Notes under the pieces: generated by a model
Databases searched by the model: none
Told to the model about the DNA's origin: nothing
What the model saw: the letters and a program-made list of their open reading frames with translations, nothing else
Source: Candidatus Acidiferrales bacterium
Lineage (GTDB): Bacteria; Patescibacteriota; Microgenomatia; Levybacterales; UBA12049
Direction of reading: 5' to 3'
DNA: 64,000 nucleotides
NCBI GenBank assembly: GCA_035533875.1
Contig: DATLSZ010000038.1
Location: 355 to 64,354 of the forward strand
Part shown: one piece after another, positions 1 to 64,000 of the stretch
How the letters are laid out: each line of letters starts with the position of its first letter
How positions within the stretch are numbered: position 1 is the stretch's first letter
Translations under genes and position numbers: made by a program

Positions 1-63
1 AAAAAGACTGTTAAAAAGGCTGTTAAGAAAACAGTAAAGAAAACAGCAGCAAAAAAGAAATAG
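1..63 (+). CDS. 3' end of an upstream gene with a Lys-rich tail (KKTVKKAVKKTVKKTAAKKK*); product not identifiable
   Basis: Frame 1 is open from the window edge to TAG at 61-63 and is followed by a hairpin terminator. Confidence 0.4.
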   Translation, partial: KKTVKKAVKKTVKKTAAKKK

Positions 64-108
64 TAATGTAAGGTGAATTATCACTTTACCAACTGATCAA
101 TTGGTAAA

Positions 109-138
109 AACCCCTGCCAGCATGGTGGGGGTTTTTCT
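109..138 (+). terminator. Rho-independent terminator
   Basis: Stem CCCCTGCCA / TGGTGGGGG (includes G:U pairs) with a 3-nt loop, followed by TTTTTCTTT. Confidence 0.6.
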
Positions 139-218
139 TTAAGTGGTTTGATTTTGAAGATACGTTACTATCGTTTAGGCTTTCCTTTGAGGCTGAGATA
201 TGGTAAGATTAATTACGT

Positions 219-2984
219 ATGTTAGGGTTACTCAACAAAGTTTTCGATTCCAATAAGCGGGAAATAAACGCGCTCCAGCCGCTCGTTGATAAGATCAATG
301 CCGAAGAAGATACGGTCAAGAAATTAAAAGACAAAGACTTTCCCAAAAAGACACAGGAATTCCGGGACCGTATCAAAGACGGAGAAAAATTGATGGATGT
401 TTTGCCGGAAGCATTTGCTCTGGCTCGTGAAGCATCCCGCAGGGCTATTGGTCTGCGGCAGTTTGACCAACAAATGATGGGAGGAATAGTCCTAGCGCAA
501 GGAAAAATTGCCGAGCAAAAAACAGGTGAAGGAAAGACGCTGACCGCTGTTTCGGCATTGTATCTTCACAGTTTGCTGGGCAAAGGTGCTCATTTGGTAA
601 CGGTCAATGATTATTTGGCCAGGCGTGATGCTGGCTGGATGGGACCGGTTTTTAATTTATTGGGAGTTTCGGTTGCCGCTATGATCAATGATCAATCATT
701 TATCTACGATCCGGAGTTTGTCAATAAAGAGGCAAATGATTACCGCCTGACGCATCTCAAACCAATATCCCGCAAAGAAGCATACGATGCCGATGTGACA
801 TACGGGATCAATTCTGAGTTCGGATTTGACTATCTCCGTGATAATATGGCACAAGACATGACCAACGTCGTTCAGCGCGGCTACTATTATGCGATTGTCG
901 ATGAGGTTGACTCAGTTCTCATTGATGAAGCCCGGACGCCGCATATTATTTCAGCACCCGACGAATCACCTTCACAACGGTATTATGAATACGCCAAAGT
1001 CGTTGATAAGTTATCGCCTGATACGGATTATAAAATTGATGAGAAGTTCCGTACTGCTCATCTGACCGATCATGGAATCGGCAAAGTTGAGAAGCTCTAC
1101 GGTATCAAAGATATCTATGAGAAGGATTTTGACACTGTCTATCATTTGGAAGCCGCATTGAAAGCGCGTGCGCTCTTCCATCGTGAAAAAGATTATATTG
1201 TCAAAGATAATCAAGTGGTGTTGGTCGATGAGTTTACCGGAAGACTACTTGAGGGTCGTCGTCTGTCCGAAGGCATTCATCAGGCAATTGAAGCAAAAGA
1301 AGGCGTTCCGATCCAGCGTGAATCAAAAACACTCGCAACGGTTTCTCTACAGAATTATTTCCGTATGTATGAGAAATTGGCTGGCATGACCGGTACTGCT
1401 GTGACAGAAGCAGAGGAGTTCCGGAAGATTTATAATCTGGATGTTGTTGTGGTACCGACATACCGTCCGGTTCAGCGTATTGATCATGCGGATGCAGTAT
1501 ATAAATCCGGACGTGCGAAATACACAGCTGTCGCGAATTCTATCGAGGAAGCGCATAAAAAAGGTCAGCCGGTTCTTGTCGGTACAACTTCAATTGATAA
1601 GAATGAAATTGTTGCAGAACTGCTTCGCCGCCGCAAAATCAAGCATGAAGTCCTGAACGCAAAGAACCATTTGCGGGAAGCGGAAATTATCGCTAATGCC
1701 GGGAAGAAGGGTGCGGTGACTGTCGCAACCAACATGGCTGGCCGGGGAGTTGATATTGTTCTTGGCGGATCGCTTGACGTGGGCGCAACTGATGCAGAAA
1801 AGAAGCAGTGGCAGAAAGAGCATGACGAAGTGTTGAAATTAGGTGGATTATATGTTGTCGGTACCGAGCGTCATGAATCTCGGCGTATTGATAATCAGCT
1901 GCGGGGTCGGTCCGGCCGGCAGGGTGATCCGGGCGCGTCACGATTTTTTGTCGCACTGGACGATGAAATCATGCGGCTCTTCGGCGGAGACAGGATAGCA
2001 GGGATGATGACACGATTTAATATGCCTGAGGACGTGCCTCTCGAACATGCACTTGTGACCAAATCCATCGAGAACGCGCAGGTAAAAGTTGAGAGTTTCA
2101 ATTTCGATTCTCGCAAACATTTAGTTGAGTATGATGATGTGCTGAATAAGCAGCGGGAAATTATCTATGGACGTCGCCGTAAGATTCTAGAAAATACGCT
2201 TGATGAAAAGAGTACGCTTAAGGAACTTATTCGTGAGAAAATTCATGATGCCGTGTCAAGTTTGGTCGAGCTTGCGGTTGCCAATCAAGTAGCAACGACA
2301 GATTCGGTAAATGACGATATCAGTGACGCGTTCAACACGATTATTCCTTTTGATGAGGCATCCAAGTCGCAACTGGGCAAACAACTTGAGCAGTATCATG
2401 ATACTGATGCGAAAATAGCATTTCTCACCAAAATCGCGGATGACATTTATGATAATCGGGAGAAACAGCTTGGTATACGTCTTATGCGGGAGATTGAAAA
2501 ATATATTATGCTGTCAGTCATCGACAATCTCTGGACCAACCACCTCGATGCCATAGATAATCTGCGCCAGGGGATTGGTCTGCGTGGGTATGCGCAGCGT
2601 GATCCATTGGTCGAGTATAAGAATGAGGCGTTCAGGATGTTTGAGCAGCTCGTCTGGGCAATTGATGATGAGATAGTACATAGGATCTACAAAGTTCAGG
2701 TGCAGCAGCCGGCAGCAGGTTCAGGACCTACAGGTGAAACACATACCCATGAAGACGGTAGTGTTCATGAAGGCCCGGCACATCCGGAAGCAGCAGCTCC
2801 AGCTCCCAAACCTCGAAAAATAGTCACCAATACACCACAGAGTGAAATTTCGGACGATGGGAAGAAAAAAAGCCGTCCTCAAGAGGACTCCCTCGCCTCA
2901 AAGAGGCTCGGTCGTAACGATCCCTGCTGGTGCGGATCTGGGAAAAAGTGGAAGAAATGCCACTATCCGCAAATGCCTGCTTAA
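219..2984 (+). CDS. secA: Preprotein translocase ATPase SecA
   Basis: 921 aa. DEAD-like motor motifs (MMGGIVLAQGKIAEQKTGEGKT, IVDEVDSVLIDEARTP, TNMAGRGVDI) and a C-terminal SEC-C zinc motif CWCGSGKKWKKCH. Confidence 0.97.
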   Translation: MLGLLNKVFDSNKREINALQPLVDKINAEEDTVKKLKDKDFPKKTQEFRDRIKDGEKLMDVLPEAFALAREASRRAIGLRQFDQQMMGGIVLAQGKIAEQKTGEGKTLTAVSALYLHSLLGKGAHLVTVNDYLARRDAGWMGPVFNLLGVSVAAMINDQSFIYDPEFVNKEANDYRLTHLKPISRKEAYDADVTYGINSEFGFDYLRDNMAQDMTNVVQRGYYYAIVDEVDSVLIDEARTPHIISAPDESPSQRYYEYAKVVDKLSPDTDYKIDEKFRTAHLTDHGIGKVEKLYGIKDIYEKDFDTVYHLEAALKARALFHREKDYIVKDNQVVLVDEFTGRLLEGRRLSEGIHQAIEAKEGVPIQRESKTLATVSLQNYFRMYEKLAGMTGTAVTEAEEFRKIYNLDVVVVPTYRPVQRIDHADAVYKSGRAKYTAVANSIEEAHKKGQPVLVGTTSIDKNEIVAELLRRRKIKHEVLNAKNHLREAEIIANAGKKGAVTVATNMAGRGVDIVLGGSLDVGATDAEKKQWQKEHDEVLKLGGLYVVGTERHESRRIDNQLRGRSGRQGDPGASRFFVALDDEIMRLFGGDRIAGMMTRFNMPEDVPLEHALVTKSIENAQVKVESFNFDSRKHLVEYDDVLNKQREIIYGRRRKILENTLDEKSTLKELIREKIHDAVSSLVELAVANQVATTDSVNDDISDAFNTIIPFDEASKSQLGKQLEQYHDTDAKIAFLTKIADDIYDNREKQLGIRLMREIEKYIMLSVIDNLWTNHLDAIDNLRQGIGLRGYAQRDPLVEYKNEAFRMFEQLVWAIDDEIVHRIYKVQVQQPAAGSGPTGETHTHEDGSVHEGPAHPEAAAPAPKPRKIVTNTPQSEISDDGKKKSRPQEDSLASKRLGRNDPCWCGSGKKWKKCHYPQMPA

Positions 2985-2994
2985 GACTTCTTTT

Positions 2995-4656
2995 TTAGTT
3001 TGGTAGTTTATAATTCTTAACTGCAGAGATCATCGGGTCGCTAGGAGACATATTGAATCCGCATCTATATCCTTGTTCATTCGCGTTTAAATAGTTCCAA
3101 TAGACAACTCCTGATGCTCCACCGTTCGTACCGGTAGTGCTCAGCTCCATATTTGTCTTATTTATCAGCCAGGTTTTCCGGGCAGCAAGACTAAAGCCAG
3201 AGTGGTTTGCAGAAGTATCCGCAGTACCTGGATTTGGTGTGTTGGATGTGCAGCCTGAACCCCCGCTTACACCGACTTCATCACTGATGAATGGTTTGTT
3301 GAGATTCTTGGCCGCTTGCTTAACTTGTGCAAAATCTCCTGAGATTGTTTGTCCACCACCCCAGTCCCAAGAATAGTCGTGGAAATCAAGAATATCCAAT
3401 TTACTGAAAAGCGCTTGGTAGTCAGCTGCTCCGCCCATGTCGGAGACATCAGCTGGTGCAATGCTGATGAGCTGTTTTGCACCGGCAGCCTTGATCAGTG
3501 TATCCGCGCCGTTTATGTATGCTTGGGCTGTCGAAAGCGGTATACCTTGACCTACCACCGTAGCACCACCTTCACCATTGCCGCTATGAAATGGTTCGTT
3601 ACCGATTTCCCATATCGCAACGGTAGGATTGTCGGCGAGTGGTGTTACCAGCTGTTTAACCCAGTTCGCGTAATTGCTGCCTGATTGATAAGAGGATTGA
3701 TAGTAGGAGAGGGTTTTGCCACTGCCTTGCTGACCATTGCCTGAACCATTCAGGTCGCTGCAATTGCTATTGTCATCACTCAAGCCGATAATAAGATGCT
3801 GATGATATTTTGTCGCCTCATTGACGATACTCTCAATGTAGGAGACGCCTCCTGGATTGTTCTGAACCGCAAAGATACGGGCCATACCATTTGCAGGCAA
3901 GTTGGAAAAGTACGTGTCCATCTCTGCTGTTGTCCAATTGTTGCCGCTCCAACATTGTCCGATTATACCGTTGGGGTTAAAACCTATGAACCGAAACGGT
4001 TTGCCATTGAGCATCAATTGTGTCCCGGATGCCGTTATAAATCCTGAGTTGGAACTCGGCGGTTGCGAATTGGGGTTTGGTTGTCCAAAGATAGTAGGTG
4101 TAGGATTACCACCGTGCGCTGATGAGGGAGTACCGGATATATTTCCACCACCGCCCCCTGCACCTGCAGAGGGAGCAGCGGCGGAAGGTGCTGCAGAAGG
4201 TGAAGTGTTAGAACTGCAGGGAGTTAGTGAAGGAAGCTGAATACCTAATTTTTGGAAGAGAAATTGGAGTAATTGCCAGAGTAATTGAAAAAACTGCTGG
4301 ATACTTCCCCCATTCACCGAGTGATGTCTCTTGCCATGATAATGCATTGAGTATACAGTTCCGGTATTTTGCGAAGAGAGAGAAGGCTGAGAAGAAGAAC
4401 AAGGAAGCGTGGAAGTGGGAGATTGCGCGTCGGAAGGCGCAGCAGAAGGGTTGGGTTGGGAGCTACTGGGAGTGCCGGAAGAGATACTGGAGGGAGCAGA
4501 GCTGATAGGATTTGTTGTGTTACCGGTAACAGAAGGTTGAGTCTTACAAGAACCCAGACAATGAGGGGAAGGAATAGGAATAGTACTTTGAGCAAAAACA
4601 GGAACACAGGTAAGGATAGAGAAAACGAACAAGGAAACGAGCAGAAAATATTTCAT
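2995..4656 (-). CDS. Secreted glycoside hydrolase, GH5-like (mannanase/cellulase fold), with an N-terminal Cys/His/hydrophobic-helix module
   Basis: Signal peptide MKYFLLVSLFVFSILTCVPVFA, Ser/Pro-rich linkers and a clan GH-A acid/base motif IWEIGNEP. Confidence 0.75.
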   Translation of the reverse strand: MKYFLLVSLFVFSILTCVPVFAQSTIPIPSPHCLGSCKTQPSVTGNTTNPISSAPSSISSGTPSSSQPNPSAAPSDAQSPTSTLPCSSSQPSLSSQNTGTVYSMHYHGKRHHSVNGGSIQQFFQLLWQLLQFLFQKLGIQLPSLTPCSSNTSPSAAPSAAAPSAGAGGGGGNISGTPSSAHGGNPTPTIFGQPNPNSQPPSSNSGFITASGTQLMLNGKPFRFIGFNPNGIIGQCWSGNNWTTAEMDTYFSNLPANGMARIFAVQNNPGGVSYIESIVNEATKYHQHLIIGLSDDNSNCSDLNGSGNGQQGSGKTLSYYQSSYQSGSNYANWVKQLVTPLADNPTVAIWEIGNEPFHSGNGEGGATVVGQGIPLSTAQAYINGADTLIKAAGAKQLISIAPADVSDMGGAADYQALFSKLDILDFHDYSWDWGGGQTISGDFAQVKQAAKNLNKPFISDEVGVSGGSGCTSNTPNPGTADTSANHSGFSLAARKTWLINKTNMELSTTGTNGGASGVVYWNYLNANEQGYRCGFNMSPSDPMISAVKNYKLPN

Positions 4657-4770
4657 TAAAATAGATACAATCTCAGATTAAAATATTATGCTGGAGGTGT
4701 CAAGATAAGATAAATCATTTAACGGACATTTACTAGTACTTAGCTCTAATTTATTAGTCGTAATAGTTAT

Positions 4771-4845
4771 AAACATTACTTATTTGTGTGGTTCCCTATA
4801 TTGATGACAGCTCAAGAAATGCCACTATTCACAACTAGGGTAAAA
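4771..4845 (+). repeat. secA-3'-end-like repeat, copy 1 (core GATGACAGCTCAAGAAATGCCACTAT at 4803-4828)
   Basis: The 26-nt core is identical to 6227-6252. Reads LKKCHYSQLG* in the frame equivalent to the secA tail WKKCHYPQMPA*. Confidence 0.8.
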
Positions 4846-4849
4846 GAGG

Positions 4850-6097
4850 TTAGTTAGTAGGTACGCTTCCACACCACCATCCGCCTTTCGGTAACATGAT
4901 TGCTGGACACATTGTTCCGGGTTTGCATATAGGCTTTGGGGTGCAGGTTGGTTTTGGCTGCGGAGGGCACCAGCCGCCTACAGGTTCTGCAATCATACAT
5001 CGTGGCGTAGCATCCAGACATTTAGGTCTCGGCATACATGATGGCGCCGGCGAAGTAGAGGTAGATGGACACCACCCGCCACGTGGCTCCGCAGGGCACA
5101 TGATTCCTAATTTTGAACCCGGATAACACTGAGGAGGCTTTGGAATACACGATGGAATAGGTCCGCAGACTGGTTGATTTATGGAGCTAGATGCTTTTGC
5201 ATTTTGTTTTATTGCATTTGAGACCTGCTGGAAAATACCGGTAAGTTGATCGGCTGTTGGCGCATAAAAGAATGCACCCCCGGTGTCCGCTGCTATTTTT
5301 TTAAGAGAATTAAAATTAGCATTCTTTCCGGGTGTCCCAACCCCAACAGTAAAGAATGTCATTGCTGATGTTTTATAAGCATTTATAGCTGCTTGAAGTG
5401 CTGCTTGTTTTCCTTGAGATGTGTCTAATGCCTGTGGTGGTTGCATAAGTTCAGTCCAATTTGCTTCTCCATCAGTTATAACTATTGCTACTTTATTATT
5501 TTCGCTCGCGGCATCTTGTATCTCTTCTCCTTTAGCTACATCGATTCCGCATTGGGTACAAGTGCGGTATTCCAGATGTCCTGCAGCTTTTTTGACAACA
5601 GATTTCAACATGGAATAATTTTTTGTTAACTTTTGATCTAATGTTGCTGCTCGTCCGAAAGTTACCAAACCGGCCTTACTACTTTTATCAATTGAAATTA
5701 AGTCTATGAAATTATTCATCGCTGTTACTGCTGCAGCCATTTTCGTTTGGGAGCCGGATTTGCCATGCATACTATCTGAAATATCAAGAACAAAGAGAAT
5801 GTCGGCGGAGCCGGAAAGACATATGGGTTTTGGTTTGGGTATCGGAACACAGGTACCTCCGGTATCCGGAATGCTGCCATTGATATTGCATTCATATCCT
5901 ACCGGACAAAGAGACGTATTGGTAAGTCCACAAGCTTGAGTCATTGGCGCTGCTTCTTGTTTTATTTGCTGCTGTTGGTTTGAGGCAAGAAGCGTAATTG
6001 GCAAACTCACCGCAAGTAGGAAGAGGACAATTAATGTAGCATGCGTACCATTACTAACACTAGAGAAATAGTGCTTTATAAATAGTTTTATCCTCAT
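4850..6097 (-). CDS. Membrane-anchored/secreted von Willebrand factor A domain protein with a Cys/Pro-rich C-terminal repeat region
   Basis: MIDAS motif in ILFVLDISDSMHG. N-terminal hydrophobic anchor. C-terminal GGWCP repeats. Start moved to ATG at 6097 (MRIKLF...); the ORF track extends to 6154. Confidence 0.8.
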   Translation of the reverse strand: MRIKLFIKHYFSSVSNGTHATLIVLFLLAVSLPITLLASNQQQQIKQEAAPMTQACGLTNTSLCPVGYECNINGSIPDTGGTCVPIPKPKPICLSGSADILFVLDISDSMHGKSGSQTKMAAAVTAMNNFIDLISIDKSSKAGLVTFGRAATLDQKLTKNYSMLKSVVKKAAGHLEYRTCTQCGIDVAKGEEIQDAASENNKVAIVITDGEANWTELMQPPQALDTSQGKQAALQAAINAYKTSAMTFFTVGVGTPGKNANFNSLKKIAADTGGAFFYAPTADQLTGIFQQVSNAIKQNAKASSSINQPVCGPIPSCIPKPPQCYPGSKLGIMCPAEPRGGWCPSTSTSPAPSCMPRPKCLDATPRCMIAEPVGGWCPPQPKPTCTPKPICKPGTMCPAIMLPKGGWWCGSVPTN

Positions 6098-6190
6098 AAA
6101 AATGAATGAAAAAGACTCTAATTCTAACTTACGAGTATTCAAAGTTACTGTCAAGTATTAAAGTATAAATTTTGATGCTGTAATAATACA

Positions 6191-6265
6191 ACAAAAATGT
6201 TATAAGTTTATGATGTGCCTTATTTGGATGACAGCTCAAGAAATGCCACTATCCTCAGATAGGTT
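6191..6265 (+). repeat. secA-3'-end-like repeat, copy 2 (core at 6227-6252)
   Basis: 17 nt AAGAAATGCCACTATCC (6238-6254) is identical to secA 2952-2968. Reads LKKCHYPQIG* in the secA-equivalent frame. Confidence 0.8.
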
Positions 6266-6412
6266 GATATATTGATCTAATCAGCTATTTCAAGTCATTC
6301 TTTATACTGTATTAAGATTAGTCAAATTGACCCAGTACCCCAAACGTTCGTATCTTGACTGCTCTGTAAGAATTGATTACGCTAAATAATAGATATACAA
6401 ATAGTCATACCT

Positions 6413-8320
6413 GTGAAATATTTATTATTGCTACCACTTACTCTGATTTCATTATTTGCGAATTTCTCTTTTGCCTATGCCCAAACATCTGTTTCTCCGT
6501 CAGTTTTTTATTGTGTTGGTAATAATCCTCAACCTCCTTGTGTTACTATTGCCCCAACGCAATCAACAGTAAATAGTAGTCCTTCAGTCTCCCCAGCTTC
6601 GAGTATAGGCGGTACTATCAATCCTGTTTCCGGCATAGTAAGCCCTTCCGTTTCAATTTCAGTGACCCCCAGCACAGGAACAGGTCCCAATATCCCAGGA
6701 GGAGTATGTACTAATCTTAGTCAACTTTTAAATACGCTCGTTCCTATACAAACCAGCACCAATGCAAAAATCCATATCAAATGTGAACCAGCAAATAGTG
6801 GCGGCGGTAGTGGCAATGGTGGTGGTAATCCCAACAATGGATTAATAAGTAAATTTATAACATTACTCGTGCAACTTATTATGCAGTTGTTTCAATTATG
6901 TGGTATGCAACCTCCAACCGCTGGCACACCAACAATATCAGGAACACCATCTATCTCCCCAGCTTCATCAGTAAGCTCAACACCTTCCTCAGGTATTCCA
7001 TCAAGTGTTGTAGCTACGCCAACTGTTTTTTCAGTATCTCCATCAACTGGTACTAACACTCCCCCTACAGGTAATAGTACTCTGAAAATAGGCAATAACG
7101 CTCCACCTGCTGGCACCAATGCTGTGGTAGATTTCCGTAAAAATCTATCAGTTCCGGCACTGAATGTCTACTCGATCGGGGACACTATTTCAGAATTTGG
7201 TTATCCTAACAACAATATTGCAAATGCCACTTGGAGAAGTACGCTAGCCAAGCTCGGACCATTGGCGTGGCGTCTCGCTCTACGTATGAACGGCAATAGC
7301 GTAGCAGCTGGTGCAGGTGGTGGCAATGGTGACGGAACTGCCTACGTCAAAGATATTAGGGCTATGAACGGCGTACCCGTTGTCATTGCTGCTGGCAAGA
7401 CTGGAGATTACGATATTGACCCTAACATGAGTGTACAGTTGGTTCACTACTTTAACGATGGTGGTGGACGAAATGGCGGTCCAGTTAAAATATGGATAAT
7501 CGGTAATGAGCCTGACAATGGAAATTCGGGCGGCTACATTGGTGCTTTAAACGCTACGACGAAAGCCATGAAGCAAGCTGATCCAAGTATTCAGATTTCC
7601 GCTCCGGCTGCTTCACATTTTGATGATGGTCTTATGGGTGCAGCTAATAATACTGCCGGACAGTATATTAATTACATGAGTTATCATGCCTATACAGGTG
7701 GGGATGGACAAGGCGTGTACTCGACACCGGAATTTCTGACCGAGGCACAGCATGTCAAGAATAGCTACGGTAAAACACCTGCACTCGAAGAGTTCAACTG
7801 GAACTTTAGATGTGCAGGAGGAAATGGATATAGTGACTGGGAAGGTGGCGTGTACATTGCTAGTGTCATCGGCAACTCTCTCGCAGGGGGTGCTGGTCAC
7901 GCCTACATGTACGCTGATTCCGGCGGCTGCGGTACCCTATATAATGGTGGCGCACCTATGCCAGCATATTACGGCTTAGGTATCTGGACGGGTATGAATG
8001 GTCAGTTCGACCGCTTCGGCAGTCAGCTCGTTAACTCTAGTGTGGGTGGTGTTGATGTGACAAACGGTGGTAAGTCAGGACTATCTCAGCAAGTAGAACT
8101 GTTCGCGATGAACAATGGTAAGATCGTAGCGATAAACAAGAACGGTGGCGCTGAGAACATAACGATAGGTCTTGGCGGTCTGACAACTGGTTCATACACG
8201 GTGTGGCAAACCGACACCACCGGACCTATCAAAGAAGTCCGAGGTAGCACAAACTTCACAGGTTCAAAGATTACCATAACATTGCCTGGCCATACGGTAT
8301 CCAGTATCGACGTACAGTAA
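6413..8320 (+). CDS. Secreted glycoside hydrolase, clan GH-A (GH5/GH30/GH39-like), with an N-terminal Cys/His/hydrophobic-helix module
   Basis: GTG start. Signal peptide, Ser/Pro-rich linkers, IWIIGNEPDNG motif and a C-terminal beta-sandwich-like tail (ITITLPGHTVSSIDVQ). Confidence 0.7.
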   Translation: MKYLLLLPLTLISLFANFSFAYAQTSVSPSVFYCVGNNPQPPCVTIAPTQSTVNSSPSVSPASSIGGTINPVSGIVSPSVSISVTPSTGTGPNIPGGVCTNLSQLLNTLVPIQTSTNAKIHIKCEPANSGGGSGNGGGNPNNGLISKFITLLVQLIMQLFQLCGMQPPTAGTPTISGTPSISPASSVSSTPSSGIPSSVVATPTVFSVSPSTGTNTPPTGNSTLKIGNNAPPAGTNAVVDFRKNLSVPALNVYSIGDTISEFGYPNNNIANATWRSTLAKLGPLAWRLALRMNGNSVAAGAGGGNGDGTAYVKDIRAMNGVPVVIAAGKTGDYDIDPNMSVQLVHYFNDGGGRNGGPVKIWIIGNEPDNGNSGGYIGALNATTKAMKQADPSIQISAPAASHFDDGLMGAANNTAGQYINYMSYHAYTGGDGQGVYSTPEFLTEAQHVKNSYGKTPALEEFNWNFRCAGGNGYSDWEGGVYIASVIGNSLAGGAGHAYMYADSGGCGTLYNGGAPMPAYYGLGIWTGMNGQFDRFGSQLVNSSVGGVDVTNGGKSGLSQQVELFAMNNGKIVAINKNGGAENITIGLGGLTTGSYTVWQTDTTGPIKEVRGSTNFTGSKITITLPGHTVSSIDVQ

Positions 8321-8387
8321 GTACTCCTTAAGATATGTAGTACTTCCTGGTTGAACGCTAAGGATACTATCGGGCAGGAAGTGCAAA

Positions 8388-8420
8388 GACAGTTCAAAAA
8401 ATGCCACGATCCGAATTACC
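8388..8420 (+). repeat. secA-3'-end-like repeat, copy 3 (divergent)
   Basis: GACAGTTCAAAAAATGCCACGATCC matches the copy 1/2 core at 22 of 25 positions. Reads QFKKCHDPNY in the secA-equivalent frame. Confidence 0.6.
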
Positions 8421-8468
8421 ATAAACATGCTTCTTCTGTGGAATTACAAAAATTTTCCGTTGTTGAGT

Positions 8469-8497
8469 TTGACAACTGTTGTTAGATAGGTTAATCT
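8469..8497 (+). promoter_or_regulatory. Possible sigma70-type promoter
   Basis: TTGACA, 17-nt spacer, TAATCT. Lies upstream of the small ORF at 8634. Confidence 0.3.
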
Positions 8498-8633
8498 ACT
8501 TTTATATACGCTTCTGGAGAATTATCCTTTTTTAGCCTCTTCCAAAAACATTTACAATAAATTAGAACATTGTTTACATAATTCTTTTATTGAATGAAGA
8601 TAATTAATTATTATGAAAGGAGGTGATTAAAAA

Positions 8634-8696
8634 ATGGTTTATATTCTTTATCAAACGCTTATACATTACGGTCCACCCGGAACCTCATTGGCATAA
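8634..8696 (+). CDS. Candidate 20-aa small ORF (MVYILYQTLIHYGPPGTSLA)
   Basis: Strong Shine-Dalgarno AAAGGAGGTGA ending 7 nt upstream of the ATG. HYGPPGTS resembles HTGPPGQS in the next gene. Confidence 0.25.
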   Translation: MVYILYQTLIHYGPPGTSLA

Positions 8697-8806
8697 TAAA
8701 TATAAATCTCCTCTCTTTTTAATGTTCTTTTTATTGTAGTTTTTTGATTTATGCTGAAATTATCTTTCGTGAGAATTAAGACATGTCTTTTGTGGCCCTT
8801 TGAGCT

Positions 8807-9142
8807 ATGTGTTCAATCCGAGGGAGAAAGGGGGTGATTGCTATTTCAAAATTAATTGGATTATTTATCGTCTTATCGGTATTTCTTACGTCAACGTTGA
8901 TGACACAAACTGCGTTTGCGGCATCAGGGACGATCAAGCCCGGATGGGGGTTTGGTGATAAGAATCATATTCATACTGGCCCTCCCGGCCAGTCGGTGAG
9001 ACCAAGTGTTTCCGAATCGGTAAATGTCAGCGCTAATACCGGAGGAAATAAAACCGGGAATAATTCCGTGGTTCTTACTGGGAATGCCAATGTGATGGTG
9101 TCAATAGAAAATTTCTTCTCCCATTTATTTGGTAAAATTTGA
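8807..9142 (+). CDS. Small secreted hypothetical protein
   Basis: Signal peptide ending TAFA/AS. An alternative GTG start at 8834 is preceded by GGGAG. Terminator lies downstream. Confidence 0.6.
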   Translation: MCSIRGRKGVIAISKLIGLFIVLSVFLTSTLMTQTAFAASGTIKPGWGFGDKNHIHTGPPGQSVRPSVSESVNVSANTGGNKTGNNSVVLTGNANVMVSIENFFSHLFGKI

Positions 9143-9167
9143 GGTAAGGATTTAGGGATTTGATGAT

Positions 9168-9201
9168 AGCATAGGCTTGCTCGACGGGGCATGCCTATGC
9201 T
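9168..9201 (+). terminator. Hairpin terminator
   Basis: AGCATAGGC / GCCTATGCT 9-bp stem 26 nt after the stop codon. The T-run is weak (CTTTGATT). Confidence 0.5.
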
Positions 9202-9510
9202 CTTTGATTATTGCTTGATAAGCAAGAGCAGATGGGCTGACGGCAGGAGAGTTAAGCTGCTTTGATATAGTATCTCATTTTTTCCTGCATTACCTCAATA
9301 TATTTTTTTATCGAAACTAATTCCTTTCTCTGAATCGTACTCCGTATATTTCATAAATTCGTCGCAATTATCTTCCCAAACAGCAATATCTTCCAGATAT
9401 TTGAGCCAGAAAGCTCACTGTTTGGTTGGTATCTCTTTTTAAATTGTAAAAAGTTGCTTTTTGTTATATAATCTTTTTTTCGTGGCAATATTGAGTGAGC
9501 TCTATTCTGT

Positions 9511-11781
9511 ATGCTACGATCTTTGCGTGTCAGTACACAACGGGCACTTACTACAAAAAGTAACACCGGCACATTTCGATATGCCGTTTTTAAACCTGCG
9601 GGCAATGATACCGGATTAATTACCGGAATCATACCTGATGCCGAGCGGAGAAAAGAAATAGCCTCATTGTTGCAGGAAATGAACCCTTCAATTGAACAAG
9701 TGGGATTTGTTAACCCTGACTCCAATAATGCTGAGCTGATAATGGCTGGCGGTGAATTTTGCGGAAATGCAACAAGAAGCGCAGCTTATCAAATTTTACG
9801 TGGTAAACCAGGTAAAATTTTTATAAAAGTTTCAGGTGTAAAAAAGAAGCTTCTGGCGGGGGTTACTAAGCGTGGAGAAGCCTACTGTCAGATTCCCATT
9901 TACGAAGATCCCTACTTAATCACCCCTGATCCCAAACACCCCGGAAATGCGCTTGTTACAATGGAAGGAATAACTCATTATATAGACTTTGACTTCAGTA
10001 AAATTAGAGGATTAACAACTGATGAAATAAAAGCAAAAGCACGGAAAGAAATGGCTGATATGGGTATTGATAAGCAAGTATGTTGCGGAATTATATATGT
10101 TGATCAGCGGGAAGATTGGTGCGCTATTCATCCCATTGTGTATATCCGGGATGTTGATACACTCTTTTACGAAACTGCTTGTGGAAGTGGAACGACAGCT
10201 TTGGGTCAGCTGCTTGCGCTTCAGCAAGGCAAATCAATCAATGAAATGCCGATACTCCAGCCATCAGGCTTGAATATTAGGGTAACAGTTTCCTTTGATG
10301 GTAAAAAATTCGGTTATGCACAGATTCAATCTCCTATAGAAATATTGCAGAATGGTGTTCTTGAATTACCGCAAAACCATACAAAAGAAACATCACAGTC
10401 TATTAATACCATGCTTCAAAATATCATTCAAAAAAGGCCGAAGTTGAGGAAGCTTATAGCCGATAAATCAATTCTTGATTATCTCCGGCCGGCTCTTACA
10501 TGGAAACAACAGGAAAATATTTTTCCTCATGCCAAAACATTAGAAATGATTATTACAGCACATATTGAAAAACTTTACGGAGAAGATGCCGCTGCTCTTG
10601 CGAGCAAACAATTGAAAGATAGTTGGGTTGTTGAAACAGGTGCGCATTTACATATTCCTCGCCGTTACAATAATCTTGCGCAGACAGAAGGTGCACAAAT
10701 TAATTCACTTCTTTTCCAGGGGCAGGTATTATGGGCACTGGCTAATCAGCGTTTGGGCAATCATTTGGCAATCGGTATGAATTCGGGAAGAGTTCCCCTT
10801 GATAATACCAATAGTGGAGCATATCTGGATTTGCCATCTCTTAAAACGCCTATGACGTTGGCGAGCAAGAAAAAGCATCCAGACTCACCTCAAACCTTCA
10901 TTTCCGCACGAACAAAAGAAGATATTGAACAAAAACTTGAACTGCTTGCTATGTATAAAAAACAGCGGATGATTCAAGAACAGGAATACGAGCTTGGTCT
11001 GGAAATATTAACTAATTTTTTAGTAGTTCAATCAAGTTTCAGTGATCAGGTCGCTACAACACATGCATTGATGTTAAATAAACTTTTGCCCAATAGACAA
11101 ATTACCCTGGATTCAGAGCCGGTCGGAGCAGAATTCATTATAAAGCTTCTGAAAGATCCAACATCATTAACCTACAGTATATTTACCGATCCATACCGCA
11201 AAGCGCTCTTTTATCAGTATCTTAAGAGTATTCAAACGGGGTGGGCGGAGCATGGTTCACCATTCTATCAAATTATTCAAAAAGGCGAAGGGTACCGGCT
11301 GGTCGATTATTCGGGAGATCTCAGCCCAGAAACGATCATAAAAGGACTTGAAGAAAGAACACTTTGGCCTACAGGAGTTATGAAATTTTTTGCAGAGATG
11401 GTAGAGGGAGGATTACTTTCTGTCGGAGGCTGGACTCAAACAGGATATTGTACAGATATTAAAATGCAATCAGTCAAACTTCTGCATAAATTCGGCTATA
11501 AAGAGCGGGCGGAAGCACTTCATAAGATGCCAACCCATATCGCCGCAGTTGGTCCGTGCTGGGGAATTGATAAGATAAACGGTAAATTCCAACTGCTTGA
11601 TGCAATAACAACGCTTCTTGATACCTCCATCGTAAATCTCTCCTATATAACCAATCTGACAGCAACACAAACATTACTCATTGCAGCACCAACCTTATAC
11701 GAATTTTTGCTCAGGGAACCGCCGGTGATAAATTATAAAGACCTAACCGAAATCTCCCGATACGCTTTTGCACGAAGATAG
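9511..11781 (+). CDS. DapF-fold epimerase/racemase-like N-terminal domain fused to an uncharacterised ~460-aa C-terminal domain
   Basis: PAGNDTGLI, MAGGEFCGNATRSAAY and ETACGSGTTALG match the two-Cys DapF/PhzF-type layout. The C-terminal 460 aa has no motif I recognise. Confidence 0.6.
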   Translation: MLRSLRVSTQRALTTKSNTGTFRYAVFKPAGNDTGLITGIIPDAERRKEIASLLQEMNPSIEQVGFVNPDSNNAELIMAGGEFCGNATRSAAYQILRGKPGKIFIKVSGVKKKLLAGVTKRGEAYCQIPIYEDPYLITPDPKHPGNALVTMEGITHYIDFDFSKIRGLTTDEIKAKARKEMADMGIDKQVCCGIIYVDQREDWCAIHPIVYIRDVDTLFYETACGSGTTALGQLLALQQGKSINEMPILQPSGLNIRVTVSFDGKKFGYAQIQSPIEILQNGVLELPQNHTKETSQSINTMLQNIIQKRPKLRKLIADKSILDYLRPALTWKQQENIFPHAKTLEMIITAHIEKLYGEDAAALASKQLKDSWVVETGAHLHIPRRYNNLAQTEGAQINSLLFQGQVLWALANQRLGNHLAIGMNSGRVPLDNTNSGAYLDLPSLKTPMTLASKKKHPDSPQTFISARTKEDIEQKLELLAMYKKQRMIQEQEYELGLEILTNFLVVQSSFSDQVATTHALMLNKLLPNRQITLDSEPVGAEFIIKLLKDPTSLTYSIFTDPYRKALFYQYLKSIQTGWAEHGSPFYQIIQKGEGYRLVDYSGDLSPETIIKGLEERTLWPTGVMKFFAEMVEGGLLSVGGWTQTGYCTDIKMQSVKLLHKFGYKERAEALHKMPTHIAAVGPCWGIDKINGKFQLLDAITTLLDTSIVNLSYITNLTATQTLLIAAPTLYEFLLREPPVINYKDLTEISRYAFARR

Positions 11782-11788
11782 CGTTACC

Positions 11789-13186
11789 TCAGCTTCCTGA
11801 CGGAATTATGTTTGAAGGTATTATCGAAGGAGACGGGGATACAACGGATGACGGTAACGGATTAAGACTTGGACAGGGAGTTGTGCCAGGATTCAGGTTA
11901 ATAGGTGGTATGCTTCCATTATTCCCAAGCAGCAAATTAATTAAACTGATAATAAATTGCAATAATAATAGCATCAGATTACTGACACCACCATTTTTAT
12001 GTTCATGTTCTTTTAACTCGTGAACAGAATTCGTATGCACTGCATTCGTTTGATTTGTACTCGCGCAAGGAGTTTGTGAAGGTGATGACGAAGGCGATCC
12101 CGAAACTCCAGGTGATGTCTGATTATTCCCCGATCCGCCACCTCCAGCTGCCTGCGAAGGGCCTGGGCTTGCTCCACAAGTACCGCCAAGACAATAAAGC
12201 GTTGGTGTAACGGCAGAGGGAGCCGGAGGTTTTGAGCCTCCGGAATTTGCAATATTGACAGTAAAGAGATCACTGAGGTCTGTTGCTTTTGCTGCACCGC
12301 CCAAAAGGGGAGTCACACCAAAAATTTCTTCAATCGTTTTCAGGGTTGAGCTATGATCGTAGTGGATTGAGTTTGAATAATTTTTCTTTGCAAGCGGTGA
12401 TAATACGATCATCCCGATCGGGCCGTCTCCGCCTTCACCTTCATCCCAGATGATAAAGAGCACGCCATTTGTTTTATACGCCTGTGAGTTTAATATCTTT
12501 GGTACTTGTTGTGACAGCCAGGTGTCTGCTTGTTGAATTGTTCCGTTATGCATATCGTCATTAACGTTTGGTGTAATGAATGTATAACGTGGTACTGTAT
12601 TATTTTGTAATGCAGCAGCAAGTTCTGAGTAAGGACGTTCATGGGAGATGCAGTTAGAAGAATTCGCATTACCATTGTTCGTGACATCGTTAAAATAAGA
12701 AAATGGAACATGATTTACGTCGGCACCTGAGAAATTGAGAATACAACTTTTTCCATTTGTGTCTTCCGCATATTCTTTCCAAGTGATACCCGCAGCATCC
12801 AAGAGGTCGGTTAAGTGTTTGGCGCTGCTTCGGCAATTTGCACTATCAGGGCTGCAATCGCTTTGTCCTGCTACCGCAGCACCTGCTTCAAGCCAGACGT
12901 AATTCGGCGCACTGGGATGATTTCCTGGGGGGTTATAATATTGTTCGGCATGCGCGCCCATCGGTAATAAAGTTTTGTTTATGTATGGAGCGGAAGAACT
13001 GCCTTTTATAGCAGCCCAATTGTGATTTTCTTCCGCAATGATGAATACATGCTGGATGGGTGATGCCGCGTAGACCTTTTGCAGGTTTATCGTGGGTTTA
13101 TTATTGGCAAACAATAAAAATAGTGAGATGAGTAGCATACAGGCAATAATAATTACGCCGGGTTTTACAATATAAAGTTTTTTCAT
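11789..13186 (-). CDS. Secreted phosphoesterase family protein (PLC / acid phosphatase AcpA-like) with a C-terminal Cys/His/hydrophobic-helix module
   Basis: N-terminal anchor. HVFIIAEENHNW, NDDMHNG and FIIWDEGEGGDGP motifs. C-terminal module YCLGGTC...HELKEHEHKNGG...LMLLLLQFIISLINLLLG. Confidence 0.7.
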   Translation of the reverse strand: MKKLYIVKPGVIIIACMLLISLFLLFANNKPTINLQKVYAASPIQHVFIIAEENHNWAAIKGSSSAPYINKTLLPMGAHAEQYYNPPGNHPSAPNYVWLEAGAAVAGQSDCSPDSANCRSSAKHLTDLLDAAGITWKEYAEDTNGKSCILNFSGADVNHVPFSYFNDVTNNGNANSSNCISHERPYSELAAALQNNTVPRYTFITPNVNDDMHNGTIQQADTWLSQQVPKILNSQAYKTNGVLFIIWDEGEGGDGPIGMIVLSPLAKKNYSNSIHYDHSSTLKTIEEIFGVTPLLGGAAKATDLSDLFTVNIANSGGSKPPAPSAVTPTLYCLGGTCGASPGPSQAAGGGGSGNNQTSPGVSGSPSSSPSQTPCASTNQTNAVHTNSVHELKEHEHKNGGVSNLMLLLLQFIISLINLLLGNNGSIPPINLNPGTTPCPSLNPLPSSVVSPSPSIIPSNIIPSGS

Positions 13187-13265
13187 AGGTCGTATATGCT
13201 TCCTTATATAGGGTAGATTAGATGAACAAACAAGTCAATGTTTTTTAAAATGATATAATCATCAG

Positions 13266-14123
13266 ATGATACAAGCAGTTATTATGGATGTTGACGGGGT
13301 GATTGTCGGTAAGAAATCCGGTATCAATTTCCCATTGCCGAATGTTTTAGTCATTAAAGCATTACGGAGACTTAATGAAAAGGGAATTCCTGTTATTCTT
13401 TGTACTGCTAAATTCAATCACGCGGTCAAAGAAATTATTATACAAGCAGAACTCCGTAATCCGCATATCACAGACGGCGGTGCGCTAATTATTGATCCGC
13501 TTAATGAAAAAATAGTCAAGAAACATGTTTTCCCAAAAGACCTTGCACGAACAATTGTCGAGCAAGTTCTATCTCAAAATTTTTATACGGAAGTATACGG
13601 TGTCAACGACTATTATTTACAGAAAGATCATATTGGCAAGTTTACTGAAAAGAGGATCAAGATCTTGCAAAAAGAGCATACAGCTGTTGACTCACTGCTT
13701 GATAAAATTGATGAGATAGAAGTGATAAAGATAATAAACTTTGCACATACTTCAGAAGACAGACTGCAAATAAATAAACTTTTAGATCAGTTTAGCGAAA
13801 AAATTCATGTCATATGGTCACATCACCCTGCTACTTTGCCTGCAGAAAATACCGTTATAACAATAAAAGGTGTATCAAAAAAAGATGCTGCATTGGAGGT
13901 TTTGGATTACTTAAAGATTTCTCCTAGCGAGACCTTGGGTGTTGGCGACACGATAGCGGATTGGAATTTTATGAGTCTTTGCAAATATGTCGGCGTTGTG
14001 GGAGACGCGAGTCAAGAGCTTAAAGACCTGTCTAGAACAAAAGGAGAGGGGAATTACTATTTCAGCCCATCGGTAGATGAAGATGGATTTCTAGAAATTG
14101 TTGATTACTTTAAAGATAAATAA
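13266..14123 (+). CDS. HAD-superfamily hydrolase, Cof-like (subfamily IIB)
   Basis: Motif I MDVDGVIV, cap region and motif IV GVGDTIADWNFM. Confidence 0.8.
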   Translation: MIQAVIMDVDGVIVGKKSGINFPLPNVLVIKALRRLNEKGIPVILCTAKFNHAVKEIIIQAELRNPHITDGGALIIDPLNEKIVKKHVFPKDLARTIVEQVLSQNFYTEVYGVNDYYLQKDHIGKFTEKRIKILQKEHTAVDSLLDKIDEIEVIKIINFAHTSEDRLQINKLLDQFSEKIHVIWSHHPATLPAENTVITIKGVSKKDAALEVLDYLKISPSETLGVGDTIADWNFMSLCKYVGVVGDASQELKDLSRTKGEGNYYFSPSVDEDGFLEIVDYFKDK

Positions 14124-14152
14124 CGAGCGTAAATGATTACTAATAGAGCGAG

Positions 14153-14181
14153 TTGATAAAGGAAGCTGAGCGATATATAAT
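14153..14181 (+). promoter_or_regulatory. Near-consensus sigma70 promoter for the 14200 gene
   Basis: TTGATA (14153-14158), 17-nt spacer, TATAAT (14176-14181). The ATG is 19 nt downstream. Confidence 0.6.
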
Positions 14182-14199
14182 TACAGAAAAGTGTAAGCT

Positions 14200-15030
14200 A
14201 TGAGCGGCGAAATGAAAGCACTTTCTCAAGCATCTGTAGTGAGTCCCCATGAACGTGGGAGAGAAGCTGTTTCTTCTGGTTTACCCAGTCCAGCTAAAAG
14301 GAGTTTAGGTGCACCGTCTACAAGTATCCATGTTCGAGGCCTTGGATCTCCAGGTAGAGTTCCAAAAGGAGATGCAAGTAGAGAAACACAAACTCGAGGT
14401 CTTGCGGAGCTTTATTATAGATTAAGACTAATGAGAAATCCAGGTCACGCAGAACTTCCTCCAGACCAACGAGAACAATGGGCGAGAAGTGATTGGGACA
14501 GAGCCTCAGCCGACTTATCGGAGAAAAGACCCTATGAAAAGTTAGTGGCTCAAACGAGAAAAAGGATAGGAAGAGCATGGTCGATAACGGGAAAAGAATT
14601 TGACACTACAGCGAGAATGGCGCAGGTATTGCATGAAGAACGCGCAGCGATGGCAGAAATAGATCGAGGTCATCGAGATACTCTTGGCCGAAGAGATCTC
14701 CCTGATCATGATTGGAGAGTTGCGCAAATTTTATTAAGAGGATACAGAGACCCGGATGCTCTTCTTGCGGCAATGGAACAAAGACGGGATGACGCAGTAA
14801 CAAGAGCAGCTAATACCCGGACAATAGCAGAACTTCATCATCAAAGAAGGCTATTACAAAATCCAGGTCACGCAGAACTTCCTCCAGACCAACGAGAACA
14901 ATGGGCGAAAAGAGATTGGGAGGAAGCATTGGATGTTGCAGTCATGGGAGAAGAAGCAGTCACCGGGTATTCGACACGTCTTCGGGAAGAAATTGGTCAA
15001 CTACAAGAAGTTAAGGATGGTCAGAGTTGA
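14200..15030 (+). CDS. Arg/Glu/Asp-rich repeat protein of unknown function; carries the N-terminal box shared with the 55.9-63.6 kb module
   Basis: 276 aa. STSIHVRGLGSPG box at aa 40-52. Internal duplication NPGHAELPPDQREQWA. AGA-rich Arg codon usage, unlike neighbours. Confidence 0.7.
   Translation: MSGEMKALSQASVVSPHERGREAVSSGLPSPAKRSLGAPSTSIHVRGLGSPGRVPKGDASRETQTRGLAELYYRLRLMRNPGHAELPPDQREQWARSDWDRASADLSEKRPYEKLVAQTRKRIGRAWSITGKEFDTTARMAQVLHEERAAMAEIDRGHRDTLGRRDLPDHDWRVAQILLRGYRDPDALLAAMEQRRDDAVTRAANTRTIAELHHQRRLLQNPGHAELPPDQREQWAKRDWEEALDVAVMGEEAVTGYSTRLREEIGQLQEVKDGQS
14436..14485 (+). repeat. Intragenic direct repeat, copy A (50 nt)
   Basis: Identical 50-mer AAATCCAGGTCACGCAGAACTTCCTCCAGACCAACGAGAACAATGGGCGA also occurs at 14859-14908. 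Confidence 0.9.
14859..14908 (+). repeat. Intragenic direct repeat, copy B (50 nt)
   Basis: Identical to 14436-14485. In frame, 423 nt apart. Confidence 0.9.
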
Positions 15031-15040
15031 TAGCATTGAA

Positions 15041-15883
15041 CTATTTATTAAGTGCTTTTAAAAGATCTTGAATATACGGGGTTTGTGGAGTATATTGTGC
15101 TTGCATTAATAAACCGAATGTTCTTTTCCATAGTAGTGGCATTTTTATTTCTTTTAGACTCCCCCGGTCAAGATCTTGTGTGACAAAATTTTCAGGTAAC
15201 AAAGCAACTCCACCACCAAGAAGCGCCAATTCCCGCATGAAAGTGACGCTGGTTGATTCGGCATAAATTGTCGGGATGATTTTATGGTTCATAAATAATT
15301 CATCAATTTGTGCTCTGGTATTCGAGCCTCTGTTATATAAAATAAAAGGGATTTCGGATATCGGTTTGGAAAATGATTTCGATGACACCGGAATAAGTTT
15401 TTCGGAATAGGTACGCAAAAGGGTAATATTGTTTGGCATTGTGTAGTTTTTGTTTAAAATACATAACGCGGCATCAAGTGTCCCAAGGTGTAATTGCTGA
15501 AGCAATTTGCCGGAAGAATCAATTGTCAGTTCGAGGGTATATTTTGCTGTTTGTTTGTTGTTTTGTAAAAACTTGCCGAGCCGTAGGGCGATGTTGTCAA
15601 ACATCCCGACAGCATATGTTTGTGTTTGGCCATTTCTTACCTGAGGATCGTGTGCGTTTGCCCATAGCTGTAGTATTTTTTCTCCAAGTATGATAAGAGA
15701 TTTACCATCATCGGTAAGCTGCAGTTGTTTGCCTTTATGTCGAAAAAGTTTGGTTTGGAGGTCTTTTTCAAGCCGCTGTATGGATTGCGTCAGGGCGGAT
15801 TGCGTAATAAAGATTTTTTCGGCTGTTTTTGTGAGATTTCCTTCTTTCGCAACAAGAAGAAACCGTTGTAGTTCATCGATCAT
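15041..15883 (-). CDS. LysR-family transcriptional regulator
   Basis: N-terminal wHTH (LTKTAEKIFITQSALTQSIQRLEKDL) followed by a substrate-binding-like domain. Divergent from the ino1-like gene. Confidence 0.85.
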   Translation of the reverse strand: MIDELQRFLLVAKEGNLTKTAEKIFITQSALTQSIQRLEKDLQTKLFRHKGKQLQLTDDGKSLIILGEKILQLWANAHDPQVRNGQTQTYAVGMFDNIALRLGKFLQNNKQTAKYTLELTIDSSGKLLQQLHLGTLDAALCILNKNYTMPNNITLLRTYSEKLIPVSSKSFSKPISEIPFILYNRGSNTRAQIDELFMNHKIIPTIYAESTSVTFMRELALLGGGVALLPENFVTQDLDRGSLKEIKMPLLWKRTFGLLMQAQYTPQTPYIQDLLKALNK

Positions 15884-15950
15884 TATTTTTAATATATCAT
15901 AAATTAGATTAATTTTACAAATGGATTTAGTTTTGTTATCCTTTCTTTTT

Positions 15951-17045
15951 ATGGCTGGGAAGAAAATAAAAATTGCTATCGTCGGTATTGGAAATTGCGC
16001 ATCGTCACTTGTTCAGGGATTGACGTACTATAAAGACGCAAAAAAGGATGATACGATTGTCGGCCTGATGCATCCGGTACTTGGCGGTTATGCAATTGGT
16101 GACATAGAAGTTGTCTGTGCATTTGATGTCAACGCAACCAAAGTCGGCAAAGATCTTGCGGATGCCATCTATGCCAAACCCAACAATACCGTTGTGTTCG
16201 CCAAAGTAAAAAAAACAGGAGTGACCGTACAGAATGCGCAGGTATTTGACGGCATAGGCGAGTATCTGCAGGATGTCGTCAGCATTTCAAAGACCGATAT
16301 CCCCGATCCGGTTGAAGTTTTGAAAAAATCGAAGGCAGAGATTCTTATCTGTTATCTCCCTGTTGGAAGTCAACAGGCTGTTGAGTATTGGGCGGATGTG
16401 TGTCTCAAAGCAAAAGTTGGTATGGTAAATTGTCTGCCGGTTTTTATTGCATCCGATCCGAAATGGCGCAAAAAATTCATCGATGCCAATATCCCTATCA
16501 TCGGTGATGATATCAAATCACAAGTGGGGGCAACGATTGTCCATCGAGTGCTTGCGAATTTATTTCTCGACCGTGGTATGCCGATTGATCGCACCTATCA
16601 ACTCAATGTCGGCGGCAATACTGATTTTCAAAATATGCTGGAGCGCAAGCGACTGAAAAATAAAGAGATATCCAAAACCCGTGCTGTGACATCACAAATT
16701 GATTTACATGATGAAGAAATCGCGCCGGAAAATATCCATATCGGCCCGAGTGACTGGGTGCCATGGCTGAATGATAATAAGGTGGCTTTCATCAGGATTG
16801 AGAGCCGGCATTTTGGCGATGTGCCGATGCATATTGAGGCAAGACTGTCAGTCCAGGATTCGCCGAACTCCGCGGGTGTCGTTATTGACGCACTCAGGTG
16901 TTGTAAGTTGGCATTGGATCACAAGCTCGGCGGGCCGCTCACTGAACCATCCGCGTATTTCATGAAATCTCCGCCTGTGCAGTTTACCGATGCAGTCGCA
17001 AAAGAAAAAGTCGAGGATTTCATTGAGACATATTCGCGGAAATAA
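15951..17045 (+). CDS. ino1: myo-Inositol-1-phosphate synthase (Ino1 type)
   Basis: KIAIVGIGNCASSLVQGLTYY, FIASDP, GDDIKSQVGATI and SPNSAGVVIDA follow the bacterial/actinobacterial Ino1 pattern. Start moved to ATG at 15951. Confidence 0.9.
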   Translation: MAGKKIKIAIVGIGNCASSLVQGLTYYKDAKKDDTIVGLMHPVLGGYAIGDIEVVCAFDVNATKVGKDLADAIYAKPNNTVVFAKVKKTGVTVQNAQVFDGIGEYLQDVVSISKTDIPDPVEVLKKSKAEILICYLPVGSQQAVEYWADVCLKAKVGMVNCLPVFIASDPKWRKKFIDANIPIIGDDIKSQVGATIVHRVLANLFLDRGMPIDRTYQLNVGGNTDFQNMLERKRLKNKEISKTRAVTSQIDLHDEEIAPENIHIGPSDWVPWLNDNKVAFIRIESRHFGDVPMHIEARLSVQDSPNSAGVVIDALRCCKLALDHKLGGPLTEPSAYFMKSPPVQFTDAVAKEKVEDFIETYSRK

Positions 17046-17090
17046 GCAGAATTATACGCTGAGCTACGCGAAATTGGTCAACGTGGTTGT

Positions 17091-17678
17091 TTATAAATTT
17101 TTGTATGCATGAGATATCCGTTGTATGACGGTGTACAGTGAGAGAATAGTGATAAAGACAAATGTTATTCCCGCAATATTTAGGGATGCAACGATAATTG
17201 CAGGAAAAAATATATAGAAAAACAAAGCAAGAAAGATGAGCACAAGTCTTTCCGGCCGCTCAATAAGTCCCACCGCAAAACTCACTTTTGGATTTGCCAG
17301 CTCTCCTCTGCTTCTTACATAACTAGTCAAATAAGCAAAAAGAAGAAACGGAGCAACTATTCCCCAACTGATAATGCCGGCAAACGCAAAGGCAGTAATA
17401 ACCAGAAAGTCTGCAACACGATCCATTGTGGAATCCAAAAATCCGCCGAATGGAGTCACTTTATGATATCTTCTTGCGACCATTCCATCCAGCATGTCAA
17501 ATCCACACCCGACAAACGCGATAAGCGAGACGATATACCAGTGATAGAGCATAAAGACAAAGAACAGGAGAGGTGGTATACTTCCTAATAGAGTGAGGGT
17601 GTTGGGTGAGACATGTGATAATCGTTTTACAACTGGAAGTAAAAATGGTTCAATTGTCGATTTTTTATTACTCAACAT
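17091..17678 (-). CDS. CDP-alcohol phosphatidyltransferase (candidate phosphatidyl/archaetidyl-inositol-phosphate synthase)
   Basis: Signature DMLDGMVARR-x8-GGFLDSTMDRVAD. Multi-pass membrane protein. Start moved to ATG at 17678. Confidence 0.8.
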   Translation of the reverse strand: MLSNKKSTIEPFLLPVVKRLSHVSPNTLTLLGSIPPLLFFVFMLYHWYIVSLIAFVGCGFDMLDGMVARRYHKVTPFGGFLDSTMDRVADFLVITAFAFAGIISWGIVAPFLLFAYLTSYVRSRGELANPKVSFAVGLIERPERLVLIFLALFFYIFFPAIIVASLNIAGITFVFITILSLYTVIQRISHAYKNL

Positions 17679-17690
17679 ATAGTGACATGA

Positions 17691-17802
17691 ATAATTTTCA
17701 ATTTTTAATTTACAATTTTCAATCAATTTTACAATGTTTCAATGTTTGAAAATTAATTCATTGATGCATTCAATGAAAATTGAGAACTGAAAATTGTAAA
17801 TT
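17691..17802. repeat. AT-rich nested palindromic element in a divergent intergenic region
   Basis: 15-nt perfect inverted repeat AATTTACAATTTTCA (17707-17721) / TGAAAATTGTAAATT (17788-17802). The 19-mer ATAATTTTCAATTTTTAAT is shared with 28357-28375. Confidence 0.75.
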
Positions 17803-17814
17803 AGTTACACATCT

Positions 17815-18486
17815 ATGAAAGGCTCGCGTTATAAAGTTGATCTTCATACACATTCTATCATATCGCAGGATGGAGGGATTACTGCTGCTCAGTATGAAAA
17901 GGTATTGCAGGCGGGAGAACTCGATTGTGTCGCGATAACCGATCACAATGAAACGAGTTTTGCTAGGATAATGCAAAAAAAGTTAGGAAACAAAATTATA
18001 GTCGGCGAAGAGATAAGCACAACAGAAGGTGAGATCATTGGTCTATATCTCACGGAAACAATTCGTGGCGGTATCAGTGTTGATGAAGCGGTTGCCAGTA
18101 TCAAGCATCAGGGTGGTCTGATTTATATTCCTCATCCATTTGAACTTTTCAGAAAAGGATTGCGTAGGAGTACAGCCGAGCGGATCTTGTCGGATATTGA
18201 TATTATTGAAGTCTTCAATGGGCGAGGCCGTTTCCGCGGAAAACCTATTTTTGCCGAACAATTCGCCTCAAAAAATAACATTCTCCAAGCTGCCAGCAGT
18301 GATGCTCACGGGGTAAAAGGTCTTGGACATACATGCAGCATGCTTACTGAATTTCCGACCCAAAAGAAGCTCAAAGAATTATTGGCAAACGCCATTCTTG
18401 ATAAAACGTATGCACCCTTCTATACATTTTTTTATCCCATGCTGAATAGAATTAAGAATAGTGTTGTTTTATTGGGAGAAAATTGA
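17815..18486 (+). CDS. PHP-domain metal-dependent phosphoesterase
   Basis: VDLHTHSIISQDG N-terminal His motif plus later IPHPF and DAHG motifs. Confidence 0.75.
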   Translation: MKGSRYKVDLHTHSIISQDGGITAAQYEKVLQAGELDCVAITDHNETSFARIMQKKLGNKIIVGEEISTTEGEIIGLYLTETIRGGISVDEAVASIKHQGGLIYIPHPFELFRKGLRRSTAERILSDIDIIEVFNGRGRFRGKPIFAEQFASKNNILQAASSDAHGVKGLGHTCSMLTEFPTQKKLKELLANAILDKTYAPFYTFFYPMLNRIKNSVVLLGEN

Positions 18487-18487
18487 A

Positions 18488-19402
18488 ATGCTTTATAGGG
18501 ATGATGTTTTATATGTTATTAATCCACATGCAAACGAGGGTCACGCCTTAGGCCTTTGGAATAAATCCAGACAAAAATTTAATATTCTTCCAAAAGATCC
18601 GGTTGATATTACCGCTATTTCACTGGAGGATGTTATTGCTGAGAGGAAACCGAAATTGATCGTCATTGCCGGCGGTGACGGGACGATAAATGCAGTAGCT
18701 CGTATCGTTTTCGGGATGTCTCAGAAACCTTTACTTGCAGTTCTTCCTTTTGGTTTTGGCAATGCGTTATCTTACTGTCTCGGTGTTGAGACAATGAAAA
18801 AGGCGGTAGATGTTATCGAGAAAAGGGAGCATACGGTTACCGTTGACTTACTCCGGACAGATATTCCGGATCATTCCGTTGGTGTTTTTAGTGTGAGTGT
18901 GGGATTTGATGCCCGAATCGTATTCAACCGTCAGCATTTTCGGTACATAGGATTCCGTTCTTACATATTGTCTGCTATACGCAGCTTGGTCTTTCATCCG
19001 GAACAGGAGATAACATTTACCATTGATAGAAAAGTGACGCTGTCTGCGCGAGCATCATCTTTGGTTATTGCGAATTGTCCTGTTATCGGGCAAAATTATA
19101 TAGTCTCACCAAACGCGAAGCTGAATGACGGACTGTTGGACTGCACGCTATTTTCAACGAAATACGATTATATTACCAATCTCAGGTTCAGAGGATTCAA
19201 ACATCCACTCTATTCCGAACTCGGAAAGGTGAGATTTAAAGCATCGCATCTCAAAATTGAAGGGGAGCCGTATGTGCAGATTGATGGCGATCCGGTGGTA
19301 CAGCGGGAAGGTATTGAAATTGAAGTCGTGCCTTCTCAGTTGACTTTTTTACGGAATGAAGACAAGAAGATTAATCAGATGTATCTGCCATTTGTGACGT
19401 AA
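18488..19402 (+). CDS. Diacylglycerol-kinase-family lipid kinase (YegS/BmrU-like)
   Basis: LIVIAGGDGTINAV catalytic-domain motif. Start moved to ATG at 18488, 2 nt after the PHP stop. Confidence 0.75.
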   Translation: MLYRDDVLYVINPHANEGHALGLWNKSRQKFNILPKDPVDITAISLEDVIAERKPKLIVIAGGDGTINAVARIVFGMSQKPLLAVLPFGFGNALSYCLGVETMKKAVDVIEKREHTVTVDLLRTDIPDHSVGVFSVSVGFDARIVFNRQHFRYIGFRSYILSAIRSLVFHPEQEITFTIDRKVTLSARASSLVIANCPVIGQNYIVSPNAKLNDGLLDCTLFSTKYDYITNLRFRGFKHPLYSELGKVRFKASHLKIEGEPYVQIDGDPVVQREGIEIEVVPSQLTFLRNEDKKINQMYLPFVT

Positions 19403-19441
19403 GGTATGCTTTAGATTATCTTAAATCGCAAATGTTAAAGC

Positions 19442-19500
19442 TCAAATCTACATCTCAAATATTAAATCAATTACTTTTGAGATTTATGTTGTAGATTTGA
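19442..19500 (+). terminator. Two-tier hairpin built from repeated words (CAAATCTACA / CTCAAA)
   Basis: TCAAATCTACA (19442-19452) pairs with TGTAGATTTGA (19490-19500). TCTCAAA (19453-19459) pairs with TTTGAGA (19476-19482). Confidence 0.45.
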
Positions 19501-19518
19501 TATTTGAGTTATATTATT

Positions 19519-20073
19519 ATGCTCGGAGCGATCTTTTTCTCATTGTGGTTTTTTGCGCCTGCCGGATTTGCTAATCTTGCTGCATTTGCTGCCGGTAAAA
19601 TAAAATTGCTCAAAAAGTATAAGTTTCCGGTAGATTGTTATTTGAAATTTCGAGGCAAACGGTTACTTGGAAGCCACAAAACAGTTCGAGGATTTGTTAC
19701 CGCGATACTTGTTGGGATTGTCATTTGTTCGATTGAAATATTTTTTTATGGCAATATTTTTTGGATCAGAGAGATTGTGCCGGTGGATTATTATACTATT
19801 AATCCTGTGATGCTTGGTGGTCTTTTAGGTTTTGGAGCACTCTTTGGAGACGCGGTCAAAAGTTTTTTCAAACGACAAGCCGGCATTCAGCCTGGAAGAA
19901 GCTGGTTTCCTTATGATCAAATAGATTATATTGTTGGTGGTGTTGTTTTTAGCTTGTTTGCTGTCCAGCTGCCGGTTTTACAATACCTATTACTTTTTAT
20001 CGTTTGGTTTCTTATTCATCCGTTAACAACAAGTATCGGTTATCTCTTCAAAATCCGTAGGAGACCATTGTAG
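19519..20073 (+). CDS. CDP-archaeol synthase-like protein (CarS / DUF46 family)
   Basis: PAGFAN, GSHKTVRGF and GDAVKSFFKRQAGIQPG...DQIDYIVGG match the CarS pattern. The ORF track start is TTG at 19504. Confidence 0.7.
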   Translation: MLGAIFFSLWFFAPAGFANLAAFAAGKIKLLKKYKFPVDCYLKFRGKRLLGSHKTVRGFVTAILVGIVICSIEIFFYGNIFWIREIVPVDYYTINPVMLGGLLGFGALFGDAVKSFFKRQAGIQPGRSWFPYDQIDYIVGGVVFSLFAVQLPVLQYLLLFIVWFLIHPLTTSIGYLFKIRRRPL

Positions 20074-20077
20074 CTGT

Positions 20078-22009
20078 TTATTTTTTTGTGAGCTGGTTGA
20101 GAAGGCCGTTGAGGTTTACTGTCGCAACTCCGATGACTTTGTCTGCACCGCCATAATAAACAAAGAGTGTCTCCCCGATTACCAGTGCACCGCAAGGGAA
20201 GACAACATTTGGCACTTCACCTTCGACTTCATATTGCTCAACAGGTTCAAAAATTGGATCATCTGTACGGACAAGTATTTTCGTCGGATCATTTTTATCC
20301 AAAAGCATCGCTCCGACTTTATATTTAAAGCCTGGTTCCGATACTCCATGATACAATAGTAGAAAGCCTTTTTCTGTTTCTATGGGAGGTGCTGCAATAC
20401 CGATCTTCACATTATCCCATTTATCAGGCCTTGGCTGCGCGATCGCTTTACCTCCTAAGAATTTATTACCACCGTAGTCCATTTTATCCGATACATCAAC
20501 CCAGATATCGTGTCCCAGCCGGTGAAACACAATGTATTTTCCTTCGTTACTTTTTATGATACAGGCATCTTTATCATCTGCATTAGGAAGTGAAATGAGC
20601 GTGGGTTCTTCCCAGTTCCACTGCCTTCGTAAAAAGTTTTCAACACCGATCCATGTTATTGCAACACGCGGAGGATTCTCTCCATCATATGCCGTATAGG
20701 TCATATAAAAACGGTCATCAAATTCCGTGATGCGAGGGTCTTCACATCCGGCATTGCCTATGGATTTTATTCTTCTTTCAAAATTTGCTCGTGGTGTGTA
20801 AATTGGATAATCGAGGTTCTCATCAATATGAAATCCGTCTTTACTTACAGCAAGTCCAAACACAGACATCCCGTCACGAGACTGAGCTCGGTAGATAATG
20901 TGTACCTTACCGTCTCCGTAGATAGCAGCGGGGTTGAAGACCGCCTGCGCCTGCCATTCCCATTCAATTATTGGTTTGAGAATTGGATTGCCAGCAAAGC
21001 GGGTAAGTTTGTCATTGTCTGTCGGAGCAGAGATGATCGGTGTTGATGCTTTTGGTTTGATATCATCAAGAAGTTCATTTATCTTGCAAGTTGCCAGTGC
21101 AACTCGTGTATCAGCAGCACCGTAATACACATAGAGCTCATCATCTTTTACAAGACCGCCGGAGGGGAAAATTACATTTGGCACATCTCCACGCAGCTCA
21201 TATTCTGCCTGCGGAGTAATGAGCGAATAATCGGTTCTTCCCAAAATATGACGCGGGTGATCAAGATCCAGCAGTACCGCTTCTATGCCAAATTTTTTTT
21301 CATTTGAAAGATAGTCGGTGATATAGGAATACAGGACAAGCCAACCGTCTTTTGTCTTGATTGGTGCCGATCCAAGTTCTACCTGATCACGGATATCGCG
21401 GAGAAGATTGATAACATGCGTGCCGGAGTTTTCATACAATTCATCCCAATAGTATGGAGACCATATCTCATCTTCACGATCAAAATACGCGACAGCTATT
21501 TTTGCTGGTGGCAGATCGGTATTCATTGTGATAAGAGCACCCATCTTCCCTTTGACCAGATCAGGAAAAAGAGCCATGGCTTTTGCATTGAAGGTACTGA
21601 CCGGATGCTTGAAAAACGTTTTAAAATCCTCTGTGATAGCAACGGCTGTTTTGATCCCATACGCGCTAAACGGAAAGACAGAAAGTGCAGTATAAAAAAT
21701 ATAAAATTTCCCATTGAAAAAAGTAATACGCGGATCCTCAACTCCATATTCTTCCCAGTCTTCTGTTGGACCAAAAAGCAATTTGTGATCTCCGAAGTGG
21801 ATGCCATCTGTGCTTGACGCATACCCAACCGATGAAACCCGCATAGTGATGCCATTCTGTTTTTTTTCAGAAGATAAAGCTCGGTAGACCATGTGGTATA
21901 TTCCGTCGTTGTATGCAACGCAGCCATTGAATGCACCATCATGCTCCCATTCAAGATCAGGGTTCGGATTTAGTATTGGATTTTCGGGGTAACGTTGTAA
22001 GGTTATCAT
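20078..22009 (-). CDS. Tandem double GH130-like glycoside phosphorylase/glycosidase
   Basis: Two copies of the GH130 pattern (NP..NP...WE....FN......DG.YHM.YRA, EDPRIT, VYYGGAD) in one 643-aa protein. Confidence 0.8.
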   Translation of the reverse strand: MITLQRYPENPILNPNPDLEWEHDGAFNGCVAYNDGIYHMVYRALSSEKKQNGITMRVSSVGYASSTDGIHFGDHKLLFGPTEDWEEYGVEDPRITFFNGKFYIFYTALSVFPFSAYGIKTAVAITEDFKTFFKHPVSTFNAKAMALFPDLVKGKMGALITMNTDLPPAKIAVAYFDREDEIWSPYYWDELYENSGTHVINLLRDIRDQVELGSAPIKTKDGWLVLYSYITDYLSNEKKFGIEAVLLDLDHPRHILGRTDYSLITPQAEYELRGDVPNVIFPSGGLVKDDELYVYYGAADTRVALATCKINELLDDIKPKASTPIISAPTDNDKLTRFAGNPILKPIIEWEWQAQAVFNPAAIYGDGKVHIIYRAQSRDGMSVFGLAVSKDGFHIDENLDYPIYTPRANFERRIKSIGNAGCEDPRITEFDDRFYMTYTAYDGENPPRVAITWIGVENFLRRQWNWEEPTLISLPNADDKDACIIKSNEGKYIVFHRLGHDIWVDVSDKMDYGGNKFLGGKAIAQPRPDKWDNVKIGIAAPPIETEKGFLLLYHGVSEPGFKYKVGAMLLDKNDPTKILVRTDDPIFEPVEQYEVEGEVPNVVFPCGALVIGETLFVYYGGADKVIGVATVNLNGLLNQLTKK

Positions 22010-22094
22010 TTCAGAACACTCAGATCGCCGTGTAAATTAGTTATATCAGATTATCAGTTTTTCTGAAAGACAGAATACTTGAGATTTCTGAAAA

Positions 22095-23918
22095 TTAGTT
22101 AAGGACTGGACTGGTAACTCGACGGAGTTTCGGTTCCTGATGGTGTTTCATCTGATAGAGGAATTTATCCAAATCTGCTTCGGCAGCATTTACAAAAGTA
22201 TCTCCGCCTCCATAATATACCAACAGTTTGTTATCTTTTAATACTGCTCCACACGGGTAAACTACACCGGCTTTAAACCCGCCATTTTCATAATGCTCTT
22301 CAGGAGATAAGATAGGGTTATTCGTTCTATAGAGAACTTTTGTCGGATCTTTCTTATCAAGCAACATGGCCCCAATTTTATATCTACCCGGATCTTGATA
22401 ACCTACCGATTGATAGATAAGTAGCCATCCGTCTTTTGTTTTCATTGGAGGAGCGCCGGCTCCAACCTTTTTACTGTCCCAATGTTTCTTTCGAGGTGGA
22501 ATGAAGTAGTGACCTGTGAGAAATTTATCATCAGCAAATTTCAGATCATCGAGAGTATCCATAAGGATATTGGGATAAACTCGGTGAAGCATGACATATT
22601 TGCCATTAATTTTTTCAGGGAATAGAACAGCACTTTTATTTACCATACCTGGAGCTGAAATTAATTTCGGTCTTTCCCATTTATCCCACTGGCGGTTCAA
22701 AAATTGATCAACAGGAATAGAAGTAAGTGCGACTCGTGGTGGATTTGCGCCATCAAATGCAACATAGGTCATAAAAATTTTGTCTTCAACTTTGGTAATA
22801 CGTGGATCCTCAATGCCGCCATATCCACCGCCGGATGCGAAATGATCGGCAAATGTTTTAAAGACTGCGCCACCCGGTGTCTCAAAAGGTTCTCTTGGAA
22901 TATAAATCGGCTCTTCGGATTTCTCATCAATCGTCAGACCGTCTTTGCTTGTCGCATATCCAAGAACAGACAAGTCACTATCTCCAAGTGCCCGGTAGAC
23001 AAAATGTACTTTTCCGTCTTCAAATAAAGCGGCGCTGTTGAATGTCGCGCGAGATTCCCATTTGTGATTGGGATCAGGGGAAATTATCGGGTTTTGATGA
23101 TGCTTTTTCAAAAGGATTTGGATGTTTTTGTCTTTAATGCCGTTTGGAGGAATCGGACAAGATACGGCATACACGGTACTATCATTGACGATCCAGTAGA
23201 GAATGCATTTATCGTCAAACATCTCAATACCGAGTGGTTTTATGTTTTCTTTTCTGAGATTATCGGGAATTTCCCATAGAGGTTTATCAAGCCGCCATAA
23301 CAGTCTGGTCGGATCTTTTGTATCAAACGCTGCTGCGCCCACTGCATAGTAAGCATTATCATTTTTGGTTTTTTTCGCGTAATAGAACACAAGTATGTGG
23401 TCTTTGAGATTGAATACTTTCGCGACTTCCAATGAAGCATTATCAAAATTATCTTCAAGACTTTCAAGTACCGGATTGTCAAAAGCTCTCCAATCAGTGA
23501 GCTGTGAGGAGTAGGCAAGCTTTATTGTATGTTCACCGAAGTATAACACATAACGGTTCTTGAATTGAAAATCAGGGACAATGGACCCTACCTCGTTGAC
23601 GCCTTCTACCTTTCCGAGTTTTTTCCAACGGAGCGATTCTTTGGATTCAGCGACATTGAACTTACTTCCGCTGCGTCCGTTAACTTTATATGTCGAGATG
23701 AATCGATCTTTTTGTTTGCTGACAGTGAACCGCTGCCAGTCGTACTTCGGTTCTTCCCGACCTTTGGGATCGGTGACTATGATATATTTTGTTGAGCCAT
23801 TAAACGCAAACCCATCACTGCCGGAAATCCGTTTGAAATAAAATTTGTTACCTTTATCGTAGGAGAAATAGAGGACAATATCTCCATCAATATATGCAGT
23901 ACCAACAAGTTTAATCAT
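22095..23918 (-). CDS. GH130-like glycoside phosphorylase/glycosidase with a divergent propeller-like N-terminal half
   Basis: The C-terminal half has WESRATFNSAALFEDGKVHFVYRA, EDPRIT and VYYGGGD. The N-terminal 270 aa is weakly similar. Confidence 0.75.
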   Translation of the reverse strand: MIKLVGTAYIDGDIVLYFSYDKGNKFYFKRISGSDGFAFNGSTKYIIVTDPKGREEPKYDWQRFTVSKQKDRFISTYKVNGRSGSKFNVAESKESLRWKKLGKVEGVNEVGSIVPDFQFKNRYVLYFGEHTIKLAYSSQLTDWRAFDNPVLESLEDNFDNASLEVAKVFNLKDHILVFYYAKKTKNDNAYYAVGAAAFDTKDPTRLLWRLDKPLWEIPDNLRKENIKPLGIEMFDDKCILYWIVNDSTVYAVSCPIPPNGIKDKNIQILLKKHHQNPIISPDPNHKWESRATFNSAALFEDGKVHFVYRALGDSDLSVLGYATSKDGLTIDEKSEEPIYIPREPFETPGGAVFKTFADHFASGGGYGGIEDPRITKVEDKIFMTYVAFDGANPPRVALTSIPVDQFLNRQWDKWERPKLISAPGMVNKSAVLFPEKINGKYVMLHRVYPNILMDTLDDLKFADDKFLTGHYFIPPRKKHWDSKKVGAGAPPMKTKDGWLLIYQSVGYQDPGRYKIGAMLLDKKDPTKVLYRTNNPILSPEEHYENGGFKAGVVYPCGAVLKDNKLLVYYGGGDTFVNAAEADLDKFLYQMKHHQEPKLRRVTSPVLN

Positions 23919-24108
23919 AGTGGGCGCGGTGAACCAGCAAAAAACGGTAAGTCCCCACCGCCTATATTCAGCTTAACAGATCAGTAAAATTAGTGTCAAG
24001 TTGAAGTTTGCTTTACGTCAGTTAGGTTGTTTTATGGTTTGATATTGTTAGTTATTGTATGTATCACTTGCAAGGTTTCTTCTTACCAAACTCTTACGTA
24101 AATAATTT

Positions 24109-24756
24109 TTATTGTAGCGCTGATAGTTTTGCAAAATTTATCTTTGTAAAGTCGTCAGTTATGAGATCCGCTTGTACAGGGCTTTTTATTTTTGATTTCT
24201 TTTTCCAATAGAGAACGCATTTCATATGTGCTTGATGCGCTGCAACAAGGCCATTTACTGCATCTTCTATGACAATAGATTCAGAAGGGGGAATATGTAA
24301 CAGACCGGCAGCTTTAATAAAAATTTCAGGGTCAGGTTTGGCACGGGTTACATCATCCTTGGTGACAACAGCGTCAAATGTGTCGTGCATTTCGAACAGA
24401 TCCAATACTATTTGCATACGGTATCGTGATGCAGATGTCGCAAGCGCAAGCGACACATTGTGAGACTTTAAATCTTCTACGAGTTGAGGTATTCCATCTA
24501 TTGGTAAGAGATCATGATACATCCGTATTTCTTCTTCGACATCATAATGACTGCCGTAATATTCTGCAGATTCAGGAAGGTTATATGTTTCTTTCACATA
24601 TTGCCAGAAAGATTCAATAGGAATTCCATGGAGACTATGCAATTCTTGTTCAGTCACTTGCACGCCAAATTTTTTTGCAGTTTGTGTTAAAAGTTTATCT
24701 GCAATTGACTGGCTGTCAATGATGACGCCGTCCATGTCAAATATTACTGCTTTCAT
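24109..24756 (-). CDS. HAD-superfamily hydrolase, subfamily IA (beta-phosphoglucomutase-like)
   Basis: FDMDGVIIDS motif I, TSASR motif II, EDAVNG motif IV. Confidence 0.8.
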   Translation of the reverse strand: MKAVIFDMDGVIIDSQSIADKLLTQTAKKFGVQVTEQELHSLHGIPIESFWQYVKETYNLPESAEYYGSHYDVEEEIRMYHDLLPIDGIPQLVEDLKSHNVSLALATSASRYRMQIVLDLFEMHDTFDAVVTKDDVTRAKPDPEIFIKAAGLLHIPPSESIVIEDAVNGLVAAHQAHMKCVLYWKKKSKIKSPVQADLITDDFTKINFAKLSALQ

Positions 24757-24757
24757 A

Positions 24758-25867
24758 TTAAGCTTTTACTTTGAGCGTGTCGCCTTTGTAGGTAAGTTTG
24801 AGTGGTTCAATAATAACTTGTTTTTCCCCTTTTTCGACAGTGCCTGCATGCCAGGCTTTTAGGCTGTTCTTCGTTGCTGCATCAATCGTTTTTTTTACAT
24901 CTCTTTTATTGATGAATAACGCAAATCCTGCTCCCATATTGAAGTTGCCGTACATTTCCTGATCATCATTGCCCGAGTTTTTTTGGATAAAAGGAAAAAT
25001 CGGTTGAGGATTTGGGACAGTATGCATTACATAGGTGAAAATTTTGTTTGCCCGCATGAGCTTTCTCCATCCATGACCGGTGATATTTGTCATATAATGG
25101 ATTTCAACTCCTGCATCAAAAGTATCACGAATGAGTTGAGCATAGATGTGTGTTGGTGCAAGTATTGATTCTCCGTAACTCGTACCGTCGGGTAGAAGTG
25201 TAGCATATCCTTTTGGCAGCTGAGACGCTATAGTCCGTGCAAGCGTCAGGCCGTTTGCGTGAATGCCACTGCTTTCAATTAAGATTATTGCATCTCCAGC
25301 ATCTAATTTTTCTCCCAACGTGAGATGTTTTTTGGGTTTTATTACTCCAATCGCGCTGCCGGCAAGGTCAATGGTACCAGGATCGACGATGTCTTTTAGT
25401 GTCGGTGTTTCGCCGCCGCCCCATACGGCGCCAGCAAGATCGCACGCTTTTGCCCATCCTTCAACCAAATCTATCGCACGTTCTTCATCGGAGAACCAAT
25501 CACCGCTTCCGATAGCAAAATACGCGTTGACCACTTGTGGATCAGCTCCCACAACGATAAGGTCATTCACGATCATAGCGACTGTATCCTGTGCAATCGT
25601 ATCATAGTGGGTTTTCCCGGTGAATTTTCTCGTCTCGTCAGCGACGAGATTTTTTGTTCCCAAGCCTTCGATGACAAATGCTCGGTACTCGTCTTTTTCT
25701 TCCCAAACATAGGCAGATTCACCTCTGCTGTCTGCGATTTCTTTTGCGCCAAATCGATTAAAATTTGCTGCGGTTGCTTTTGCCCGCAATTGTGCAAGTA
25801 CTTTTATGGGATCCATTGCTTCATAGTTGACACCGGATTCTTTGTAGGATATTTTTTGTTTTTTCAT
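24758..25867 (-). CDS. purM: Phosphoribosylformylglycinamidine cyclo-ligase (AIR synthase)
   Basis: YKESGVN, EGLGTK, VAMIVNDLIVVGADP, GGETP, SSGIHANGLTLAR and NITGHGW are collinear with PurM. Confidence 0.85.
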   Translation of the reverse strand: MKKQKISYKESGVNYEAMDPIKVLAQLRAKATAANFNRFGAKEIADSRGESAYVWEEKDEYRAFVIEGLGTKNLVADETRKFTGKTHYDTIAQDTVAMIVNDLIVVGADPQVVNAYFAIGSGDWFSDEERAIDLVEGWAKACDLAGAVWGGGETPTLKDIVDPGTIDLAGSAIGVIKPKKHLTLGEKLDAGDAIILIESSGIHANGLTLARTIASQLPKGYATLLPDGTSYGESILAPTHIYAQLIRDTFDAGVEIHYMTNITGHGWRKLMRANKIFTYVMHTVPNPQPIFPFIQKNSGNDDQEMYGNFNMGAGFALFINKRDVKKTIDAATKNSLKAWHAGTVEKGEKQVIIEPLKLTYKGDTLKVKA

Positions 25868-25911
25868 TTTATTGAGCCTATTGTATCAAGATTGTTTATA
25901 ATTAGAAAGTC

Positions 25912-26766
25912 TCAATACAGGCTTAAGACAATAACACCGATAATTGTTATCGTTGCGCCGATGAGTTTTTTCTTAATATCTTGTCTTTCATGAAGAAAGA
26001 TAATCCCTGCAATAATTGATGTGACAAGCATACCTTGATAAATAGCAGTTATTTTTCCAGAATCTCCAAAACGGAGTGCTACGGTAAAAAGATAAACAGA
26101 AATAATATTGACACCAACAGCAAGAAATTTAAGTTGGAGGTTATTTTGAAATATTTGTTTCAGACGACGTGTGGAATTTCGCATTGTTAACGGGAAGAAT
26201 AGTGCGGGAACAAATGCGATAGTAGCATTTATGATCGAATTTGATCCGTAGGGAAGTGTCATTTTTGTGAGGACAATATTAAATGCAATCATAAATGCTG
26301 AAAGATTGGCATAGGTTGCACCTTTGTCGACAAATAGCTTTTTCGGACTCACAACAATGCTAAGTCCAATAAATAAAACAATTATTCCTGCATACTCAGA
26401 TATCTTTAAGTTTTCATGGACGAGGAAAAAAGCAATAATGGGAACCCAGATCAGACGGGTTCGGGAAAGTATGGCAGAAATAGAAAGATGCGAGTTCTCA
26501 TGCATTTTCATATACCAATACACAGAGATCCATTCTGTTAAACCAAGAAGCAAAAAGAGTATTATCGATTGGGTTGAAAGAATTATTTTCCAATCAACAA
26601 TAATTGCAGTAACTACAAAGAAAAGAAAACGTACTGCTTCAAAAAACCACGCATATGCTGTTGCATCTTCTTGTTCTTTTAAAATATATCTACTGATAAA
26701 ATTAAACGCGTTTGAAGCAAGCCCGGCAATTATCGAGAGAAAAATCCAGTTGTTAAAAAGAGACAT
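25912..26766 (-). CDS. EamA/DMT-family membrane transporter
   Basis: 284 aa, about 10 hydrophobic segments, duplicated EamA-like halves. Confidence 0.65.
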   Translation of the reverse strand: MSLFNNWIFLSIIAGLASNAFNFISRYILKEQEDATAYAWFFEAVRFLFFVVTAIIVDWKIILSTQSIILFLLLGLTEWISVYWYMKMHENSHLSISAILSRTRLIWVPIIAFFLVHENLKISEYAGIIVLFIGLSIVVSPKKLFVDKGATYANLSAFMIAFNIVLTKMTLPYGSNSIINATIAFVPALFFPLTMRNSTRRLKQIFQNNLQLKFLAVGVNIISVYLFTVALRFGDSGKITAIYQGMLVTSIIAGIIFLHERQDIKKKLIGATITIIGVIVLSLY

Positions 26767-26768
26767 GA

Positions 26769-27743
26769 TTAAATTATATCAACATTCTTGAGGTTCTGTT
26801 TGATCCGCTCTTCAATTGGATAAGTGAAAACGTTAAATGTTTTTTCACTCAGCATTTCGTACGTTTTTATATATCTTTTTGAGAGCTCTACTGCTAGTTC
26901 TTTGGTCATTTTCGGCGGTTTGCCATCACCAAAATAACCGCGTTTGGCATACCAGAGTCTGAGAAATTCTTTATCAAAATTTTCCGGCTCCTGTCCATGT
27001 TTCAAACGATCTTTATATGTTTTGGCAATCCAGAATCGTGAGCTGTCGGGTGTATGGATCTCATCAATCAACATGAGTTTGCCATTATATAATCCAAATT
27101 CGTATTTGGTATCAACCAGTATCAGTCCATGTTGCTCACACCATTTTTGACCAAGTGCAAAAAGCTCTAGCGATACTTTTTCCATCTCTTCGTAAAGTTT
27201 TTTCTCAACAATTTTCCGGCTTATAATCTCATCACGTGTCAGCCGTTCATCGTGTTTGGCCGATCCTGCTTCAGGATGCGTAGTTGGCGTAATGATCGGA
27301 TGAGGGAGCTTCTGATTTTTCTGCATACCGTCTGGGAACTGCATGCCATAAATTGTCCTTTCGCCTTTTTCATACGAGTACCAGACAGAAGTTTTCGTAA
27401 CTCCTGAGAGATATCCTCTGATGACCATCTCAACAGGAATCGGTTTGCAGTTTTTTGAAACCAATACATTGGGATCGGGGAGAGAAATCATGTGGTTTGG
27501 GACGATCTTTTTGGTTTTCTCAAACCAAAAAGCTGCCAATTGGTTGAGCACCGCACCTTTGAAAGGGATGTTGCCGAGGATAACATCAAATGCCGACTGC
27601 CGGTCTGTTGTGATCGTTACTCTTTTGTCTTTAAGAATATAAAAGTCACGTACTTTGCCTTGGTATTTTTTTCCAAGTGTGGGGAGATCAATTGTTTCCA
27701 GTGCTTTTGGCAGGGCATTGATGATGGTTTTTGTTTGGATCAT
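26769..27743 (-). CDS. purC: SAICAR synthase (long form)
   Basis: GKVRDFY, TDRQSAFD and LILVDTKYEFG motifs. Confidence 0.9.
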   Translation of the reverse strand: MIQTKTIINALPKALETIDLPTLGKKYQGKVRDFYILKDKRVTITTDRQSAFDVILGNIPFKGAVLNQLAAFWFEKTKKIVPNHMISLPDPNVLVSKNCKPIPVEMVIRGYLSGVTKTSVWYSYEKGERTIYGMQFPDGMQKNQKLPHPIITPTTHPEAGSAKHDERLTRDEIISRKIVEKKLYEEMEKVSLELFALGQKWCEQHGLILVDTKYEFGLYNGKLMLIDEIHTPDSSRFWIAKTYKDRLKHGQEPENFDKEFLRLWYAKRGYFGDGKPPKMTKELAVELSKRYIKTYEMLSEKTFNVFTYPIEERIKQNLKNVDII

Positions 27744-27750
27744 AAACTAT

Positions 27751-27826
27751 CGTCATTGCGAGCGACTGCAAGGAGCGCGGCAATCTCTTTTGGGATTGCT
27801 TCGTCGCCTTGTTTCTCGCAATGACG
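27751..27826. repeat. Nested-palindrome intergenic element (CGTCATTGCGAG ... GCAATC..GATTGC ... CTCGCAATGACG), copy 1
   Basis: 12-bp outer inverted repeat and inner GCAATC/GATTGC repeat. A 32-nt block is identical to copy 3. Confidence 0.9.
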
Positions 27827-27833
27827 GGGAAAT

Positions 27834-28358
27834 TTATTTTTTATTCTCTTTAAGATACTTTTTGAAACCATCTTCGTCGAGTTTTTCAACTTTTTGCAGT
27901 ACCGAGTCTTCAAGATTTTTTTGGTATGTCTCGAGTTTTTCTTGGACGGTTTTGTCTGATGTGCCGATGATTTTTGCTGCGAGGAGACCTGCGTTTTTTG
28001 CGCCGTTGATTGCAACAGTCGCGACCGGGATCCCCGGCGGCATCTGGACGATTGAAAGAAGGGAATCAAGACCATCCATATTTTTGGTTTTAATTGGCAC
28101 ACCGATGACAGGAAGCGAGGTGAGAGATGCAGTCATACCGGGTAAATGAGCAGAACCGCCTGCACCTGCGATGATGACTTGCAAACCATTATCTACTGCC
28201 TTTTTTGCGTATTCATACATCCGGTCCGGAGTACGGTGTGCAGAGACAATAGTTATTTCATAAGGGATGTTGAGTTCCTCCAGCATGTTGGCCGCCTCCT
28301 GCATAACAGGAAGATCACTGTCCGAACCCATGATTATTCCTACAAGTGGTTTATTCAT
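27834..28358 (-). CDS. purE: N5-CAIR mutase
   Basis: [14 protein letters not shown] and [10 protein letters not shown] motifs. Start moved to ATG at 28358; the track uses TTG at 28367. Confidence 0.92.
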
Positions 28359-28438
28359 AATTTTCAATTTTTAATGAATTTCCAATGATTCAATTTTCAA
28401 ATGTTTAAAACATTGAAAAATTGCTATTTGATTGAAAA
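28357..28438. repeat. AT-rich TTGAAAAT/ATTTTCAA word-palindrome element (sibling of 17691-17802)
   Basis: Shares the 19-mer ATAATTTTCAATTTTTAAT. Internal palindrome TTCAAATGTTTAAAACATTGAAAAA. Confidence 0.7.
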
Positions 28439-29566
28439 TTAAATCGATATTAGCTTTCTCGCCTTTACTGCATTATTATATACTTTTTTTATGTCGTCTC
28501 CAATGACGGTTATATGTCCCATTTTCCTTTCAGGTTTCGTGTCTTTCTTGCCGTAGATATGGATATACGCACCAGGGATTGCAAGCACTTTATCCATTCC
28601 TTTTACATCAACCGGTCCGAGGCGCTCGCCAAGAATATTTATCATCACAGCAGCTGGCACAAGCATGGCTGGGTTTCCGAGTGGTAATCCTGTTATTGCC
28701 CGGATATGCTGCTCAAATTGTGATGTCGCGCATGCTTCAGTCGTATAATGGCCACTGTTGTGGACACGGGGTGCTATCTCATTGATGAGTACTTCATTAT
28801 CCTTCGTAAGGAACATTTCGATACCAAAAACTCCTGCGCCGTGCAGATGCTCCATAGTTTGAATCGCAAAATTCTTTACTTTATCTGCGATTTTTTTATC
28901 AACGCGTGCTGGTGCGATCGTGGTGTGAAGAATATTATTTTTGTGAATTGTCTCAACGACCGGATAGGGGACGATTTCTCCGTCCATACTTCGCGCGATC
29001 ATGATCGCAAGTTCTTTGACGAAGGGTACGAATTTTTCAACGTACAGTTTGCGATCACCGAATTTTTCAAGTGCTTTATCAATATCTGCAGGTTTTTTTA
29101 TCAGTGCGTTGCCCCGTCCGTCGTATGCGTCAAAGCGTGCTTTGAGAAGAAAAGGATAGCCGAATTTTTTGACTGCAGTAAGAATATCAGTTTTATTTTC
29201 TACGGCAACATAAGGGGCGACAGGAACACCTACTTTGGTGAGAAATTCTTTTTGGGTAAATTTATTTTTAATCGTTTCTATTGTTTTGGGAGAAGGATTG
29301 ACCGGCATACCTTCTTTGACGAGTTCGGATAGCGTGTCGGTGTTGATGTGTTCTATTTCAACAGTGATATAGTCTGAAACTTTTGCGAGTTCACGTGTTG
29401 CTTTGGCATCACTGTAGCCTCCGGTAATCTCCCGATCCACCACTTGTCCCGCTGGAGATCCGGGTGTCGGATCGGTGACCGTGACGGTAAATCCCATGCT
29501 TTTGGCGGGTAATGCCATCATCTTTCCTAATTGTCCACCGCCGACAATCCCGATTCTATTTTTCAT
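28439..29566 (-). CDS. purK: N5-carboxyaminoimidazole ribonucleotide synthase (ATP-grasp)
   Basis: IGIVGGGQLGKMM N-terminus, ATP-grasp core and NEIAPRVHNSGH. Confidence 0.9.
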   Translation of the reverse strand: MKNRIGIVGGGQLGKMMALPAKSMGFTVTVTDPTPGSPAGQVVDREITGGYSDAKATRELAKVSDYITVEIEHINTDTLSELVKEGMPVNPSPKTIETIKNKFTQKEFLTKVGVPVAPYVAVENKTDILTAVKKFGYPFLLKARFDAYDGRGNALIKKPADIDKALEKFGDRKLYVEKFVPFVKELAIMIARSMDGEIVPYPVVETIHKNNILHTTIAPARVDKKIADKVKNFAIQTMEHLHGAGVFGIEMFLTKDNEVLINEIAPRVHNSGHYTTEACATSQFEQHIRAITGLPLGNPAMLVPAAVMINILGERLGPVDVKGMDKVLAIPGAYIHIYGKKDTKPERKMGHITVIGDDIKKVYNNAVKARKLISI

Positions 29567-29576
29567 AATTACTATT

Positions 29577-29653
29577 CGTTATTGCGAACGAAGTGAAGCA
29601 ATCCCAATCGAGATTGCTTCGTCACGCATTATCATGCGTTCCTCGCAATGACG
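29577..29653. repeat. Nested-palindrome intergenic element, copy 2 (divergent)
   Basis: CGTTATTGCGAACGAAGTGAAGCAATC ... GATTGCTTCGTC ... CTCGCAATGACG. Overlaps the last 10 codons and stop of purB. Confidence 0.85.
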
Positions 29654-31049
29654 TATTATTAGATACTTTATTAATTTCTTCAACCAACTTTTTTGCACGT
29701 TCCGGGGCAGTGCCGACATGAGATCGCACATCAAGAAGTTTTTCAATTTCCTCTTTTGACAGATATTTGGTTATCTTTTCATTTTTTTGCAGAAGCTCTC
29801 TCATCGGGTTTGGTTTGGCATCTGCGACTTCCTGCCATGCCTTCATGGAGATTTCCCGTAGAATTTCATGCATTTCTTGCCGGTCTGCACCCTTTTTAAC
29901 TGTTTCAATAATAATAAGTTCCGTTGCTGAAAACGGTGCGAATTTTTGCAGATTATTTTCTACTTGTCCCTTATGAACGATCAGTCCGTCAATTATGTTA
30001 TTGCTTGAAACAAGAATATCTTCAAGCGCCAGGAACATCTCGGGGATGTACGCACGTCTGTTGGCCGAGTCATCAAGTGTCCGTTCAAGAAGCGAAAGGG
30101 ATGCATTGTCCCAGGCGTTTTTCGAAAGGTTCTCCACAAATCTCGCAAGTGAGCAGATCTGCTCTGATTTCCGGGGATTTCGTTTGAACGGCATAGCGCT
30201 TGAGCCGACTTGTTTGTTACCGAACGGTTCCTGCCATTCGCCGATTCCTGCTGACTGCATGAGGCGGACATCAAATGCGAATTTGTTGAGCGACTGAGCG
30301 ATAGAGCTTAGAAGTTGTGCTACGAACAGATCTGCTTTTCTCGGGCCGACTTGATTACTGATAAGTACAGGATCGAGTCCGAGCTTATTCATCACATTTT
30401 TTTCCATGTCTGTTGTTTGGGTTTTATCAAGAAGACTTGTATAGCTTGCCTGGGTGCCGACAGCGCCTTTGAAACCTTTTGCTCTGTAGCGTGATTTGAC
30501 AAAACGTAGCAGCGTGAGATCTTCGAGGAAATCCTGCGCGTAGATTGACAATCGATAGCCGACGGTTGTCGGTTCGGCCGGCTGCAGATGGGTATAGCCC
30601 ATGCAAGGAGTGTCGGCATATGTTGAGATTTGACTGGCAAATGACTTGAGTGTTTCTTTGAGTTTGGTTTCTATAATAGTGAGGGATTCGTTCATACGGA
30701 TAGAATCGGTATTGTCAACGATATCCATACTTGTCGCACCAAGATGGATTTTGCCCCCTCCTACCTTTGCTTTTTCGGCAAATTCTTTGATGGCCGCTAC
30801 GATATCATGTTTGGTCTCCTTCTCAATTTCCAATATTCTTTCGATGTCGATGTCGTTCTGATTTTTTTTCAGATCCTCAAGTTCTTCTTGTGATATTAGT
30901 CCGAGTCCGGTTTGTGCAGTTGCTAATTCGACCCAGATCCGTCGCATGATTTTGAATTTATTTTTTTCGGACCAGATGTGACGCATTTCTTCTGACCCAT
31001 AGCGCCAGGTAAAGGGGGATTGGTATGTGGTAAAGTTTTGTTTACTCAT
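29622..31049 (-). CDS. purB: Adenylosuccinate lyase
   Basis: Fumarate-lyase superfamily signature GSSAMPFKRNP. The C-terminal TSLRGTHDNA* is encoded by the repeat element. Confidence 0.9.
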   Translation of the reverse strand: MSKQNFTTYQSPFTWRYGSEEMRHIWSEKNKFKIMRRIWVELATAQTGLGLISQEELEDLKKNQNDIDIERILEIEKETKHDIVAAIKEFAEKAKVGGGKIHLGATSMDIVDNTDSIRMNESLTIIETKLKETLKSFASQISTYADTPCMGYTHLQPAEPTTVGYRLSIYAQDFLEDLTLLRFVKSRYRAKGFKGAVGTQASYTSLLDKTQTTDMEKNVMNKLGLDPVLISNQVGPRKADLFVAQLLSSIAQSLNKFAFDVRLMQSAGIGEWQEPFGNKQVGSSAMPFKRNPRKSEQICSLARFVENLSKNAWDNASLSLLERTLDDSANRRAYIPEMFLALEDILVSSNNIIDGLIVHKGQVENNLQKFAPFSATELIIIETVKKGADRQEMHEILREISMKAWQEVADAKPNPMRELLQKNEKITKYLSKEEIEKLLDVRSHVGTAPERAKKLVEEINKVSNNTSLRGTHDNA

Positions 31050-31056
31050 AATTATT

Positions 31057-31124
31057 CGTCATTGCGAGCGAAGCGCGGCAATCTCTTTTGGGATTGCTTC
31101 GTCGTTTCACTCCTCGCAATGACG
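31057..31124. repeat. Nested-palindrome intergenic element, copy 3
   Basis: CGTCATTGCGAGCGAAGCGCGGCAATCTCTTTTGGGATTGCTTCGTCG...CTCGCAATGACG, between purB and purH. Confidence 0.9.
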
Positions 31125-31128
31125 TGCG

Positions 31129-32685
31129 TTAGTGCCAAAAGGCACGGCGTCCGGTAAAGATCATTGGTATTCCTGCTTTGTCTGCTGCATCAATTGACTG
31201 CTGGTCATTGACCGAGCCGCCCTGCTGGACAACTGCTGCGATTCCATGTTTCACTGCAAGCTCTACACTATCTCCAAACGGGAAAAAGCTGTCTCCGACC
31301 AGAATACCGTCTTTAGTATACTTGCCTGCCTGCTCTATGGCAATCTTTGTCGAGCGGACACGAGAGGTCTGACCCGATCCGATACCACGAGTCATCGGGA
31401 TAGTTTTATCCATCACAAGTACGGTGTTGGATTTGATTTTGGTGATAAATTTCCAACCAATTTGCATTTGTTCCAGTTGTTGTTTGGTGGGCTTTTTCTT
31501 TGTCACGACCTGCCATTGTTTGAATGATTCATCGATGTCGATGTCGGCTGTTTGGAGCACAAATCCCCCGTCAATTGATTTCAGATTCCATTCGTCTGAC
31601 AAAGAGGGGATATCACCAAAGGAATAAATGCCCATTGATTTACGAACTTTTTGCAGGAATGCGAGAGCGTTTGGTTTGATAGACGGCACTGCGATGATAT
31701 CCATATTACCTCTCTTTGCATCTTTAAATCCGCCGATGACTTTTGCTGCCGCAAGATCCATGGGCTTGTTCAGAACAATTATACCGCCGAATGCCGATTC
31801 AGGATCTCCTTCAATCGCGTTGCTCAATGCTTCGTCCAATGTATTTCCCAGAGCCGCACCGCAAGGACTGTTGTGTTTGATCACTGCGGCGGCTGGTTGA
31901 TCAAATAATCGTACGACATCAAGACCGGCGTTGATATCAGTGACATTAACCAGTGACAGATCCCGACCCCAATGTTTGGTGAGATGATTAAACGGTGTTG
32001 CCACATTTGGTCTGGTATACACGGCACCTTTTTGATGGGGATTTTCACCATAACGTAAATCAATGAGTTTCCTTCCGGGAATGGTAATTTCTTGAGGGAA
32101 TATTGTTTCATCCATTTGTGATCTTAAGTACCATGCGATCTGGCTGTCATAAAAAGTGAGGTGGTCAAAAGCTTTTGCCTGGAGGTAACGGAGGAGTTTC
32201 ATGTCGATTTTTTTCGGCAGCGCATCAGTGACTGTTTGATAATCCGAAGGATCGGTAACAACTATGAGTCCATTTTTGGCTGCTGCGCGGATCATGGTCG
32301 GGCCGCCGACGTCGATGTTCTCTATTGCTGTTTTATAACTTACTTTTTTATCTGCGACGGTTTTTTCAAACGGATAAAGGTTGCAAACGACGATGTCGAT
32401 TTGCGGGATTTTTAGTTGTTTTGCTTCTGCTACATGTTTGGCGTTTGATCTATCATAGAGAAGCGCGGATTCGATTTGGAAACTGATGGTTTTCATCCGT
32501 CCATCAAAACTTTCGGGATTGCCGGTGATTTTCTGGATAGGAGTGATTTTGATGTTTGATTTTTCTAATTCTTTTGCGGTGCCGCCGGTGGAGATGATTT
32601 CGTAGCCTGCTTTGATAATTGCCTCGGCAAAGGGGACAATGTCTGTCTTGTCAGAAACACTAATGAGCGCGTATTTTTTACTCAT
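31129..32685 (-). CDS. purH: Bifunctional AICAR transformylase / IMP cyclohydrolase
   Basis: ALISVSDKT MGS-like N-terminal domain and C-terminal AICARFT domain ending RRAFWH. Confidence 0.92.
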   Translation of the reverse strand: MSKKYALISVSDKTDIVPFAEAIIKAGYEIISTGGTAKELEKSNIKITPIQKITGNPESFDGRMKTISFQIESALLYDRSNAKHVAEAKQLKIPQIDIVVCNLYPFEKTVADKKVSYKTAIENIDVGGPTMIRAAAKNGLIVVTDPSDYQTVTDALPKKIDMKLLRYLQAKAFDHLTFYDSQIAWYLRSQMDETIFPQEITIPGRKLIDLRYGENPHQKGAVYTRPNVATPFNHLTKHWGRDLSLVNVTDINAGLDVVRLFDQPAAAVIKHNSPCGAALGNTLDEALSNAIEGDPESAFGGIIVLNKPMDLAAAKVIGGFKDAKRGNMDIIAVPSIKPNALAFLQKVRKSMGIYSFGDIPSLSDEWNLKSIDGGFVLQTADIDIDESFKQWQVVTKKKPTKQQLEQMQIGWKFITKIKSNTVLVMDKTIPMTRGIGSGQTSRVRSTKIAIEQAGKYTKDGILVGDSFFPFGDSVELAVKHGIAAVVQQGGSVNDQQSIDAADKAGIPMIFTGRRAFWH

Positions 32686-32789
32686 TGATAATACTATTAT
32701 AACGTATCTTTCATAATAAATCCAGTTTAATTAAATGACTATGGGTTGAATCGAAAAGTGAGAATGCCAAACTTCCAGTGAACGTGCAG

Positions 32790-33596
32790 TTATTTCTTAA
32801 AATACTCCATTGCATTTTTGAAGAGCTGAAGACCCGGAGCGAAGTCAGGGAGCTTTTTCCCTTCATCAAGATATTCTTCTTTCAGTGATTGCCAATTAGG
32901 GAGTTGGGTGAAGAACATTGCTCGTTCCGGATGCGGCATGAGACCAAGAATTCTTCCGGATTCATCGGTGATGCCGGCGATGTCATCAATTGACCCGTTG
33001 GGGCTTGCCGGAAGATTGAGATACTCACACATTTCTCCTTTGAAGTACCGGAAAGCAACAAGCTTCTTTTTATTAATTTCCTTAAGTACTTTGTCTGTTG
33101 CATAGAGTTTGCCTTCACCATTGGACACTGGGATTGAAAGTGTTTTGATACCTTTTAACCAAGGTGAGTTGGGATTATCAACTTTCAGATCGACAAATCG
33201 TACGGTATAGCGGGGGATTTCATTGTGCATGAGGCCGAGTTCGCGGTTGCCGTACTCGGCTTGTAACGCGGGGAGTAAGCCGAGATTAACCAGTATCTGA
33301 AAGCCGTTACAGATGCCGATTACGAGTTTGTCTTCTTTGATAAATTGTTGTAGATCTTCCCAAAGATGATTTCTCAGCTTGTTGGCATAGGCATTGCCTG
33401 CTCCGGTATCATCGCCGTACGCGAATCCTCCACCAACTGCAAGGATCTGATAATCGGAGAGTTTGTACTTTCCGGCAATCAGATCATTGATATGCACGAT
33501 ATCACCGGTGCCGCCTGATGCTTCAAAAGCAAATTTTGTTTCTTCTTCACAATTCAGCCCGTAACCGGAAAAGACTAAGACTTTTGGTTTGTTCAT
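32790..33596 (-). CDS. purQ: FGAM synthase, glutaminase subunit
   Basis: GICNGFQIL catalytic Cys and PHPER motif. Start moved to ATG at 33596 (MNKPKVLVF); the track start is 33650. Confidence 0.85.
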   Translation of the reverse strand: MNKPKVLVFSGYGLNCEEETKFAFEASGGTGDIVHINDLIAGKYKLSDYQILAVGGGFAYGDDTGAGNAYANKLRNHLWEDLQQFIKEDKLVIGICNGFQILVNLGLLPALQAEYGNRELGLMHNEIPRYTVRFVDLKVDNPNSPWLKGIKTLSIPVSNGEGKLYATDKVLKEINKKKLVAFRYFKGEMCEYLNLPASPNGSIDDIAGITDESGRILGLMPHPERAMFFTQLPNWQSLKEEYLDEGKKLPDFAPGLQLFKNAMEYFKK

Positions 33597-33682
33597 ATAT
33601 TTTTTGTTTCGCTCGGAACGAAATTTTTTCTTGAATACAGACTTCGTCATCCATTCTGCGAAAAAAATTTATTCCTCGCTTT

Positions 33683-36600
33683 TTAATAATCTTTAAATGT
33701 ATCTCTATATGTGTTTGTTGCTTTTGTCAGATCGAAATTTACCAGTTCATGTTTTCCAGATTTTATGATAAGTTCGGGACTTTTCGTTACTTTTCCGATG
33801 AGCTGGAATGCATTGCCTTCCATTATTTTTTCAAACGCTGCTTTGTTGGTTGGTTTGATTGTTACGACGATCCGTCCCTGCGATTCGGCATAGAGTGCAT
33901 GATGGTCGGATGAAGTTTTGCCTGGCAGGTTATTCAGATCAACTTCCAATCCCAGCTGGCCGCCAATTGCAGTTTTTGCCAACGCAACGGCGAGTCCGCC
34001 TTTGGTTACTGAGATGCTTGAAGCAAGCAGTCTTTTTTGTACAGCGTTGTAGACAGCCAGATAAAGGTTGTAATTTTTCTTAGCATTAACAGAAGGTACC
34101 TGATTGCTCTGGAAATTTTTCTTTTTTTCCTCACTCAGCATCGCATAATATTCGGATCCGCCGAGCTCATCAAATGTTTCCCCCAGCACATAGATCAGAT
34201 CACCTGAATTTTTGACATCAAGTGAGACTACTGTTGTGATATCTTCCACAACGCCGATTGATGAGATAAGAAGAGTTGGAGGAATGGAAATTTTTACCGG
34301 CTCCCCTTTTTCGTTAAATCCATTAAAGTCATTGAACATGCTGTCTTTACCTGCGATATACGGCGTGCCGTACGCGACTGCGTAGTCATAACAAGCTTTA
34401 GCCGACTGTTTCAGCTGACCCAAGCGCTCAGGCTCAGTTGATGAACACCAAAAAAAGTTATCCAAGATTGCCAGGTAGTCAGGGTTTGCGCCGTTTGAGA
34501 CAGCATTTCTGATGGCAGTATCGATACTTGCCGCGGACATCTTATATGCATCGATTTCAGTATAGTTGGGATAAAAACCTTGTGAGAGAATCACGCCTTT
34601 TTGTGAAGATAATACCGGCCGGAAGACACTTGTTTCACCATTGACTCTGCCTTTGCCCTGAAGCGGTGGCAGTACCGAGTTCCCTTGCACAACATAATCG
34701 TATTGATTGCTGATAAAAGCATAACTTGTGATGTTAAGACGTGTTAGCATTGTTTCTAATGATGAAGTGAAGGTAGTTGTTTTCGGCAATGGCGGTTCAA
34801 CAAAAAGTGGAGGGTTATAGGTTGTCGTTGTCGGCCGCTGCGGCAAGCCGTAGTGCAAAAATTGCAAATCAATATCCATGATTGTTTTTTTATTGTAGTG
34901 AACGACACATTTGCCGGAGTCGGTGAATTTGCCAATGACACTTGTCTCTACTCCGCGGCTCTCCATAAGACCTACGAATTTTTTCAGGTTTTTCGGTGGA
35001 ACCGCAAGCGTCATCCGTTCTTGGGATTCAGATATCCATATCTCCCATGGTTCAAGTCCAGGATATTTCAACGGTACTTTTTCAAGATCTACAAGACAGC
35101 CGTTTGATTCTTTGGCCATTTCGGCAACCGAGCAGGAAAGTCCGCCTGCTCCGTTATCAGTAATACTGTTATAGAGAAGTAAATCACGGGCTTCTTTGAC
35201 GAGCGCGTCACTGAGTTTCTTTTGCGTTATCGGGTCACCTATTTGAACTGCTGTTGCCGGACTTCCCGTATCCATGGCTTCTGAAGAAAAGGTCGCTCCG
35301 TGGATGCCGTCTTTGCCAACGCGATTGCCGATGACGACGATATAATCACTCGGCATGGCTTTTTTGAGGTGAGAGAGTTTTCCTTTAATTTTTCTTGGGA
35401 TTAGCCCGATGGTTCCGACAATGACTAGCGGCTTTCCACGGAACCGCTCATCAAAATAGACAAATCCCTGCGGTGTCGGGATACCTGATTGATTGCCTCC
35501 TTCATTGACCCCTTGGATAACACCATCCATAATTCTTTTTGCTGAGAGCATTTTCTGCGTGAAGTTCGGACCTTTATACAACGGTACATCAACTCTCGGA
35601 TCCGCAAAACAAAACCCATAATAATTCGCAACAGGCTTGGCACCGAGACCAAATCCGATTGTATCGCGATTAACACCCACAATTCCGGTGATTGCTCCGC
35701 CGAAGGGATCAAGCGCTGATGGACTGTTATGTGACTCAGCTTTATGTGTCACGAGATATTCATCATCAAAAGCGATGCCTCCCGAATTATCCGTAAAGAC
35801 AGAGACACAAAAGTCGTCCTTTCCTTTGTCCTCACGGATCTTTTTTGTTGCACCCTGAATATATGATTTATATATACCATCTTTGATCTCATCCATCGGA
35901 TTTGCGAAGATGGTATGCTTGCAATGTTCTGACCAAGTTTGGGCAAGTGACTCTATCTCGATATCCCGTGGTTTTCTTCCGAGTTTTTTAAAATACTTTT
36001 GGATTGCTTTCATGAATGCCAGATCAAGCGCCAAGGGTCCTCGTCTTGTCCCGTCGGGATTGGCAATTCCTGCTTTGCCGATTTTTGCAAGTTCCTCGTC
36101 AGTTATATTCAGATCTACTTCATCAGCACTTGGCACTTTGGTGAGTTTGACATTTGGGGCGACCACATCCATACCACCGTCTTCTTCAAATTGTTTTCTG
36201 GATTTGATATGAGCTCTTTGGATCAGGGGATTATACATGCTGTTGGCAAGTTCCGTCACTTCATTTTCGGTAAGGCTGCCTTTGATAAACGTCACTTGTG
36301 AAGTGTATACTCGTTCTTCACCGTCAAATGTTATTTTGAGCAGATCCGTCGCGATTTCCTGTACAGTGTGTGACACATTATCGGTAACACCCGGCAAGTA
36401 GCCGATTTCGATTGCCCAGTCAAATTTATCAAGCGTATAGCGTTTAGCGTCTAGCGTATAGTTATTTTTTTCATTTATTAATTGATAAATTTGCGTAACC
36501 GGATTGCACAAAGCGGATGCGAGTTTGGAAAGATCATCACTTGAGAGTTTTTTATCAATAGTATAGATATCAAGAAGAAAAATATTTGTGATTTTTTTTG

Positions 36601-36685
36601 AGTTAATGATGTTGCTGAAAGTTTTTTGCCGGACGGCAGCGCGGGAGTCAAATACAGTCGTTGCAATCTCGATTCTTGTTATCAT
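33683..36685 (-). CDS. purL: FGAM synthase II with a long N-terminal extension (PurS-like region fused to PurL)
   Basis: 1000 aa against roughly 740 typical. HNSPSALDPFGGAITGIVGVNRD and duplicated AIRS domains. Confidence 0.88.
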   Translation of the reverse strand: MITRIEIATTVFDSRAAVRQKTFSNIINSKKITNIFLLDIYTIDKKLSSDDLSKLASALCNPVTQIYQLINEKNNYTLDAKRYTLDKFDWAIEIGYLPGVTDNVSHTVQEIATDLLKITFDGEERVYTSQVTFIKGSLTENEVTELANSMYNPLIQRAHIKSRKQFEEDGGMDVVAPNVKLTKVPSADEVDLNITDEELAKIGKAGIANPDGTRRGPLALDLAFMKAIQKYFKKLGRKPRDIEIESLAQTWSEHCKHTIFANPMDEIKDGIYKSYIQGATKKIREDKGKDDFCVSVFTDNSGGIAFDDEYLVTHKAESHNSPSALDPFGGAITGIVGVNRDTIGFGLGAKPVANYYGFCFADPRVDVPLYKGPNFTQKMLSAKRIMDGVIQGVNEGGNQSGIPTPQGFVYFDERFRGKPLVIVGTIGLIPRKIKGKLSHLKKAMPSDYIVVIGNRVGKDGIHGATFSSEAMDTGSPATAVQIGDPITQKKLSDALVKEARDLLLYNSITDNGAGGLSCSVAEMAKESNGCLVDLEKVPLKYPGLEPWEIWISESQERMTLAVPPKNLKKFVGLMESRGVETSVIGKFTDSGKCVVHYNKKTIMDIDLQFLHYGLPQRPTTTTYNPPLFVEPPLPKTTTFTSSLETMLTRLNITSYAFISNQYDYVVQGNSVLPPLQGKGRVNGETSVFRPVLSSQKGVILSQGFYPNYTEIDAYKMSAASIDTAIRNAVSNGANPDYLAILDNFFWCSSTEPERLGQLKQSAKACYDYAVAYGTPYIAGKDSMFNDFNGFNEKGEPVKISIPPTLLISSIGVVEDITTVVSLDVKNSGDLIYVLGETFDELGGSEYYAMLSEEKKKNFQSNQVPSVNAKKNYNLYLAVYNAVQKRLLASSISVTKGGLAVALAKTAIGGQLGLEVDLNNLPGKTSSDHHALYAESQGRIVVTIKPTNKAAFEKIMEGNAFQLIGKVTKSPELIIKSGKHELVNFDLTKATNTYRDTFKDY

Positions 36686-37341
36686 TATAACGTATTTATC
36701 AGCTCTATTGTAACAGATTTTAATGATTTTACAACCATATCAGCGTGTGAGAAATCGTGTTCTTTAGTGTACTCATTCGGTACCGCGATGATTTTCATAC
36801 CAGCAGTATGAGCGGAAAGAATACCTGTGTGTGTATCTTCTAATGCAAGACAATTCTCAGGTTCTACTCCCAATTGTTTGGCTGTATGCAAATAAATATC
36901 AGGGTGTGGTTTGTGTTTTCTCATTTCGCTCGGTCCGACAATCACGTCGAAATACTCTTTAACTCTCAGTTCATCAAGAATAAGATGAATATGCCCGATA
37001 TATCTATTTGACGCAAGTGCAAGTTTCAATTTACTCTTTTTAATTATATCTAGCAGTTCAAAAAAACCATCAAACGGTTTTAATCCTCCATTTTTTACCA
37101 GTTGTTCAAAAATAATACGTTTTTTTGCTTTTAATGTATCCGGGTCAAGGGGAAGCTGATATTTTGATATAAGGTTTGTATAATAAGTTTTTCCTGCTCC
37201 TCCAATCTGGTGAATGAGTCCATTATCATTCAATTGCGGTTTTTTTCCGAATTCTTTGACAATTTGTTCAAGGGCACGTGATTCGAGGATTTCGGTGTCA
37301 ACGATGAGACCATCCATGTCAAAGATTACTGCTTGTATCAT
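36685..37341 (-). CDS. HAD-superfamily hydrolase IA embedded in the pur operon
   Basis: FDMDGLIVDTE motif I. Overlaps purD by 4 nt and purL by 1 nt (TAATG). Confidence 0.8.
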   Translation of the reverse strand: MIQAVIFDMDGLIVDTEILESRALEQIVKEFGKKPQLNDNGLIHQIGGAGKTYYTNLISKYQLPLDPDTLKAKKRIIFEQLVKNGGLKPFDGFFELLDIIKKSKLKLALASNRYIGHIHLILDELRVKEYFDVIVGPSEMRKHKPHPDIYLHTAKQLGVEPENCLALEDTHTGILSAHTAGMKIIAVPNEYTKEHDFSHADMVVKSLKSVTIELINTL

Positions 37342-38603
37342 ATTTTTCCGATATCTTTGCGGAATTGCATGCCGGGGAAATGGATGCCTTTTTTGCCGAT
37401 CTGTTTGTAGGCCTTCTTCAGCGCTTCATCAAGGGTTTTTCCCGTCGCAGTTATTCCGACAACCCGTCCGCCATTGGTGACGACATTGCCATCGACTTCT
37501 TTTGTTCCCAAATGCATCACGACAACATCATCCGGTACGTTCTCAAGTCCGCTAATGATGTCGCCTTTGTGGGAACTTGCAGGATAGCCGGCTGAGGCAA
37601 GGATAATACAGCAGGCGAATCTCTTTGCCCATGTGACGATAATTTTGTCCAATGTTCCGTCAACACAGGCGTATAAAAATTCGTAAAGATCACTATCCAA
37701 TAGCCGCATGTAGGACTCAAATTCCGGATCACCAAAGCGAGAGTTGAACTCGACGACTTTGGGCCCATCTTTGGTCATCATGAGTCCCGGATAGAGACAG
37801 CCGACAAAAGGCATCCCGCGTTTTTTCAATTCTCGTATTGCTGGCAGTACTATTTTTTCTTTGATTTCTTCCAGTTGTTTCTTGCTGACCTCAGAAAGCG
37901 GGGCGATCGTACCCATGCCGCCAGTATTGGGACCTTTATTGCCGTCATAGATTGGCTTGTGATCACGGGACGTGGGGAACATGACAACATGGTCGCCATC
38001 GGAAAATGCATGGATTGAGACTTCCTTTCCAGTCATGAACTCTTCAATGACTATTTCATCACCGGCATTGCCAAAGATTTTGTTGATCATCGCATCATCA
38101 ACTGCCGCAAGCGCTTCATCAAGTGTTTGTGCAACGACAACACCTTTGCCGAGCGCAAGCCCGCTCGCTTTGATCACAATCGGCGCGCCGTGCTTTTTCA
38201 CATACGCTTTTGCTTTTTTGGCATCGGTAAATGTTTCATATTTTGCTGTCGGGATATTTGCGTCTTTCATGAGCTGCTTGGCAAATGCTTTGGAAGATTC
38301 TATTTGTGCTGCTTCTTTTGTTGCTCCGAAGATTTTGAGTCCTGCTTTTTGAAACGCATTAACAATACCGGCAGCAAGAATATCATCGGGACCTGCTACC
38401 GTTAGATCGATCTTATTCTTTTTGGCAAAGGCAATTTGTGTCTCAAAATCCGTTGCGGGGATGTTTGTATTTATTCCAATAGTAGCAGTGCCAGGATTGC
38501 CGGGCGCAAAATAAATCTTGCCGACCTGAGGTGACTTGGCAAGTCTCCAGCCGAGTGCGTGCTCACGCCCGCCGGAGGCAATAATTAGAATATTTTTCTT
38601 CAT
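37338..38603 (-). CDS. purD: Phosphoribosylamine-glycine ligase (GAR synthetase)
   Basis: ILIIASGGREHAL N-terminus, ATP-grasp core and EFNSRFGDPE. Confidence 0.92.
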   Translation of the reverse strand: MKKNILIIASGGREHALGWRLAKSPQVGKIYFAPGNPGTATIGINTNIPATDFETQIAFAKKNKIDLTVAGPDDILAAGIVNAFQKAGLKIFGATKEAAQIESSKAFAKQLMKDANIPTAKYETFTDAKKAKAYVKKHGAPIVIKASGLALGKGVVVAQTLDEALAAVDDAMINKIFGNAGDEIVIEEFMTGKEVSIHAFSDGDHVVMFPTSRDHKPIYDGNKGPNTGGMGTIAPLSEVSKKQLEEIKEKIVLPAIRELKKRGMPFVGCLYPGLMMTKDGPKVVEFNSRFGDPEFESYMRLLDSDLYEFLYACVDGTLDKIIVTWAKRFACCIILASAGYPASSHKGDIISGLENVPDDVVVMHLGTKEVDGNVVTNGGRVVGITATGKTLDEALKKAYKQIGKKGIHFPGMQFRKDIGKI

Positions 38604-38608
38604 TAGAA

Positions 38609-38701
38609 AGTATTAAGTATGAAGTATAAAGTATAAAGTATAAAAAATCTATAAATAAATTAAATAAAATACTTAATACCTGATACTAAATACTTTATAC
38701 T
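38609..38701. repeat. Stuttering inverted repeat of (A)GTAT(A/T)AA words
   Basis: Left arm AGTATTAAGTATGAAGTATAAAGTATAAAGTATAAA. Right arm ATACTTAATACCTGATACTAAATACTTTATACT. Lies between purD and purF-N. Confidence 0.75.
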
Positions 38702-40826
38702 ATTTCCCCCATGGGAAGGTGCCGCGGCTTACATCAATTCCGGATCGTAGCACATGCAGGACTCGTTTGACAGCAGTTGGTAAGAAGAGATATTCTGTTT
38801 CACGGATTCTTTTTTCCCAACTTTCCGATGTGTCATCTGGATGACGGTGGACCTCCGCTTTAAGGACAACTGGACCGACGTCAAATTCGTTATCAGGCAG
38901 TATCTGATGGACAGTAAATCCCGAAACTGGGAGGCCTTGCGTAAACGGATCCGTTATGACATGAGCTCCGCGAAAAACAGGGATAATACCTTGAGAGGTT
39001 TTGATGATCTTTGCGTCATCGGAAGAGAGCAGTGCAGGATGCTGATTGATGACCGGAATTTCTTGAGCTTGTGCTTCTTTAAGGAACGTATCTCCAAAAA
39101 TAAAATTCCAGCCTGCAAGCTGGATAAGATCTGGTTTTACTTTGTTGATATGTTGCATCAATTGCTCTTCGTAGTGCATCCTCTCAGTTTTATCTGTTCG
39201 CTTTCCTTGGTAGGGAAGAACAAAGGTCGGGATCTTGTGTTTCTTCGCGCGGGTTAATCCATAAGCATCCGGATTGTTGGAGACGACACTGACGATTTGA
39301 GCGTCCAGATCTCCGCTTTCTATTGCGTCAATCATCACTTGCAGGTTGGTGCCACTTCCTGAGATAAAGATACTGATTTTTGGTTTGCCAGTAATTTTAT
39401 GTTTCTTTTTGGGAAATTCTTCCTGTTTGCCTCTGATCGGGTGTGGTCCGCCAAACGGAGTCCAGTAAAAATCTTTTGGTTTGCCGCCAAACGCTTTTGT
39501 TGTTTCTTCGATGGGTAAATAAACCACGGCATCTGCTTTGACATGATCGGCAACTTTTTGCTCGATGACATCAAACGGCTCTTTTTCAAATTTTGCTGCT
39601 GGTAATTCATTTTTTGCTCGCATATCTATTCCCAGGTCACATTGATCAACGACCGGCGGACTGGCAAAGGCAATAAATATTTCTTTGACACCTGCTTCAC
39701 GGAATTTTTTTACCAACGCAGTACTTGTCGTTAATCTGACGCCAGAATCATCAACGATAACAACTTTTTTGCCTCTGATTTCATCGGGGACGATGTTGTG
39801 CTTGCCGTTGACTGCGGTAATCCGATTGTTTTGTCCGGGCTGGATAAAAGTCCGTCCGACATAATGGCTTGTGGTGATGGCATCAACCATTGGTATCCCA
39901 AGTTCATGCGCTACTCCTTTGGCAGCAGGATATCCGGAATCAAATGTCGGAACGACGACATCAGGTATAATTCCTTTTTCTTTCATTCGCTTTCCTAGCA
40001 AGTGTCCTGATGCTTCACGTCCCGCGCGGATTCTTATGCCATTGACAAAACTGTCAGGCCTGTCGAAATAGACACATTCGAAGAGGCAGTATTGTGGACG
40101 TTTGGGTTCACCGAAAAAGAATGAAGTTAGCTGACCCTTTTTGTTTATTCTAATAATTTCTCCAGGTTTTACTTCGCGAATAAAATCGGCGCCGATTGCA
40201 TCAATCGCCGCTGACTCGGATGCGATGATCCATCCATTCTCAAACTGTCCCAAACAAAGCGGGCGGATCCCATAAGGATCTCTGACGCCGAAGATTGATC
40301 CATTATTGGTAAGTATTGTCAGTGAATACGCGCCGTTAAATTGCGGAAGGACATCCATAAGTGTATCAACCCAGTTTTTATGATTTTTTCTTTCTTTATG
40401 GATCAGCGCTGTCATCAGCTCGGTATCACCAGAAGCGGCAAATCTGCTGCTTAGCTGGTGTCTGATATTTGAGACAGTGGGAATATTGCCGTTATGTCCA
40501 AGACTCAGCTGGTATTTCCCGTGCAGCATAGCTATCGGTTGCGCGTTGCCTTCATGTGATCCTCCAAATGTCGCATAGCGGTTTTGTGCTATAGCTGTGT
40601 GTCCCGGACCTAATTTTTTCAATACACTCTCGGTGAGTACGTGAGGAACAAGTCCCATTTTTTTGTAGGTGGATATTTTACCGTCGGGATTGAGTACGCT
40701 TAAGCCAGCACTCTCTTGCCCTCGATGCTGCAGTGATGCCGAAGCTCTTCTTGCTATGTATGGAGCGGTATCGTCAGCAGACCAAACTCCGACGACTCCG
40801 CATTTTTCTCTCAGATACGTTTTCAT
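38700..40826 (-). CDS. purF: Amidophosphoribosyltransferase fused to GAR transformylase (PurF-PurN fusion)
   Basis: The N-terminus has the MCGVVG-type Ntn Cys (KCGVVGV) and a PRT domain. The C-terminal 200 aa has ISIFISGSGTNLQ and INQHPALL of PurN. Confidence 0.88.
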   Translation of the reverse strand: MKTYLREKCGVVGVWSADDTAPYIARRASASLQHRGQESAGLSVLNPDGKISTYKKMGLVPHVLTESVLKKLGPGHTAIAQNRYATFGGSHEGNAQPIAMLHGKYQLSLGHNGNIPTVSNIRHQLSSRFAASGDTELMTALIHKERKNHKNWVDTLMDVLPQFNGAYSLTILTNNGSIFGVRDPYGIRPLCLGQFENGWIIASESAAIDAIGADFIREVKPGEIIRINKKGQLTSFFFGEPKRPQYCLFECVYFDRPDSFVNGIRIRAGREASGHLLGKRMKEKGIIPDVVVPTFDSGYPAAKGVAHELGIPMVDAITTSHYVGRTFIQPGQNNRITAVNGKHNIVPDEIRGKKVVIVDDSGVRLTTSTALVKKFREAGVKEIFIAFASPPVVDQCDLGIDMRAKNELPAAKFEKEPFDVIEQKVADHVKADAVVYLPIEETTKAFGGKPKDFYWTPFGGPHPIRGKQEEFPKKKHKITGKPKISIFISGSGTNLQVMIDAIESGDLDAQIVSVVSNNPDAYGLTRAKKHKIPTFVLPYQGKRTDKTERMHYEEQLMQHINKVKPDLIQLAGWNFIFGDTFLKEAQAQEIPVINQHPALLSSDDAKIIKTSQGIIPVFRGAHVITDPFTQGLPVSGFTVHQILPDNEFDVGPVVLKAEVHRHPDDTSESWEKRIRETEYLFLPTAVKRVLHVLRSGIDVSRGTFPWGK

Positions 40827-40838
40827 ACGAATAATTAC

Positions 40839-40876
40839 TCCGAATCGATCCGAATATAATTGCCTTTGTATTCGGA
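40839..40876 (-). promoter_or_regulatory. 5'-UTR hairpin with a competing second arm overlapping the purF Shine-Dalgarno
   Basis: On the minus-strand RNA, AUCCGAAUA pairs with UAUUCGGAU (9 bp). A second AUUCGGA copy overlaps GGAG 11 nt upstream of the AUG. Confidence 0.35.
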
Positions 40877-40931
40877 TTAATTTGGACTAATTATCGAACT
40901 CACTCGTACCTCGCCATGTCATTGTAAAGAT

Positions 40932-40955
40932 CAAAAAACCCGCAGTTATGCGGGT
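40932..40955 (-). terminator. Intrinsic terminator (minus strand)
   Basis: ACCCGCA-UAAC-UGCGGGU followed by UUUUUU on the minus strand. There is no U-run on the plus strand. Confidence 0.7.
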
Positions 40956-41018
40956 ACGAAAAAATCGACTACAAGTAACTTACTATTTAAAGCGAAAAGA
41001 CAAGCCATGAACAAGAGC
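40932..41018 (-). ncRNA. Candidate ~87-nt leader RNA / sRNA upstream of the pur operon
   Basis: Bounded by a perfect consensus promoter (41025-41053) and the intrinsic terminator. Contains a 20-codon ORF (41008-40946) with no SD. Confidence 0.45.
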
Positions 41019-41024
41019 AATCTA

Positions 41025-41053
41025 ATTATAGGTTGCTTTTACAGCAGTGTCAA
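41025..41053 (-). promoter_or_regulatory. Consensus sigma70 promoter (minus strand)
   Basis: TTGACA (41053-41048), exactly 17 nt, TATAAT (41030-41025). Confidence 0.7.
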
Positions 41054-41098
41054 GTAGCTGTATTAAAGGGATTATTTTATGAGGTATACTATAATTAA

Positions 41099-41449
41099 AT
41101 GAAAACTGTCCTGAGAAATATCATCGCTGTTGTTGTTCTTATTGCAGTTGTGTATTTTGTTACCAATTATGCTGGACAGATCCAAGCGCAAGTCGGCGTG
41201 AAAGGAGCAAGTACCAGTAGAGCACAAGAAATAGCGGGAAAAATTGGATCGGATGTCGGTTCTCAAGTCGCATCTGCCGAACAACAGCTATTGCAAATCA
41301 AAGTTTCCGATATTATCAATGGATTATCGCGATTCCAAAGAATTCCTCAGGATGCAACGAACATAAAAAGTTATGTCCAGGATCAGGTAAATAATGTGTT
41401 AGAATCGAGAAATGTCCGTGGAACTACGCGGAACAAGACACAGAACTAA
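41099..41449 (+). CDS. Small membrane-anchored hypothetical protein
   Basis: N-terminal TM segment IIAVVVLIAVVYFV. TATACT/TATAAT lies immediately upstream of the ATG (possibly leaderless). Confidence 0.55.
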   Translation: MKTVLRNIIAVVVLIAVVYFVTNYAGQIQAQVGVKGASTSRAQEIAGKIGSDVGSQVASAEQQLLQIKVSDIINGLSRFQRIPQDATNIKSYVQDQVNNVLESRNVRGTTRNKTQN

Positions 41450-41470
41450 GTGGAAAAAGAGGTCTAATAT

Positions 41471-42493
41471 ATGAATATTGATGAATTGAAAGAAAAAGCA
41501 GCAAAATTAGTAGAAAAAGTCGGTGTCGATGAGAAGCGGAAAAAGATCCGAGAGCTTGAGGCTGCAAGTATGAAGCCGGATTTTTGGGATAATCATCAGA
41601 CAGCGGCTGAACAAATGAAAGAGCTTGCAGCTCTCCAAAAAGAAGTAGAGGAAGTAGAGCTACTACAGCTCTGGATGGAAGAAGGCGAGTATGAAGAAGC
41701 TGAGAAATTACTAAAGCGTTTGGAACTTTTGTTATTCTTTGCATCACCGCATGATAAAGCAAATGCGATTTTTGCAATTCACTCTGGACAAGGAGGAACT
41801 GAAGCGATGGATTGGACTGAAATGCTTTTCAGGATGTACACAAGGTATTTTGAAAAGAAGGGGTGGTCATATGAGATACTCGATGAAACTCCCGGTGAGG
41901 AAGCAGGTCTTAAGAGTATTACGTTATCGGTAGAAGGGAAATATGCGTTCGGTAATTTGAAGCACGAAGCCGGCGTTCATCGTTTGGTCCGGTTGTCACC
42001 ATTTAACGCGGATAATTTGCGTCAGACTTCTTTTGCGATGGTTGAAGTGTTACCGGAAGTCACGCAAGATACAGGAGATATTGCAATAAAGGATGATGAT
42101 ATTGAGTTTGAAGCATATCGGTCCGGAGGCCATGGTGGGCAAAATGTGAATAAAGTTTCAACTGCGGTTCGATTGAAGCATAAGCCGACCGGTATCGTCG
42201 TCACCGCGCAGACGCAGCGGTATCAAGGGCAAAATAGGGAATTTGCAATGAAGTTATTAAAGGCGAAATTATGGGCGATCAAAGAAGAAGAGCGGAAAAA
42301 GGAAGAAGCCAAATTAAAAGGCGGATACAAGACGCCTGGCTGGGGCAATCAGATCAGGTCCTACGTGCTTCACCCATATCGCATGGTAAAGGATTTGCGG
42401 ACCGGTGTTGAGACAGGCAACACGGATGCAGTCCTCAACGGAGATTTGGATCAATTTATTGAAGAAGAACTGCGTGCTCTCGCGACCCCGTAA
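41471..42493 (+). CDS. prfB: Peptide chain release factor 2
   Basis: SPF tripeptide (RLSPFN) and GGQ motif ([12 protein letters not shown]). Single uninterrupted frame. Confidence 0.92.
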
Positions 42494-42502
42494 TTTTTAT
42501 TT

Positions 42503-43867
42503 ATGCAGAGAAACTCATACGAATTTCCTATATCTCCATTGCTAAGCGAGCTGGTGTATGGATCTTACTTGAGCGCTAAAAAATATCTCACGGGATATGA
42601 TGCCGATACTCGAACTATCTCGCTAACTCAGACGTTATTGAAAGAATTATCTGTTTCTTTTGAACAGTGGCCGCGAGTAACTGTGACAGGTAGTAAAGGA
42701 AAGGGTTCGACTGCTGTTTTTTTGGCAAGTATTCTTTCAGCCAGTGGAGAAAAAGTCGGTCTTATTACCAGTCCTCATTTGCGTCGATTTAATGAACGCA
42801 TCCGTATTGACGGAACATGTGTTTCAGATGAAGAACTAGAGGAAGCTGCAAGAGATATCGCTCCGGCAGTACGTTCTCTTATTGCAACAATCCATCCGCC
42901 AAAATATCTTGGTCCGGGTGGCATTGTCCTGGCTTTGGCTGCGAAACTATTTATAAAACATAACGTCACCTCGGTCATCGTTGAAGCAGGTCGCGGCGGG
43001 GAATATGACGAGTCGCGTTTGATAGAAGCAAATATTTCGATCATAACGCCCATTATGCTTAAACATGCTGCGAGAATTGGACCACATCTTACTGATATTG
43101 CACGAACAAAGGTACGCATTACTCATCCGCAGAACGTTATTATTACTGCGCCGCAAAAACTGGCTGTACAAAAGGTTATTACGTCGGTTGCTCGTGAATT
43201 CTCCTCACCTGTTCTTCAAGTCGGTAAAACAATCAGGATTATGCACAAAAGACAAACCCTCGATGCGACATACGCTGATTTTTTTGGCGAGGGATTTACC
43301 TATAACAACCTTTCTCTTTCTCTGTTAGGTTCATATCAGACAGAAAATGCTGCCGCTGCTGTTTTAGCTGGTCGTATCCTCACACAGTTTGGCGCAACAT
43401 GTACCAAAGAAGGAATCTATCAAGGACTGAGACAAGTCAGATGGCCCGGGCGATGTCAACTTGTGCAGAAAATTCCTTGGGTACTTCTTGATGGGGCAAT
43501 TAATAAAATGTCAGCAACAGAAATAATCCAGATCATCAAAAAACTGCCGGCTAAACGTATCACTGCAGTTCTCGCTATTCATAGAGCGCAAGATCTGGCA
43601 AGTGTCTGTTCGATACTTGCAAATGTAGTTGACAATATCATTCTTACGGAAGTTCATACCACGTCACTTGAATGGGATAAAACAGATTTGATAAAGAGTA
43701 CTTCAAAATATTTCAAGAACCCTCTCTATATATCGGATGTGAACGATGCATTCAATTACATTAAAAACACTATCAAGAAAGATGACGGTGTAGTACTCTT
43801 AGGTCATCAATCGTTCGTCGGGGAAGCCTTGTCATATTGGAATATCGATTCCTGTAGGCTGTGGTAA
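42503..43867 (+). CDS. folC: Folylpolyglutamate synthase / dihydrofolate synthase (Mur-ligase family)
   Basis: P-loop VTGSKGKGST and Mur-ligase central and C-terminal layout. Confidence 0.8.
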   Translation: MQRNSYEFPISPLLSELVYGSYLSAKKYLTGYDADTRTISLTQTLLKELSVSFEQWPRVTVTGSKGKGSTAVFLASILSASGEKVGLITSPHLRRFNERIRIDGTCVSDEELEEAARDIAPAVRSLIATIHPPKYLGPGGIVLALAAKLFIKHNVTSVIVEAGRGGEYDESRLIEANISIITPIMLKHAARIGPHLTDIARTKVRITHPQNVIITAPQKLAVQKVITSVAREFSSPVLQVGKTIRIMHKRQTLDATYADFFGEGFTYNNLSLSLLGSYQTENAAAAVLAGRILTQFGATCTKEGIYQGLRQVRWPGRCQLVQKIPWVLLDGAINKMSATEIIQIIKKLPAKRITAVLAIHRAQDLASVCSILANVVDNIILTEVHTTSLEWDKTDLIKSTSKYFKNPLYISDVNDAFNYIKNTIKKDDGVVLLGHQSFVGEALSYWNIDSCRLW

Positions 43868-43869
43868 CG

Positions 43870-44613
43870 TTATTTTCCTTTTTCCCATTTTACGGAATTC
43901 AGCAGTGGTTCGAAAAGATCATCTTTGGTATCAATTTGCAGATCCTTAATTTCTTTTTCAGTAGGAACATGGCTTTGGAATTGCACAAAATTAATGTCTT
44001 CAATAACAGCAAGGGGTTGTTGCTCATTGCCTTCGCCAGTAACTACTGTTGCAACTGTTGCGAGACTATCTACAATACTTGTTTTCTCTGTTTGCATAAT
44101 CTGTCCATAAATATCAGGTTCTCCGATATAGTTTTTTAAAGGTTCAAATCCGCACCAAGAGAGTGAGATACCGGTAACTCCCCAACGAAGGGGTGTAGTT
44201 CTGCTGTCGGTAACAATCACTCCGAGATTTTGTATCTTATGTTTCTTTCGTAGATACTTCCAGATATGGTTTGTTATCTGCTGTAAATTTTTAGGCCAGA
44301 GGATAAAGTATCCATCGCCATTTGACTCATCAATGCCACCACTGGCTGTCAACGTATGATTCTTGATGCTAATTATTTGGTTATACGTCATTTTATAGTC
44401 ATTTCCCAAATAGTAATCTGTTTCGTGCGGGATAAGATCGCGTTTTTCCAATCCGTTTTCTTTTTTGATAACATCTTTTTGACAGAAAGAAATGATTTTT
44501 GACGCTATCGCAACGACTGATCCGTCAGATAGTTTTGGAAGATACCGATCAAGGATTTCATAGATATCTTCGCCGACTGTTATTTTATGGGTTTTGTATG
44601 CGGTTACTTTCAT
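43870..44613 (-). CDS. CofE-like gamma-glutamyl ligase family protein (F420-0:glutamate ligase fold)
   Basis: VVAIASKIISFCQ, GGIDESNG and IVTDSRTTPLRWG resemble PF01996-type ligases. Last gene of the folate operon. Confidence 0.65.
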   Translation of the reverse strand: MKVTAYKTHKITVGEDIYEILDRYLPKLSDGSVVAIASKIISFCQKDVIKKENGLEKRDLIPHETDYYLGNDYKMTYNQIISIKNHTLTASGGIDESNGDGYFILWPKNLQQITNHIWKYLRKKHKIQNLGVIVTDSRTTPLRWGVTGISLSWCGFEPLKNYIGEPDIYGQIMQTEKTSIVDSLATVATVVTGEGNEQQPLAVIEDINFVQFQSHVPTEKEIKDLQIDTKDDLFEPLLNSVKWEKGK

Positions 44614-44618
44614 TGAAA

Positions 44619-46505
44619 TTATGAATTACTGTCTTTACCCTGTTTGGATAAATCAATATACAACTCTTTTATCGTTTTTTGAAAAATTGGATGAACAAAT
44701 TCGGGATCGATATCCGTAAACGGTTTCAATACAAATTCCCGTTCAGAGATGCGCGGATGCGGAATGATCAAATTGACACTTTCATAGACCAGCTGGTCAT
44801 AAAAAAGGATATCAATATCTATTTCACGGGGACCATTCAGAAACCGTTCTTGTCTCCCCAGTTCCCGTTCGGCATTTTTTACAAACGCAAATAATTGCTG
44901 CGGCAACAACTGAGTTTGTCCTTTGATGACGGTATTGATGAACAGATCCTGATCTTCGTGGTACATGGGTTTGGTCTCATACAGTTTGGCGGACTTAATT
45001 TCATGCAGATGCTTTTCAAGAGCAACGACTGCTTGTTTGATATTGTGTTTTTTATTGCCGACGTTGGAACCAAGAGCGAGAAATACGGTGTGCATAGGCG
45101 TAGTATACACTGCTTTATCGATCGATTCCAGGAGTGCTTTTGCTTTGAGAAGTGTCTCATCAAACTCCAGTTGCGGAACTGAATCCATCAGAATTGCGCC
45201 GCCTGTTCCGATAGAAAGTTCGTTATTTTTTGTGATGATTGTCCGGATGATGATGTTAAGCGCTGCTGTTTGGTTGAAACTAAGAAATCCAAGTGATCCT
45301 GCATATATTCCTCGGGCTTTTTTCTCAAGCGATTCAAGGATTTCCATCGTGCGCAATTTCGGGGCGCCGGTCATAGAGCCTCCCGGGAAGCATGCATTGA
45401 TACAGTCAATAACCGATACCTCATCGCGTAGTTTGCCCTCGATTGTTGAAACCAGCTGGTGAACTGTTTGATACGATTCAATCGCCATCCGTTTTGTTAA
45501 TTTCACCGACCCGAACTTACAGACTTTCCCCAAGTCATTACGCAGTAGATCTATAATCATCGCATTCTCAGACCAGTCTTTTTTACTGTTTTTAAGTTGC
45601 TGTTTCAGTTTTTTATCTTCTGCAATTGAATGGCCCCGCCTTATTGTGCCTTTGATGGGTTTTGTCCGGACATTTTTATTCTGGTCTATTGTGAGGAATT
45701 GTTCCGGAGACGAGCAGAGAACAGCAAGATCGTTGTGCCTAAAATAGGCAGCATACGGTGCCGGGTTTTCATTTCTCAAAATCTTGTACAGCGTAAGCGG
45801 ATCGGTATTGCGTTTGGCAGTAATGGTATTGGTCAGACAGATTTGATAACTTTCACCTCTTCTTAAATATTCTTTGCAGGTTTCTATATCGTTGAGGTAT
45901 TGTTGACGAGACCGGGCAAAAATGAAGTCTTGGTTTTTGGCAAATTTTTTTGAGACAGCATCATGCGAATTGTGATTTTTCCGCATGGATATTAGTTTTT
46001 TTTCTATTACTTCAAACCACACATCTGCTTCGTGTTTGTCTTTTGCCAAACAAACGAGATACATGTGTTCTTCTTTATGATCAAACGCGATGAATTTATT
46101 GATCAAGAACCAAAGACTATCAGGATACAGAGATTGGAATTGAGTTTTTGCACCGGTGAGTTCTTTCAGTTCATACCCAAAATATCCGACTAAGCCGCCG
46201 ATAAAAGGAAAAGGGAGCTTGTCAGATATAATTGTGTGCTTCTTTAGTTTAGTTTCCAAAAAATGAAAGATGTCCTGAGTAACAAGTTTGGTTCGCTTAT
46301 TGGTTTGGATCGTTATGCTGGATTGCTTAAGCATATACGAGTAGATTTCTTGAGGTTCTGCGCCCATGTAGGAAAAGCGGTTGTCGTTGTTGGTGAGACT
46401 GCTGTCAAGCCAGAAACTGTCAGTTTCTTCTTTAAAAAGTGTATCAAATACAAGCTCCGGATCAGACCACTCGGTAAGTTTTTTATAAAATAGTTTATTA
46501 TGCAT
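44619..46505 (-). CDS. pabB: Aminodeoxychorismate synthase component I fused to HPPK (PabB-FolK fusion)
   Basis: Chorismate-binding motif FPGGSMTGAPK. The C-terminal 160 aa (VFLALGSNVG...REIDIDILFY...IPHPR) is HPPK. Start ATG at 46505 overlaps the pabC stop. Confidence 0.85.
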   Translation of the reverse strand: MHNKLFYKKLTEWSDPELVFDTLFKEETDSFWLDSSLTNNDNRFSYMGAEPQEIYSYMLKQSSITIQTNKRTKLVTQDIFHFLETKLKKHTIISDKLPFPFIGGLVGYFGYELKELTGAKTQFQSLYPDSLWFLINKFIAFDHKEEHMYLVCLAKDKHEADVWFEVIEKKLISMRKNHNSHDAVSKKFAKNQDFIFARSRQQYLNDIETCKEYLRRGESYQICLTNTITAKRNTDPLTLYKILRNENPAPYAAYFRHNDLAVLCSSPEQFLTIDQNKNVRTKPIKGTIRRGHSIAEDKKLKQQLKNSKKDWSENAMIIDLLRNDLGKVCKFGSVKLTKRMAIESYQTVHQLVSTIEGKLRDEVSVIDCINACFPGGSMTGAPKLRTMEILESLEKKARGIYAGSLGFLSFNQTAALNIIIRTIITKNNELSIGTGGAILMDSVPQLEFDETLLKAKALLESIDKAVYTTPMHTVFLALGSNVGNKKHNIKQAVVALEKHLHEIKSAKLYETKPMYHEDQDLFINTVIKGQTQLLPQQLFAFVKNAERELGRQERFLNGPREIDIDILFYDQLVYESVNLIIPHPRISEREFVLKPFTDIDPEFVHPIFQKTIKELYIDLSKQGKDSNS

Positions 46506-47202
46506 GGTATGTAAATTTTTGCAGGTACTCACTTTCGCGTTTATCAACCATCGAAAGAATCTGCTGCAACAGTTTTTCGCCATCAAGCAGTTTTTTCCCG
46601 TTCAAGTGCGTTACTTTTTGTATACGGAGGCTATTGACGAGAACCAATGGTCCTTTTGTGTTCTTATTGATCTCTGTTTCAATAACTTTTGCGTTTTGCA
46701 TAATCAATTGGCGAGTAATGCCATTGAGTCCTTTGGCACGAATCGGCGGCGTTATGAGTTCACCCAGTTTATTTACCGAAAAGACATTGCTGATTGTAGA
46801 TTCTATAATAGTGCCGTTGACGGTAAAGATCGCATCATCGGCATCTTTTTCTTCAGCCATTTTTTTTGCAGCGTCATTGATAGTTCTGTTCGTTGTTTTA
46901 TAAATTTTCAGATAATTTCTTGTGTCTTCAACAGTTATTACTTTGTTGGCTGTTGCATTCTTCGGGAGAGGCCTCTGTTCGAGTATGAGGTTGGGTGCGT
47001 CGTTTTGTACGGTGACGGTTAGTTTTAATACACAGTCTTTGAGGCTGTTATTTATCAAATATTTTTGTATCGTTTCTAACGTAATTGTCGTGTGACCTAT
47101 ATTCAATTTTGCTGCTTGCGACAAAAGTCTTTCTCTATGCTGTTCAAAAAAAAGCGGTGTACCGTTGGTAATTTTTAGTGTCGTGAAGACGCCGATTTTC
47201 AT
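46498..47202 (-). CDS. pabC: Aminodeoxychorismate lyase-like (fold-type IV PLP enzyme)
   Basis: Size and context match, with an N-terminal ...[13 protein letters not shown] pattern. Overlaps folE by 4 nt. Confidence 0.7.
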
Positions 47203-47762
47203 TTGATTCTATTAATAAAAGACATAAATTCTTCACGAGTTTTTTGATCGTCCCGGAAGGCACCGAGGACGGAAGAAGTGATCATAACCGAGTTTTGTTT
47301 TTCAACTCCCCGCATCATCATACACAGATGTTGCGCTTCAATAATTACACCGACTCCATATGGTTTGAGTACCGTTTGTATTTCTTTTGCTATTTCTTGT
47401 GTCAGTCGTTCTTGCACCTGGAGGCGATGAGCAAATCTATCTACGATCCTGGCTATTTTACTGACCCCGATGATTTGATTTTTAGGAATATACCCGACGT
47501 GGCATTTGCCTAGAAACGGCAGAAGATGGTGCTCACACAGACTATAGAGTTCAATGTCTCTAAGAATTATCATATTGTGGATGCGCTCGCTGAAAATAGC
47601 GTCATTGACTGTCTCTTTCCGTGTTGTGGTATATCCCTTGGTTAACTCTGACAACATCACTGCAACACGTCGAGGCGTTTTTTTGAGTCCTTCACGATCC
47701 GGGTTTTCACCCAATTCGAGGAGCAGTTGTTTAATTAGTGTTTCAATATTTTTATTACTCAT
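47199..47762 (-). CDS. folE: GTP cyclohydrolase I
   Basis: [10 protein letters not shown] and [12 protein letters not shown] motifs. Confidence 0.93.
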
Positions 47763-48120
47763 TTTGTCTGGTTATTTCAATTGCTGAAGATTTTGCAAGC
47801 GGAAGCGCTTGCGGTTTTTCAATATGCACGGTTACTAATTTTACTCTCTTATCTTTCAAACAAATATCAGCGACAGCTTGGCCGAGTTTCTCCAGAAGCT
47901 CAAACTGTGATTTTTCGACCATCTTATACACTTCGTTTGCGACATCATAATAACTGACCGTATCATTGATGTCATCCGTTTGTCCTGCCTTTCGTGTATC
48001 GACGGAAAGCGCGATATTGATAATTACGGGTTGCTTCTCTTTCCGTTCGTTTTCAAATATCCCGATAATACAAGATACAGGTAAGTCATTAATAAAAAGT
48101 GTATCAAGTTGTTGTGTCAT
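47755..48120 (-). CDS. folB: Dihydroneopterin aldolase
   Basis: 121 aa with a [11 protein letters not shown]-type motif. Operon position between folP and folE. Confidence 0.85.
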
Positions 48121-48953
48121 AAGAATTTTTCAAGGACAGCCAAAAATTTTTTCGTCTGCATTATATCATGAGTCCGGATAATCCCGGCTCCGTTTTGAAT
48201 AGCAACAGCTGTTTCCGCAAGCGATGCTTCAAGCCGCTCTGCATGTGATGTTTCTATTTGTAGACTTTCCTGCAGAATTTTTCCGAGATGACTTTTTCGT
48301 GATACACCAATTAAGATAGGTAAATTGAAGTGACTGAACCTGTCAAGATTTTTCAATATTTCGATATTTTGTTCAACTGTCTTTCCGAATCCAATGCCCG
48401 GATCAAGGATGAATTGATCGCGTTTGATGCCATACGTTTCACCAACCGCAATTTGACTCTCAAAAAAATCTCCAATTTCTTTGACGACATCAGCATATGA
48501 TATCTCACCTTGCTGCATTGTTTTGGGCTGTCCGTTAATATGGTAGATAATGATCATACAGCGATATTCGGCAACTACCGATGCAAGCTGTTCATCAAAA
48601 AGAAATCCTCCCAGGCTGTTGACTGCATTTACGCCGTTTGCAAGAGCTTCTCTTGCAACTTCCGCTTTCCACGTATCAATTGAAAGCCGGATGTCTGCTC
48701 CGAAGTGTTTTCTTATTGCTTTGATAACTGGTAGTACTCGCTGTTTCTCTTCTTCGGCATTAATCGGCTGTGAACTACTATATTTGAAGGGAGAGAATCG
48801 CCTGGTCGATTCGCCGCCAATATCGATATAGTCTGCGCCTTCAGCAAGCATTTGCGCAACACGCTTAACTGCTTTTCCGGTACTATTATATTTGCCGCCG
48901 TCCGAAAAAGAATCGGGTGTACTATTGAGAATCCCCATTATTTTCGTTTTCAT
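48117..48953 (-). CDS. folP: Dihydropteroate synthase
   Basis: MGILNSTPDSFSDGG, DIGGEST and RTHD motifs. Confidence 0.93.
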   Translation of the reverse strand: MKTKIMGILNSTPDSFSDGGKYNSTGKAVKRVAQMLAEGADYIDIGGESTRRFSPFKYSSSQPINAEEEKQRVLPVIKAIRKHFGADIRLSIDTWKAEVAREALANGVNAVNSLGGFLFDEQLASVVAEYRCMIIIYHINGQPKTMQQGEISYADVVKEIGDFFESQIAVGETYGIKRDQFILDPGIGFGKTVEQNIEILKNLDRFSHFNLPILIGVSRKSHLGKILQESLQIETSHAERLEASLAETAVAIQNGAGIIRTHDIMQTKKFLAVLEKFL

Positions 48954-49088
48954 AATTGTAAGACACGTAACAAATATTCTTTTATTGCTCTGTGTCCTTT
49001 GCTTTTACTATATTCGGGCTTAGCCGTCAAGACTGTTGCCAAAATTTTAGAAATATGCTTTACTAGTGAGAGCCTAGCAATAGGCGTC

Positions 49089-49622
49089 ATGCCCATGGTC
49101 AATCAGCCAAATCAAGTAAAGAGTCCAGCGCAGCCTATCGTTAAACCCGTCATGGGATCATCGATGCCAAAACCGCCCGGATCAAAACCTTCCGTAATGC
49201 AGTCTTTTGCACCGCCAAAGCAAGGAATTTCCGGAATAATGGTTTTTTTTGTTTTAATCATTATGATTGCGCTTGGCGTAGGAGTCGGATACAGCGCGTC
49301 ACTTTTTTCGGTTCAAGCAGGGGGGAGTTTTGTTCCTAAAGCACTCAATCCAAACGCACCGGTAAAAGGTAAACTCTATGGCAATGGTGATCCGTCAATC
49401 TTCAAAGATACAGCGGAAGGTACAGTGCAAAAAGGAGGAATAGATGGTGAGGGTGCTTTTCATTTGGTCCGTCCGGGTGGTGATAGCCAAAATGTCTATC
49501 TTACATCATCAACCGTTGATCTTTCTCAATTCATCGGATCCAAAGTAAAAGTGTGGGGAGAAACCCAAAAAGCGCAGCATGCCGGCTGGCTGATGGACGT
49601 GGGAAAGGTACAAGCGGAGTAA
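49089..49622 (+). CDS. Membrane-anchored hypothetical protein
   Basis: Pro-rich N-terminus and TM segment IMVFFVLIIMIALGVGVGY. Start moved to ATG at 49089; the upstream part of the track ORF is antisense to folP. Confidence 0.6.
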   Translation: MPMVNQPNQVKSPAQPIVKPVMGSSMPKPPGSKPSVMQSFAPPKQGISGIMVFFVLIIMIALGVGVGYSASLFSVQAGGSFVPKALNPNAPVKGKLYGNGDPSIFKDTAEGTVQKGGIDGEGAFHLVRPGGDSQNVYLTSSTVDLSQFIGSKVKVWGETQKAQHAGWLMDVGKVQAE

Positions 49623-49624
49623 CA

Positions 49625-49719
49625 AGAGTATCAGGGGTATCAAAAGTATCAAAAGTATCATGAGCTATGAAGTTTGTTGTCCTTGATACCAGTGATACAC
49701 TTGATACTTATGATACTCT
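49625..49719. repeat. Beaded hairpin built from four GTATCA / TGATAC words
   Basis: Left arm AGAGTATCAGGGGTATCAAAAGTATCAAAAGTATCA. Right arm TTGATACCAGTGATACACTTGATACTTATGATACTCT. The words pair and the spacers mismatch. Confidence 0.85.
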
Positions 49720-49726
49720 TACTACT

Positions 49727-50428
49727 ATGATTCGATTTGAAAATGTTACCAAACAATATCCGACAGGCAATACGGCACTCGAAGATATCAGTTTTACCAT
49801 TGACCGGGGTGAATTTGTATTTGTCATCGGTCCCTCAGGATCGGGAAAGACGACATTATTTCGTTTATTGATCAATGATGAAATGCCATCAAGCGGATCA
49901 ATTTTTATCGGTGACTGGGATTTAACAAACCTTCCTAAGAAAAAAATTCCGGTATTACGGAAAAATATCGGCGTTGTCTTTCAAGATCTCAAACTTCTTC
50001 GTGACAGGACAATTTATGAGAATATCATGTTTCCACTTGAAGTCGGAGACATTGATTCTCATGAAGCAAGAGAGCGGGTGGATGGGATTATCGAACGGGT
50101 TGGTATCTCAGAACACCGCGACAAATTTCCTATCCAATTGTCAGGAGGAGAACTGCAGCGTGCAGCAATTGCCCGGGCGCTTGCTTTCTCGCCGGAGATT
50201 ATCCTTGCTGACGAGCCGACAGGAAATTTGGACAATGCGACATCATGGGAAATTATCAAGCTGCTGCAGGATATTAATGAAAGCGGAACAACCATACTTA
50301 TGGCAACCCATAATGCCGATATCGTGAACAGCCTGCGTAACCGGACGCTTATTTTGGAGAAAGGGAAATTAACGAAAGATCAGGCAAGCAAACATAAAAA
50401 ACCGGAACATAAAGAACACAAAGAATAA
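49727..50428 (+). CDS. ftsE: Cell-division ABC transporter ATPase FtsE
   Basis: Walker A GPSGSGKTT, signature LSGGELQR, Walker B ILADEPTG. Start moved to ATG at 49727 (MIRFENV). Confidence 0.9.
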   Translation: MIRFENVTKQYPTGNTALEDISFTIDRGEFVFVIGPSGSGKTTLFRLLINDEMPSSGSIFIGDWDLTNLPKKKIPVLRKNIGVVFQDLKLLRDRTIYENIMFPLEVGDIDSHEARERVDGIIERVGISEHRDKFPIQLSGGELQRAAIARALAFSPEIILADEPTGNLDNATSWEIIKLLQDINESGTTILMATHNADIVNSLRNRTLILEKGKLTKDQASKHKKPEHKEHKE

Positions 50429-50430
50429 TT

Positions 50431-51297
50431 ATGAGTGCTACTAAATCAACGTTCAAACATATCAGAAGAAGTCCGTATCAATCATTGGCAGCGGTATTTA
50501 TCATGATGCTGACCTTTCTTTCTATTACCGTCTTTTCTTTTATTGTTTTTGGTTCATCAGAGGTTATCAATTTTTTTGAATCCAAACCGCAAGTAACCGC
50601 TTTCTTTAAAGACACTGCGACACAGCAGAATATAGATGATCTTAAAAAACAGCTTGACCAAACCGGTATGATCTCATCCACGAAATATATATCAAAAGAG
50701 CAGGCGCTGCAGATCTATAAAGCGCAGAATAAAAATGATCCGCTCCTGTTGGATCTCGTGACAGCAGATATCTTACCCGCGTCTCTTGAGATTTCGACTA
50801 TAAGAATTGAAGATTTGAGTTCTGTTTCAAATATTCTGAACAAGTCGCCTATTGTCTCACAAGTTATTTATCAGAAAGATATTGTTTCAACGCTCGCGAG
50901 ATGGACCAATGCGATACGGATCATCGGGGTAGCTTTGATTGTCGTTTTGACTGTTGTATCAATTTTCATTATGATGACGGTGATAGGATTCAAAGTTTCT
51001 CAAAAGCGGGATGAGATTGAAATAATGAAATTACTGTCGGCGACCAATTGGTATATTCGGTGGCCATTCATGCTTGAGGGAATTTTATATGGTGCGGTGG
51101 GAACGTTGATTGGATGGATTATCGCTTCTGGCGGCTTATTATACTTTTCACCGTTTCTTGAATCGTTTCTCAAGGGAATACCGATCTTTCCTATCTCGCC
51201 ATTGTTCTTGTTGGGGTTATTACTGGGAGAATTGGTGCTTGCGGTACTCCTTGGCATTTTTGCCAGTTCACTTGCCGTTCTCCGGTATTTGAAATAG
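50431..51297 (+). CDS. ftsX: Cell-division permease-like protein FtsX
   Basis: N-terminal TM, periplasmic-type domain and three C-terminal TM segments. Immediately follows ftsE. Confidence 0.85.
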   Translation: MSATKSTFKHIRRSPYQSLAAVFIMMLTFLSITVFSFIVFGSSEVINFFESKPQVTAFFKDTATQQNIDDLKKQLDQTGMISSTKYISKEQALQIYKAQNKNDPLLLDLVTADILPASLEISTIRIEDLSSVSNILNKSPIVSQVIYQKDIVSTLARWTNAIRIIGVALIVVLTVVSIFIMMTVIGFKVSQKRDEIEIMKLLSATNWYIRWPFMLEGILYGAVGTLIGWIIASGGLLYFSPFLESFLKGIPIFPISPLFLLGLLLGELVLAVLLGIFASSLAVLRYLK

Positions 51298-51319
51298 CGT
51301 AAAATCCGTTTTTTTACAT

Positions 51320-52567
51320 ATGAAAAAATTTAGTATCATAATTGCTCTTATTCTTTTTGTCTCTTCTGGATTTATCGCGTACGCACAAACTGCGACTCCA
51401 ACTCCTGCAGCCACGACACCGACACCGACTACAAGCACATCAAGCAATACCTCTTCGACGATAGAACAACTGAATCAAAAAATTTCTGATTTGGAGCAGA
51501 AAGTAACTGATCTAAAATCGCAAGGAGACACACTAACTTCACAGATTGGCGTTATGGATAACCAAATTCAGCTCACCGAATATCGCATCAACGCGACACA
51601 GGCGCAGATCATGAGTCTTACGATGGATATTGATTCAGCGGCCAAACGCATGGGTAGTCTTGAATCATCACTGACCAATGTATCAAAAATTTTATTAAGT
51701 CATATTGTCGCGACCTATCAAGCAGGTAGTGCCAATGATATGCAGGTACTGTTGAGTTCTAATGATATTTCCAATTTTGTTACGAAAGAAAATTATCTGA
51801 AACTTGTGCAGAAGCATGATCAAGAATTGCTCTATGATACACAGCAGGCGCGCAACGACTACGCGCATCAAAAAGCGATACTTGAGGACCAAAAAAAGCA
51901 AGTCTTGGCACTTAACACGCAACTGCAGCAGTATACAAAAGATCTTGATTCCCAAAAGCAAGCAAAGCAGGATCTGCTTACGCAAACACAAGGGGATGAA
52001 CAAACGTATGAGAGTTTACTTGCTCAAGCACGGGCAGAGTTGGCAGGGTTCAGCAGGTTTACAACAAGTCAAGGCGGTTCATCACTGTTGAGCGGTCAGA
52101 CGTCATGCGATGGGTGGGGATGTTATTACAATCAGCGTGATACACAGTGGGGAGCACTAGCTATCAACGGACAAAGCGGGTATTCGATGGCAGGGTATGG
52201 TTGTTTGATTACCTCAATTGCGATGGTGCTGAGTCATATGGGTCATAAGGATATTTTGCCAGGTGATATCGCAATGAGCGGGGGCAATAACTTTGCAGTT
52301 GATACCGCGATGCTTGCCAAGTCAATCAGCGTGAAAGGTGTTTCATTATCACGGGTCGGTGTCTCGCTTGATGATGCTTTGTCGAGCGGTCCGGTGATCG
52401 TCGGAATCTATGCCTATGGCGGCACGCATTTTGTCGTGATCAAAAGTGGATCAAATGGCAATTATGTCATGGACGATCCGTATATACCCAATGGACATGA
52501 CATCTCATTTACTGATCACTATACCTTGGGAAGCATCTTTGAAGAAGATAAGATAGTCCTCAATTAG
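51320..52567 (+). CDS. Secreted coiled-coil protein with a C-terminal papain-fold (C39-like) domain; PcsB/EnvC-like FtsEX partner candidate
   Basis: Signal peptide, about 200 aa of heptad-rich sequence and a C-terminal GYGCLITSIAMVLSHMGH Cys motif. Confidence 0.6.
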   Translation: MKKFSIIIALILFVSSGFIAYAQTATPTPAATTPTPTTSTSSNTSSTIEQLNQKISDLEQKVTDLKSQGDTLTSQIGVMDNQIQLTEYRINATQAQIMSLTMDIDSAAKRMGSLESSLTNVSKILLSHIVATYQAGSANDMQVLLSSNDISNFVTKENYLKLVQKHDQELLYDTQQARNDYAHQKAILEDQKKQVLALNTQLQQYTKDLDSQKQAKQDLLTQTQGDEQTYESLLAQARAELAGFSRFTTSQGGSSLLSGQTSCDGWGCYYNQRDTQWGALAINGQSGYSMAGYGCLITSIAMVLSHMGHKDILPGDIAMSGGNNFAVDTAMLAKSISVKGVSLSRVGVSLDDALSSGPVIVGIYAYGGTHFVVIKSGSNGNYVMDDPYIPNGHDISFTDHYTLGSIFEEDKIVLN

Positions 52568-52673
52568 TAGGTGCGCTGAACTACGCTGAACAAAATTCGG
52601 AACCACGCTGTAAAATAGTTTCGATATTTTCATACTTGAACTCAGCTAATAATTTTTTTTATACTCTAAATGG

Positions 52674-53534
52674 ATGAGCTATTTACGTGTTTTCATATTT
52701 ACTGTTTTGTTTTGCTCTTTGCTCTCTATTGTGTCTCGCGTTTTTGCCGATTCAAAACCAGTAATCAATGAATTTCTGCCGCATCCGAGTAATGGCGATA
52801 AAGAATGGGTAGAGCTGTATGTTCCGGATGGCATTGATATTACCAATTATTGGATTGATGATGATACGGATTTTATCAGTGATACCGGAAGCAGTTCGAA
52901 AAAACGGATAACATCCATGGTGCAGGGAAGTGACGCAGAGCATGTTGTTTTTGAACTCTCCTCATTTATGTTTAATAATAGTGGAGATACAGTCGCGTTG
53001 TTTTCCTCTGACGGGGCTTTAATTGATCAGTATGCTTATGCGAGTGATCCTGGGGCTGATGTCTCTATCGGACGAACCCCGGATGGAACAGGCGGTTTTC
53101 AAGTTTTGGCTTCGGCAACACGTGGCAGTCCCAATAGTAGTCCCAAACCTACCGATACACCGACACCTGTGCCGACAATGAAACCTGCCGCTATACCAAA
53201 ACCGACTGTGACTCCAAAGCAAATAATGAGTGAGACAACAATCAGTACAGTGAATGATAAAGCTATCCTCGCTGATGAGATCTCGGTTTCACAAAGCGAA
53301 GGCAATGCTATTTCAGGTACGCAGACTGCAAGTATCAGCTCTCGTCCTACGTCTGTTCTTCGTACGCGAACGAAATCGTCAAAAAAGAGTAATACAATAG
53401 TTCCAAAGCAAATGGTTATGGTGGCAGGTTCATCAAGTTCTTTGCCCAAATTTATTGCAATGAGTATCGGTGGAGTTCTCTTCATAGCCTGTGGTATACT
53501 GGTATACCTTAAAAAGTTAAAAGTCAAAAATTAA
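52674..53534 (+). CDS. Lamin-tail-domain (LTD) protein with a C-terminal membrane anchor
   Basis: VINEFLPHPSNGDKEWVELY LTD motif, Pro/Thr linker and C-terminal TM IGGVLFIACGILVYL. Confidence 0.75.
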   Translation: MSYLRVFIFTVLFCSLLSIVSRVFADSKPVINEFLPHPSNGDKEWVELYVPDGIDITNYWIDDDTDFISDTGSSSKKRITSMVQGSDAEHVVFELSSFMFNNSGDTVALFSSDGALIDQYAYASDPGADVSIGRTPDGTGGFQVLASATRGSPNSSPKPTDTPTPVPTMKPAAIPKPTVTPKQIMSETTISTVNDKAILADEISVSQSEGNAISGTQTASISSRPTSVLRTRTKSSKKSNTIVPKQMVMVAGSSSSLPKFIAMSIGGVLFIACGILVYLKKLKVKN

Positions 53535-53548
53535 AAGTCAAAAGTTTT

Positions 53549-53992
53549 ATGAAAAAGATAACAATTACTTCAAGTTTTAAAGAAACACAACAGCTAGGGT
53601 TGGATTTCGCAAAAACATTCAAGGGTGGCGAGGTACTCGCGCTCTATGGCGATCTTGGAGCCGGCAAGACGACGTTTATGCAGGGGTTGGCAAAAGGTTT
53701 GGGGATTACAAAAAATATTATCTCTCCGACATTTATCATTATGAGGACGTACAAGACTGGATTGAAGAATAAAGATTTACGATTAAAGAATTTATATCAT
53801 TTGGATTTGTACAGAATTGAAAATGAATCTCAAGCGGTTGATCTGGGTTTGGAAGAAATAATGGGAGATCCGGAGAATGTGGTAGCAATTGAATGGCCGG
53901 ATAAGGTAGAGAATCTGCTGCCTGAGAAACGGATCAATATTTACTTTGAATATCTGGGAGACGATACAAGGAAGATACGGTTTGAGGAATAA
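53549..53992 (+). CDS. tsaE: tRNA t6A biosynthesis ATPase TsaE
   Basis: YGDLGAGKTTF P-loop, SPTF and HLDLYR motifs. Confidence 0.9.
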   Translation: MKKITITSSFKETQQLGLDFAKTFKGGEVLALYGDLGAGKTTFMQGLAKGLGITKNIISPTFIIMRTYKTGLKNKDLRLKNLYHLDLYRIENESQAVDLGLEEIMGDPENVVAIEWPDKVENLLPEKRINIYFEYLGDDTRKIRFEE

Positions 53993-54022
53993 AGTATCAG
54001 GAGTATCAAAGGTATCAAGAGC
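53963..54022. repeat. GATAC/GTATC word hairpin spanning the tsaE stop codon (same word family as 49625-49719)
   Basis: GATAC at 53963 and 53974 lies opposite GTATC at 53994, 54003 and 54012. Confidence 0.65.
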
Positions 54023-54039
54023 TTTTGTAATTTTATAAA

Positions 54040-54657
54040 TCACTTCGATTCACATGAAATAAAATCCTTATTTGATTGTTGTGTATAGCTACATCCTCCG
54101 GGAAGCGAAGGTAGCGGGACTGCGACAATTTTATCTTCATTATTTTTACATGCCGTTATATTTGCCTGCGGTGTAGTGATGCAGTTTACTGGAAGTATCA
54201 CAGGTGTTGTGGGAATCGGCGTGTGAGGTGAAGTACATTTGATCATACTTCCGCTTTCCGATGCTTGCAGATTGCATTCTGGTGGAAGTTTGGGAAGTAC
54301 GACGCTGACAGGAAATTCATTTGCACTGGTCGGAGCAGATGTTGGGCAAGTGACTGCCAGCCCTTTTTTTGTACGCTGATAGGAACATCCGGCGGGAGGA
54401 GATGGCAAATTTTTTTCGGGATTGTCCTGATATGCGTTTGATTTTATGTTGCTTGTATTTGGAGAAGCGAGTGCAAAGATATTTATCCCAAGTGTTACCA
54501 TCAAGATTACCATTGAGGTGATTACGGTAAATCGTGAGAACAGAAACGAACGTTTGCGGGTTATATTATAATATTCAGTCGCAGTTTGCTCCGGTTGTTC
54601 TGTTGGCTGTTCTGGCTTTTCTGGTTGAGCTTGCTGTGGTGGTTGTGTCGGATCCAT
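54040..54657 (-). CDS. Membrane-anchored hypothetical protein with three Cys-pair repeats
   Basis: Pro/Gln-rich N-terminus and a TM segment. Three units: PPAGCSYQRTKKGLAVTC, PPECNLQASESGSMIKC and PGGCSYTQQSNKDFISC. Start set at ATG 54657. Confidence 0.55.
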   Translation of the reverse strand: MDPTQPPQQAQPEKPEQPTEQPEQTATEYYNITRKRSFLFSRFTVITSMVILMVTLGINIFALASPNTSNIKSNAYQDNPEKNLPSPPAGCSYQRTKKGLAVTCPTSAPTSANEFPVSVVLPKLPPECNLQASESGSMIKCTSPHTPIPTTPVILPVNCITTPQANITACKNNEDKIVAVPLPSLPGGCSYTQQSNKDFISCESK

Positions 54658-54813
54658 GCTATATCTAGGATAGAGGGGTGTGCGTGGAAAGTCAAGAAAG
54701 TTATTTACATTTTCGTAACAAAAAGCATAAAGGTTTTTTTGATTTGTAGGTATTAACATAATTTCTTTTTTTGTTCTTTTTCCGCAAAAGAACCAAAACT
54801 CTTTGCAAAGAAA

Positions 54814-54913
54814 GTCGGCCTATTTTGCTCATTCACTTATCGGGGGACTATCCGCCCCCTTCGGCAGTACGCCGGATTCCCCCTGATGCGTTCACTCGCA
54901 AAACTTCACGGCC
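54814..54913. ncRNA. GC-rich structured element, candidate ncRNA or cis-regulatory RNA (class unknown)
   Basis: Nested helices GGCC/GGCC, UUUUGC/GCAAAA, GGGGGA/UCCCCC and UCCG/CGGA, with a C(UUCG)G tetraloop. Sits in an otherwise AT-rich spacer. Confidence 0.3.
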
Positions 54914-54988
54914 TTTGTTTCAATTGCAAAAAATATGTTTTATATCACTTAAGAGATCATTTAACCATGAGTATGCTAGAATATTTGC

Positions 54989-55579
54989 ATGGATGATGTG
55001 ACAGAAGCGATTCGGGTTCTTAAAAAAGGTGGCATTGTAATTTTTCCGACAGATACGGCTTTTGGGATTGGCTGCAGGATTGACGATGAAGAGGCAGTGA
55101 AGCGGCTATTCCGGATACGCAAACGACCTGAAAATAAAGCAGTTCCGGTACTGGTTTCAAGCCTTCACATGGCACAGAAATATGTTCAAGAGATCCAGCA
55201 GGATGTTGTTGAAAAATTGATAAAGCCTTATTGGCCCGGAGCTCTCACGATTGTCCTTGCGAGCAGAAATGACAGAGTTCCCGAATTGGTTCGCGGCGGT
55301 ACAGATACAGTGGGTGTACGGGTACCTGACCATTTGACGGCACTTGCCCTTATCAACGGTGTCGGTGTCCCTCTCCTGGGCACATCAGCAAATTTTGCGG
55401 GAGAGGCAACACCTTATGCATTTGAGGATTTGGATGAGGAACTGGTAAAACAAGTTGATTATGTCGTTCCCGGCGTTTGCCATGTGAAACAAGCATCAAC
55501 CGTGATTGACTGTACGAAGAAGCCGTGGAAGATCTTGAGACCAGGATACTTAGATGTAAGATTAAAGATTGAGGATTAA
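54989..55579 (+). CDS. tsaC: L-threonylcarbamoyladenylate synthase (TsaC/YrdC/Sua5 family)
   Basis: GGIVIFPTDTAFGIGC and GTSANFAGE motifs. An extended -10 TGcTAGAAT ends 6 nt before the ATG (possibly leaderless). Confidence 0.88.
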   Translation: MDDVTEAIRVLKKGGIVIFPTDTAFGIGCRIDDEEAVKRLFRIRKRPENKAVPVLVSSLHMAQKYVQEIQQDVVEKLIKPYWPGALTIVLASRNDRVPELVRGGTDTVGVRVPDHLTALALINGVGVPLLGTSANFAGEATPYAFEDLDEELVKQVDYVVPGVCHVKQASTVIDCTKKPWKILRPGYLDVRLKIED

Positions 55580-55585
55580 AGAATT

Positions 55586-55900
55586 ATGATTGCTTTATTG
55601 ATTGATACAACAAATAATAAAGAAGTGACGGTCGGATTGAAAATCGACGGCAAGGAGTTTATTAACAAAAAACCGCTTGATACGAGAAAGGCGCAAGTTG
55701 TGTTACCGATACTTGAGAAAATGCTTAAGGAACGGGGTTTGCAGTTAAAGGATTTGAATGCGATTGAAGTCAATCCCGGCCCCGGCTCATTCACGGGCAT
55801 CAGAGTTGGTTTGAGTATCGCCAATACCCTGGGATTTCTCCTCAAAATACCTGTTAATGGGAAAAGAGTTGGACTAACGACAAAGGCTGTTTATCAATAA
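55586..55900 (+). CDS. tsaB: TsaB (YeaZ)-like protein, short form (possibly truncated)
   Basis: NPGPGSFTGIRVGLSIAN motif. Only 104 aa. The stop is 2 nt from the convergent stop of the 55903 gene. Confidence 0.7.
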   Translation: MIALLIDTTNNKEVTVGLKIDGKEFINKKPLDTRKAQVVLPILEKMLKERGLQLKDLNAIEVNPGPGSFTGIRVGLSIANTLGFLLKIPVNGKRVGLTTKAVYQ

Positions 55901-55902
55901 GC

Positions 55903-57567
55903 TTACGCTCTATGGCCATGTCCCTGTGTTCTTGTGCGGCGTGGAGGTGCTAGTACTAAATGTTTTTGGGCCACTTGTCTTTCTCTCCGTGAGAATACAT
56001 TGGCAGGGAGTCCATCATAGGTCGGCCTTCGTGAAAGATCTCTGGCATCGAGTTCTCCCTTAAGCTGCCTAATCCGCAGTCCGTGCGTTTGCGCTAATTC
56101 TTGTTTTAAGGCATATACAACAGGTGCAGGTAATCCCTGGGCTCCTCCCAATACAGCAGCTTCATGGTGTTGGAGAGCTAAGTATGCTGCGCTTCCTGTC
56201 ATTGCTTCTTCTGCTTCTCTGAGATCGAGCTGGAGTCGCCCCGGTATACTTGCGGTACCAACATCCAATGGTAAACGATCACGGTTAACTTTATCTGTTT
56301 TATAAGTCGCGACAAGTCCTCTATGAAGTTTTTTCTGTCTTCTTCCTCGCATTCCTTCACGGACTTTTGCGCCTCCCCATACCGTAAATCCTCCCGCAGT
56401 TATGAGAGCTCCTGCTACAGAAGGTGTGTGACCATATACGTGTGCTAGATCAGCCAATCCTCTATTGATTAATTCGGCCAGTTCCATACCAAGTGTTTTA
56501 GCGTTGGCAGATGCGACTTGCACTGCAACTCTATAAGGAAATACATCATGAAGTTTGCTCCTTCTTAATAATGGTGGAGCGGTTACAACATTCTCTAGGG
56601 TAAGCGGAATTGCAGAAAATCCCCACAATGGATCCACCGCAGTAGCGAGTACCAATCCTGCTGACGCAAGTGACGTAGCACCGCTCACTAGTTGATTTGT
56701 AGGATTACGTCGATACGATTCAGCTCTGTCTTTTATCATATTACCAAGTAAATCGACACTGTCCTTCAATAATTCTGCATGTCTATCACTGAGAGGCAAA
56801 GCTGGATTTGCGCCTGTTACTACATCGGCGCTTCCAGGGTCTGGAATACGTCTTATCCTACGTTCTGCAGCAGCAAAAACGCTTCGTGCACCAGAACTAT
56901 CGTCTCCTCCCGAAGCTGCTCTTCGGCCTCCGCCATTTCCTCTTCCGCCGCCAGCTCCACCTGCAGCTTCAGAACCTCTTTCATGACCTGCATCAGATCC
57001 TGATCCTGCACCTCTGTCTGTTCCCGTGTCACTCCCCGCATTTACATCAGATCTCGGTCCTGCGCCTGCTTCAGATCCTGGTCCTGTGCCTGTTTCAGAT
57101 CCTGATCCTGCGCCTGCTTCAGATCCTGGTCCTGCGCCTCTCTCTGTTCTTGGCCTTCGGTTCCATCCTGCATCGGTTCTTGGTCCTGCGCCTCTCTCTG
57201 TTCCGGCTGCTCGTCCTGCTCCTTGATCCGTGCTACGTGGTTGATCACTTCCTGGAACCCCTGCCCTGCCTGCAGCAGCACTAGGTTCTCTTGGAACACC
57301 AGCACCTCTACCGGGTTCTCCAGGTGCACCTGGTGGTCTTCCCGGAACACCGTGATATTCAGCACCACCGGCTGGTGAGGCGGGACGTGGACCAGCTCCC
57401 TGTTCTTGCCCAGGGCCAGGTGCTTTGCGTCCTAATCCTCCTGGTAATCTAATATGAATACGACGGGAAGCACGGGGTCCTGTACTTCCAGGTCCGCTTT
57501 GCCCTTCACTGCCCAACGGGCTACTACCTCTTTCGGGTCTCCCCTCGGGTCTATTTAAGGAGCTCAT
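55903..57567 (-). CDS. Module protein A: 554-aa Gly/Arg/Pro/Ala/Glu-rich protein with a disordered N-half and a hydrophobic-segment C-half; unknown function
   Basis: Long ORF with its own TTGTAA-17-TATAAT promoter. N-terminal box SRRIHIRLPGGLG. Octapeptide repeats. Hydrophobic stretches LVSGATSLASAGLVLATAV and SVAGALITAGGFTVWGGA. Confidence 0.75.
   Translation of the reverse strand: MSSLNRPEGRPERGSSPLGSEGQSGPGSTGPRASRRIHIRLPGGLGRKAPGPGQEQGAGPRPASPAGGAEYHGVPGRPPGAPGEPGRGAGVPREPSAAAGRAGVPGSDQPRSTDQGAGRAAGTERGAGPRTDAGWNRRPRTERGAGPGSEAGAGSGSETGTGPGSEAGAGPRSDVNAGSDTGTDRGAGSGSDAGHERGSEAAGGAGGGRGNGGGRRAASGGDDSSGARSVFAAAERRIRRIPDPGSADVVTGANPALPLSDRHAELLKDSVDLLGNMIKDRAESYRRNPTNQLVSGATSLASAGLVLATAVDPLWGFSAIPLTLENVVTAPPLLRRSKLHDVFPYRVAVQVASANAKTLGMELAELINRGLADLAHVYGHTPSVAGALITAGGFTVWGGAKVREGMRGRRQKKLHRGLVATYKTDKVNRDRLPLDVGTASIPGRLQLDLREAEEAMTGSAAYLALQHHEAAVLGGAQGLPAPVVYALKQELAQTHGLRIRQLKGELDARDLSRRPTYDGLPANVFSRRERQVAQKHLVLAPPRRTRTQGHGHRA
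56993..57203 (-). repeat. Intragenic tandem repeats (24-nt units, plus a 22-nt duplicated block)
   Basis: Four consecutive 24-nt units start at 57047, 57071, 57095 and 57119 (TCAGATCCTGGTCCTGYGCCTGYT). GGTCCTGCGCCTCTCTCTGTTC occurs at 57128 and 57182. Confidence 0.85.
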
Positions 57568-57576
57568 AGTTAAATA

Positions 57577-57636
57577 ATTATAACATGATAATACTGTATT
57601 TACAAGTTGAACATTGTGGTATAAATATGGTATGAT
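57577..57636. promoter_or_regulatory. Compact divergent promoter region with back-to-back overlapping -35 elements
   Basis: Minus strand: TTGTAA (57605-57600), 17 nt, TATAAT (57582-57577). Plus strand: TTGAAC (57607-57612), 18 nt, TGgTATGAT (57628-57636), or TTTACA (57599-57604), 15 nt, TGgTATAAA. Confidence 0.55.
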
Positions 57637-57664
57637 ACAGATCTATAGTTTAGCTATAGTAAAA

Positions 57665-60600
57665 ATGAGAAAGAGTGACGCAGTTCCAGCTGGAGATGGA
57701 CCACAACATGAAGGAGGTGCACTTGTTGGTGCTTCTGTCCGTAGAACAATGACACCAGCAAAATTACCTCGAAGCATATGGGTGAGAAGGGGCGGCCCTG
57801 GTGAAAGGGCTGCACTCCCAGGTGCAGTAGTAGAACCTCGGTTGGCAACAGTGAGAGCTGTGCGGCATGTGCCCCAAACTCATGAACAAGCAAGAGACCA
57901 TGAGAAGGGAGCATTGGACGAAGCCTTAACTCGTGCTGTAAATACAGGTGAGCCTGTCGGTGTTGCTTTTTCACAACATGGAGGCAGAGTTAGCCATACG
58001 TTGATTGGACGTCCATTTGTTGGTGGAGACTCAGCGGATAAAATTGTCTTGGCATATCCACCTCGTGCTGTTGGCGAACACACAACTCAGGAAACGATAG
58101 ATCGTCAAATTGATTTTCCGCACTGGAGAAGATTACTTGTTGAACCACTTGCCGCACCCTCAAATCCAAAAAGAGCAGATAGTGACGGGTTAGATATCGA
58201 GAGTGCGATGCTCACCGGAGGGATGGAGGTTCCCGGGACGTATTTACTGTTGGGCCAGCAGCGGCATCCCGATGAGACTGGAAGATCGTTTGGTCAGACA
58301 CACGAACTGTTACGAAGAGCAAGAGGGAGCGTATCAGCAAGAGGTAGTGATCTTGAAAGAGGTCTTACGCAAATGACAGATAGACTCCGTAATAGAACAG
58401 GCGGAGATTTTGAAGTTGTGGCATATCTTGTCGGGTCGGATACTTCCGAACATGCAGATATGTTAGCCCATCGGATAGAACAAGCAGCAGCAAGTGGACG
58501 ACCGATCAATATAACAGTTGATCCAAGACCCTATGAAGGATTAGCACAAGCGGTTAAAGCAGGGGACAGTGCTCAACGACCAATGGTCGTAGGGAGAGAG
58601 AGTATTCCGGTTGGTTTGGCTAAGGATGACTTTGCGTCACTATTCCCACTCACCCCATTATCTGACTATGATGGAGAAGCGCGGAGACATCTCGTTCGTT
58701 GGTCAAGTCATTTTCCAAACCTTCATGATATACCTGATGAGAGACTCTGGGAGATCGGTGGTCTTTACACTGATGATGAAGTAGTCTTACCTGGGAGATT
58801 TCAAGTGGATATTGAAGCTGTGAGTGATCGTGTTGGTGTATTTGGAGAAACAGATTCCGGTAAAACAGTTTTGCTTATGCTCTACGCAGTGGGATTGGCA
58901 GCACACGGGATACCATCATGGGTTTGGCATCCAAAAGCCAATAAACAAGGCGATGCGACACCAGCTGAAAACATTGCAAGACTAGCGCAAAATTTAGGTG
59001 TAGAAACACCAGTCAGAGAATTAACTCCGGGAGATCTAACTCAAATACTATTTGGAATGGATGTACTCGATCACGGAGATATGGATCCCGCTACTTATTA
59101 TACTGAGGTGGTGGAATGGCTAACAAATGCATTTTATTCCACTGCTGGAACCGGAGAAAATACTGACAGCTTGATGTCAATTAAAAAGTTTGTGCATAAA
59201 GCAGTTTTCGGTGATGATATATCAAAAATCGCAACTACCACAGATCCAACAAAACAACGGTTTATGGGTTATGCGGAGCGAAAAGGGAGAGACGCATTGA
59301 CGGGATTAGATCTCATTACCGGAAGTGATCATATGCCCGGAAATTTCTTGGAGTTAGCTCAGGTAATTATTGAAGCAACAGAGCAACCTGACTATCAAGG
59401 AGAAGCGGCAAGTTTTGTCAAATGGTTTACTGGCCTTGTAGAAGTCGTCTCCACAAGTAGAGCCGGCTTATCTCTCCAGGGAGATACGAGAATGAATATT
59501 CTTGAATTATTTAATGGAATTACAAATTTCCAGACTGACGGGCTTGATGATATGGGATATGCGCTGATTTTTGGCGGCATGCTTCTTGAAGCAAAGAAAC
59601 ACCTAATGTACTCACCGGATAGATTAGCAATGATCGTTGATGAAATTGGAAAAATACTGAGGCCAGGCAGTCCACTCGAAGCACAAATGAAAGATGTTGC
59701 GGCACGATGGCGTTCTCTCGGCCTTGATTTTATTTATGCGGATCAACGACTTGGGAATGTTCCGAAAGATGTTCTTGGTAACACGGGAACATTAATGACT
59801 TTCAGAGTCCCAGAACAAGATGATTTAAGGACCGCACGTACACTGTTAGGTATAAGACCTGATCCCAACGGAGATGAACAAATCGCTGCTATAACTCACT
59901 TTATGACACGAGAACTTGCGGTATATGTGAAAGGTATGGGTATGGTAGAACCTGCACACGCGCAAGTTCGCTACTTGGATTTTTCAGGAACAGCACAACC
60001 TCTTCCGGCAGATACACTTATCATAGAAGATGAAGAAGGACTTAGACTTACCTTTGGTGAGACAAGAATGCTGGATTTACTATTTTATAGTCCACACATC
60101 GGTGCTGATATCCGAGCTCTTGCGGAGTTAGAGCTATTTAACAGAGAAGTTGGCCTTGATACTTATATGGCAGTATCTCCCGATTTGCAGGCTCGTCTGC
60201 AAGCGTTACAGGAGGATTTAGCTGACCCTCGATATATGCAGTATCTCGTCAAAAAAGCCGCGGAACGATCTCTGAGCGCACACTCATCAAGAGTTAATAC
60301 GGACGCATACTTAGAACTTACAGCCAAACAAGGAAAAACATTTGGCGAGTTTATTGCTCGTATCAGAGATGGAATGCATCACGCAATTAACGGAGAAGCA
60401 CCTGATGAGACGCCAGATAGGGAGTTTGTATTGCCGGGATATGAAACAATATGGGCAGAAGCAATTCTTACTTCCTGGATCAGCAATAGATCCCAGGATG
60501 CAATAAAAATATATAGTGCTTTAGTAGAGGGCACTCCGGAGGAAGTTCAAGCGCGATGGGAGCAGTTCCAGCAGGCACATGCCCGGGGTGAACTGGGTGC

Positions 60601-61768
60601 AGAGATTGAAAATGTATTAGGTGCTCCTGTGCCAAGTAATACTGAAGATGCAATAATTGCCTTTCTACAATCGATATCTGGAGGCTCGGAAGCAGCTATA
60701 CCAGGACTCATTGAGAAATTTCAACAAGGATTACCCCGGCCTGTAGAGAGAACAGATGAAGGTACTGAAAGAGATATTGCCGCAGAACTTGAAGAATTAC
60801 TTGGGTATCCCGTACCTGGAGAGACTGCCATGGATATGCTTAATTTCCTTCAGTTAAAACGAGCACCATTGGATCCGCTTACTTTTGCCAGGCAGCCATT
60901 TGGAAGAGGATATTTACTGGACGCTTTAGTAGGAGAGATAGGTATTGAAGAAGCTATTGTTAATGGCGACGCGAGCGAATTACGCGAACGGTTAGAGAAG
61001 AGATTGACGTTATTCAGTTTTTCCGATGTGAGTAAAGATGTACTCTTTGATAACATTATTGCGTTTGTAGAACTGGAGATAGAGAGAAGAAATAGTAGTG
61101 GAGCAAATCCGACAGAAGCATTAAACAGAGGGATTAAAGAAGCGGTTTCAGAAATTGGAGGAATTCTTGCAGCACTTGCAACTGCAAATTCCGGCGGCCA
61201 ATCTGCGCAGGCATTGGCACAAGTGCTTCAAAGTGAGTTAAGCCTTATGAGACAAGATCTTAGCAGGTTAGCCGGTACTGCAAGATCAGGTCAACAGGGT
61301 GAAACTAGCGAAGCAGGCATAACTAGTTTGTTGGAAGACAATACGGAAATAGAAAGTAGAAGATTGAATATGATTGATACTATTGCCCGTCATGTACGGA
61401 CATTTGGTACCGGATCTGAGTATGGAGATCGGATGATTGAAAGAATAAGTGAGGATTCTCAACTAGTTACGCTTCTGGCACGATTAGGTATAGTAGTCCC
61501 TGAACCGGGAACAGTAAATGAAAACACGGCTCAATTTAGCCCTCTTTTTTCAGCAGAAAATGATGATTTATATACATTACTTCCGTTATTTGTAGATGCA
61601 CCACAATTAACAGAAGCAATCATTGCGTTTCATGATAATCAATCAGAAGAAACACATGGTGCGTTGGAGGAAGCTATTGATAACGAATTTCCCTATGTAC
61701 TCAAAACAATAATTACTAATTTCTTCCCGGATGTTAATGCGAATGGAGGCAGTGATAATGCTAAATAA
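57665..61768 (+). CDS. Module protein B: 1367-aa protein with a central HerA/FtsK/VirB4-VirD4-like P-loop ATPase core and long uncharacterised flanks
   Basis: Walker A VGVFGETDSGKT (58844-58867). Walker B LAMIVDE (59624-59644). Then FIYADQRLGNVPKDVLGNTGTLMTFRV. N-terminal box RSIWVRRGGPG. Start set at ATG 57665. Confidence 0.8.
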   Translation: MRKSDAVPAGDGPQHEGGALVGASVRRTMTPAKLPRSIWVRRGGPGERAALPGAVVEPRLATVRAVRHVPQTHEQARDHEKGALDEALTRAVNTGEPVGVAFSQHGGRVSHTLIGRPFVGGDSADKIVLAYPPRAVGEHTTQETIDRQIDFPHWRRLLVEPLAAPSNPKRADSDGLDIESAMLTGGMEVPGTYLLLGQQRHPDETGRSFGQTHELLRRARGSVSARGSDLERGLTQMTDRLRNRTGGDFEVVAYLVGSDTSEHADMLAHRIEQAAASGRPINITVDPRPYEGLAQAVKAGDSAQRPMVVGRESIPVGLAKDDFASLFPLTPLSDYDGEARRHLVRWSSHFPNLHDIPDERLWEIGGLYTDDEVVLPGRFQVDIEAVSDRVGVFGETDSGKTVLLMLYAVGLAAHGIPSWVWHPKANKQGDATPAENIARLAQNLGVETPVRELTPGDLTQILFGMDVLDHGDMDPATYYTEVVEWLTNAFYSTAGTGENTDSLMSIKKFVHKAVFGDDISKIATTTDPTKQRFMGYAERKGRDALTGLDLITGSDHMPGNFLELAQVIIEATEQPDYQGEAASFVKWFTGLVEVVSTSRAGLSLQGDTRMNILELFNGITNFQTDGLDDMGYALIFGGMLLEAKKHLMYSPDRLAMIVDEIGKILRPGSPLEAQMKDVAARWRSLGLDFIYADQRLGNVPKDVLGNTGTLMTFRVPEQDDLRTARTLLGIRPDPNGDEQIAAITHFMTRELAVYVKGMGMVEPAHAQVRYLDFSGTAQPLPADTLIIEDEEGLRLTFGETRMLDLLFYSPHIGADIRALAELELFNREVGLDTYMAVSPDLQARLQALQEDLADPRYMQYLVKKAAERSLSAHSSRVNTDAYLELTAKQGKTFGEFIARIRDGMHHAINGEAPDETPDREFVLPGYETIWAEAILTSWISNRSQDAIKIYSALVEGTPEEVQARWEQFQQAHARGELGAEIENVLGAPVPSNTEDAIIAFLQSISGGSEAAIPGLIEKFQQGLPRPVERTDEGTERDIAAELEELLGYPVPGETAMDMLNFLQLKRAPLDPLTFARQPFGRGYLLDALVGEIGIEEAIVNGDASELRERLEKRLTLFSFSDVSKDVLFDNIIAFVELEIERRNSSGANPTEALNRGIKEAVSEIGGILAALATANSGGQSAQALAQVLQSELSLMRQDLSRLAGTARSGQQGETSEAGITSLLEDNTEIESRRLNMIDTIARHVRTFGTGSEYGDRMIERISEDSQLVTLLARLGIVVPEPGTVNENTAQFSPLFSAENDDLYTLLPLFVDAPQLTEAIIAFHDNQSEETHGALEEAIDNEFPYVLKTIITNFFPDVNANGGSDNAK

Positions 61769-61810
61769 CGTTAGACATATGAGATACTCTTTTAAGAAAG
61801 GATATAAGGT

Positions 61811-63643
61811 ATGATGCCTATGGAAGCACGTGGAGAACAAGGAGGATTGCCAATGCGTGACGGCGCGCCACGCGGTGTTACTTCTCCGGTTTCATCAAGG
61901 AGAATTCATTTGCGTGGAGTTGGCGAGGGTGCCATCGCTCCCGGATTGCCACAACAACCAGCTATGGCAGAGACTACCACTATGAATCCTGGCAGGCCGG
62001 GAAGACCAGAACGGGCTCCTGGTGCAACCCCAGCATCAGCTTTTGATGCTATGAGAGGGTATCCAACGGCAGTAGTTATAGGAGATTCTCATAAACCTGG
62101 AGGAGTTGAGGAAGTTGCTAAAGCATTGACGCGCGCGCATCACAGGAAAGAGGGAACCTATACCGGTAAAGTCGCGATTCTTAACTTAAAGTCTGATAAA
62201 ACAGTATTGAGAGGAGTAGAAGATGACGTCGATCAAGCAGGGATATCTTGGGAGCGAAGAAGGCCTTCACCGGACGGATTACTCGGATTATTTACTGAAC
62301 GTGACGGGATGGTCAGTCCGTATAGAGCAGCTGGAGCTTTCGTTGATGCTATGCTTGCACAACGACGTGAACCGGTCGATCCTGGTTTTAGGACAAGGTG
62401 TCGTCATGAAGTACTCCAACTTATGACTGTCTTAACAGACTGGTCTCGGGTTGAAGTACCACAGGATATTATTGATAATGGACAAGATCCTGATGCAATG
62501 CATAGGTTGCCAAATGTCCCACCGGCGTTAGTTCCAAAAGTCACTCAAATAAGAGATGCCGCTGCACATGTACTCCTTCCACAACAAAGGGGGGTACAAC
62601 CCGGACCTTACGGAAGATTTCAATTAACTGATAATGTATCCACGTTGACAGATGCACAAAGAGAATTATTAACAGGACCAATGTATGGTATCTATGAAAC
62701 AATTCAAACCTTACCAGAACAAGAACAAGTATTGAAAGCGATACTCAATTTTGCCAATGGTTTACTTCCGTCTGGTACCAGAGATCCGATCACACGGGGT
62801 AATTCTCGTGAAGATGAAGCAAGAGGTGAAGCCGCACCAAGTAGCGTCAATATTCTTGATTTGCCTACTGATCCCAATGTTGATCCTTCATTGAAACAAC
62901 TGTTAATTAAACTTGCGATAAATGATTTGAAGCTTTCGCCGGTGGATATGTTGTTAGTATTGGGTGCTGGAGATGCTGATAAGGATGCTATACGGAAAAT
63001 GAGAGAAGAACATAACGGACAGGTAGTTCTTCAATTTGATGAGGTAACAGATCCGGCACTTGCAGTGATGGGTGGATATAGTGTTGTTGCGACGGTAGGA
63101 AATGTTCCGGGTACTGGTGCAGGTTCGGCTGCTCAGATACTTGCAGCAAGAAATGCGCAGTATCCAGATGGAGATCAGCCGGAAGGATTGCCGGGTGACC
63201 GTAAGGTGCAATTAGGTGATGTACAGACTGTATTCGCTCCAGGTTACATTACTGTCTTTACTCCAGAAGGACAGGTTTTTAGAGGGGTACCGATAAGACC
63301 CACATTGGAGGCGAGTGATAATCCGGTGCAGATTGAAGAAGAATATTTTGTGCAAGCTCGAGCTGCTCAACATCCGTTACTTACCGATAGAGTGTTTGAT
63401 TTAGTCGGAGGTGCTGTAAATCGTTTGCAAGGCGGTCGTCGCAGGATTGCTCTGAGACGCAGAGACAGAATCGAAGGTGGAACACAGCCAGCAGTCGAAC
63501 AACAGGAAGAAGTAGGTGAGATAGGCACTGGTAGACAACCCGAGGCTGCTCCTCCTTTAACATATCCTCTTCCGGCAGATACTATAGGGCAAGAAGGTCA
63601 AGATTTACCCCATGGAGATGTCCCACCAGAACCCTGGGAATAA
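61811..63643 (+). CDS. Module protein C: 610-aa protein of unknown function
   Basis: Begins 42 nt after protein B on the same strand. N-terminal box SSRRIHLRGVGEG. Arg/Gly/Pro/Glu/Asp-rich with A-ending codon bias. Confidence 0.75.
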   Translation: MMPMEARGEQGGLPMRDGAPRGVTSPVSSRRIHLRGVGEGAIAPGLPQQPAMAETTTMNPGRPGRPERAPGATPASAFDAMRGYPTAVVIGDSHKPGGVEEVAKALTRAHHRKEGTYTGKVAILNLKSDKTVLRGVEDDVDQAGISWERRRPSPDGLLGLFTERDGMVSPYRAAGAFVDAMLAQRREPVDPGFRTRCRHEVLQLMTVLTDWSRVEVPQDIIDNGQDPDAMHRLPNVPPALVPKVTQIRDAAAHVLLPQQRGVQPGPYGRFQLTDNVSTLTDAQRELLTGPMYGIYETIQTLPEQEQVLKAILNFANGLLPSGTRDPITRGNSREDEARGEAAPSSVNILDLPTDPNVDPSLKQLLIKLAINDLKLSPVDMLLVLGAGDADKDAIRKMREEHNGQVVLQFDEVTDPALAVMGGYSVVATVGNVPGTGAGSAAQILAARNAQYPDGDQPEGLPGDRKVQLGDVQTVFAPGYITVFTPEGQVFRGVPIRPTLEASDNPVQIEEEYFVQARAAQHPLLTDRVFDLVGGAVNRLQGGRRRIALRRRDRIEGGTQPAVEQQEEVGEIGTGRQPEAAPPLTYPLPADTIGQEGQDLPHGDVPPEPWE

Positions 63644-63691
63644 TAAGTTTAGTAGACGGAAAGACATCCAACAAGATATCGAGTTGTATGA

Positions 63692-63721
63692 TTTTATTTA
63701 CACTTCACTTTACAGGATGCT
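63692..63721 (+). promoter_or_regulatory. Possible sigma70 promoter
   Basis: TTTACA (63692-63697), 18 nt, TATACT (63716-63721). GAGGAA SD precedes the ATG at 63728. Confidence 0.4.
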
Positions 63722-63727
63722 ATACTT

Positions 63728-64000
63728 GAGGAATGAAGAAGATATTGCGGCATCTTTTAATACCTCACGAATCAAATAACCACAGGTCCCGTGTACTCCA
63801 TCATGATAGTTTATTGTTAATTATTTCCTTTCTTGTCGCTGGGCTTATCATTATCCAAGGAACTCACCGGGAATATCCGGCGGTGCTTGGAGACTCGACT
63901 GCTTCGATAACTGTTGAGGATCTCTTGAAAGATACCAACGTTGATAGGGAAGCGCATGGACTGGCGCCGTTAGTTCTTAACCCAGAATTGACCCAAGCAG
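63728..64000 (+). CDS. Membrane-anchored protein, 5' partial (CAP/YkwD-like domain beginning at the window edge)
   Basis: ATG at 63728, open to the window end. N-terminal IPHESNNHRSRVLH motif, a TM segment, then NVDREAHGLAPLVLNPELTQA typical of CAP-domain starts. Confidence 0.55.

Follow-up and report, generated by a model that had tools for sequence, protein, structure and literature searches.

The 64-kb window, the whole stretch of DNA analysed here, belongs to an uncultured soil bacterium (Microgenomates, CPR). It contains a complete secA gene followed by three genes, each of which is succeeded by a short repeat of the secA end. The features are listed below, with the arms of the predicted attachment sites given about their centres.

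219–2984, plus strand: secA, 921 aa, complete (ORF list and Pfam)
2918–2984, plus strand: attB-type site within the last codons of secA
2918–2951, plus strand: B arm of this site, holding the ZD-like TGCGGATCT (C-G-S codons)
2952–2953, plus strand: predicted crossover dinucleotide AA, in the first Lys codon of K-K-C-H
2954–2963, plus strand: RD-like GAAATGCCAC (K-C-H codons) in secA
up to the stop codon at 2982–2984, plus strand: current secA tail
2995–4656, minus strand: cassette 1 cargo, secreted GH5 cellulase-family protein (PF00150, E 1e-10)
4783–4843, plus strand: attR-type site 1 (copy 1), predicted hybrid of a P arm and a displaced secA tail
4783–4813, plus strand: P arm of site 1, TTTGTGTGGTTCCCTATATTGATGACAGCTC, with centre AA at 4814–4815
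4850–6154, minus strand: cassette 2 cargo, von Willebrand A (VWA)-domain protein, secreted or membrane-bound (ORF list and Pfam)
6207–6280, plus strand: attR-type site 2 (copy 2), with P arm at 6207–6237 and centre AA at 6238–6239
6413–8320, plus strand: cassette 3 cargo, secreted 635-aa protein (ORF list)
8362–8424, plus strand: degenerate attR-type site 3 (copy 3), nhmmer E 0.013
8362–8372, plus strand: ZD-like remnant GGATACTATCG of site 3, displaced by ~11 nt
8388–8395, plus strand: RD-like arm GACAGTTC of site 3, with centre AA at 8396–8397

SecA comprises the Pfam domains SecA_DEAD, P-loop_SecA, SecA_SW, SecA_PP_bind and SEC-C, and terminates in a normal SEC-C zinc-finger tail (...CWCGSGKKWKKCHYPQMPA*) whose last codons read W-K-K-C-H-Y-P-Q-M-P-A-stop. 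The reading frame is intact, and the tail is of a natural type. The GH5 gene lies nearest to secA, its stop codon 10 nt past that of secA, and its product has a visible signal-peptide-like N-terminus. The nearest homologue of the GH5 catalytic domain (80%) occurs in a non-CPR genome with cytochrome oxidase genes; in a test for cassette sharing, it was found to be neither near secA nor accompanied by an att-type site. The start of the VWA gene is uncertain (TTG at 6154, or 6142 as called in assembly L001), and its stop codon lies 6 nt past the pseudo-stop of site 1. The 635-aa protein, designated GH-A in the earlier note, has weak similarity to GH51 arabinofuranosidases of clan GH-A (E 0.02–0.15) but has no Pfam match. 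The composition of the window exhibits no break in GC content or skew at the cassettes.

The 17-mer AAGAAATGCCACTATCC matches the 64 kb with at most three mismatches at four positions, 2952 (0 mismatches), 4814 (1), 6238 (0) and 8396 (2), all on the plus strand. The chance expectation is 0.17 and none of 100 shuffles yielded at least four matches; the four-member, same-strand pattern is non-random. These counts reproduce the tail copies that the earlier note had placed behind secA and support its argument from their ordered pattern. The 26-nt core that it had described for copies 1 and 2 is indeed an identical 26-mer, GATGACAGCTCAAGAAATGCCACTAT, at 4803 and 6227 (0.00 expected), and the similarity to its left is part of a 57-nt repeat with 81% identity (4783–4839 and 6207–6263). 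An in-frame TGA(TGA) is present upstream of copies 1 and 2, and copy 3 matches at 22 of 25 positions, both as the note had it. Copy 3 is thus the most diverged, but it also bears a 1-nt deletion in an otherwise natural ending: the deletion leaves the tail AAAAAATGCCACGATCCGAATTACCATAA with the reading KKCH(D)PN-LP*, restoring one lost T gives KKCH(D)PNLP*, and live tails ending in YPNLP* occur in relatives. The threefold succession of gene and copy holds by position, but copies 1 and 2 lie 5' of the GH5 and VWA genes, because both genes are on the minus strand.

All sequences compared are metagenome assemblies. The same sequence was recovered in independent assemblies of the species from other samples, with all three copies in L001 and L002, while L003 reaches copy 1. 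The suspicion that the motif might be generic was not borne out, since it is absent from the rest of the window beyond the secA tail and the three copies, and from ~1.8 Mb of related loci save behind secA. When JGI metagenomes were scanned with GACAGYTCAARAAATGYCAYKAT, the only matches were two chance ones inside unrelated coding genes, and the motif is therefore not widespread.

The displaced tails preserve the frame and stop codon of secA and match the endings of live SecA proteins in relatives. Site 1 ends in KKCHYSQLG with the stop TAA at 4841–4843. Site 2 ends in KKCHYPQIG with TGA at 6265–6267, past which native secA 3' flank continues as far as ~6280. Copy 2 and the live secA end of L087 share 25 identical nucleotides (CACTATCCTCAGATAGGTTGATATA), including the stop codon and four flanking bases, and are 88% identical over 43 nt; the SecA of L087 (P0002) is among the two most similar to that of the window. 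These matches identify the copies as former 3' ends of secA that have been displaced.

Alignment of the regions downstream of secA in relatives, which the earlier note had suggested, reveals a hypervariable interval between conserved anchors. The upstream order LepA-PKD-GroES/EL-MurJ-S20-SerRS-secA and the downstream CDP-OH_P_transf/PHP/DAGK are kept, and the interval between secA and the downstream anchors differs in every genome. An HAD hydrolase (window 13266–14123) is the sole gene downstream of secA shared with L005. Five relatives with secA 82–85% identical carry the same type of site behind other cargo, one each in L089 (14210–14281), L090 (15148–15185), L092 (14085–14147) and L106 (5437–5500) and three in L102. 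Each of these sites comes after one or two intact unrelated genes, so that window and relatives together hold ten cassettes of 0.8–3.0 kb with 1–2 intact genes each. In all ten the cargo is separated from the 31-nt P arm by 14–126 nt, and none contains a pseudogene or an element-core remnant. Every cassette is bounded by same-orientation att-core repeats (2952, 4814, 6238 and 8396 in the window; likewise in L102 and in L089, L090, L092 and L106).

The secreted enzymes that the earlier note had stressed are not a general feature of the cargo, which elsewhere includes a toxin-antitoxin pair (L102), an amidase, ApbA and an RDD protein. Cargo genes lie on both strands, in the relatives too. L092 and L106 have a DUF6629 orthologue in common beyond their differing cassettes, and no cassette was seen in two different genomes. 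At the arrays secA always has a natural-type tail and native flank, and across genomes the SecA tail type is not in step with the similarity of the SecA body. The decay of the sites grows with distance from secA. Displaced tails were seen only in the clade with 82–85% secA identity; none was found within 10 kb of secA in GTDB species representatives with secA identity of at most 74% (L005–L084).

A candidate enzyme was found in other Microgenomates, in which elements longer than 10 kb with cargo occupy the end of secA. These elements encode a 522-aa large serine recombinase (LSR) with Resolvase, Recombinase and Zn_ribbon_recom domains (PF00239, PF07508 and PF13408) and the catalytic motif YARVSTKEQ. 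The LSR gene is convergent with secA, lies 2–20 nt after it (L091, L094–L096, L097, L098) and adjoins a small HTH_17 gene; the element of L097 carries RM, SMODS and GmrSD as defence cargo. A cognate recombinase family, of the kind that the earlier note had proposed to look for elsewhere in the genome, thus sits exactly at the secA position in these other genomes. The 64-kb window, however, is devoid of recombinases and of remnants of LSR-element genes, and in the other five arrays the 10 kb around secA likewise lack a recombinase. An additional secA whose tail is extended (P0062) and an LSR (P0156) belong to contigs listed at the same length.

The attB-type position in the window coincides with the junction between secA and the LSR elements in L091, L094 and L097. 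At the LSR junctions secA diverges directly past KKCH into NTRAATAGGGAACCKCA, the P' arm. Each copy in the arrays is preceded on its 5' side by a conserved arm of ~31 nt, which is the inverted repeat of the post-KKCH sequence at the LSR elements (L091, L094–L098). The P-arm consensus of eight cassette sites and the P'-arm consensus of three LSR elements agree at 23 positions, counted outward from AA, and share ATAGGGWACC at positions 16–25, 14 nt from the centre. The P arms are conserved at positions 2–11 (the inner, RD-like motif) and 16–31 (including the outer, ZD-like motif at 16–25) and variable at 12–15, with no similarity beyond their outer edge. The arms are ~85–90% alike beside unrelated cargo, in genomes ~15% apart in SecA. 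In site 1 the ZD-like 10-mer GGTTCCCTAT is the exact reverse complement of the motif in the LSR-element P' arm, and in the partly decayed P arm of site 2 the ZD-like motif is retained at 7 of 10 positions.

Joining the cassette P arms to the LSR P' arms reconstructs a predicted attP, TTGTGTGGTWCCCTAT-N14-AA-GAARTGCCAY-N4-ATAGGGAACC, a near-palindrome of ~2 × 31 nt about AA 2952–2953 with a non-palindromic central dinucleotide. By symmetry, the P arm of the full LSR elements would follow the pattern TGTGGTWCCCTAT-N14-AA. The AA was taken as the centre because it is the sole position that gives symmetric P and P' motifs; a centre at the dyad AGTGG/CCACT around AAGAAATG was rejected on the same ground. 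In characterized LSR attP half-sites the ZD motif occupies approximately positions 16–24, and in attB it lies ~5 bp nearer the centre (PMC3783163). The P and P' motifs are at this attP position, and in the secA B arm a related motif, TGYGGNTCY, is found ~6 nt inward; relative to the P arms, the ZD-like TGCGGATCT is shifted towards the centre by ~6 nt. No clear ZD motif is present at the expected place in the right (B') half of attB. From their motifs and spacing, the left arms of the copies are P-type LSR half-sites. The copies are interpreted as attR-type sites because their arm and the LSR P' arm rebuild the near-palindromic attP. No attL was seen except at loci with an LSR element; the sites in the window and the other five arrays are all of the attR type, ATAGGGAACC is absent there and secA has a normal B' tail. 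A search of IMG/VR for free attP or related elements with two DNA patterns and the LSR protein returned nothing, the LSR profile search gave only relatives at 26–27% identity, and no circular form or free attP of the cassettes was found in any of the searches.

We therefore propose, with a probability of about 0.8, that the last codons of secA are the attB of a Microgenomates LSR family and that three insertions are recorded in the window. DNA with a partner site would have crossed over within the first Lys codon of K-K-C-H, at its AA (2952–2953). Each insertion would have given secA a new ending, swapping the last 4–6 SecA residues, and placed the incoming gene directly behind it, while the previous ending was pushed downstream and fused to the incoming ~31-nt P arm as an attR-type hybrid. 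The events would have brought in the 635-aa gene, then the VWA gene and then the GH5 gene, leaving the sites at 8362–8424, 6207–6280 and 4783–4843, respectively; the GH5 cassette thus appears to be the newest and that of the 635-aa gene the oldest. The one-by-one accretion at the secA tail that the earlier note had envisaged is supported by the real secA endings, the hypervariable flank, the recurrence in five genomes, the LSR at the site and the distance-linked decay.

How the cassettes travelled is a separate matter. Because the window lacks both a recombinase and an attL, their movement is something that we infer, and we put the chance that they are individually mobile at slightly under even. 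The units of one or two genes may be non-autonomous cassettes served by an LSR in trans, as are SCC cassettes without ccr, and by analogy with SCC such trans-mobilization seems the likeliest route. It could operate if the LSR were lax in its choice of sites, or if the cassettes travelled along with an integrated LSR element that excises via a distal or proximal attR. Canonical attP × attB chemistry alone does not yield attR-only units, and attB × attR is not a pairing that canonical LSRs recombine (PMC3783163). A bolder version, which we regard as tentative, is an integron-like, LSR-driven gene-cassette system in Microgenomates, in which single-gene minicircles bearing a hybrid site (a P-type half-site and a secA-tail mimic) would be inserted, excised and shuffled at the secA stop-codon region by an enzyme acting in trans, every exchange rewriting the last residues of SecA. 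If true, it calls for an LSR that accepts attB × attR-type pairs or that routinely uses alternative attR partners.

A competing account, possible although the balance tips against it, treats the sites as inert scars. Full LSR elements would have integrated repeatedly and then lost recombinase and core by deletion or by homologous replacement with DNA from uninfected relatives, leaving one cargo gene and an attR each time, so that the cassettes themselves would not be mobile. The cargo-bearing elements of more than 10 kb at the secA end, the lack of a recombinase in the window, the lack of any cassette common to two genomes and the increasing decay away from secA are all in keeping with this account. 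However, all ten cassettes consist of intact genes at 14–126 nt from the P arm, with no pseudogene or core remnant, and secA always regains a natural-type tail and native flank, which random deletion cannot make. The P arms also remain ~85–90% alike beside unrelated cargo, with conserved motifs and a variable linker.

Exchange driven by RecA, in which circles or linear fragments with a secA-tail look-alike recombine across repeats of 17–45 nt with no site-specific enzyme, the repeats being no more than homology that has been duplicated, is improbable. Live and displaced tails do share tail and flank homology up to ~45 nt, and the SecA tail types look recombined among lineages. Nonetheless, 17–45 nt at 80–90% identity is very short for RecA, and this mechanism explains neither the exact stop of the left-hand homology at AA nor the P-type half-site before every tail, at a symmetric distance and as an inverted repeat of the LSR P' arm. 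Least credible, to the point of being negligible, is the view that the repeat acts in cis on the genes beside it, as an operator, a terminator, a small RNA or an upstream activating site, and resembles the secA tail by coincidence: copies 1 and 2 do lie upstream of the minus-strand GH5 and VWA genes and the minus strand of the motif contains a weak sigma-54-like TGGCA-N9-GC, a reading dropped once the secA codons and the P arm explained the motif, but the copies keep the codon phase, stop and post-stop flank of real secA genes, follow genes of either orientation in relatives, have no Rfam match, stable fold (copies 1 and 2 on both strands, z −0.84 to +0.81, not significant) or terminator-like site, and do not occur in the other 55 kb of the window or, save behind secA, in the related loci.

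The genomes of CPR bacteria are tiny and streamlined, and gene acquisition in them is poorly understood. The secA locus is a defined hotspot: its site is precise, an enzyme family is a candidate for acting there, and the order of insertions can be read from it. What enters there are surface and secreted functions (an adhesin-like VWA protein, glycosidases and a cell-wall amidase) and a toxin-antitoxin pair, with anti-phage systems on the full elements. The SCC principle, in which a serine recombinase stacks cassettes downstream of a housekeeping gene, would thereby be extended to a distant phylum and to cassettes as small as those of integrons. It supplies a predicted natural attB/attP pair, in many sequence variants, for an uncharacterised serine integrase family, and may explain the fast turnover at the extreme SecA C-terminus in the Microgenomates group.

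The literature searched contained no report of integration at the secA 3' end. The earlier note had likened the locus to integrative elements at tRNA genes, and the tandem islands at tRNA and tmRNA 3' ends do share the replacement 3' end brought by the incoming element and the decay of old ends as direct repeats; however, those islands are large and use tyrosine integrases at RNA genes, whereas an LSR family, a protein-coding tail and single-gene units are found here, for which SCC at rlmH is the closer parallel. Integrons (IntI, attI, attC) resemble the secA arrays in their compact cassettes of one or two genes with unrelated cargo, including a toxin-antitoxin pair as in L102, and in having one site per cassette, the newest at the insertion point and distal sites decaying. 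In contrast to integrons, the array adjoins secA with no IntI or tyrosine recombinase (Phage_integrase-type) in the window, the sites are not folded attC hairpins (the z values given above), the cargo lies in both orientations without a common promoter, and insertion takes place within a coding sequence.

Serine-integrase elements that insert inside genes (A118/LI at comK, SPbeta at spsM, phiC31, Bxb1) have a near-palindromic attP as reconstructed here and, like the LSR elements, ZD-like and RD-like motifs at positions 16–25 and 2–11 and a recombinase gene beside attP (PMC3783163). They differ in that secA is not disrupted and only its last residues are replaced, in that the window has attR-type sites without a partner attL or any element, and in the B arm, where the shift is ~6 nt rather than 5, and the B' arm, which lacks a clear motif. 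SCC/SCCmec at the rlmH (orfX) 3' end, driven by CcrAB or CcrC, and the enterococcal cassette chromosome likewise depend on LSRs, a likeness at the level of the class. As at secA, SCC elements target a conserved housekeeping gene in its last codons and leave it intact, and tandem cassettes stand directly behind it with a same-orientation att repeat per cassette. SCC cassettes that lack a recombinase are mobilized by that of another cassette (PMC11470126), and defence cargo is common to SCC and to the LSR elements (RM, SMODS and GmrSD in L097). The secA arrays differ from SCC in gene and host (CPR/Microgenomates), in their units of 0.8–3.0 kb and 1–2 genes rather than ~10–60 kb, in internal sites that each combine a P-type arm with a displaced gene end, in the lack of a recombinase in six arrays (64 kb in the window, up to 10 kb from secA elsewhere) and in the change of C-terminal residues of the host protein with each event. 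By analogy, the secA locus nonetheless most closely resembles the SCC/SCCmec cassette region, in another phylum, at another gene and with far smaller cassettes.

The tail of secA is repeated three times downstream of the gene, always on the plus strand. The secA 17-mer AAGAAATGCCACTATCC (2952–2968) has further matches in the 64-kb window at 4814 (one mismatch), 6238 (none) and 8396 (two), and no others. The chance expectation is 0.17 and four copies were reached in 0 of 100 shuffles; a chance origin of the repeats is excluded. Copies 1 and 2 have an exact 26-mer in common and are 81% identical over 57 nt. The secA-tail copies described in an earlier note are thereby confirmed, and its in-frame TGA codons and 22/25 match of copy 3 are both as stated. 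Of the three genes that it placed among the copies, GH5 and VWA lie on the minus strand, leaving the 635-aa gene as the sole plus-strand gene.

Genes of the secA region.
219–2984, plus strand, secA, ending in ...CWCGSGKKWKKCHYPQMPA and the stop codon
2995–4656, minus strand, GH5 gene
4850–6154, minus strand, VWA gene
6413–8320, plus strand, 635-aa gene

Independent assemblies of the same species have identical sequence, two of them (L001, L002) with all three copies and a third (L003) extending as far as copy 1. At loci L099–L101 a protein matches the GH5 catalytic domain at 80% identity, and there the domain is joined to a ricin-type lectin domain; that genome is not CPR, because it has cytochrome c oxidase genes. 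The similarity suggests a recent transfer of GH5 between phyla.

Read in the KKCH frame, the first two copies give KKCHYSQLG and KKCHYPQIG, each followed by a stop, and matching endings are live in SecA proteins of relatives (YPQIG in P0002, P0007, P0018 and P0029; YPxLG in P0003, P0005, P0006 and P0017). Copy 2 matches the live secA end of the relative L087 without a mismatch for 25 nt (CACTATCCTCAGATAGGTTGATATA), a stretch that takes in the stop codon and the next four bases; over 43 nt the identity is 88%. The L087 SecA (P0002) is among the two closest to the window SecA (86.7%) and is paired with it in a neighbour-joining tree. When one deleted T is put back, copy 3 reads KKCH(D)PNLP and stop, and live SecA proteins that end in YPNLP include P0045 and P0079. 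The copies are real secA endings. The last four to six SecA residues, after KKCHYP, differ between almost all close relatives (P0001–P0045). The KFCHYPQKN/G tail type is scattered across the SecA similarity tree, a neighbour-joining tree with short internal branches and no bootstrap, and the nearest neighbour of every KFCH-tailed SecA is KKCH-tailed (P0012/P0014, 91.7%; P0009/P0013, 90.9%), KF–KF pairs being at most 88.3% identical. Tail type thus appears independent of SecA body similarity, which fits, suggestively rather than as proof, endings exchanged along with insertions.

Judged by its SecA relatives, the window comes from a soil member of Microgenomates (Levyibacteria-like CPR). Purine and folate pathways are usually said to be missing from CPR bacteria. 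The window encodes, at 24758–40826 (minus strand) and 43870–48953, a near-complete de novo purine pathway (PurM, PurC, PurE, PurK, PurB, PurH, PurQ, PurL, PurD and a PurF–PurN fusion) followed by a folate cluster (PabB–HPPK fusion, class IV aminotransferase, FolE, FolB, FolP). Intergenic gaps of the pur cluster hold three copies (27752–27826, 29577–29654 and 31057–31124) of a nested palindrome ~75 nt long (CGTCATTGCGAG...GCAATC-loop-GATTGC...CTCGCAATGACG), with predicted folds of -30 to -38 kcal/mol. Elsewhere, two large neighbouring proteins (643 and 607 aa; 20078–23918) have GH130 mannooligosaccharide phosphorylase domains, and a minus-strand ORF (55903–57567) with 24-nt-period repeats at 56966–57204 has no Pfam match, nor have the ORFs adjoining it (1384 and 610 aa).

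Tail copies were absent within 10 kb of secA in species representatives with SecA of 74% identity or less. A closer clade of nine contigs, with SecA 82–85% identical, was obtained by exact protein look-up. The upstream block LepA-PKD-GroES-GroEL-MurJ-S20-SerRS-secA is conserved in all nine, and the downstream anchor of CDP-alcohol phosphatidyltransferase, PHP protein and DAG kinase (window 17091–19402) wherever the flank is long enough; the stretch from secA to the anchor differs in each genome. Just upstream of the window start, L001 carries a minus-strand DUF5005 + DUF4185 + ricin-lectin gene (7974–9512) between SerRS and secA. This gap is empty or holds only a small ORF in relatives, and therefore the other side of secA is variable too.

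A profile made from the window copies, used to search the loci of relatives, identified a ~70-nt element behind secA in five of them. Each element reads as a secA ending with its stop (YPQVG, YPQKG, YPTVG, YPQKSS, KFCHYPQKA, YPRVD and YPQVA).

Elements behind secA in relatives.
L089, 14210–14281, after a minus-strand RDD gene
L090, 15148–15185, after a plus-strand 758-aa gene
L092, 14085–14147, after a 59-aa gene and ApbA
L102, three sites, separating a 191-aa gene, a DUF433–DUF5615 toxin–antitoxin pair and a 192-aa + 736-aa pair
L106, 5437–5500, after a minus-strand Amidase_2 gene

Together with those of the window, ten cassettes of 0.78–3.0 kb were delineated, each carrying one or two intact genes, which may lie on either strand, and the cargo of different cassettes is unrelated. 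L092 and L106 have in common a DUF6629 orthologue directly past their differing cassettes, which marks the ancestral neighbour. No tail-copy site was present within 10 kb in L093 or within the 1.9 kb of flank in L087.

In L091, whose SecA is 84% identical to that of the window, the secA ending is abnormal and longer. Six nt after it lies a convergent gene for a 522-aa large serine recombinase (LSR; Resolvase, Recombinase and Zn_ribbon_recom domains, catalytic motif YARVSTKEQ), and beyond this an HTH_17 gene, a primase and more element genes. LSR homologues are common in Microgenomates, and those looked up occupy the same place, convergent and 2–20 nt from secA (Daviesbacteria L094–L096; GCA_964599625.1 L097 and L098). 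A further extended-tail secA (P0062) and an LSR (P0156) are each listed on a 9602-nt contig.

LSR elements at secA (more than 10 kb long).
L097, 1–7455, anti-phage cargo: MmeI-type restriction-modification enzyme, SMODS, DUF6602, GmrSD, trypsin-like protease
L094, 85–9702, Amidase_3
L091, 14434–22841, Toprim primase

Next to the recombinase, all three have genes of the DUF5659 and HTH_17 families, and the HTH_17 protein is a possible directionality factor.

The LSR junctions all show a normal secA as far as K-K-C-H, followed by NTRAATAGGGAACCKCA; the reverse complement of this sequence makes up the left arm at the cassette sites (TGTGGTTCCCTAT...). The arms were compared outward from the AA that opens the first Lys codon (2952–2953). 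The consensus of the cassette P arm (TGAAgTGTCATCCAaATAGGGtACCaCACAAA) and that of the LSR-element P' arm (AgAAgTGcCAccTaAATAGGGAACCgCA) agree at 23 positions, with ATAGGGWACC 14 nt from the centre on either side, and the attP as reconstructed is a near-palindrome. The cassette sites are therefore made up of a P-type half-site, AA and a displaced secA end, the composition that defines an attR. The 10-mer GGTTCCCTAT/ATAGGGAACC is almost confined to these junctions in ~1.8 Mb of fetched loci, with three matches elsewhere. Positions 2–11 and 16–31 of the P arms are conserved and 12–15 variable, and beyond the arm's outer edge the similarity ends. The outer motif spans positions 16–25; the zinc-ribbon domain motif of LSR attP half-sites spans positions 16–24 (PMC3783163). 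In the B arm, on the secA side, a related motif, TGYGGNTCY (C-G-S codons), lies ~6 nt closer to the centre than in the P arms, and in LSR attB sites the motif is shifted 5 bp inward (PMC3783163). The B' arm has no clear outer motif, so this rule is followed only in part.

The window copies are thus probably, at about 0.8, LSR attachment sites from serial insertion at the secA tail. The earlier proposal that secreted-enzyme genes accreted one by one inside this tail is supported, with the mechanism now refined. Insertion at AA would always fall between secA and older units, so that cassette order would be age order: the 635-aa gene would have arrived first (site 8362–8424, now degenerate), then VWA (6207–6280, outer motif 7/10) and last GH5 (4783–4843, outer motif 10/10), every insertion supplying secA with a new ending. 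The cassettes could instead be mere decay products of large elements, but their compact, clean form and conserved P arms argue against this. A regulatory or RNA element is ruled out by the secA codon phase, stop and post-stop flank kept in the copies, which follow genes of both orientations, have no Rfam match, stable fold or terminator, and whose motif is absent, except behind secA, from the rest of the window and the fetched loci, a metagenome pattern scan adding only two chance matches inside unrelated coding genes.

Under serial LSR insertion, the canonical attP × attB product is attL plus attR, which alone does not give a normal tail, one or two intact genes and attR. The arrays contain no attL-type junction, LSR or element-gene remnants, and the whole 64-kb window no recombinase or transposase. 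Three routes are conceivable. Site choice may be relaxed as in Ccr enzymes, which are reported to excise att-flanked cassettes in every combination, recombinase-less ones included (PMC11470126). Cassettes might hitch-hike with an LSR element, excision at a distal attR picking units up and at a proximal attR leaving them. RecA could also recombine the 17–45-nt repeats. Since no excised circle, empty site or cassette common to different genomes was found, individual mobility of the cassettes is only inferred, at slightly less than even odds.

Among known systems, the SCC/SCCmec cassette region at the rlmH 3' end comes closest. Both involve the same class of enzyme and target the tail of a housekeeping gene, both stack cassettes in tandem between att sites, and both include cassettes that lack a recombinase. 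In contrast to SCC/SCCmec, the target here is secA in another host phylum, the units are integron-sized with one or two genes, the sites inside the arrays are attR-type hybrids, none of the arrays showed a resident recombinase, and the C-terminus of the host protein is rewritten. The integron hallmarks IntI, folded attC and common promoter were all tested and none was found. Full-text literature searches returned no account of integration at secA.

Follow-up and report, generated by a model that had tools for sequence, protein, structure and literature searches.

The window, i.e., the whole 64,000-nucleotide stretch of DNA that was analysed, raises the question of why three exported enzymes with different catalytic domains should carry the same short segment, and of what this segment does for them. 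The sequence-only reading of this DNA had described it as one ordered module, N-terminal in a GH5 and a GH-A-like enzyme and C-terminal in a phosphoesterase; the module was found in all three genes where that reading had placed it (its range for each copy begins at the first cysteine and ends at the last), and the ORF layouts bear out its position. In gene A, a signal peptide is followed by the module, a Ser/Pro/Gly linker and the catalytic domain (Pfam Cellulase PF00150, E 1e-10, aa 218-471). Gene B shows the succession signal peptide, module, linker and catalytic domain, the latter with GH39/GH44 matches in Pfam that are all weak; it is identical to the family member P0001 (HVA97158.1, labelled 'hypothetical protein' at NCBI). 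In gene C, an N-terminal signal/anchor precedes the catalytic domain (Pfam Phosphoesterase PF04185, E 3e-31), which is followed by the module and a short Ser/Pro tail. The features are the following:

2995..4656, minus strand: gene A, secreted GH5 enzyme (553 aa ORF; NCBI HVA97156.1)
4201..4578, minus strand: module copy A, subtype A (aa 27-152 of gene A)
4546-4563, minus strand: cap HCLGSC of copy A
4393-4407, minus strand: third cysteine (C3) of copy A, in LPCSS
4321-4347, minus strand: basic/His patch MHYHGKRHH of copy A
4243-4308, minus strand: helix and flanking glycines of copy A, GSIQQFFQLLWQLLQFLFQKLG
4210-4224, minus strand: exit TPCSS of copy A
6413..8320, plus strand: gene B, secreted GH-A-like enzyme (635 aa, GTG start; NCBI HVA97158.1)
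6494..6955, plus strand: module copy B, subtype B (aa 28-181 of gene B)
6509-6541, plus strand: cap YCVGNNPQPPC of copy B
6707-6784, plus strand: additional Cys-bracketed segment of copy B, CTNLSQLLNTLVPIQTSTNAKIHIKC
6800-6838, plus strand: Gly/Asn run of copy B
6839-6904, plus strand: helix and flanking glycines of copy B, GLISKFITLLVQLIMQLFQLCG, ending in QLCG
6905-6931, plus strand: Pro-rich exit of copy B, without cysteine
11789..13186, minus strand: gene C, exported phosphoesterase (465 aa ORF; NCBI HVA97161.1)
11852..12211, minus strand: module copy C, subtype C (aa 326-445 of gene C)
12176-12196, minus strand: cap YCLGGTC of copy C
12059-12073, minus strand: third cysteine (C3) of copy C, in TPCAS
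11996-12037, minus strand: His/Lys/Glu patch of copy C
11924-11992, minus strand: helix and flanking glycines of copy C, GGVSNLMLLLLQFIISLINLLLG
11867-11881, minus strand: exit TPCPS of copy C

The similarity among the three copies might be apparent only. A regular expression combining cap and helix, run on the six frames of the whole 64 kb, matched genes A, B and C alone, and no fourth copy was found by HMM in the window or in about 14 kb of flanks. Smith-Waterman comparisons against global shuffles gave z values of 8.3 (A-B), 7.0 (A-C) and 3.0 (B-C). A profile of 37 modules, from which the window copies were left out, assigned 98.1 bits to copy A, 78.2 to copy B and 64.3 to copy C, whereas, with the same profile, the best of 1000 globally shuffled sequences reached about 10 bits and the best of 1000 sequences shuffled within 10-residue blocks 27-44 bits; the similarity holds against composition-matched sequences. 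On these scores, together with the module-only matches to other carriers reported below, a coincidence of low complexity was rejected, and a recent duplication of DNA was discarded because no meaningful similarity among the copies is seen at the nucleotide level. At the level of sequence, the module is confirmed as a real and recurrent segment shared by the three enzymes of the window.

The question then is whether the segment belongs to a known class. In Pfam, the module region is unmatched in the window proteins and in 41 full-length family members, where only the partner catalytic or lectin domains match, none of them of the dockerin family. NCBIfam does not cover the module in the window proteins or in 40 isolated modules, the stray matches all having E>0.01, and a PDB sequence search with a profile of 46 helix units returned only four matches (E 0.15-5.8), two of which, once their alignments were inspected, proved to align construct His-tags. 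No description of such a module was found in the literature on CPR or Microgenomates. The suspicion that it is not a described domain is, thus, sustained by all three resources, and on this sequence evidence the module is previously unannotated. Among the candidate classes, a type IV pilin-like class III signal was rejected, since the motif lies 70-600 residues into the protein, behind a Sec signal, and position +5 after the glycine is Phe/Leu in 47/49 units rather than Glu. A lipobox was discarded on account of the wrong cysteine context and of the motif being also internal. The class IIa bacteriocin scheme (a YGNGVxC..C loop plus an amphipathic helix) is alike in layout only, with a 40-90-residue linker in between.

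Family alignments allowed the anatomy of the module to be defined. The order of the elements is cap, linker, a cysteine in a 'PC' context, a basic/His patch, a helix between two glycines, and a Pro-rich exit with a further cysteine. The cap consensus is xPTx(F/Y)C(L/V)G-x(1-7)-C, and 40-90 residues, made of Ser, Pro and Thr, separate it from the 'PC' cysteine. The sequence-only reading had listed four cysteines and raised the question of their invariance; the first and the third (C1 and C3) are invariant in 40 aligned modules, C2 is present in at least 90% of them, and the downstream cysteine lies at a variable distance (up to 60 residues past the helix in 47/49 helix units). Cysteines are found on both sides of the helix in 47/49 units. 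B-type modules contain five cysteines in 4/4 members, one of them in the last helical turn (QLCG); this is the extra cysteine of copy B, so that the predicted fourth cysteine in a Pro-rich exit is found in copies A and C and not in B. The Gly run described for all three copies proved to be a trait of subtype B, and what is conserved is a single glycine before (44/48) and after (47/49) the helix. Similarly, the His-rich patch exists in copies A and C, and copy B has the Gly/Asn run in its place, subtype B being without a cationic/His patch. Family-wide, this element is better called basic/His: the 18 residues ahead of the helix have a median net charge of +3, at least three Lys/Arg/His are in excess in 76% of the units, and at least two His are found in 53%.

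The adjacency of His-rich patches and cysteines in copies A and C, the frequency of His just given, and the presence of a CntK-like histidine racemase gene in the same island as the module genes might call to mind a metal-binding (His/Cys) module, as the sequence-only reading had also proposed. As a core function this is scarcely credible: the patch is missing in subtype B and dominated by Lys/Arg elsewhere, no His position is fixed, the lengths of the inter-cysteine loops vary widely, and the best-conserved element is the hydrophobic helix rather than any His/Cys spacing.

The distribution of the module was assessed by a full HMMER profile scan of 1.84 billion representative proteins (cut-off E<=1e-3), which disclosed it in 41 clusters. 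The Pfam partners of these 41 members are S8 (five), ricin lectin (four), phosphoesterase (three), GH16 (three), GH12 (two), GH5 (two) and others, including CAP, SKN1/KRE6, Spherulin4, Peptidase_A4 and a pectate-lyase-like beta-helix. Among 40 proteins, the module follows the signal peptide in 25, is internal between two domains of secreted type in 6 and is C-terminal in 9; in P0003 (S8-module-GH12), P0006 and P0022, the domains on either side of it are extracellular catalytic ones. An N-terminal signal or anchor segment is present in nearly all carriers, which supports their export.

Each window copy has its counterpart on a different catalytic domain: the module of copy A is 59% identical to that of the GH16 protein P0002, copy B is 48% identical to the internal module of the S8 protease-GH12 protein P0003, and for copy C the counterpart is the module of P0029, a CAP-domain protein (48% identity). 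Module-only matches to such proteins reach E values of 9e-27, 2e-27 and 3e-14, respectively, and the similarity ends at the module boundary. The module is, thus, shuffled among catalytic domains, as had been proposed. The three subtypes (A, B and C) coexist in one genome, and each of them is kept in other genomes. The loci L084-L087 and the window have no neighbours in common, so that the idea of a conserved operon partner was rejected. The core of copy A, used as a lone query against the genome contigs, yielded 599 pattern matches and 0 confirmed ones, and the module HMM found no copy in 80 SecA neighbourhoods. As for the host, the SecA of the window genome is 74% identical to that of a Candidatus Levyibacteriota MAG and, next, resembles those of other Microgenomates; the lineage of this soil bacterium is CPR/Microgenomatia-like. 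Judged from its sequence distribution, the module is a lineage-restricted, portable and non-catalytic segment of exported proteins.

As regards its function, the helix is the element to be considered first. It is 19-21 residues long in 43/49 units and followed by a proline at +4 in 39/47; 13/20 positions bear large hydrophobic residues, the hydrophobic face is 27% aromatic, and the polar stripe, one residue wide, consists of Gln in the window lineage and of alternating Glu/Lys/Arg in others. The family periodicity of hydrophobicity has a broad peak at 3.8-3.9 residues (92-95 degrees), 20 residues being too short to split 3.5 from 3.6. In two AlphaFold2 monomer runs, with alignments of 40 and 29 sequences and covering copies A and C, the helix has a pLDDT of about 90 and the rest remains below 60; the helix is the sole element of the module predicted to fold, and a globular domain was discarded since both runs, with family alignments, fold the helix alone.

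A helix of 20 residues adjoined by charged ones could be a conventional anchor, spanning the membrane as a stop-transfer segment or as part of an LPXTG, PEP-CTERM or PGF-CTERM signal, and the sequence-only reading had considered insertion into the envelope. Copy C, which lies near the C-terminus, and its relatives are hydrophobic enough for this (Kyte-Doolittle 2.14, 1.64 and 1.75). The 19-residue Kyte-Doolittle mean, however, has a family median of 1.0 and attains 1.6 in only 6/49 units (12%; window helices: A 0.67, B 1.69, C 2.14), leaving 88% below, and some units carry 4-6 charged residues within the helix or display Glu/Lys/Arg stripes. Moreover, the basic patch is on the extracellular side, and a membrane span ahead of the catalytic domain, i.e., the arrangement of 25/40 proteins, would leave a glycosidase in the cytoplasm. 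The sorting signals do share with the module a hydrophobic helix plus a charged cluster on exported enzymes retained at the surface, but they occur at the C-terminus only, where a signature motif, the helix and a basic tail follow one another and a dedicated enzyme performs the cleavage. The module, by contrast, is N-terminal or internal in 31/40 proteins, its basic patch lies ahead of the helix, and it lacks a signature motif. None of the three window proteins contains LP.TG, whose single occurrence, in P0005, is out of context, and no C-terminal sorting-signal model of NCBIfam matches the modules. A strongly amphipathic helix, seldom hydrophobic enough and able to sit between extracellular domains, is hardly a transmembrane anchor; membrane-spanning insertion is, thus, very improbable and this reading is disfavoured for the family.

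What the sequences suggest is that the module probably tethers or bundles exported enzymes at the cell surface. Our tentative preference, a possibility somewhat short of probable, is that it acts as an in-plane membrane tether. The median hydrophobic moment is 0.55 (Eisenberg scale, 100 degrees) and the Eisenberg mean hydrophobicity of the window copies is 0.3-0.7; an in-plane tether calls for such a combination of high moment and intermediate mean hydrophobicity. Aromatic-rich hydrophobic faces are typical of interfacial lipid-binding helices and unusual in coiled-coil cores, and the placement between extracellular domains in P0003, P0006 and P0022 fits a helix lying in the membrane plane rather than spanning it. 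The helix would be a surface-seeking element obliged to bury its broad hydrophobic face, and, as the protein emerges from the Sec channel, it might settle in-plane in the outer leaflet of the producer's cytoplasmic membrane, aided by the cationic patch touching anionic head groups. Probable C1-C2 and C3-C4 disulfides would staple the cap and close a loop round each helix, and the long linkers could let the catalytic domain extend through the wall. CPR cells are monoderm, and an exo-enzyme might in this way be kept tethered to a cell without an outer membrane.

A known case shows some likeness. Escherichia coli PBP5 is a Sec-exported enzyme whose C-terminal amphipathic helix of 18 residues holds it on the outer face of the inner membrane (PMC2909392). 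The PBP5/PBP6 (DacA/DacC) example suggests that an exported enzyme could be kept outside the cytoplasmic membrane by an amphipathic helix, some 18-20 residues long, situated in the bilayer or tilted within it (PMC2909392). The PBP5 helix, unrelated in sequence to the module, is found in one enzyme family, at the very C-terminal end, without cysteines, cap or long linkers, whereas the module is shuffled among families and positions.

Several features sit uneasily with the tether. Subtype B would have to do without a cationic patch, and the tight 20-residue length and the cysteine bracket are unneeded for in-plane binding and would better fit a defined protein-protein assembly. The odd number of cysteines (five) in B-type modules hints at an intermolecular disulfide, several carriers already have an N-terminal anchor-like segment, and a second membrane anchor would be redundant in P0031, a complete 247-aa protein which has nothing but the module besides its N-terminal transmembrane segment (it is, however, a singleton, a homologue search returning only P0031 itself).

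The rival is a docking or oligomerisation reading, in which the helices of several carriers would pack into a bundle locked by interchain disulfides of the flanking cysteines. Diverse exo-enzymes would then be joined in complexes, or fastened to a carrier that bears this module too and is itself membrane-anchored or adhesin-like. Thirteen hydrophobic positions out of 20 are expected of a helix buried in a multi-helix bundle, and the near-fixed helix length, the Gly caps, the cysteines flanking nearly every unit and the constant fifth cysteine of B-type modules agree with it. Three subtypes in one genome, each kept in others, form the pattern expected of pairing specificity. Four proteins (P0007, P0013, P0040 and P0041) have one cap and two helix units, P0031 could serve as a transmembrane-anchored carrier, and the large repeat proteins P0005, P0007 and P0014 bear the module at the distal N-terminus. 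On the other hand, 20 residues are three heptads, short for a stable coiled coil; an aromatic fraction of 27% is atypical of coiled-coil cores; patches of +3 to +7 next to the helices would mutually repel in a parallel bundle; no conserved partner gene is found near the module genes at four other loci; and P0031 is a singleton. Docking is, on balance, rather unlikely. Its minimal, scaffold-light form, in which A-, B- and C-type helices zip into disulfide-locked bundles held on the cell by carriers like P0031, P0005, P0007 and P0014, is doubtful.

Two known systems are pertinent to this reading, under which the module would be a scaffold-light analogue of one or the other. Matrilins and COMP/thrombospondins possess short amphipathic coiled-coil helices whose flanking cysteines form interchain disulfides; like the module, they are short, Cys-bracketed helices of modular extracellular proteins, but they are eukaryotic, with longer heptad repeats and aliphatic cores that are not Phe/Trp-rich, and have no sequence similarity to it. 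Dockerins (Pfam PF00404), which bind cohesin scaffolds, are also short, non-catalytic, portable and position-flexible modules of several subtypes, and a single genome attaches them, through Pro/Thr/Ser linkers, to many different hydrolases that are secreted. They are, however, duplicated Ca-binding EF-hand-like folds of about 70 residues, whereas the module has one predicted helix and no Asp-rich Ca loops, and neither a cohesin-like partner nor a conserved neighbour was found in the 64-kb window and its flanks (about 14 kb).

The physico-chemical evidence for the in-plane tether would equally suit a helix by which the enzymes adhere to the membrane of a host or prey cell, or to hydrophobic organic matter (fungal and plant surfaces, for instance), and not to the envelope of the producer itself. 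The CPR bacteria in cultivation live as epibionts, and several partners (GH16, GH12, GH5, SKN1/KRE6, Spherulin4, Peptidase_A4, ricin lectins and the beta-helix) have proteins or wall polymers of fungi or plants as their targets. Such targeting is improbable, since so hydrophobic a helix would encounter the producer's membrane first on leaving Sec, phosphoesterases and CAP domains fall outside the wall-degrading theme, and the sequences hold no feature telling self from foreign surface.

The genomes of CPR/Patescibacteria are tiny, an outer membrane is lacking and most of the surface proteins are unannotated; little is understood of how these bacteria retain degradative enzymes or direct them towards a host. 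By carrying the module, a set of exported hydrolases, proteases, phosphatases and lectins is marked as part of a single surface system in this Microgenomatia-like lineage of the soil, and its HMM of about 130 positions is a sequence handle for finding such proteins. If the tether reading is true, this would be a very compact and position-independent retention device, of interest for surface-display engineering; if docking is true, a new route to the assembly of multi-enzyme complexes; and, in the scaffold-light case, a small-genome CPR bacterium would possess a cellulosome-like surface machine with one helix replacing cohesin-dockerin pairs. Lastly, the annotation of these proteins can be corrected, the module regions now going under the names of linkers or 'hypothetical', and the module is left out entirely by one of the gene callers.

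The module carried by three exported enzymes of the window is genuine, conserved, shuffled and unannotated. The sequence-only reading had described the same ordered elements in the three proteins, and each gene does contain them where they had been placed:

Gene A, 2995-4656, - strand: exported enzyme of 553 aa (Pfam GH5, E 1e-10), module at 4201-4578
Gene B, 6413-8320, + strand: exported enzyme of 635 aa (weak matches only, to GH39/GH44), module at 6494-6955
Gene C, 11789-13186, - strand: exported enzyme of 465 aa (Pfam Phosphoesterase, E 3e-31), module at 11852-12211

A regular expression for the cap and helix, run on all six frames of the window, matched ORFs A, B and C only, and with the family HMMs neither the window nor its flanks (10 kb on the upstream side, about 4 kb on the downstream side) yielded a fourth copy. 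The NCBI names of the window proteins refer to the catalytic domain or read "hypothetical protein". In the ENA calls, an internal Met is taken as the start of the GH5 gene (450 aa, P0004; window 4347-4656, - strand; locus L088, 12777-14129), so that signal peptide, cap and linker are lost; in favor of the 553-aa start, the first 147 residues are conserved in two proteins of the database search, P0002 and P0009.

Local alignment of the three segments gave z values of 8.3, 7.0 and 3.0 relative to global shuffles. In a stricter test, a profile was made with 37 modules from other organisms, window sequences being excluded; it scored copies A, B and C at 98.1, 78.2 and 64.3 bits, respectively, versus about 10 bits at most for 1000 global shuffles and a highest score of 27-44 bits for 1000 shuffles within 10-residue blocks, which leave the hydrophobic helix and the Ser/Pro linkers with their local composition. 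The similarity thus withstands composition-matched shuffling, in agreement with BLASTP run with composition-adjusted matrices. At the DNA level no meaningful similarity exists among the three copies, which rules out a recent duplication and makes them old paralogous modules.

The module is rare: when the three-copy alignment was searched exhaustively with HMMER against 1.84 billion representative proteins, it retrieved 41 clusters (50% identity) at E<=1e-3, 10 of them at E<=1e-10, with varied domain partners and positions. The partners disclosed by a Pfam scan of the full-length proteins were Peptidase_S8 (5 members), Ricin_B_lectin (4), Phosphoesterase and GH16 (3 each), GH12 and GH5 (2 each) and, once each, Spherulin4, Peptidase_A4, SKN1/KRE6, DUF5060, CAP, PQQ propeller, Metallophos, Pel9A-like beta-helix, GH39 and PASTA. 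Pfam matched these partner domains only; the module region has no model in Pfam or NCBIfam, and a PDB profile search gave just four weak matches (E 0.15-5.8), the two inspected aligning to His-tags, so that the module is indeed not a described domain. A dockerin was also discarded, no such family being matched by the full-length members. Among 40 proteins, 25 have the module behind the signal peptide, 6 between domains and 9 at the C-terminus, and nearly all complete members possess an N-terminal signal or anchor segment.

Window copies compared with modules on other partner domains
Copy A (on GH5) and P0002 (on GH16): 59% identity over residues 1-147, no alignment beyond, E 9e-27
Copy B (N-terminal) and the internal module of P0003 (between S8 protease and GH12): 48% identity, module only, E 2e-27
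Copy C (on phosphoesterase) and P0029 (on CAP domain): 48% identity, module only, E 3e-14

The domain shuffling proposed from the sequence is therefore borne out, each copy being 48-59% identical to a module on a different partner; since every copy has such a counterpart, the window holds three distinct subtypes (A, B and C), each kept elsewhere.

The module opens with a cap, xPTx(F/Y)C(L/V)G-x(1-7)-C, whose first cysteine (C1) is invariant in the aligned modules and whose second (C2) is found in 90% or more. A Ser/Pro/Thr linker of 40-90 residues leads to a "PC" cysteine (C3), invariant in 40/40 aligned modules, followed by a Ser/Thr stretch with a few conserved hydrophobic positions and by a basic/His patch, whose net charge over 18 residues has a median of +3 and which contains two or more His in 53% of units. 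The helix is preceded by Gly in 44/48 units and followed by Gly in 47/49; it is 20 residues long in 32/49 and 19-21 in 43/49, and the exit has Pro at +4 in 39/47. A downstream cysteine (C4) occurs within 25 residues in 29/49 units and within 60 in 47/49. Hence, of the four cysteines under scrutiny, C1 and C3 are invariant, whereas C2 is not strictly so, the downstream one lies at variable distance, and subtype B (window B, P0003, P0011 and P0014) has five: its helix ends in (L/M)C, it contains an additional Cys-bracketed segment, CTN(L/F)SQ...K.H.KC, and a Gly/Asn run replaces the basic patch. Helix units occur in pairs in P0007, P0013, P0040 and P0041; these proteins have one cap each and separate flanking cysteines per unit, suggesting C1-C2 and C3-C4 pairing. 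The metal-binding role initially suggested is probably to be discarded, since subtype B lacks the His patch and no His position is fixed.

In two AlphaFold2 single-chain runs on the isolated module, with family alignments of 40 and 29 sequences, the helix alone was confident (pLDDT about 90), the rest reaching about 60 at most (pTM 0.23-0.25). This excludes a globular domain, and the module is predicted to be a single helix within disordered, cysteine-punctuated linkers. Non-catalytic accessory modules targeting or retaining secreted enzymes are a known kind; this one combines a Cys-loop cap with a 20-residue amphipathic helix that is Gly-capped, bracketed by Cys and set in disordered linkers, a design for which the family libraries and literature searched contain no described relative.

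Thirteen of the 20 helix positions are hydrophobic, Phe, Trp and Tyr making up 27% of those residues, and polar residues, one every 3-4 positions, form a single-file stripe. In the window lineage this stripe consists of Gln, in other lineages of alternating Glu/Lys/Arg (e.g., IGDFMQQLLELIKQLLELIG); since the polar face tracks lineage composition whereas the hydrophobic one is conserved, the functional face is the latter. The helix is amphipathic (median hydrophobic moment 0.55), but the 19-residue Kyte-Doolittle mean has a median of 1.0 and reaches the transmembrane threshold of 1.6 in only 12% of units (window A 0.67, B 1.69, C 2.14). A membrane-spanning anchor was thus rejected: most units are insufficiently hydrophobic, some helices contain 4-6 charges, a glycosidase or lectin would end up in the cytoplasm in 25/40 proteins, and in P0003, P0006 and P0022 the module is flanked on either side by a secreted-type domain. 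A C-terminal sorting signal was likewise discarded (wrong position, no LPXTG motif, basic residues on the wrong side). Of the envelope insertion or association originally envisaged, the spanning form fails on hydrophobicity and topology, while amphipathicity is consistent with surface association.

On a lone helix, a large hydrophobic surface of ~240 degrees cannot stay solvent-exposed, and must therefore be buried in lipid or protein. The favored, still tentative, reading is a putative in-plane tether: the hydrophobic face would be buried in the plane of the outer leaflet of the producer's membrane, and the long linkers would carry the catalytic domain through the wall. It is consistent with the cationic patch directly ahead of the helix, the aromatic-rich hydrophobic face, a moment and mean hydrophobicity within the surface-seeking range and long linkers that could pass the wall, and the mechanism would work at any module position. 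It also has a precedent in PBP5, where an 18-residue amphipathic helix keeps a Sec-exported enzyme at the outer face of the inner membrane (PMC2909392), a retention similar to the one proposed here. A putative disulfide-locked helix-bundle element for docking or oligomerization is the main rival, somewhat less probable than the tether; it better accounts for the almost constant helix length, the bracketing cysteines, the odd number of cysteines in subtype B and the coexistence of conserved subtypes. The same holds for P0031 (locus L087, 505-1248), a complete ORF of 247 aa with just a transmembrane segment at the N-terminus and the module, a possible candidate anchor subunit; however, it is a singleton whose relatives were not found. 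Tethering and docking are compatible mechanisms. P0005, P0007 and P0014 are large Ser/Thr-rich repeat proteins with an N-terminal module and a common C-terminal motif, W..(I/V)T.(P/G)I(V/W)(H/Q)(V/F)(L/F)TSL, which may be a separate anchoring or sorting signal.

The window SecA (219-2984, + strand) has its best match in a Candidatus Levyibacteriota MAG (74% identity), followed by MAGs of Microgenomates, Gottesmanbacteria and other Patescibacteria; several close GTDB MAGs among the matches are labeled "uncultured Gammaproteobacteria", evidently wrongly. The host is taken to be CPR/Microgenomatia-like, a placement with which the NCBI label of the window's own MAG, "Candidatus Acidoferrales bacterium", conflicts. 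All three module genes lie in the 10 kb (2985-13265) that separate SecA from a HAD hydrolase gene; in the closest GTDB relative (L004, Levyibacteriota) the distance is 3 kb, with three unrelated genes, so that this is a variable island. No conserved neighbor gene was found among four other module loci. Other genes of the window are as follows:

4850-6154, - strand, between genes A and B: membrane-anchored VWA-domain protein; Cys/Pro-rich C-terminal tail matching no family model, with three repeats of "GGW(W)C"
9511-11781, + strand, within the secreted-enzyme island: fusion of a CntK-like histidine racemase N-domain (aa 24-282; NCBIfam, E about 1e-20) with some 470 residues that match no family
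20078-23918, 31129-40826 and 44619-46586, - strand, jointly: de novo purine synthesis genes in a CPR-like genome (PurL, PurF-PurN fusion, PurH), PabB-HPPK fusion, and a pair of neighboring GH130 paralogues, both with a long N-terminal extension
57614-61768 and 61811-63643, + strand: large adjacent ORFs of 1384 and 610 aa, no Pfam match at E<=1e-5

In related contigs (L091), the latter pair is followed by a CAP-domain gene.

What the first reader, a model, noticed from the sequence alone, without database searches (positions are those of the whole stretch)
40827..41053. Consensus promoter, ~87-nt RNA and intrinsic terminator upstream of purF: a candidate attenuator or riboswitch-like leader of unknown class
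SEEN: the minus strand has a textbook TTGACA-17 nt-TATAAT (41053-41025). About 65 nt downstream of the predicted start lies ACCCGCA-UAAC-UGCGGGU plus U6 (40955-40932), and the purF ATG follows about 105 nt later. I could not find a second convincing promoter between the terminator and purF. The leader contains a 20-codon ORF (MACLFALNSKLLVVDFFVPA*, 41008-40946) with no SD, and its stop codon lies in the terminator loop. Closer to purF, the hairpin AUCCGAAUA/UAUUCGGAU has a competing second AUUCGGA copy that overlaps the GGAG Shine-Dalgarno. ESTABLISHED: promoter, aptamer or leader, terminator, then operon is the standard architecture of transcription-attenuation control, and pur operons are often controlled this way. 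INFERENCE: this is either a read-through-regulated leader for the whole pur operon or an independent sRNA. I do not see the conserved cores of the purine, ZTP, PRPP or THF riboswitch classes as I remember them, so it may be a new class or protein-mediated.
Basis: partly seen in the sequence, partly recalled or inferred. Interest (0 to 1): 0.55.

Follow-up and report, generated by a model that had tools for sequence, protein, structure and literature searches.

The report
Leader-peptide attenuator before purine operon
Upstream of the purine-synthesis genes of this uncultured (Levyibacteriota, candidate phyla radiation) bacterium sits a conserved strong promoter, a tiny translated reading frame and a transcription terminator. 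Together they look like a ribosome-controlled on/off valve for the operon rather than a riboswitch, a type of control not described before for purine genes or for this group of bacteria.

Summary
A perfect TTGACA-17-TATAAT lies at 41053-41025(-), the only 12/12 site in 64 kb. A 7-bp GC hairpin plus U6 lies at 40955-40932. A 20-codon ORF stops in the hairpin loop, and purF (in fact a PurF-PurN fusion) starts 106 nt later.

The riboswitch reading is not supported. Rfam gave no hit in the window or in 38 related loci. RNAalifold on 25 orthologous leaders found only the terminator helix. No antiterminator is predicted.

What is conserved in 28 of 31 related purF-N loci:
- the consensus promoter;
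- an ATG 5-19 nt after the -10 box;
- a short ORF whose peptide sequence is not conserved;
- an ACCCGC/GCGGGU terminator, followed in most relatives 0-21 nt later by the purF start.

The ORF ends 13-16 nt before the terminator stem in 15 of 29 leaders, against 1.5 expected (P<1/3000). In the rest, including the window, it mostly runs into or through the hairpin. The genome lacks Shine-Dalgarno sites and uses leaderless starts, so the missing SD is no objection.

Best explanation: a translation-coupled attenuator of the pyrBI/pyrE type. The signal is probably purine-NTP-dependent RNA polymerase speed; this step is unproven. The downstream "SD-competing" hairpin is a lineage-specific array of ATTCGNAT repeats.

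The parts
41048..41053 (-). -35 hexamer TTGACA of the pur-operon promoter
   Evidence: 12/12 match; only perfect site in 64 kb; conserved in relatives.
41025..41030 (-). -10 hexamer TATAAT. The predicted transcription start is about 41018-41019.
   Evidence: The start site is inferred from the usual 7-nt spacing and was not measured.
40946..41008 (-). Leader ORF of 20 codons plus stop, MACLFALNSKLLVVDFFVPA*. Its ATG lies 16 nt after the -10 box and its stop codon TAA (40948-40946) lies in the terminator loop.
   Evidence: Homologous ORFs occur in L124 (MICQFALNSKIKVVVFSYPA*, stop also in the loop) and L039.
40959..40964 (-). U6 tract 3 nt upstream of the terminator stem. It lies inside the leader ORF in the window and after the stop codon in most close relatives.
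   Evidence: positions -13 to -4 relative to the stem are U-rich in the close clade.
40938..40955 (-). Terminator hairpin ACCCGCA-UAAC-UGCGGGU (7 bp, 5 G-C pairs).
   Evidence: The helix is conserved in 25 of 25 aligned leaders, and 2 pairs show compensatory changes.
40932..40937 (-). U6 tail of the intrinsic terminator.
40827..40931 (-). Lineage-specific spacer between attenuator and purF. It carries an array of near-palindromic ATTCGNAT/ATNCGAAT repeats that folds into a long hairpin (arms 40831-40859 / 40866-40894) adjoining the purF AUG; in the predicted fold the start codon is base-paired in the extended stem. It is not part of the conserved attenuator.
   Evidence: Analogous arrays occur in L123 and L124.
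38700..40826 (-). purF-purN fusion gene (amidophosphoribosyltransferase plus GAR formyltransferase, 708 aa), the first gene of the controlled operon.
   Evidence: Pfam GATase_6/7, Pribosyltran, Formyl_trans_N.
24109..38603 (-). Rest of the co-oriented purine cluster: purD, HAD, purL, purQ, purH, purB, purK, purE, purC, EamA transporter, purM, HAD.
   Evidence: Co-transcription with purF-N is inferred from orientation and short gaps. Some genes have their own -10-like boxes.

Best explanation
This is a conserved cis-acting transcription attenuator for the purine-biosynthesis operon of Levyibacteriota, and it works through translation of a tiny leader ORF rather than through a ligand-binding RNA.

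Proposed sequence of events:
- A very strong sigma-70-type promoter starts an RNA whose 5' end carries an AUG, at or within about 10 nt of the start site. In this SD-less organism, where leaderless mRNAs are common, that AUG is a normal way to load ribosomes.
- About 60 nt downstream lies a strong intrinsic terminator with no competing antiterminator, so termination is the default. That yields an RNA of about 87 nt and leaves the operon off.
- The leader ORF is placed so that its stop codon puts a ribosome against the 5' arm of the hairpin (13-16 nt upstream in most relatives) or on top of it (in the hairpin loop in this window).
- If the first ribosome follows RNA polymerase closely, the hairpin cannot close. 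The polymerase then reads through into purF-N and the pur cluster.

The regulated variable is therefore the coupling between polymerase and the lead ribosome, as in E. coli pyrBI and pyrE.

The most likely signal is purine-nucleotide supply acting on polymerase speed. The last codons of the ORF are A/purine-rich, and the 3' arm of the hairpin (GCGGGU) needs a run of GTP. Low ATP or GTP would slow the polymerase, let the ribosome catch up, and switch the operon on.

Status of each step:
- Shown: the anatomy, its conservation, the ORF-terminator spacing and the absence of a conserved RNA fold.
- Inferred: translation of the ORF, ribosome-dependent read-through and, most weakly, the nature of the signal.
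For: (1) Conservation. Promoter, leader and ACCCGC/GCGGGU-U terminator lie upstream of purF-N in 28 of 31 distinct related loci, down to 55% protein identity. The -10-to-stem distance is 63-74 nt (exactly 69 in 8 of 12 close relatives) although the intervening sequence is unalignable.

(2) Read-through is required. In 22 of 29 leaders the purF start codon lies 0-21 nt after the T-tract. This terminator type occurs essentially only at this position in about 220 kb of related DNA, and intrinsic terminators are rare in the window.

(3) The ORF.
- An ATG lies at +5 to +19 from the -10 box in 14 of 14 family representatives; shuffles give a mean of 3.15 and a maximum of 9.
- The first-ATG ORF ends 13-16 nt before the stem in 15 of 29 leaders, against 1.55+/-1.2 in shuffles. 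For representatives the figures are 8 of 14 against 0.69+/-0.81, with 0 of 5000 shuffles reaching this.
- After correcting for the choice of window, P<1/3000.
- The spacing holds although ATG position (6-18), ORF length (4-16 codons) and leader length (37-74 nt) vary.
- The remaining ORFs mostly run into or through the hairpin (window, L124, L011, L039, L040).
- The window and L124 keep the stop in the loop despite offsetting length differences in the U-tract and stem.

(4) The peptide sequence is not conserved, but the ORF 3' end is 57% A and 71% purine, against 36% A earlier in the ORF and 32% A after the stop.

(5) The host translation style fits. SD motifs occur before 5 of 46 genes, and -10 boxes are enriched 4-10 nt before start codons (12, against 3 at control offsets).

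(6) There is no RNA-sensor alternative. Rfam finds nothing, the only consensus helix is the terminator, and the upstream part folds weakly (window leader z = -1.0).

(7) Experimental precedent.
- In E. coli a terminator is almost fully repressed when the stop codon is a few bp upstream. Efficiency was about 0.12 at 17 bp in one construct series and about 0.8 at 18 bp in the other, and is maximal only beyond 30 bp (PMC4824070).
- pyrBI uses a short ORF plus an NTP-sensitive tract (PMC3641672, PMC5021804).
- In pyrE the position of the upstream stop codon relative to the attenuator matters (PMC2784333).
- mgtM is proposed to sense ATP through conserved adenines in a short ORF whose peptide is not conserved (PMC3641672).
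Against: - There are no expression data of any kind. The transcription start, termination and translation of the ORF are all predicted.
- The spacing of 13-16 nt is at the edge of, not inside, a ribosome footprint, so blocking of the hairpin rests on E. coli data and steric argument.
- Four relatives have only a 4-6-codon ORF (L008 type) and may use an additional upstream promoter.
- The window's own leader lacks the A-rich block. Its ORF ends with a U-rich stretch, which by analogy with pyrBI would sense UTP, the wrong nucleotide.
- The purine-rich ORF end could simply reflect Lys/Arg codons in an AT-rich genome.
- The far clade has a conserved 5' motif, GAAUGCUCA-N6-AAGCAU. It is read in different frames in different relatives, so it is not explained by coding.
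- The near-invariance of the stem sequence (CCGC/GCGG in 24-25 of 25 leaders) may point to a sequence-specific factor.
- The sequences are related, so the shuffle statistics overstate independence, although at least 8 unalignable leader families agree.
- In the window, 106 nt with a strong hairpin separate the attenuator from purF, so additional or different control may act there.
Confidence: 0.55

Rival explanations
1. A protein-mediated (or other trans-factor) attenuator. An RNA-binding regulator recognises the conserved terminator stem and/or the conserved 5' motif and decides between termination and read-through. The small ORF would be incidental, or would only load ribosomes.
For: - The terminator stem sequence is almost invariant (CCGC/GCGG in 24-25 of 25 leaders, always C-rich 5' and G-rich 3'), although loops and flanks drift.
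- The far clade keeps GAAUGCUCA-N6-AAGCAU at the 5' end, in different reading frames.
- No antiterminator structure exists, as would be expected if a factor acts directly.
Against: - It does not explain the conserved ATG, the ORF, or the 13-16-nt stop-to-stem spacing across unalignable leaders.
- No candidate RNA-binding regulator is linked to the locus; neighbouring genes differ between relatives.
- The 5' motif is absent from the window's clade.
Confidence: 0.15
2. A constitutive 'leaky terminator'. The strong promoter and terminator simply set a fixed low operon output, or produce an abundant RNA of about 87 nt or a 12-20-aa peptide with its own function. There would be no conditional control.
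For: - Promoter and terminator define a discrete small transcript of conserved length.
- No sensor element can be identified.
- One relative, L006, does without the leader and has a leaderless purF directly behind the same type of promoter.
Against: - The peptide sequence is not conserved, so a functional peptide is unlikely.
- The RNA body is not conserved either, so a trans-acting sRNA is unlikely.
- A consensus promoter followed by a strong terminator is a wasteful way to obtain low constitutive expression.
- It does not explain selection on stop-codon position.
- The element always sits 0-21 nt before purF rather than moving independently.
Confidence: 0.12
3. A new riboswitch or other directly ligand-sensing RNA. 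The leader would bind a purine-pathway metabolite and stabilise or destabilise the terminator.
For: - Its position, upstream of a biosynthetic operon and with an intrinsic terminator as expression platform, is typical of riboswitches.
- The window's close clade shares CAUGGUCACCCA and GAUUUUGUCGA blocks.
Against: - No Rfam hit appears even at E<=10.
- There is no conserved helix other than the terminator and no covariation upstream.
- The upstream part folds weakly, and the window leader is no better than shuffles (z = -1.0).
- Sequence between the ATG and the terminator is unalignable between clades, while the length is kept.
- There is no alternative pairing partner for either terminator arm.
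Confidence: 0.06
4. In the window specifically, purF is driven mainly by a second, repressor-controlled promoter inside the 106-nt spacer, with the ATTCGNAT repeats acting as PurBox-like operators. The upstream attenuator would then be vestigial here.
For: - The spacer is an array of CGAA/TTCG-core repeats in AT-rich context. That resembles the published description of Bacillus PurBoxes (PMC8789054).
- L123 has a TATAAA box 9 nt before its purF ATG, downstream of its array.
- The window has weak -10-like boxes in the spacer.
Against: - No site of at least 9/12 lies in the spacer.
- The window's attenuator is fully intact (perfect promoter, ORF, terminator) and matches L124 and L039.
- The geometry differs from PurBoxes: 16 nt between CGAA and TTCG, where about 26-27 nt would be expected.
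- No PurR-like gene was seen in the 40 window ORFs scanned against Pfam.
Confidence: 0.1

Closest known systems
E. coli pyrBI attenuator (pyrL leader peptide)
   Same: - A promoter-proximal short ORF, then an intrinsic terminator just before the first biosynthetic gene.
- No amino-acid-sensing codons.
- The ORF runs into or through the terminator (the window, L124, L039 and L040 show this arrangement).
- A closely following ribosome suppresses the hairpin.
- The sensed quantity is an NTP, acting through polymerase speed (PMC3641672, PMC5021804).
   Different: - This operon makes purines, not pyrimidines.
- There is no sequence or Rfam relationship.
- The ORF is 4-26 codons and starts at or near the 5' end without an SD.
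- The candidate NTP-sensitive tract is A/purine-rich in most relatives rather than U-rich.
- The host is a candidate-phyla-radiation bacterium.
- Function is untested.
E. coli rph-pyrE attenuator
   Same: A reading frame ends shortly before an intrinsic terminator. The distance from stop codon to hairpin determines how well the ribosome suppresses termination (PMC2784333). This matches the 13-16-nt arrangement seen in most relatives.
   Different: There the upstream frame is a full-length gene (rph), not a dedicated mini-ORF with its own promoter.
Salmonella mgtCBR leader ORF mgtM (ATP-sensing attenuation)
   Same: - A short leader ORF whose peptide is not conserved.
- Conserved adenines, with conserved position relative to RNA structures.
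- A proposed mechanism in which ATP-dependent polymerase pausing changes transcription-translation coupling (PMC3641672).
   Different: - mgtM acts through alternative stem-loops and has no canonical intrinsic terminator.
- High ATP turns mgtC on, which is the opposite logic to that expected for a purine operon.
Classical amino-acid attenuators (trp, his, leu leaders)
   Same: A leader peptide plus an intrinsic terminator upstream of a biosynthetic operon.
   Different: Those have runs of regulatory codons and mutually exclusive antiterminator/terminator hairpins. Neither is present here.
Known purine-operon controls: the guanine/adenine riboswitch, ZTP and PRPP riboswitches, Bacillus PurR/PurBox, E. 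coli PurR
   Same: The same target pathway. B. subtilis also uses a terminator-based leader for its pur operon.
   Different: There is no match to any of these RNA families. The PurBox-like repeats occur only in the window's sub-lineage, downstream of the attenuator and with different spacing.

Membership tests
Known riboswitch families (purine RF00167, ZTP/pfl, PRPP/ykkC-2b, THF and others in Rfam 15) | Covariance-model match at the family's gathering score. | tested here: not met
   There were 0 hits at gathering score in the window and in 38 loci. At E<=10 on 40600-41300 there were only sub-threshold miRNA and sRNA chance hits.
Riboswitch (generic, including a new class) | A conserved aptamer, meaning helices supported by covariation and invariant core nucleotides upstream of the expression platform. 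| tested here: not met
   RNAalifold on 25 and on 12 leaders predicts only the terminator helix. Upstream folding energies are -2 to -10 kcal/mol.
Riboswitch or classical attenuator | A mutually exclusive antiterminator that pairs with one arm of the terminator. | tested here: not met
   No alternative pairing appears in the MFE folds of 24 leaders. The only 7-nt complement to the 5' arm region in the window lies downstream of the terminator and is at chance level (I7).
Intrinsic (Rho-independent) terminator | A GC-rich hairpin of 5-10 bp with a short loop, followed directly by a U-tract. | tested here: met
   The hairpin has a 7-bp stem with 5 G-C pairs, a 4-nt loop and U6. It is conserved, with 2 covarying pairs. 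Actual termination was not measured.
Ribosome-coupled (pyrBI/pyrE-type) attenuation | A short ORF begins near the 5' end of the leader. | tested here: met
   An ATG lies within +5 to +19 of the -10 box in 14 of 14 representatives, against 3.15 expected. The window ORF is 41008-40946.
Ribosome-coupled (pyrBI/pyrE-type) attenuation | The ORF ends close enough to the terminator, or overlaps it, for a ribosome to hinder hairpin closure. | tested here: met
   The stop codon lies 13-16 nt before the stem in 15 of 29 leaders, and in the rest mostly inside or beyond the hairpin; P<1/3000. This is the range in which E. coli terminators are ribosome-sensitive (PMC4824070).
Ribosome-coupled (pyrBI/pyrE-type) attenuation | An NTP-sensitive pause tract in the leader that couples polymerase speed to the end product. 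| tested here: inconclusive
   The ORF 3' end is 57% A and 71% purine, and the 3' arm of the terminator is G-rich. The window's own ORF end is U-rich, and composition could reflect codon content. Pausing is not testable here.
Ribosome-coupled (pyrBI/pyrE-type) attenuation | The leader ORF is translated, and read-through depends on that translation. | not testable with these tools
   Only indirect support exists: the genome lacks SD sites, and leaderless-type starts are common.
Amino-acid (trp/his-type) leader-peptide attenuation | A cluster of codons for the regulating amino acid in the leader peptide. | tested here: not met
   The peptides are not conserved, and apart from Lys runs at the C-terminal end of the close-clade peptides no repeated-codon cluster is shared across the leaders.
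Bacillus-type PurR/PurBox operator (for the spacer repeats only) | Two 14-bp AT-rich boxes with a central CGAA/TTCG in inverted orientation, 16-17 bp apart, near the promoter, and a PurR protein encoded in the genome. | tested here: inconclusive
   CGAA/TTCG cores in AT-rich context are present and clustered. The spacing differs and the array is downstream of the promoter. No PurR was seen in the 40 window ORFs scanned, and the rest of the genome is unavailable.
Independent trans-acting sRNA gene | Conserved RNA sequence or structure, and a position independent of one particular downstream gene. | tested here: not met
   The RNA body is not conserved. The element is always immediately upstream of purF-N while the upstream neighbours vary.

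The most novel reading that the evidence does not exclude
This is the first purine counterpart of the pyrimidine (pyrBI/pyrE) nucleotide-sensing attenuators. It would be an antiterminator-free device built on a leaderless mini-ORF, in which ATP/GTP-limited RNA polymerase is caught by the first ribosome, which then masks a terminator whose G-rich 3' arm and A-rich approach act as the sensor. It would also be the first cis-regulatory mechanism worked out for a candidate-phyla-radiation bacterium. It would show how an SD-less organism with many leaderless mRNAs and very few transcription factors regulates a 13-gene pathway.
Probability: 0.35. Interest if true: 0.72.

Novelty: new variant of a known kind. 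Interest (0 to 1): 0.6.

Why it matters
Purine operons are known to be controlled by repressors (PurR) and by riboswitches. Leader-peptide, ribosome-coupled attenuation has been the textbook speciality of pyrimidine and amino-acid operons in enterobacteria.

A conserved version in front of the whole purine pathway of Levyibacteriota would extend that logic in three ways:
- to a new pathway;
- to a deeply branching, uncultured lineage with tiny genomes;
- to a translation system without Shine-Dalgarno sequences, where the ribosome is loaded at the 5' end.

The natural variation gives a ready-made mutational series for testing how close a terminating ribosome must be to block an intrinsic terminator. 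The variants are: stop codon 13-16 nt before the hairpin, stop inside the loop, stop beyond the terminator, and complete loss of the leader in L006.

It is also a caution for automated riboswitch hunts. A promoter, a short leader, a terminator and a biosynthetic operon do not by themselves imply an aptamer.

Tried and rejected
- Rfam at gathering score on the window and 38 loci, and at E<=10 on the leader, found nothing relevant.
- RNAalifold for a conserved aptamer found only the terminator helix.
- My early impression of a covarying stem (GGUCA/UGACC, GGUUA/UAAUC, GGCU/AGUC) in the close clade was not recovered by RNAalifold. It coincides with codons 1-3 and the end of the ORF, so I dropped it.
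- A search for an antiterminator partner of either terminator arm found none.
- The metagenome scan with the PurF-N alignment was wasted. Its peptide patterns were too general and returned only generic PurF at about 40% identity. I therefore could not test whether the leader occurs before other genes.
- Three of the 12 contig look-ups returned no DNA.
- The spacer is not a repeat or mobile element copy: there is no other copy in the window or loci. Window-wide, ATTCGNAT is at chance frequency (13 against 16.5 expected); only its local clustering is significant.
- A programmed frameshift or slippage on the A-run that would carry ribosomes through the terminator was considered. The +1 frame is open through the hairpin in most close relatives but not across clades, and this may be compositional. 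It remains unresolved and is not claimed.
- The long upstream ORF in L008-type leaders (MEIAKPILTQQK...) was considered. Its conservation is better explained by the embedded TTGAC-N17-TATAAA promoter.
- Literature searches for a purF or pur-operon leader peptide, or for CPR purine riboswitches, found nothing relevant in the held library.
Full report
**1. What is in the sequence**

Read on the minus strand, the 272-nt interval between purF and a divergent 116-aa membrane-protein gene (41099-41449, +) contains the following.
- A perfect TTGACA-17 nt-TATAAT at 41053-41025.
- After 16 nt, an ATG at 41008 that opens a 20-codon frame, MACLFALNSKLLVVDFFVPA.
- A U6 run at 40964-40959.
- The hairpin ACCCGCA-UAAC-UGCGGGU at 40955-40938, followed by U6 at 40937-40932. 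The stop codon TAA (40948-40946) sits in the hairpin loop.
- The purF ATG at 40826, which follows 106 nt later.

The promoter is the only 12/12 site in the 10-kb scan and in the whole window. Apart from a gene-end terminator at 109-133(+), this is the only canonical intrinsic terminator outside an ORF in 64 kb.

Two corrections apply:
- 'purF' encodes a 708-aa PurF-PurN fusion.
- It heads a 13-gene, 16.7-kb co-oriented cluster that holds the whole de novo purine pathway: purD, HAD, purL, purQ, purH, purB, purK, purE, purC, EamA, purM, HAD.

**2. Who it is and what relatives look like**

The fusion protein has hundreds of homologues. The record titles of the related genome contigs that name a lineage place them mostly in Candidatus Levyibacteriota / Patescibacteria. 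I collected 31 distinct related purF-N loci from genome contigs and from contigs encoding specific homologues.

In 28 of them the same architecture precedes the gene:
- a near-consensus promoter;
- a leader with a nearly constant -10-to-stem distance (63-74 nt; exactly 69 in 8 of 12 close relatives; 37-40 in a four-member short form);
- a terminator with an almost invariant stem ACCCGC/GCGGGU plus U5-8.

The upstream neighbours differ between loci: prfA plus a small membrane protein, adenosine deaminase, IMP dehydrogenase or a methyltransferase. The element therefore travels with purF.

In 22 of 29 leaders the purF start codon lies only 0-21 nt after the T-tract. That leaves no room for another promoter, so purF expression must come from read-through. 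In about 220 kb of related loci this terminator type is found essentially nowhere else. One relative, L006, has lost the leader and carries a leaderless purF directly behind the promoter.

**3. Not a riboswitch**

- Rfam 15 gives no hit at gathering score in the window or in 38 loci; tRNAs in two control loci show that the search works. At E<=10 on the leader it gives only chance hits.
- Outside the promoter, the ATG and the terminator, the leaders of different clades cannot be aligned.
- RNAalifold on 25 leaders, and separately on the 12 closest, predicts a single helix, the terminator. Two of its pairs show compensatory changes.
- The part upstream of the terminator folds weakly (-2 to -10 kcal/mol). 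The window leader as a whole folds no better than shuffles (z = -1.0).
- Neither arm of the terminator has an alternative partner.

A conserved length combined with unconserved sequence and no fold is the opposite of an aptamer signature.

**4. The leader ORF is the conserved feature**

In this genome SD-like motifs precede only 5 of 46 genes, which is background. By contrast, -10-like hexamers are enriched 4-10 nt upstream of start codons: 12 occurrences, against 3 at control offsets. Leaderless or near-leaderless mRNAs are therefore a normal mode of expression here.

Every leader has an ATG 5-19 nt after the -10 box (14 of 14 family representatives; shuffles give a mean of 3.15 and a maximum of 9).

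The ORF opened by the first ATG ends 13-16 nt before the terminator stem:
- in 15 of 29 leaders, against 1.55+/-1.2 in dinucleotide shuffles;
- in 8 of 14 representatives, against 0.69+/-0.81, with none of 5000 shuffles reaching this;
- with P<1/3000 when the best 4-nt window is chosen afresh in every shuffle.

The spacing is held although the components vary: ATG at +6 to +18, 4 to 16 codons, leader length 37 to 74 nt. [quoted passage not shown]

The other leaders mostly have ORFs that run into or through the terminator:
- the window (stop in the loop);
- L124 (MICQFALNSKIKVVVFSYPA*, stop also in the loop, with the frame kept despite offsetting length differences in the U-tract and stem);
- L011 (stop in the loop);
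- L039 and L040 (stop beyond the T-tract; in L040 it forms TAATG with the purF start).

The peptides themselves are not conserved, for example MVTQLVKIYKKK, MVTHFIHTIKKK, MEMLSGQAFVNNFQKR, MRYRYNKHIITKR and MLRK. Composition is conserved: the last 12 nt of the ORF are 57% A and 71% purine, against 36% A earlier in the ORF and 32% A after the stop.

**5. Mechanism proposed**

With no antiterminator, termination is the default. The one thing positioned to interfere with the hairpin is a ribosome at or near the leader stop codon.

In E. coli this has been measured (PMC4824070):
- A terminator a few bp after a stop codon is almost completely repressed by the lead ribosome.
- Efficiency rises with distance. 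It was about 0.12 at 17 bp in one construct series and about 0.8 at 18 bp in the other.
- It is maximal only beyond 30 bp.
- Removing translation abolishes the repression.

The authors estimate that 10-15 nt of free RNA between the A site and the hairpin base are needed for full folding, and more if steric effects count. The conserved 13-16 nt therefore sits in the range where termination depends on whether a ribosome is there. The window's arrangement, with the stop in the loop, puts the ribosome on the 5' arm itself.

This is the logic of the enterobacterial pyrBI attenuator (ORF through the terminator) and pyrE attenuator (ORF ending just before it). In those systems UTP-limited polymerase is caught by the ribosome (PMC3641672, PMC5021804, PMC2784333).

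By analogy, I propose that purine-NTP supply sets polymerase speed through the A/purine-rich end of the ORF and the G-rich 3' arm (GCGGGU; always C-rich 5' and G-rich 3'). The model also draws on the Salmonella mgtM precedent, where conserved adenines in a short ORF with a non-conserved peptide are proposed to sense ATP.
- Low ATP/GTP: slow polymerase, coupled ribosome, read-through.
- High ATP/GTP: uncoupling, termination.

The anatomy and its conservation are shown. Translation, ribosome-dependent read-through and above all the identity of the signal are inferred. My estimates are:

| Claim | Probability |
|---|---|
| It is a cis-acting attenuator of the pur operon | about 0.9 |
| The leader ORF's translation is part of the mechanism | about 0.7 |
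| The signal is purine-NTP sensing | about 0.35 |

**6. What does not fit**

- The window's own leader, together with L124 and L039, lacks the A-rich block. Its ORF ends in a U-rich stretch.
- A four-member short form has ORFs of only 4-6 codons and possibly a second upstream promoter.
- The far clade conserves a 5' hairpin/palindrome, GAAUGCUCA-N6-AAGCAU, which includes the AUG and is read in different frames in different relatives. It is therefore an RNA- or DNA-level motif that I cannot explain.
- The near-invariant stem sequence could indicate a sequence-specific factor.

These points keep a protein-mediated variant alive as the main rival.

**7. The segment next to purF**

It is built from a local array of the near-palindromic 8-mer ATTCGNAT: TACGAG, GTTCGAT, ATCCGAAT, ATTCGGAT, ATTCGGAG, ATTCGTAT.

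The whole 106-nt spacer is missing from most relatives. Comparable arrays at the same place occur in the long-spacer relatives L123 and L124 (78-80% PurF-N identity), with partial copies in L005 and L039. Other equally close relatives have a 4-5-nt gap.

Over 275 kb, clusters of at least 3 motifs per 80 nt occur only at these three purF upstream sites, apart from one trivial coding hit. Window-wide the motif is at chance frequency. The arrays fold into significant hairpins in L123 and L124 as well (z = -3.2 and -3.8).

The CGAA/TTCG core in AT-rich context recalls the published description of Bacillus PurBoxes (PMC8789054). However, the spacing and position differ, and no PurR gene was seen. 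I regard this as a second, lineage-specific layer: a candidate operator, or a translational hairpin over the purF AUG. It is not part of the conserved attenuator. The SD-competition idea is unsupported because the genome does not use SD sequences.

**8. Comparison with what is known, and novelty**

The element works like pyrBI and pyrE, but it is not a member of any described family. There is no sequence or covariance-model relationship, the pathway is different, and the mini-ORF is leaderless and SD-free. I found no report of a leader-peptide attenuator for a purine operon, or of any purine leader in candidate-phyla-radiation bacteria, in the held literature.

I class it as a new variant of a known kind of system. 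It is of moderate to good interest: well supported by comparative statistics and directly testable, but with no experimental data and an unresolved signal.

Noticed in passing
window 38700-40826 (-): purF is fused in frame to purN (GAR formyltransferase), giving a 708-aa protein. The fusion is conserved in well over 100 homologues of roughly 650-760 aa, from Levyibacteriota and other Patescibacteria. A short propeptide precedes the catalytic Cys (MKTYLREK-C in the window; none in L013, L017 and L020).
   Followed up: partly
window, all gene starts (e.g. 13266, 25912->26766, 54989, 41099): The genome essentially lacks Shine-Dalgarno motifs (5 of 46 genes). TATAAT-like boxes sit 4-10 nt upstream of many start codons, which implies widespread leaderless mRNAs.
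   Followed up: partly
window 40827-40931 (-); L123 553-597; L124 174-203: Arrays of the near-palindromic 8-mer ATTCGNAT (CGAA/TTCG core, about 10-nt spacing in L123) lie between the attenuator and purF in L123 and L124, with partial copies in L005 and L039. They fold into long hairpins (z -2.9 to -3.8). They may be a PurBox-like operator or a translational control element.
   Followed up: partly
L008, L010, L014, L019, L015, L017, L020, L013 leaders (about 5-30 nt after the -10 box): A conserved motif, GAAUGCUCA-N6-AAGCAU, forms a 5-7-bp hairpin that contains the leader AUG. One compensatory variant occurs in L023 (UGCC/GGCA). The motif is read in different frames in different relatives, so it is not peptide-coding. 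Its function is unknown.
   Followed up: partly
L006 (JBPOIT010000012.1), about 50 nt upstream of purF-N: A natural variant without the attenuator: TTGACA-N17-TATAAT, 5 nt, then the purF ATG (leaderless). Oddly, the promoter spacer begins CCCGCATAAG, which resembles the window's terminator arm and loop.
   Followed up: no
L040, L001, L007, L122 (junction of terminator and purF): Frames that pass through the terminator often stop in overlap with the purF start (TAATG, ATGA). This hints at termination-reinitiation coupling from the leader frame into the SD-less purF start. It may instead be a by-product of base composition.
   Followed up: partly
window 43870-48953 (-) and 42503-43867 (+): A folate-biosynthesis cluster lies directly next to the pur cluster: DHPS (48117-48953), GTP cyclohydrolase I (47199-47762), class IV aminotransferase/PabC-like (46498-47202), a PabB-HPPK fusion (44619-46586), an F420-ligase-like protein (43870-44613) and a Mur-ligase/FolC-like protein (42503-43867). 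This is notable because PurN and PurH need formyl-folate.
   Followed up: no
window 24109-37341 (-): The pur cluster contains two HAD-family hydrolases (36685-37341, 24109-24756) and an EamA-type transporter (25912-26766) interspersed with the biosynthetic genes. In L041 the HAD domain is fused to purD.
   Followed up: no
window 15921-20073: A lipid-head-group cluster contains myo-inositol-1-phosphate synthase, a CDP-alcohol phosphatidyltransferase, a DAG-kinase-like protein and a CarS-like protein (Pfam PF01864, named for CDP-archaeol synthase). The last is an archaeal-type family, seen here in a bacterium.
   Followed up: no
window 1-133 (+): The only other canonical intrinsic terminator outside an ORF (109-133) follows a Lys-rich ORF that ends at 61-63. 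Its stop-to-stem distance is 45 nt, unlike the 13-16 nt of the purF leaders.
   Followed up: no
window 41020-41031 and 41089-41100: The purF promoter's -10 region and the -10 region of the divergent gene at 41099 form a 12-nt inverted repeat (CTATAATTA(A/G)AT). These are two back-to-back promoters, and the divergent gene appears to be leaderless.
   Followed up: no
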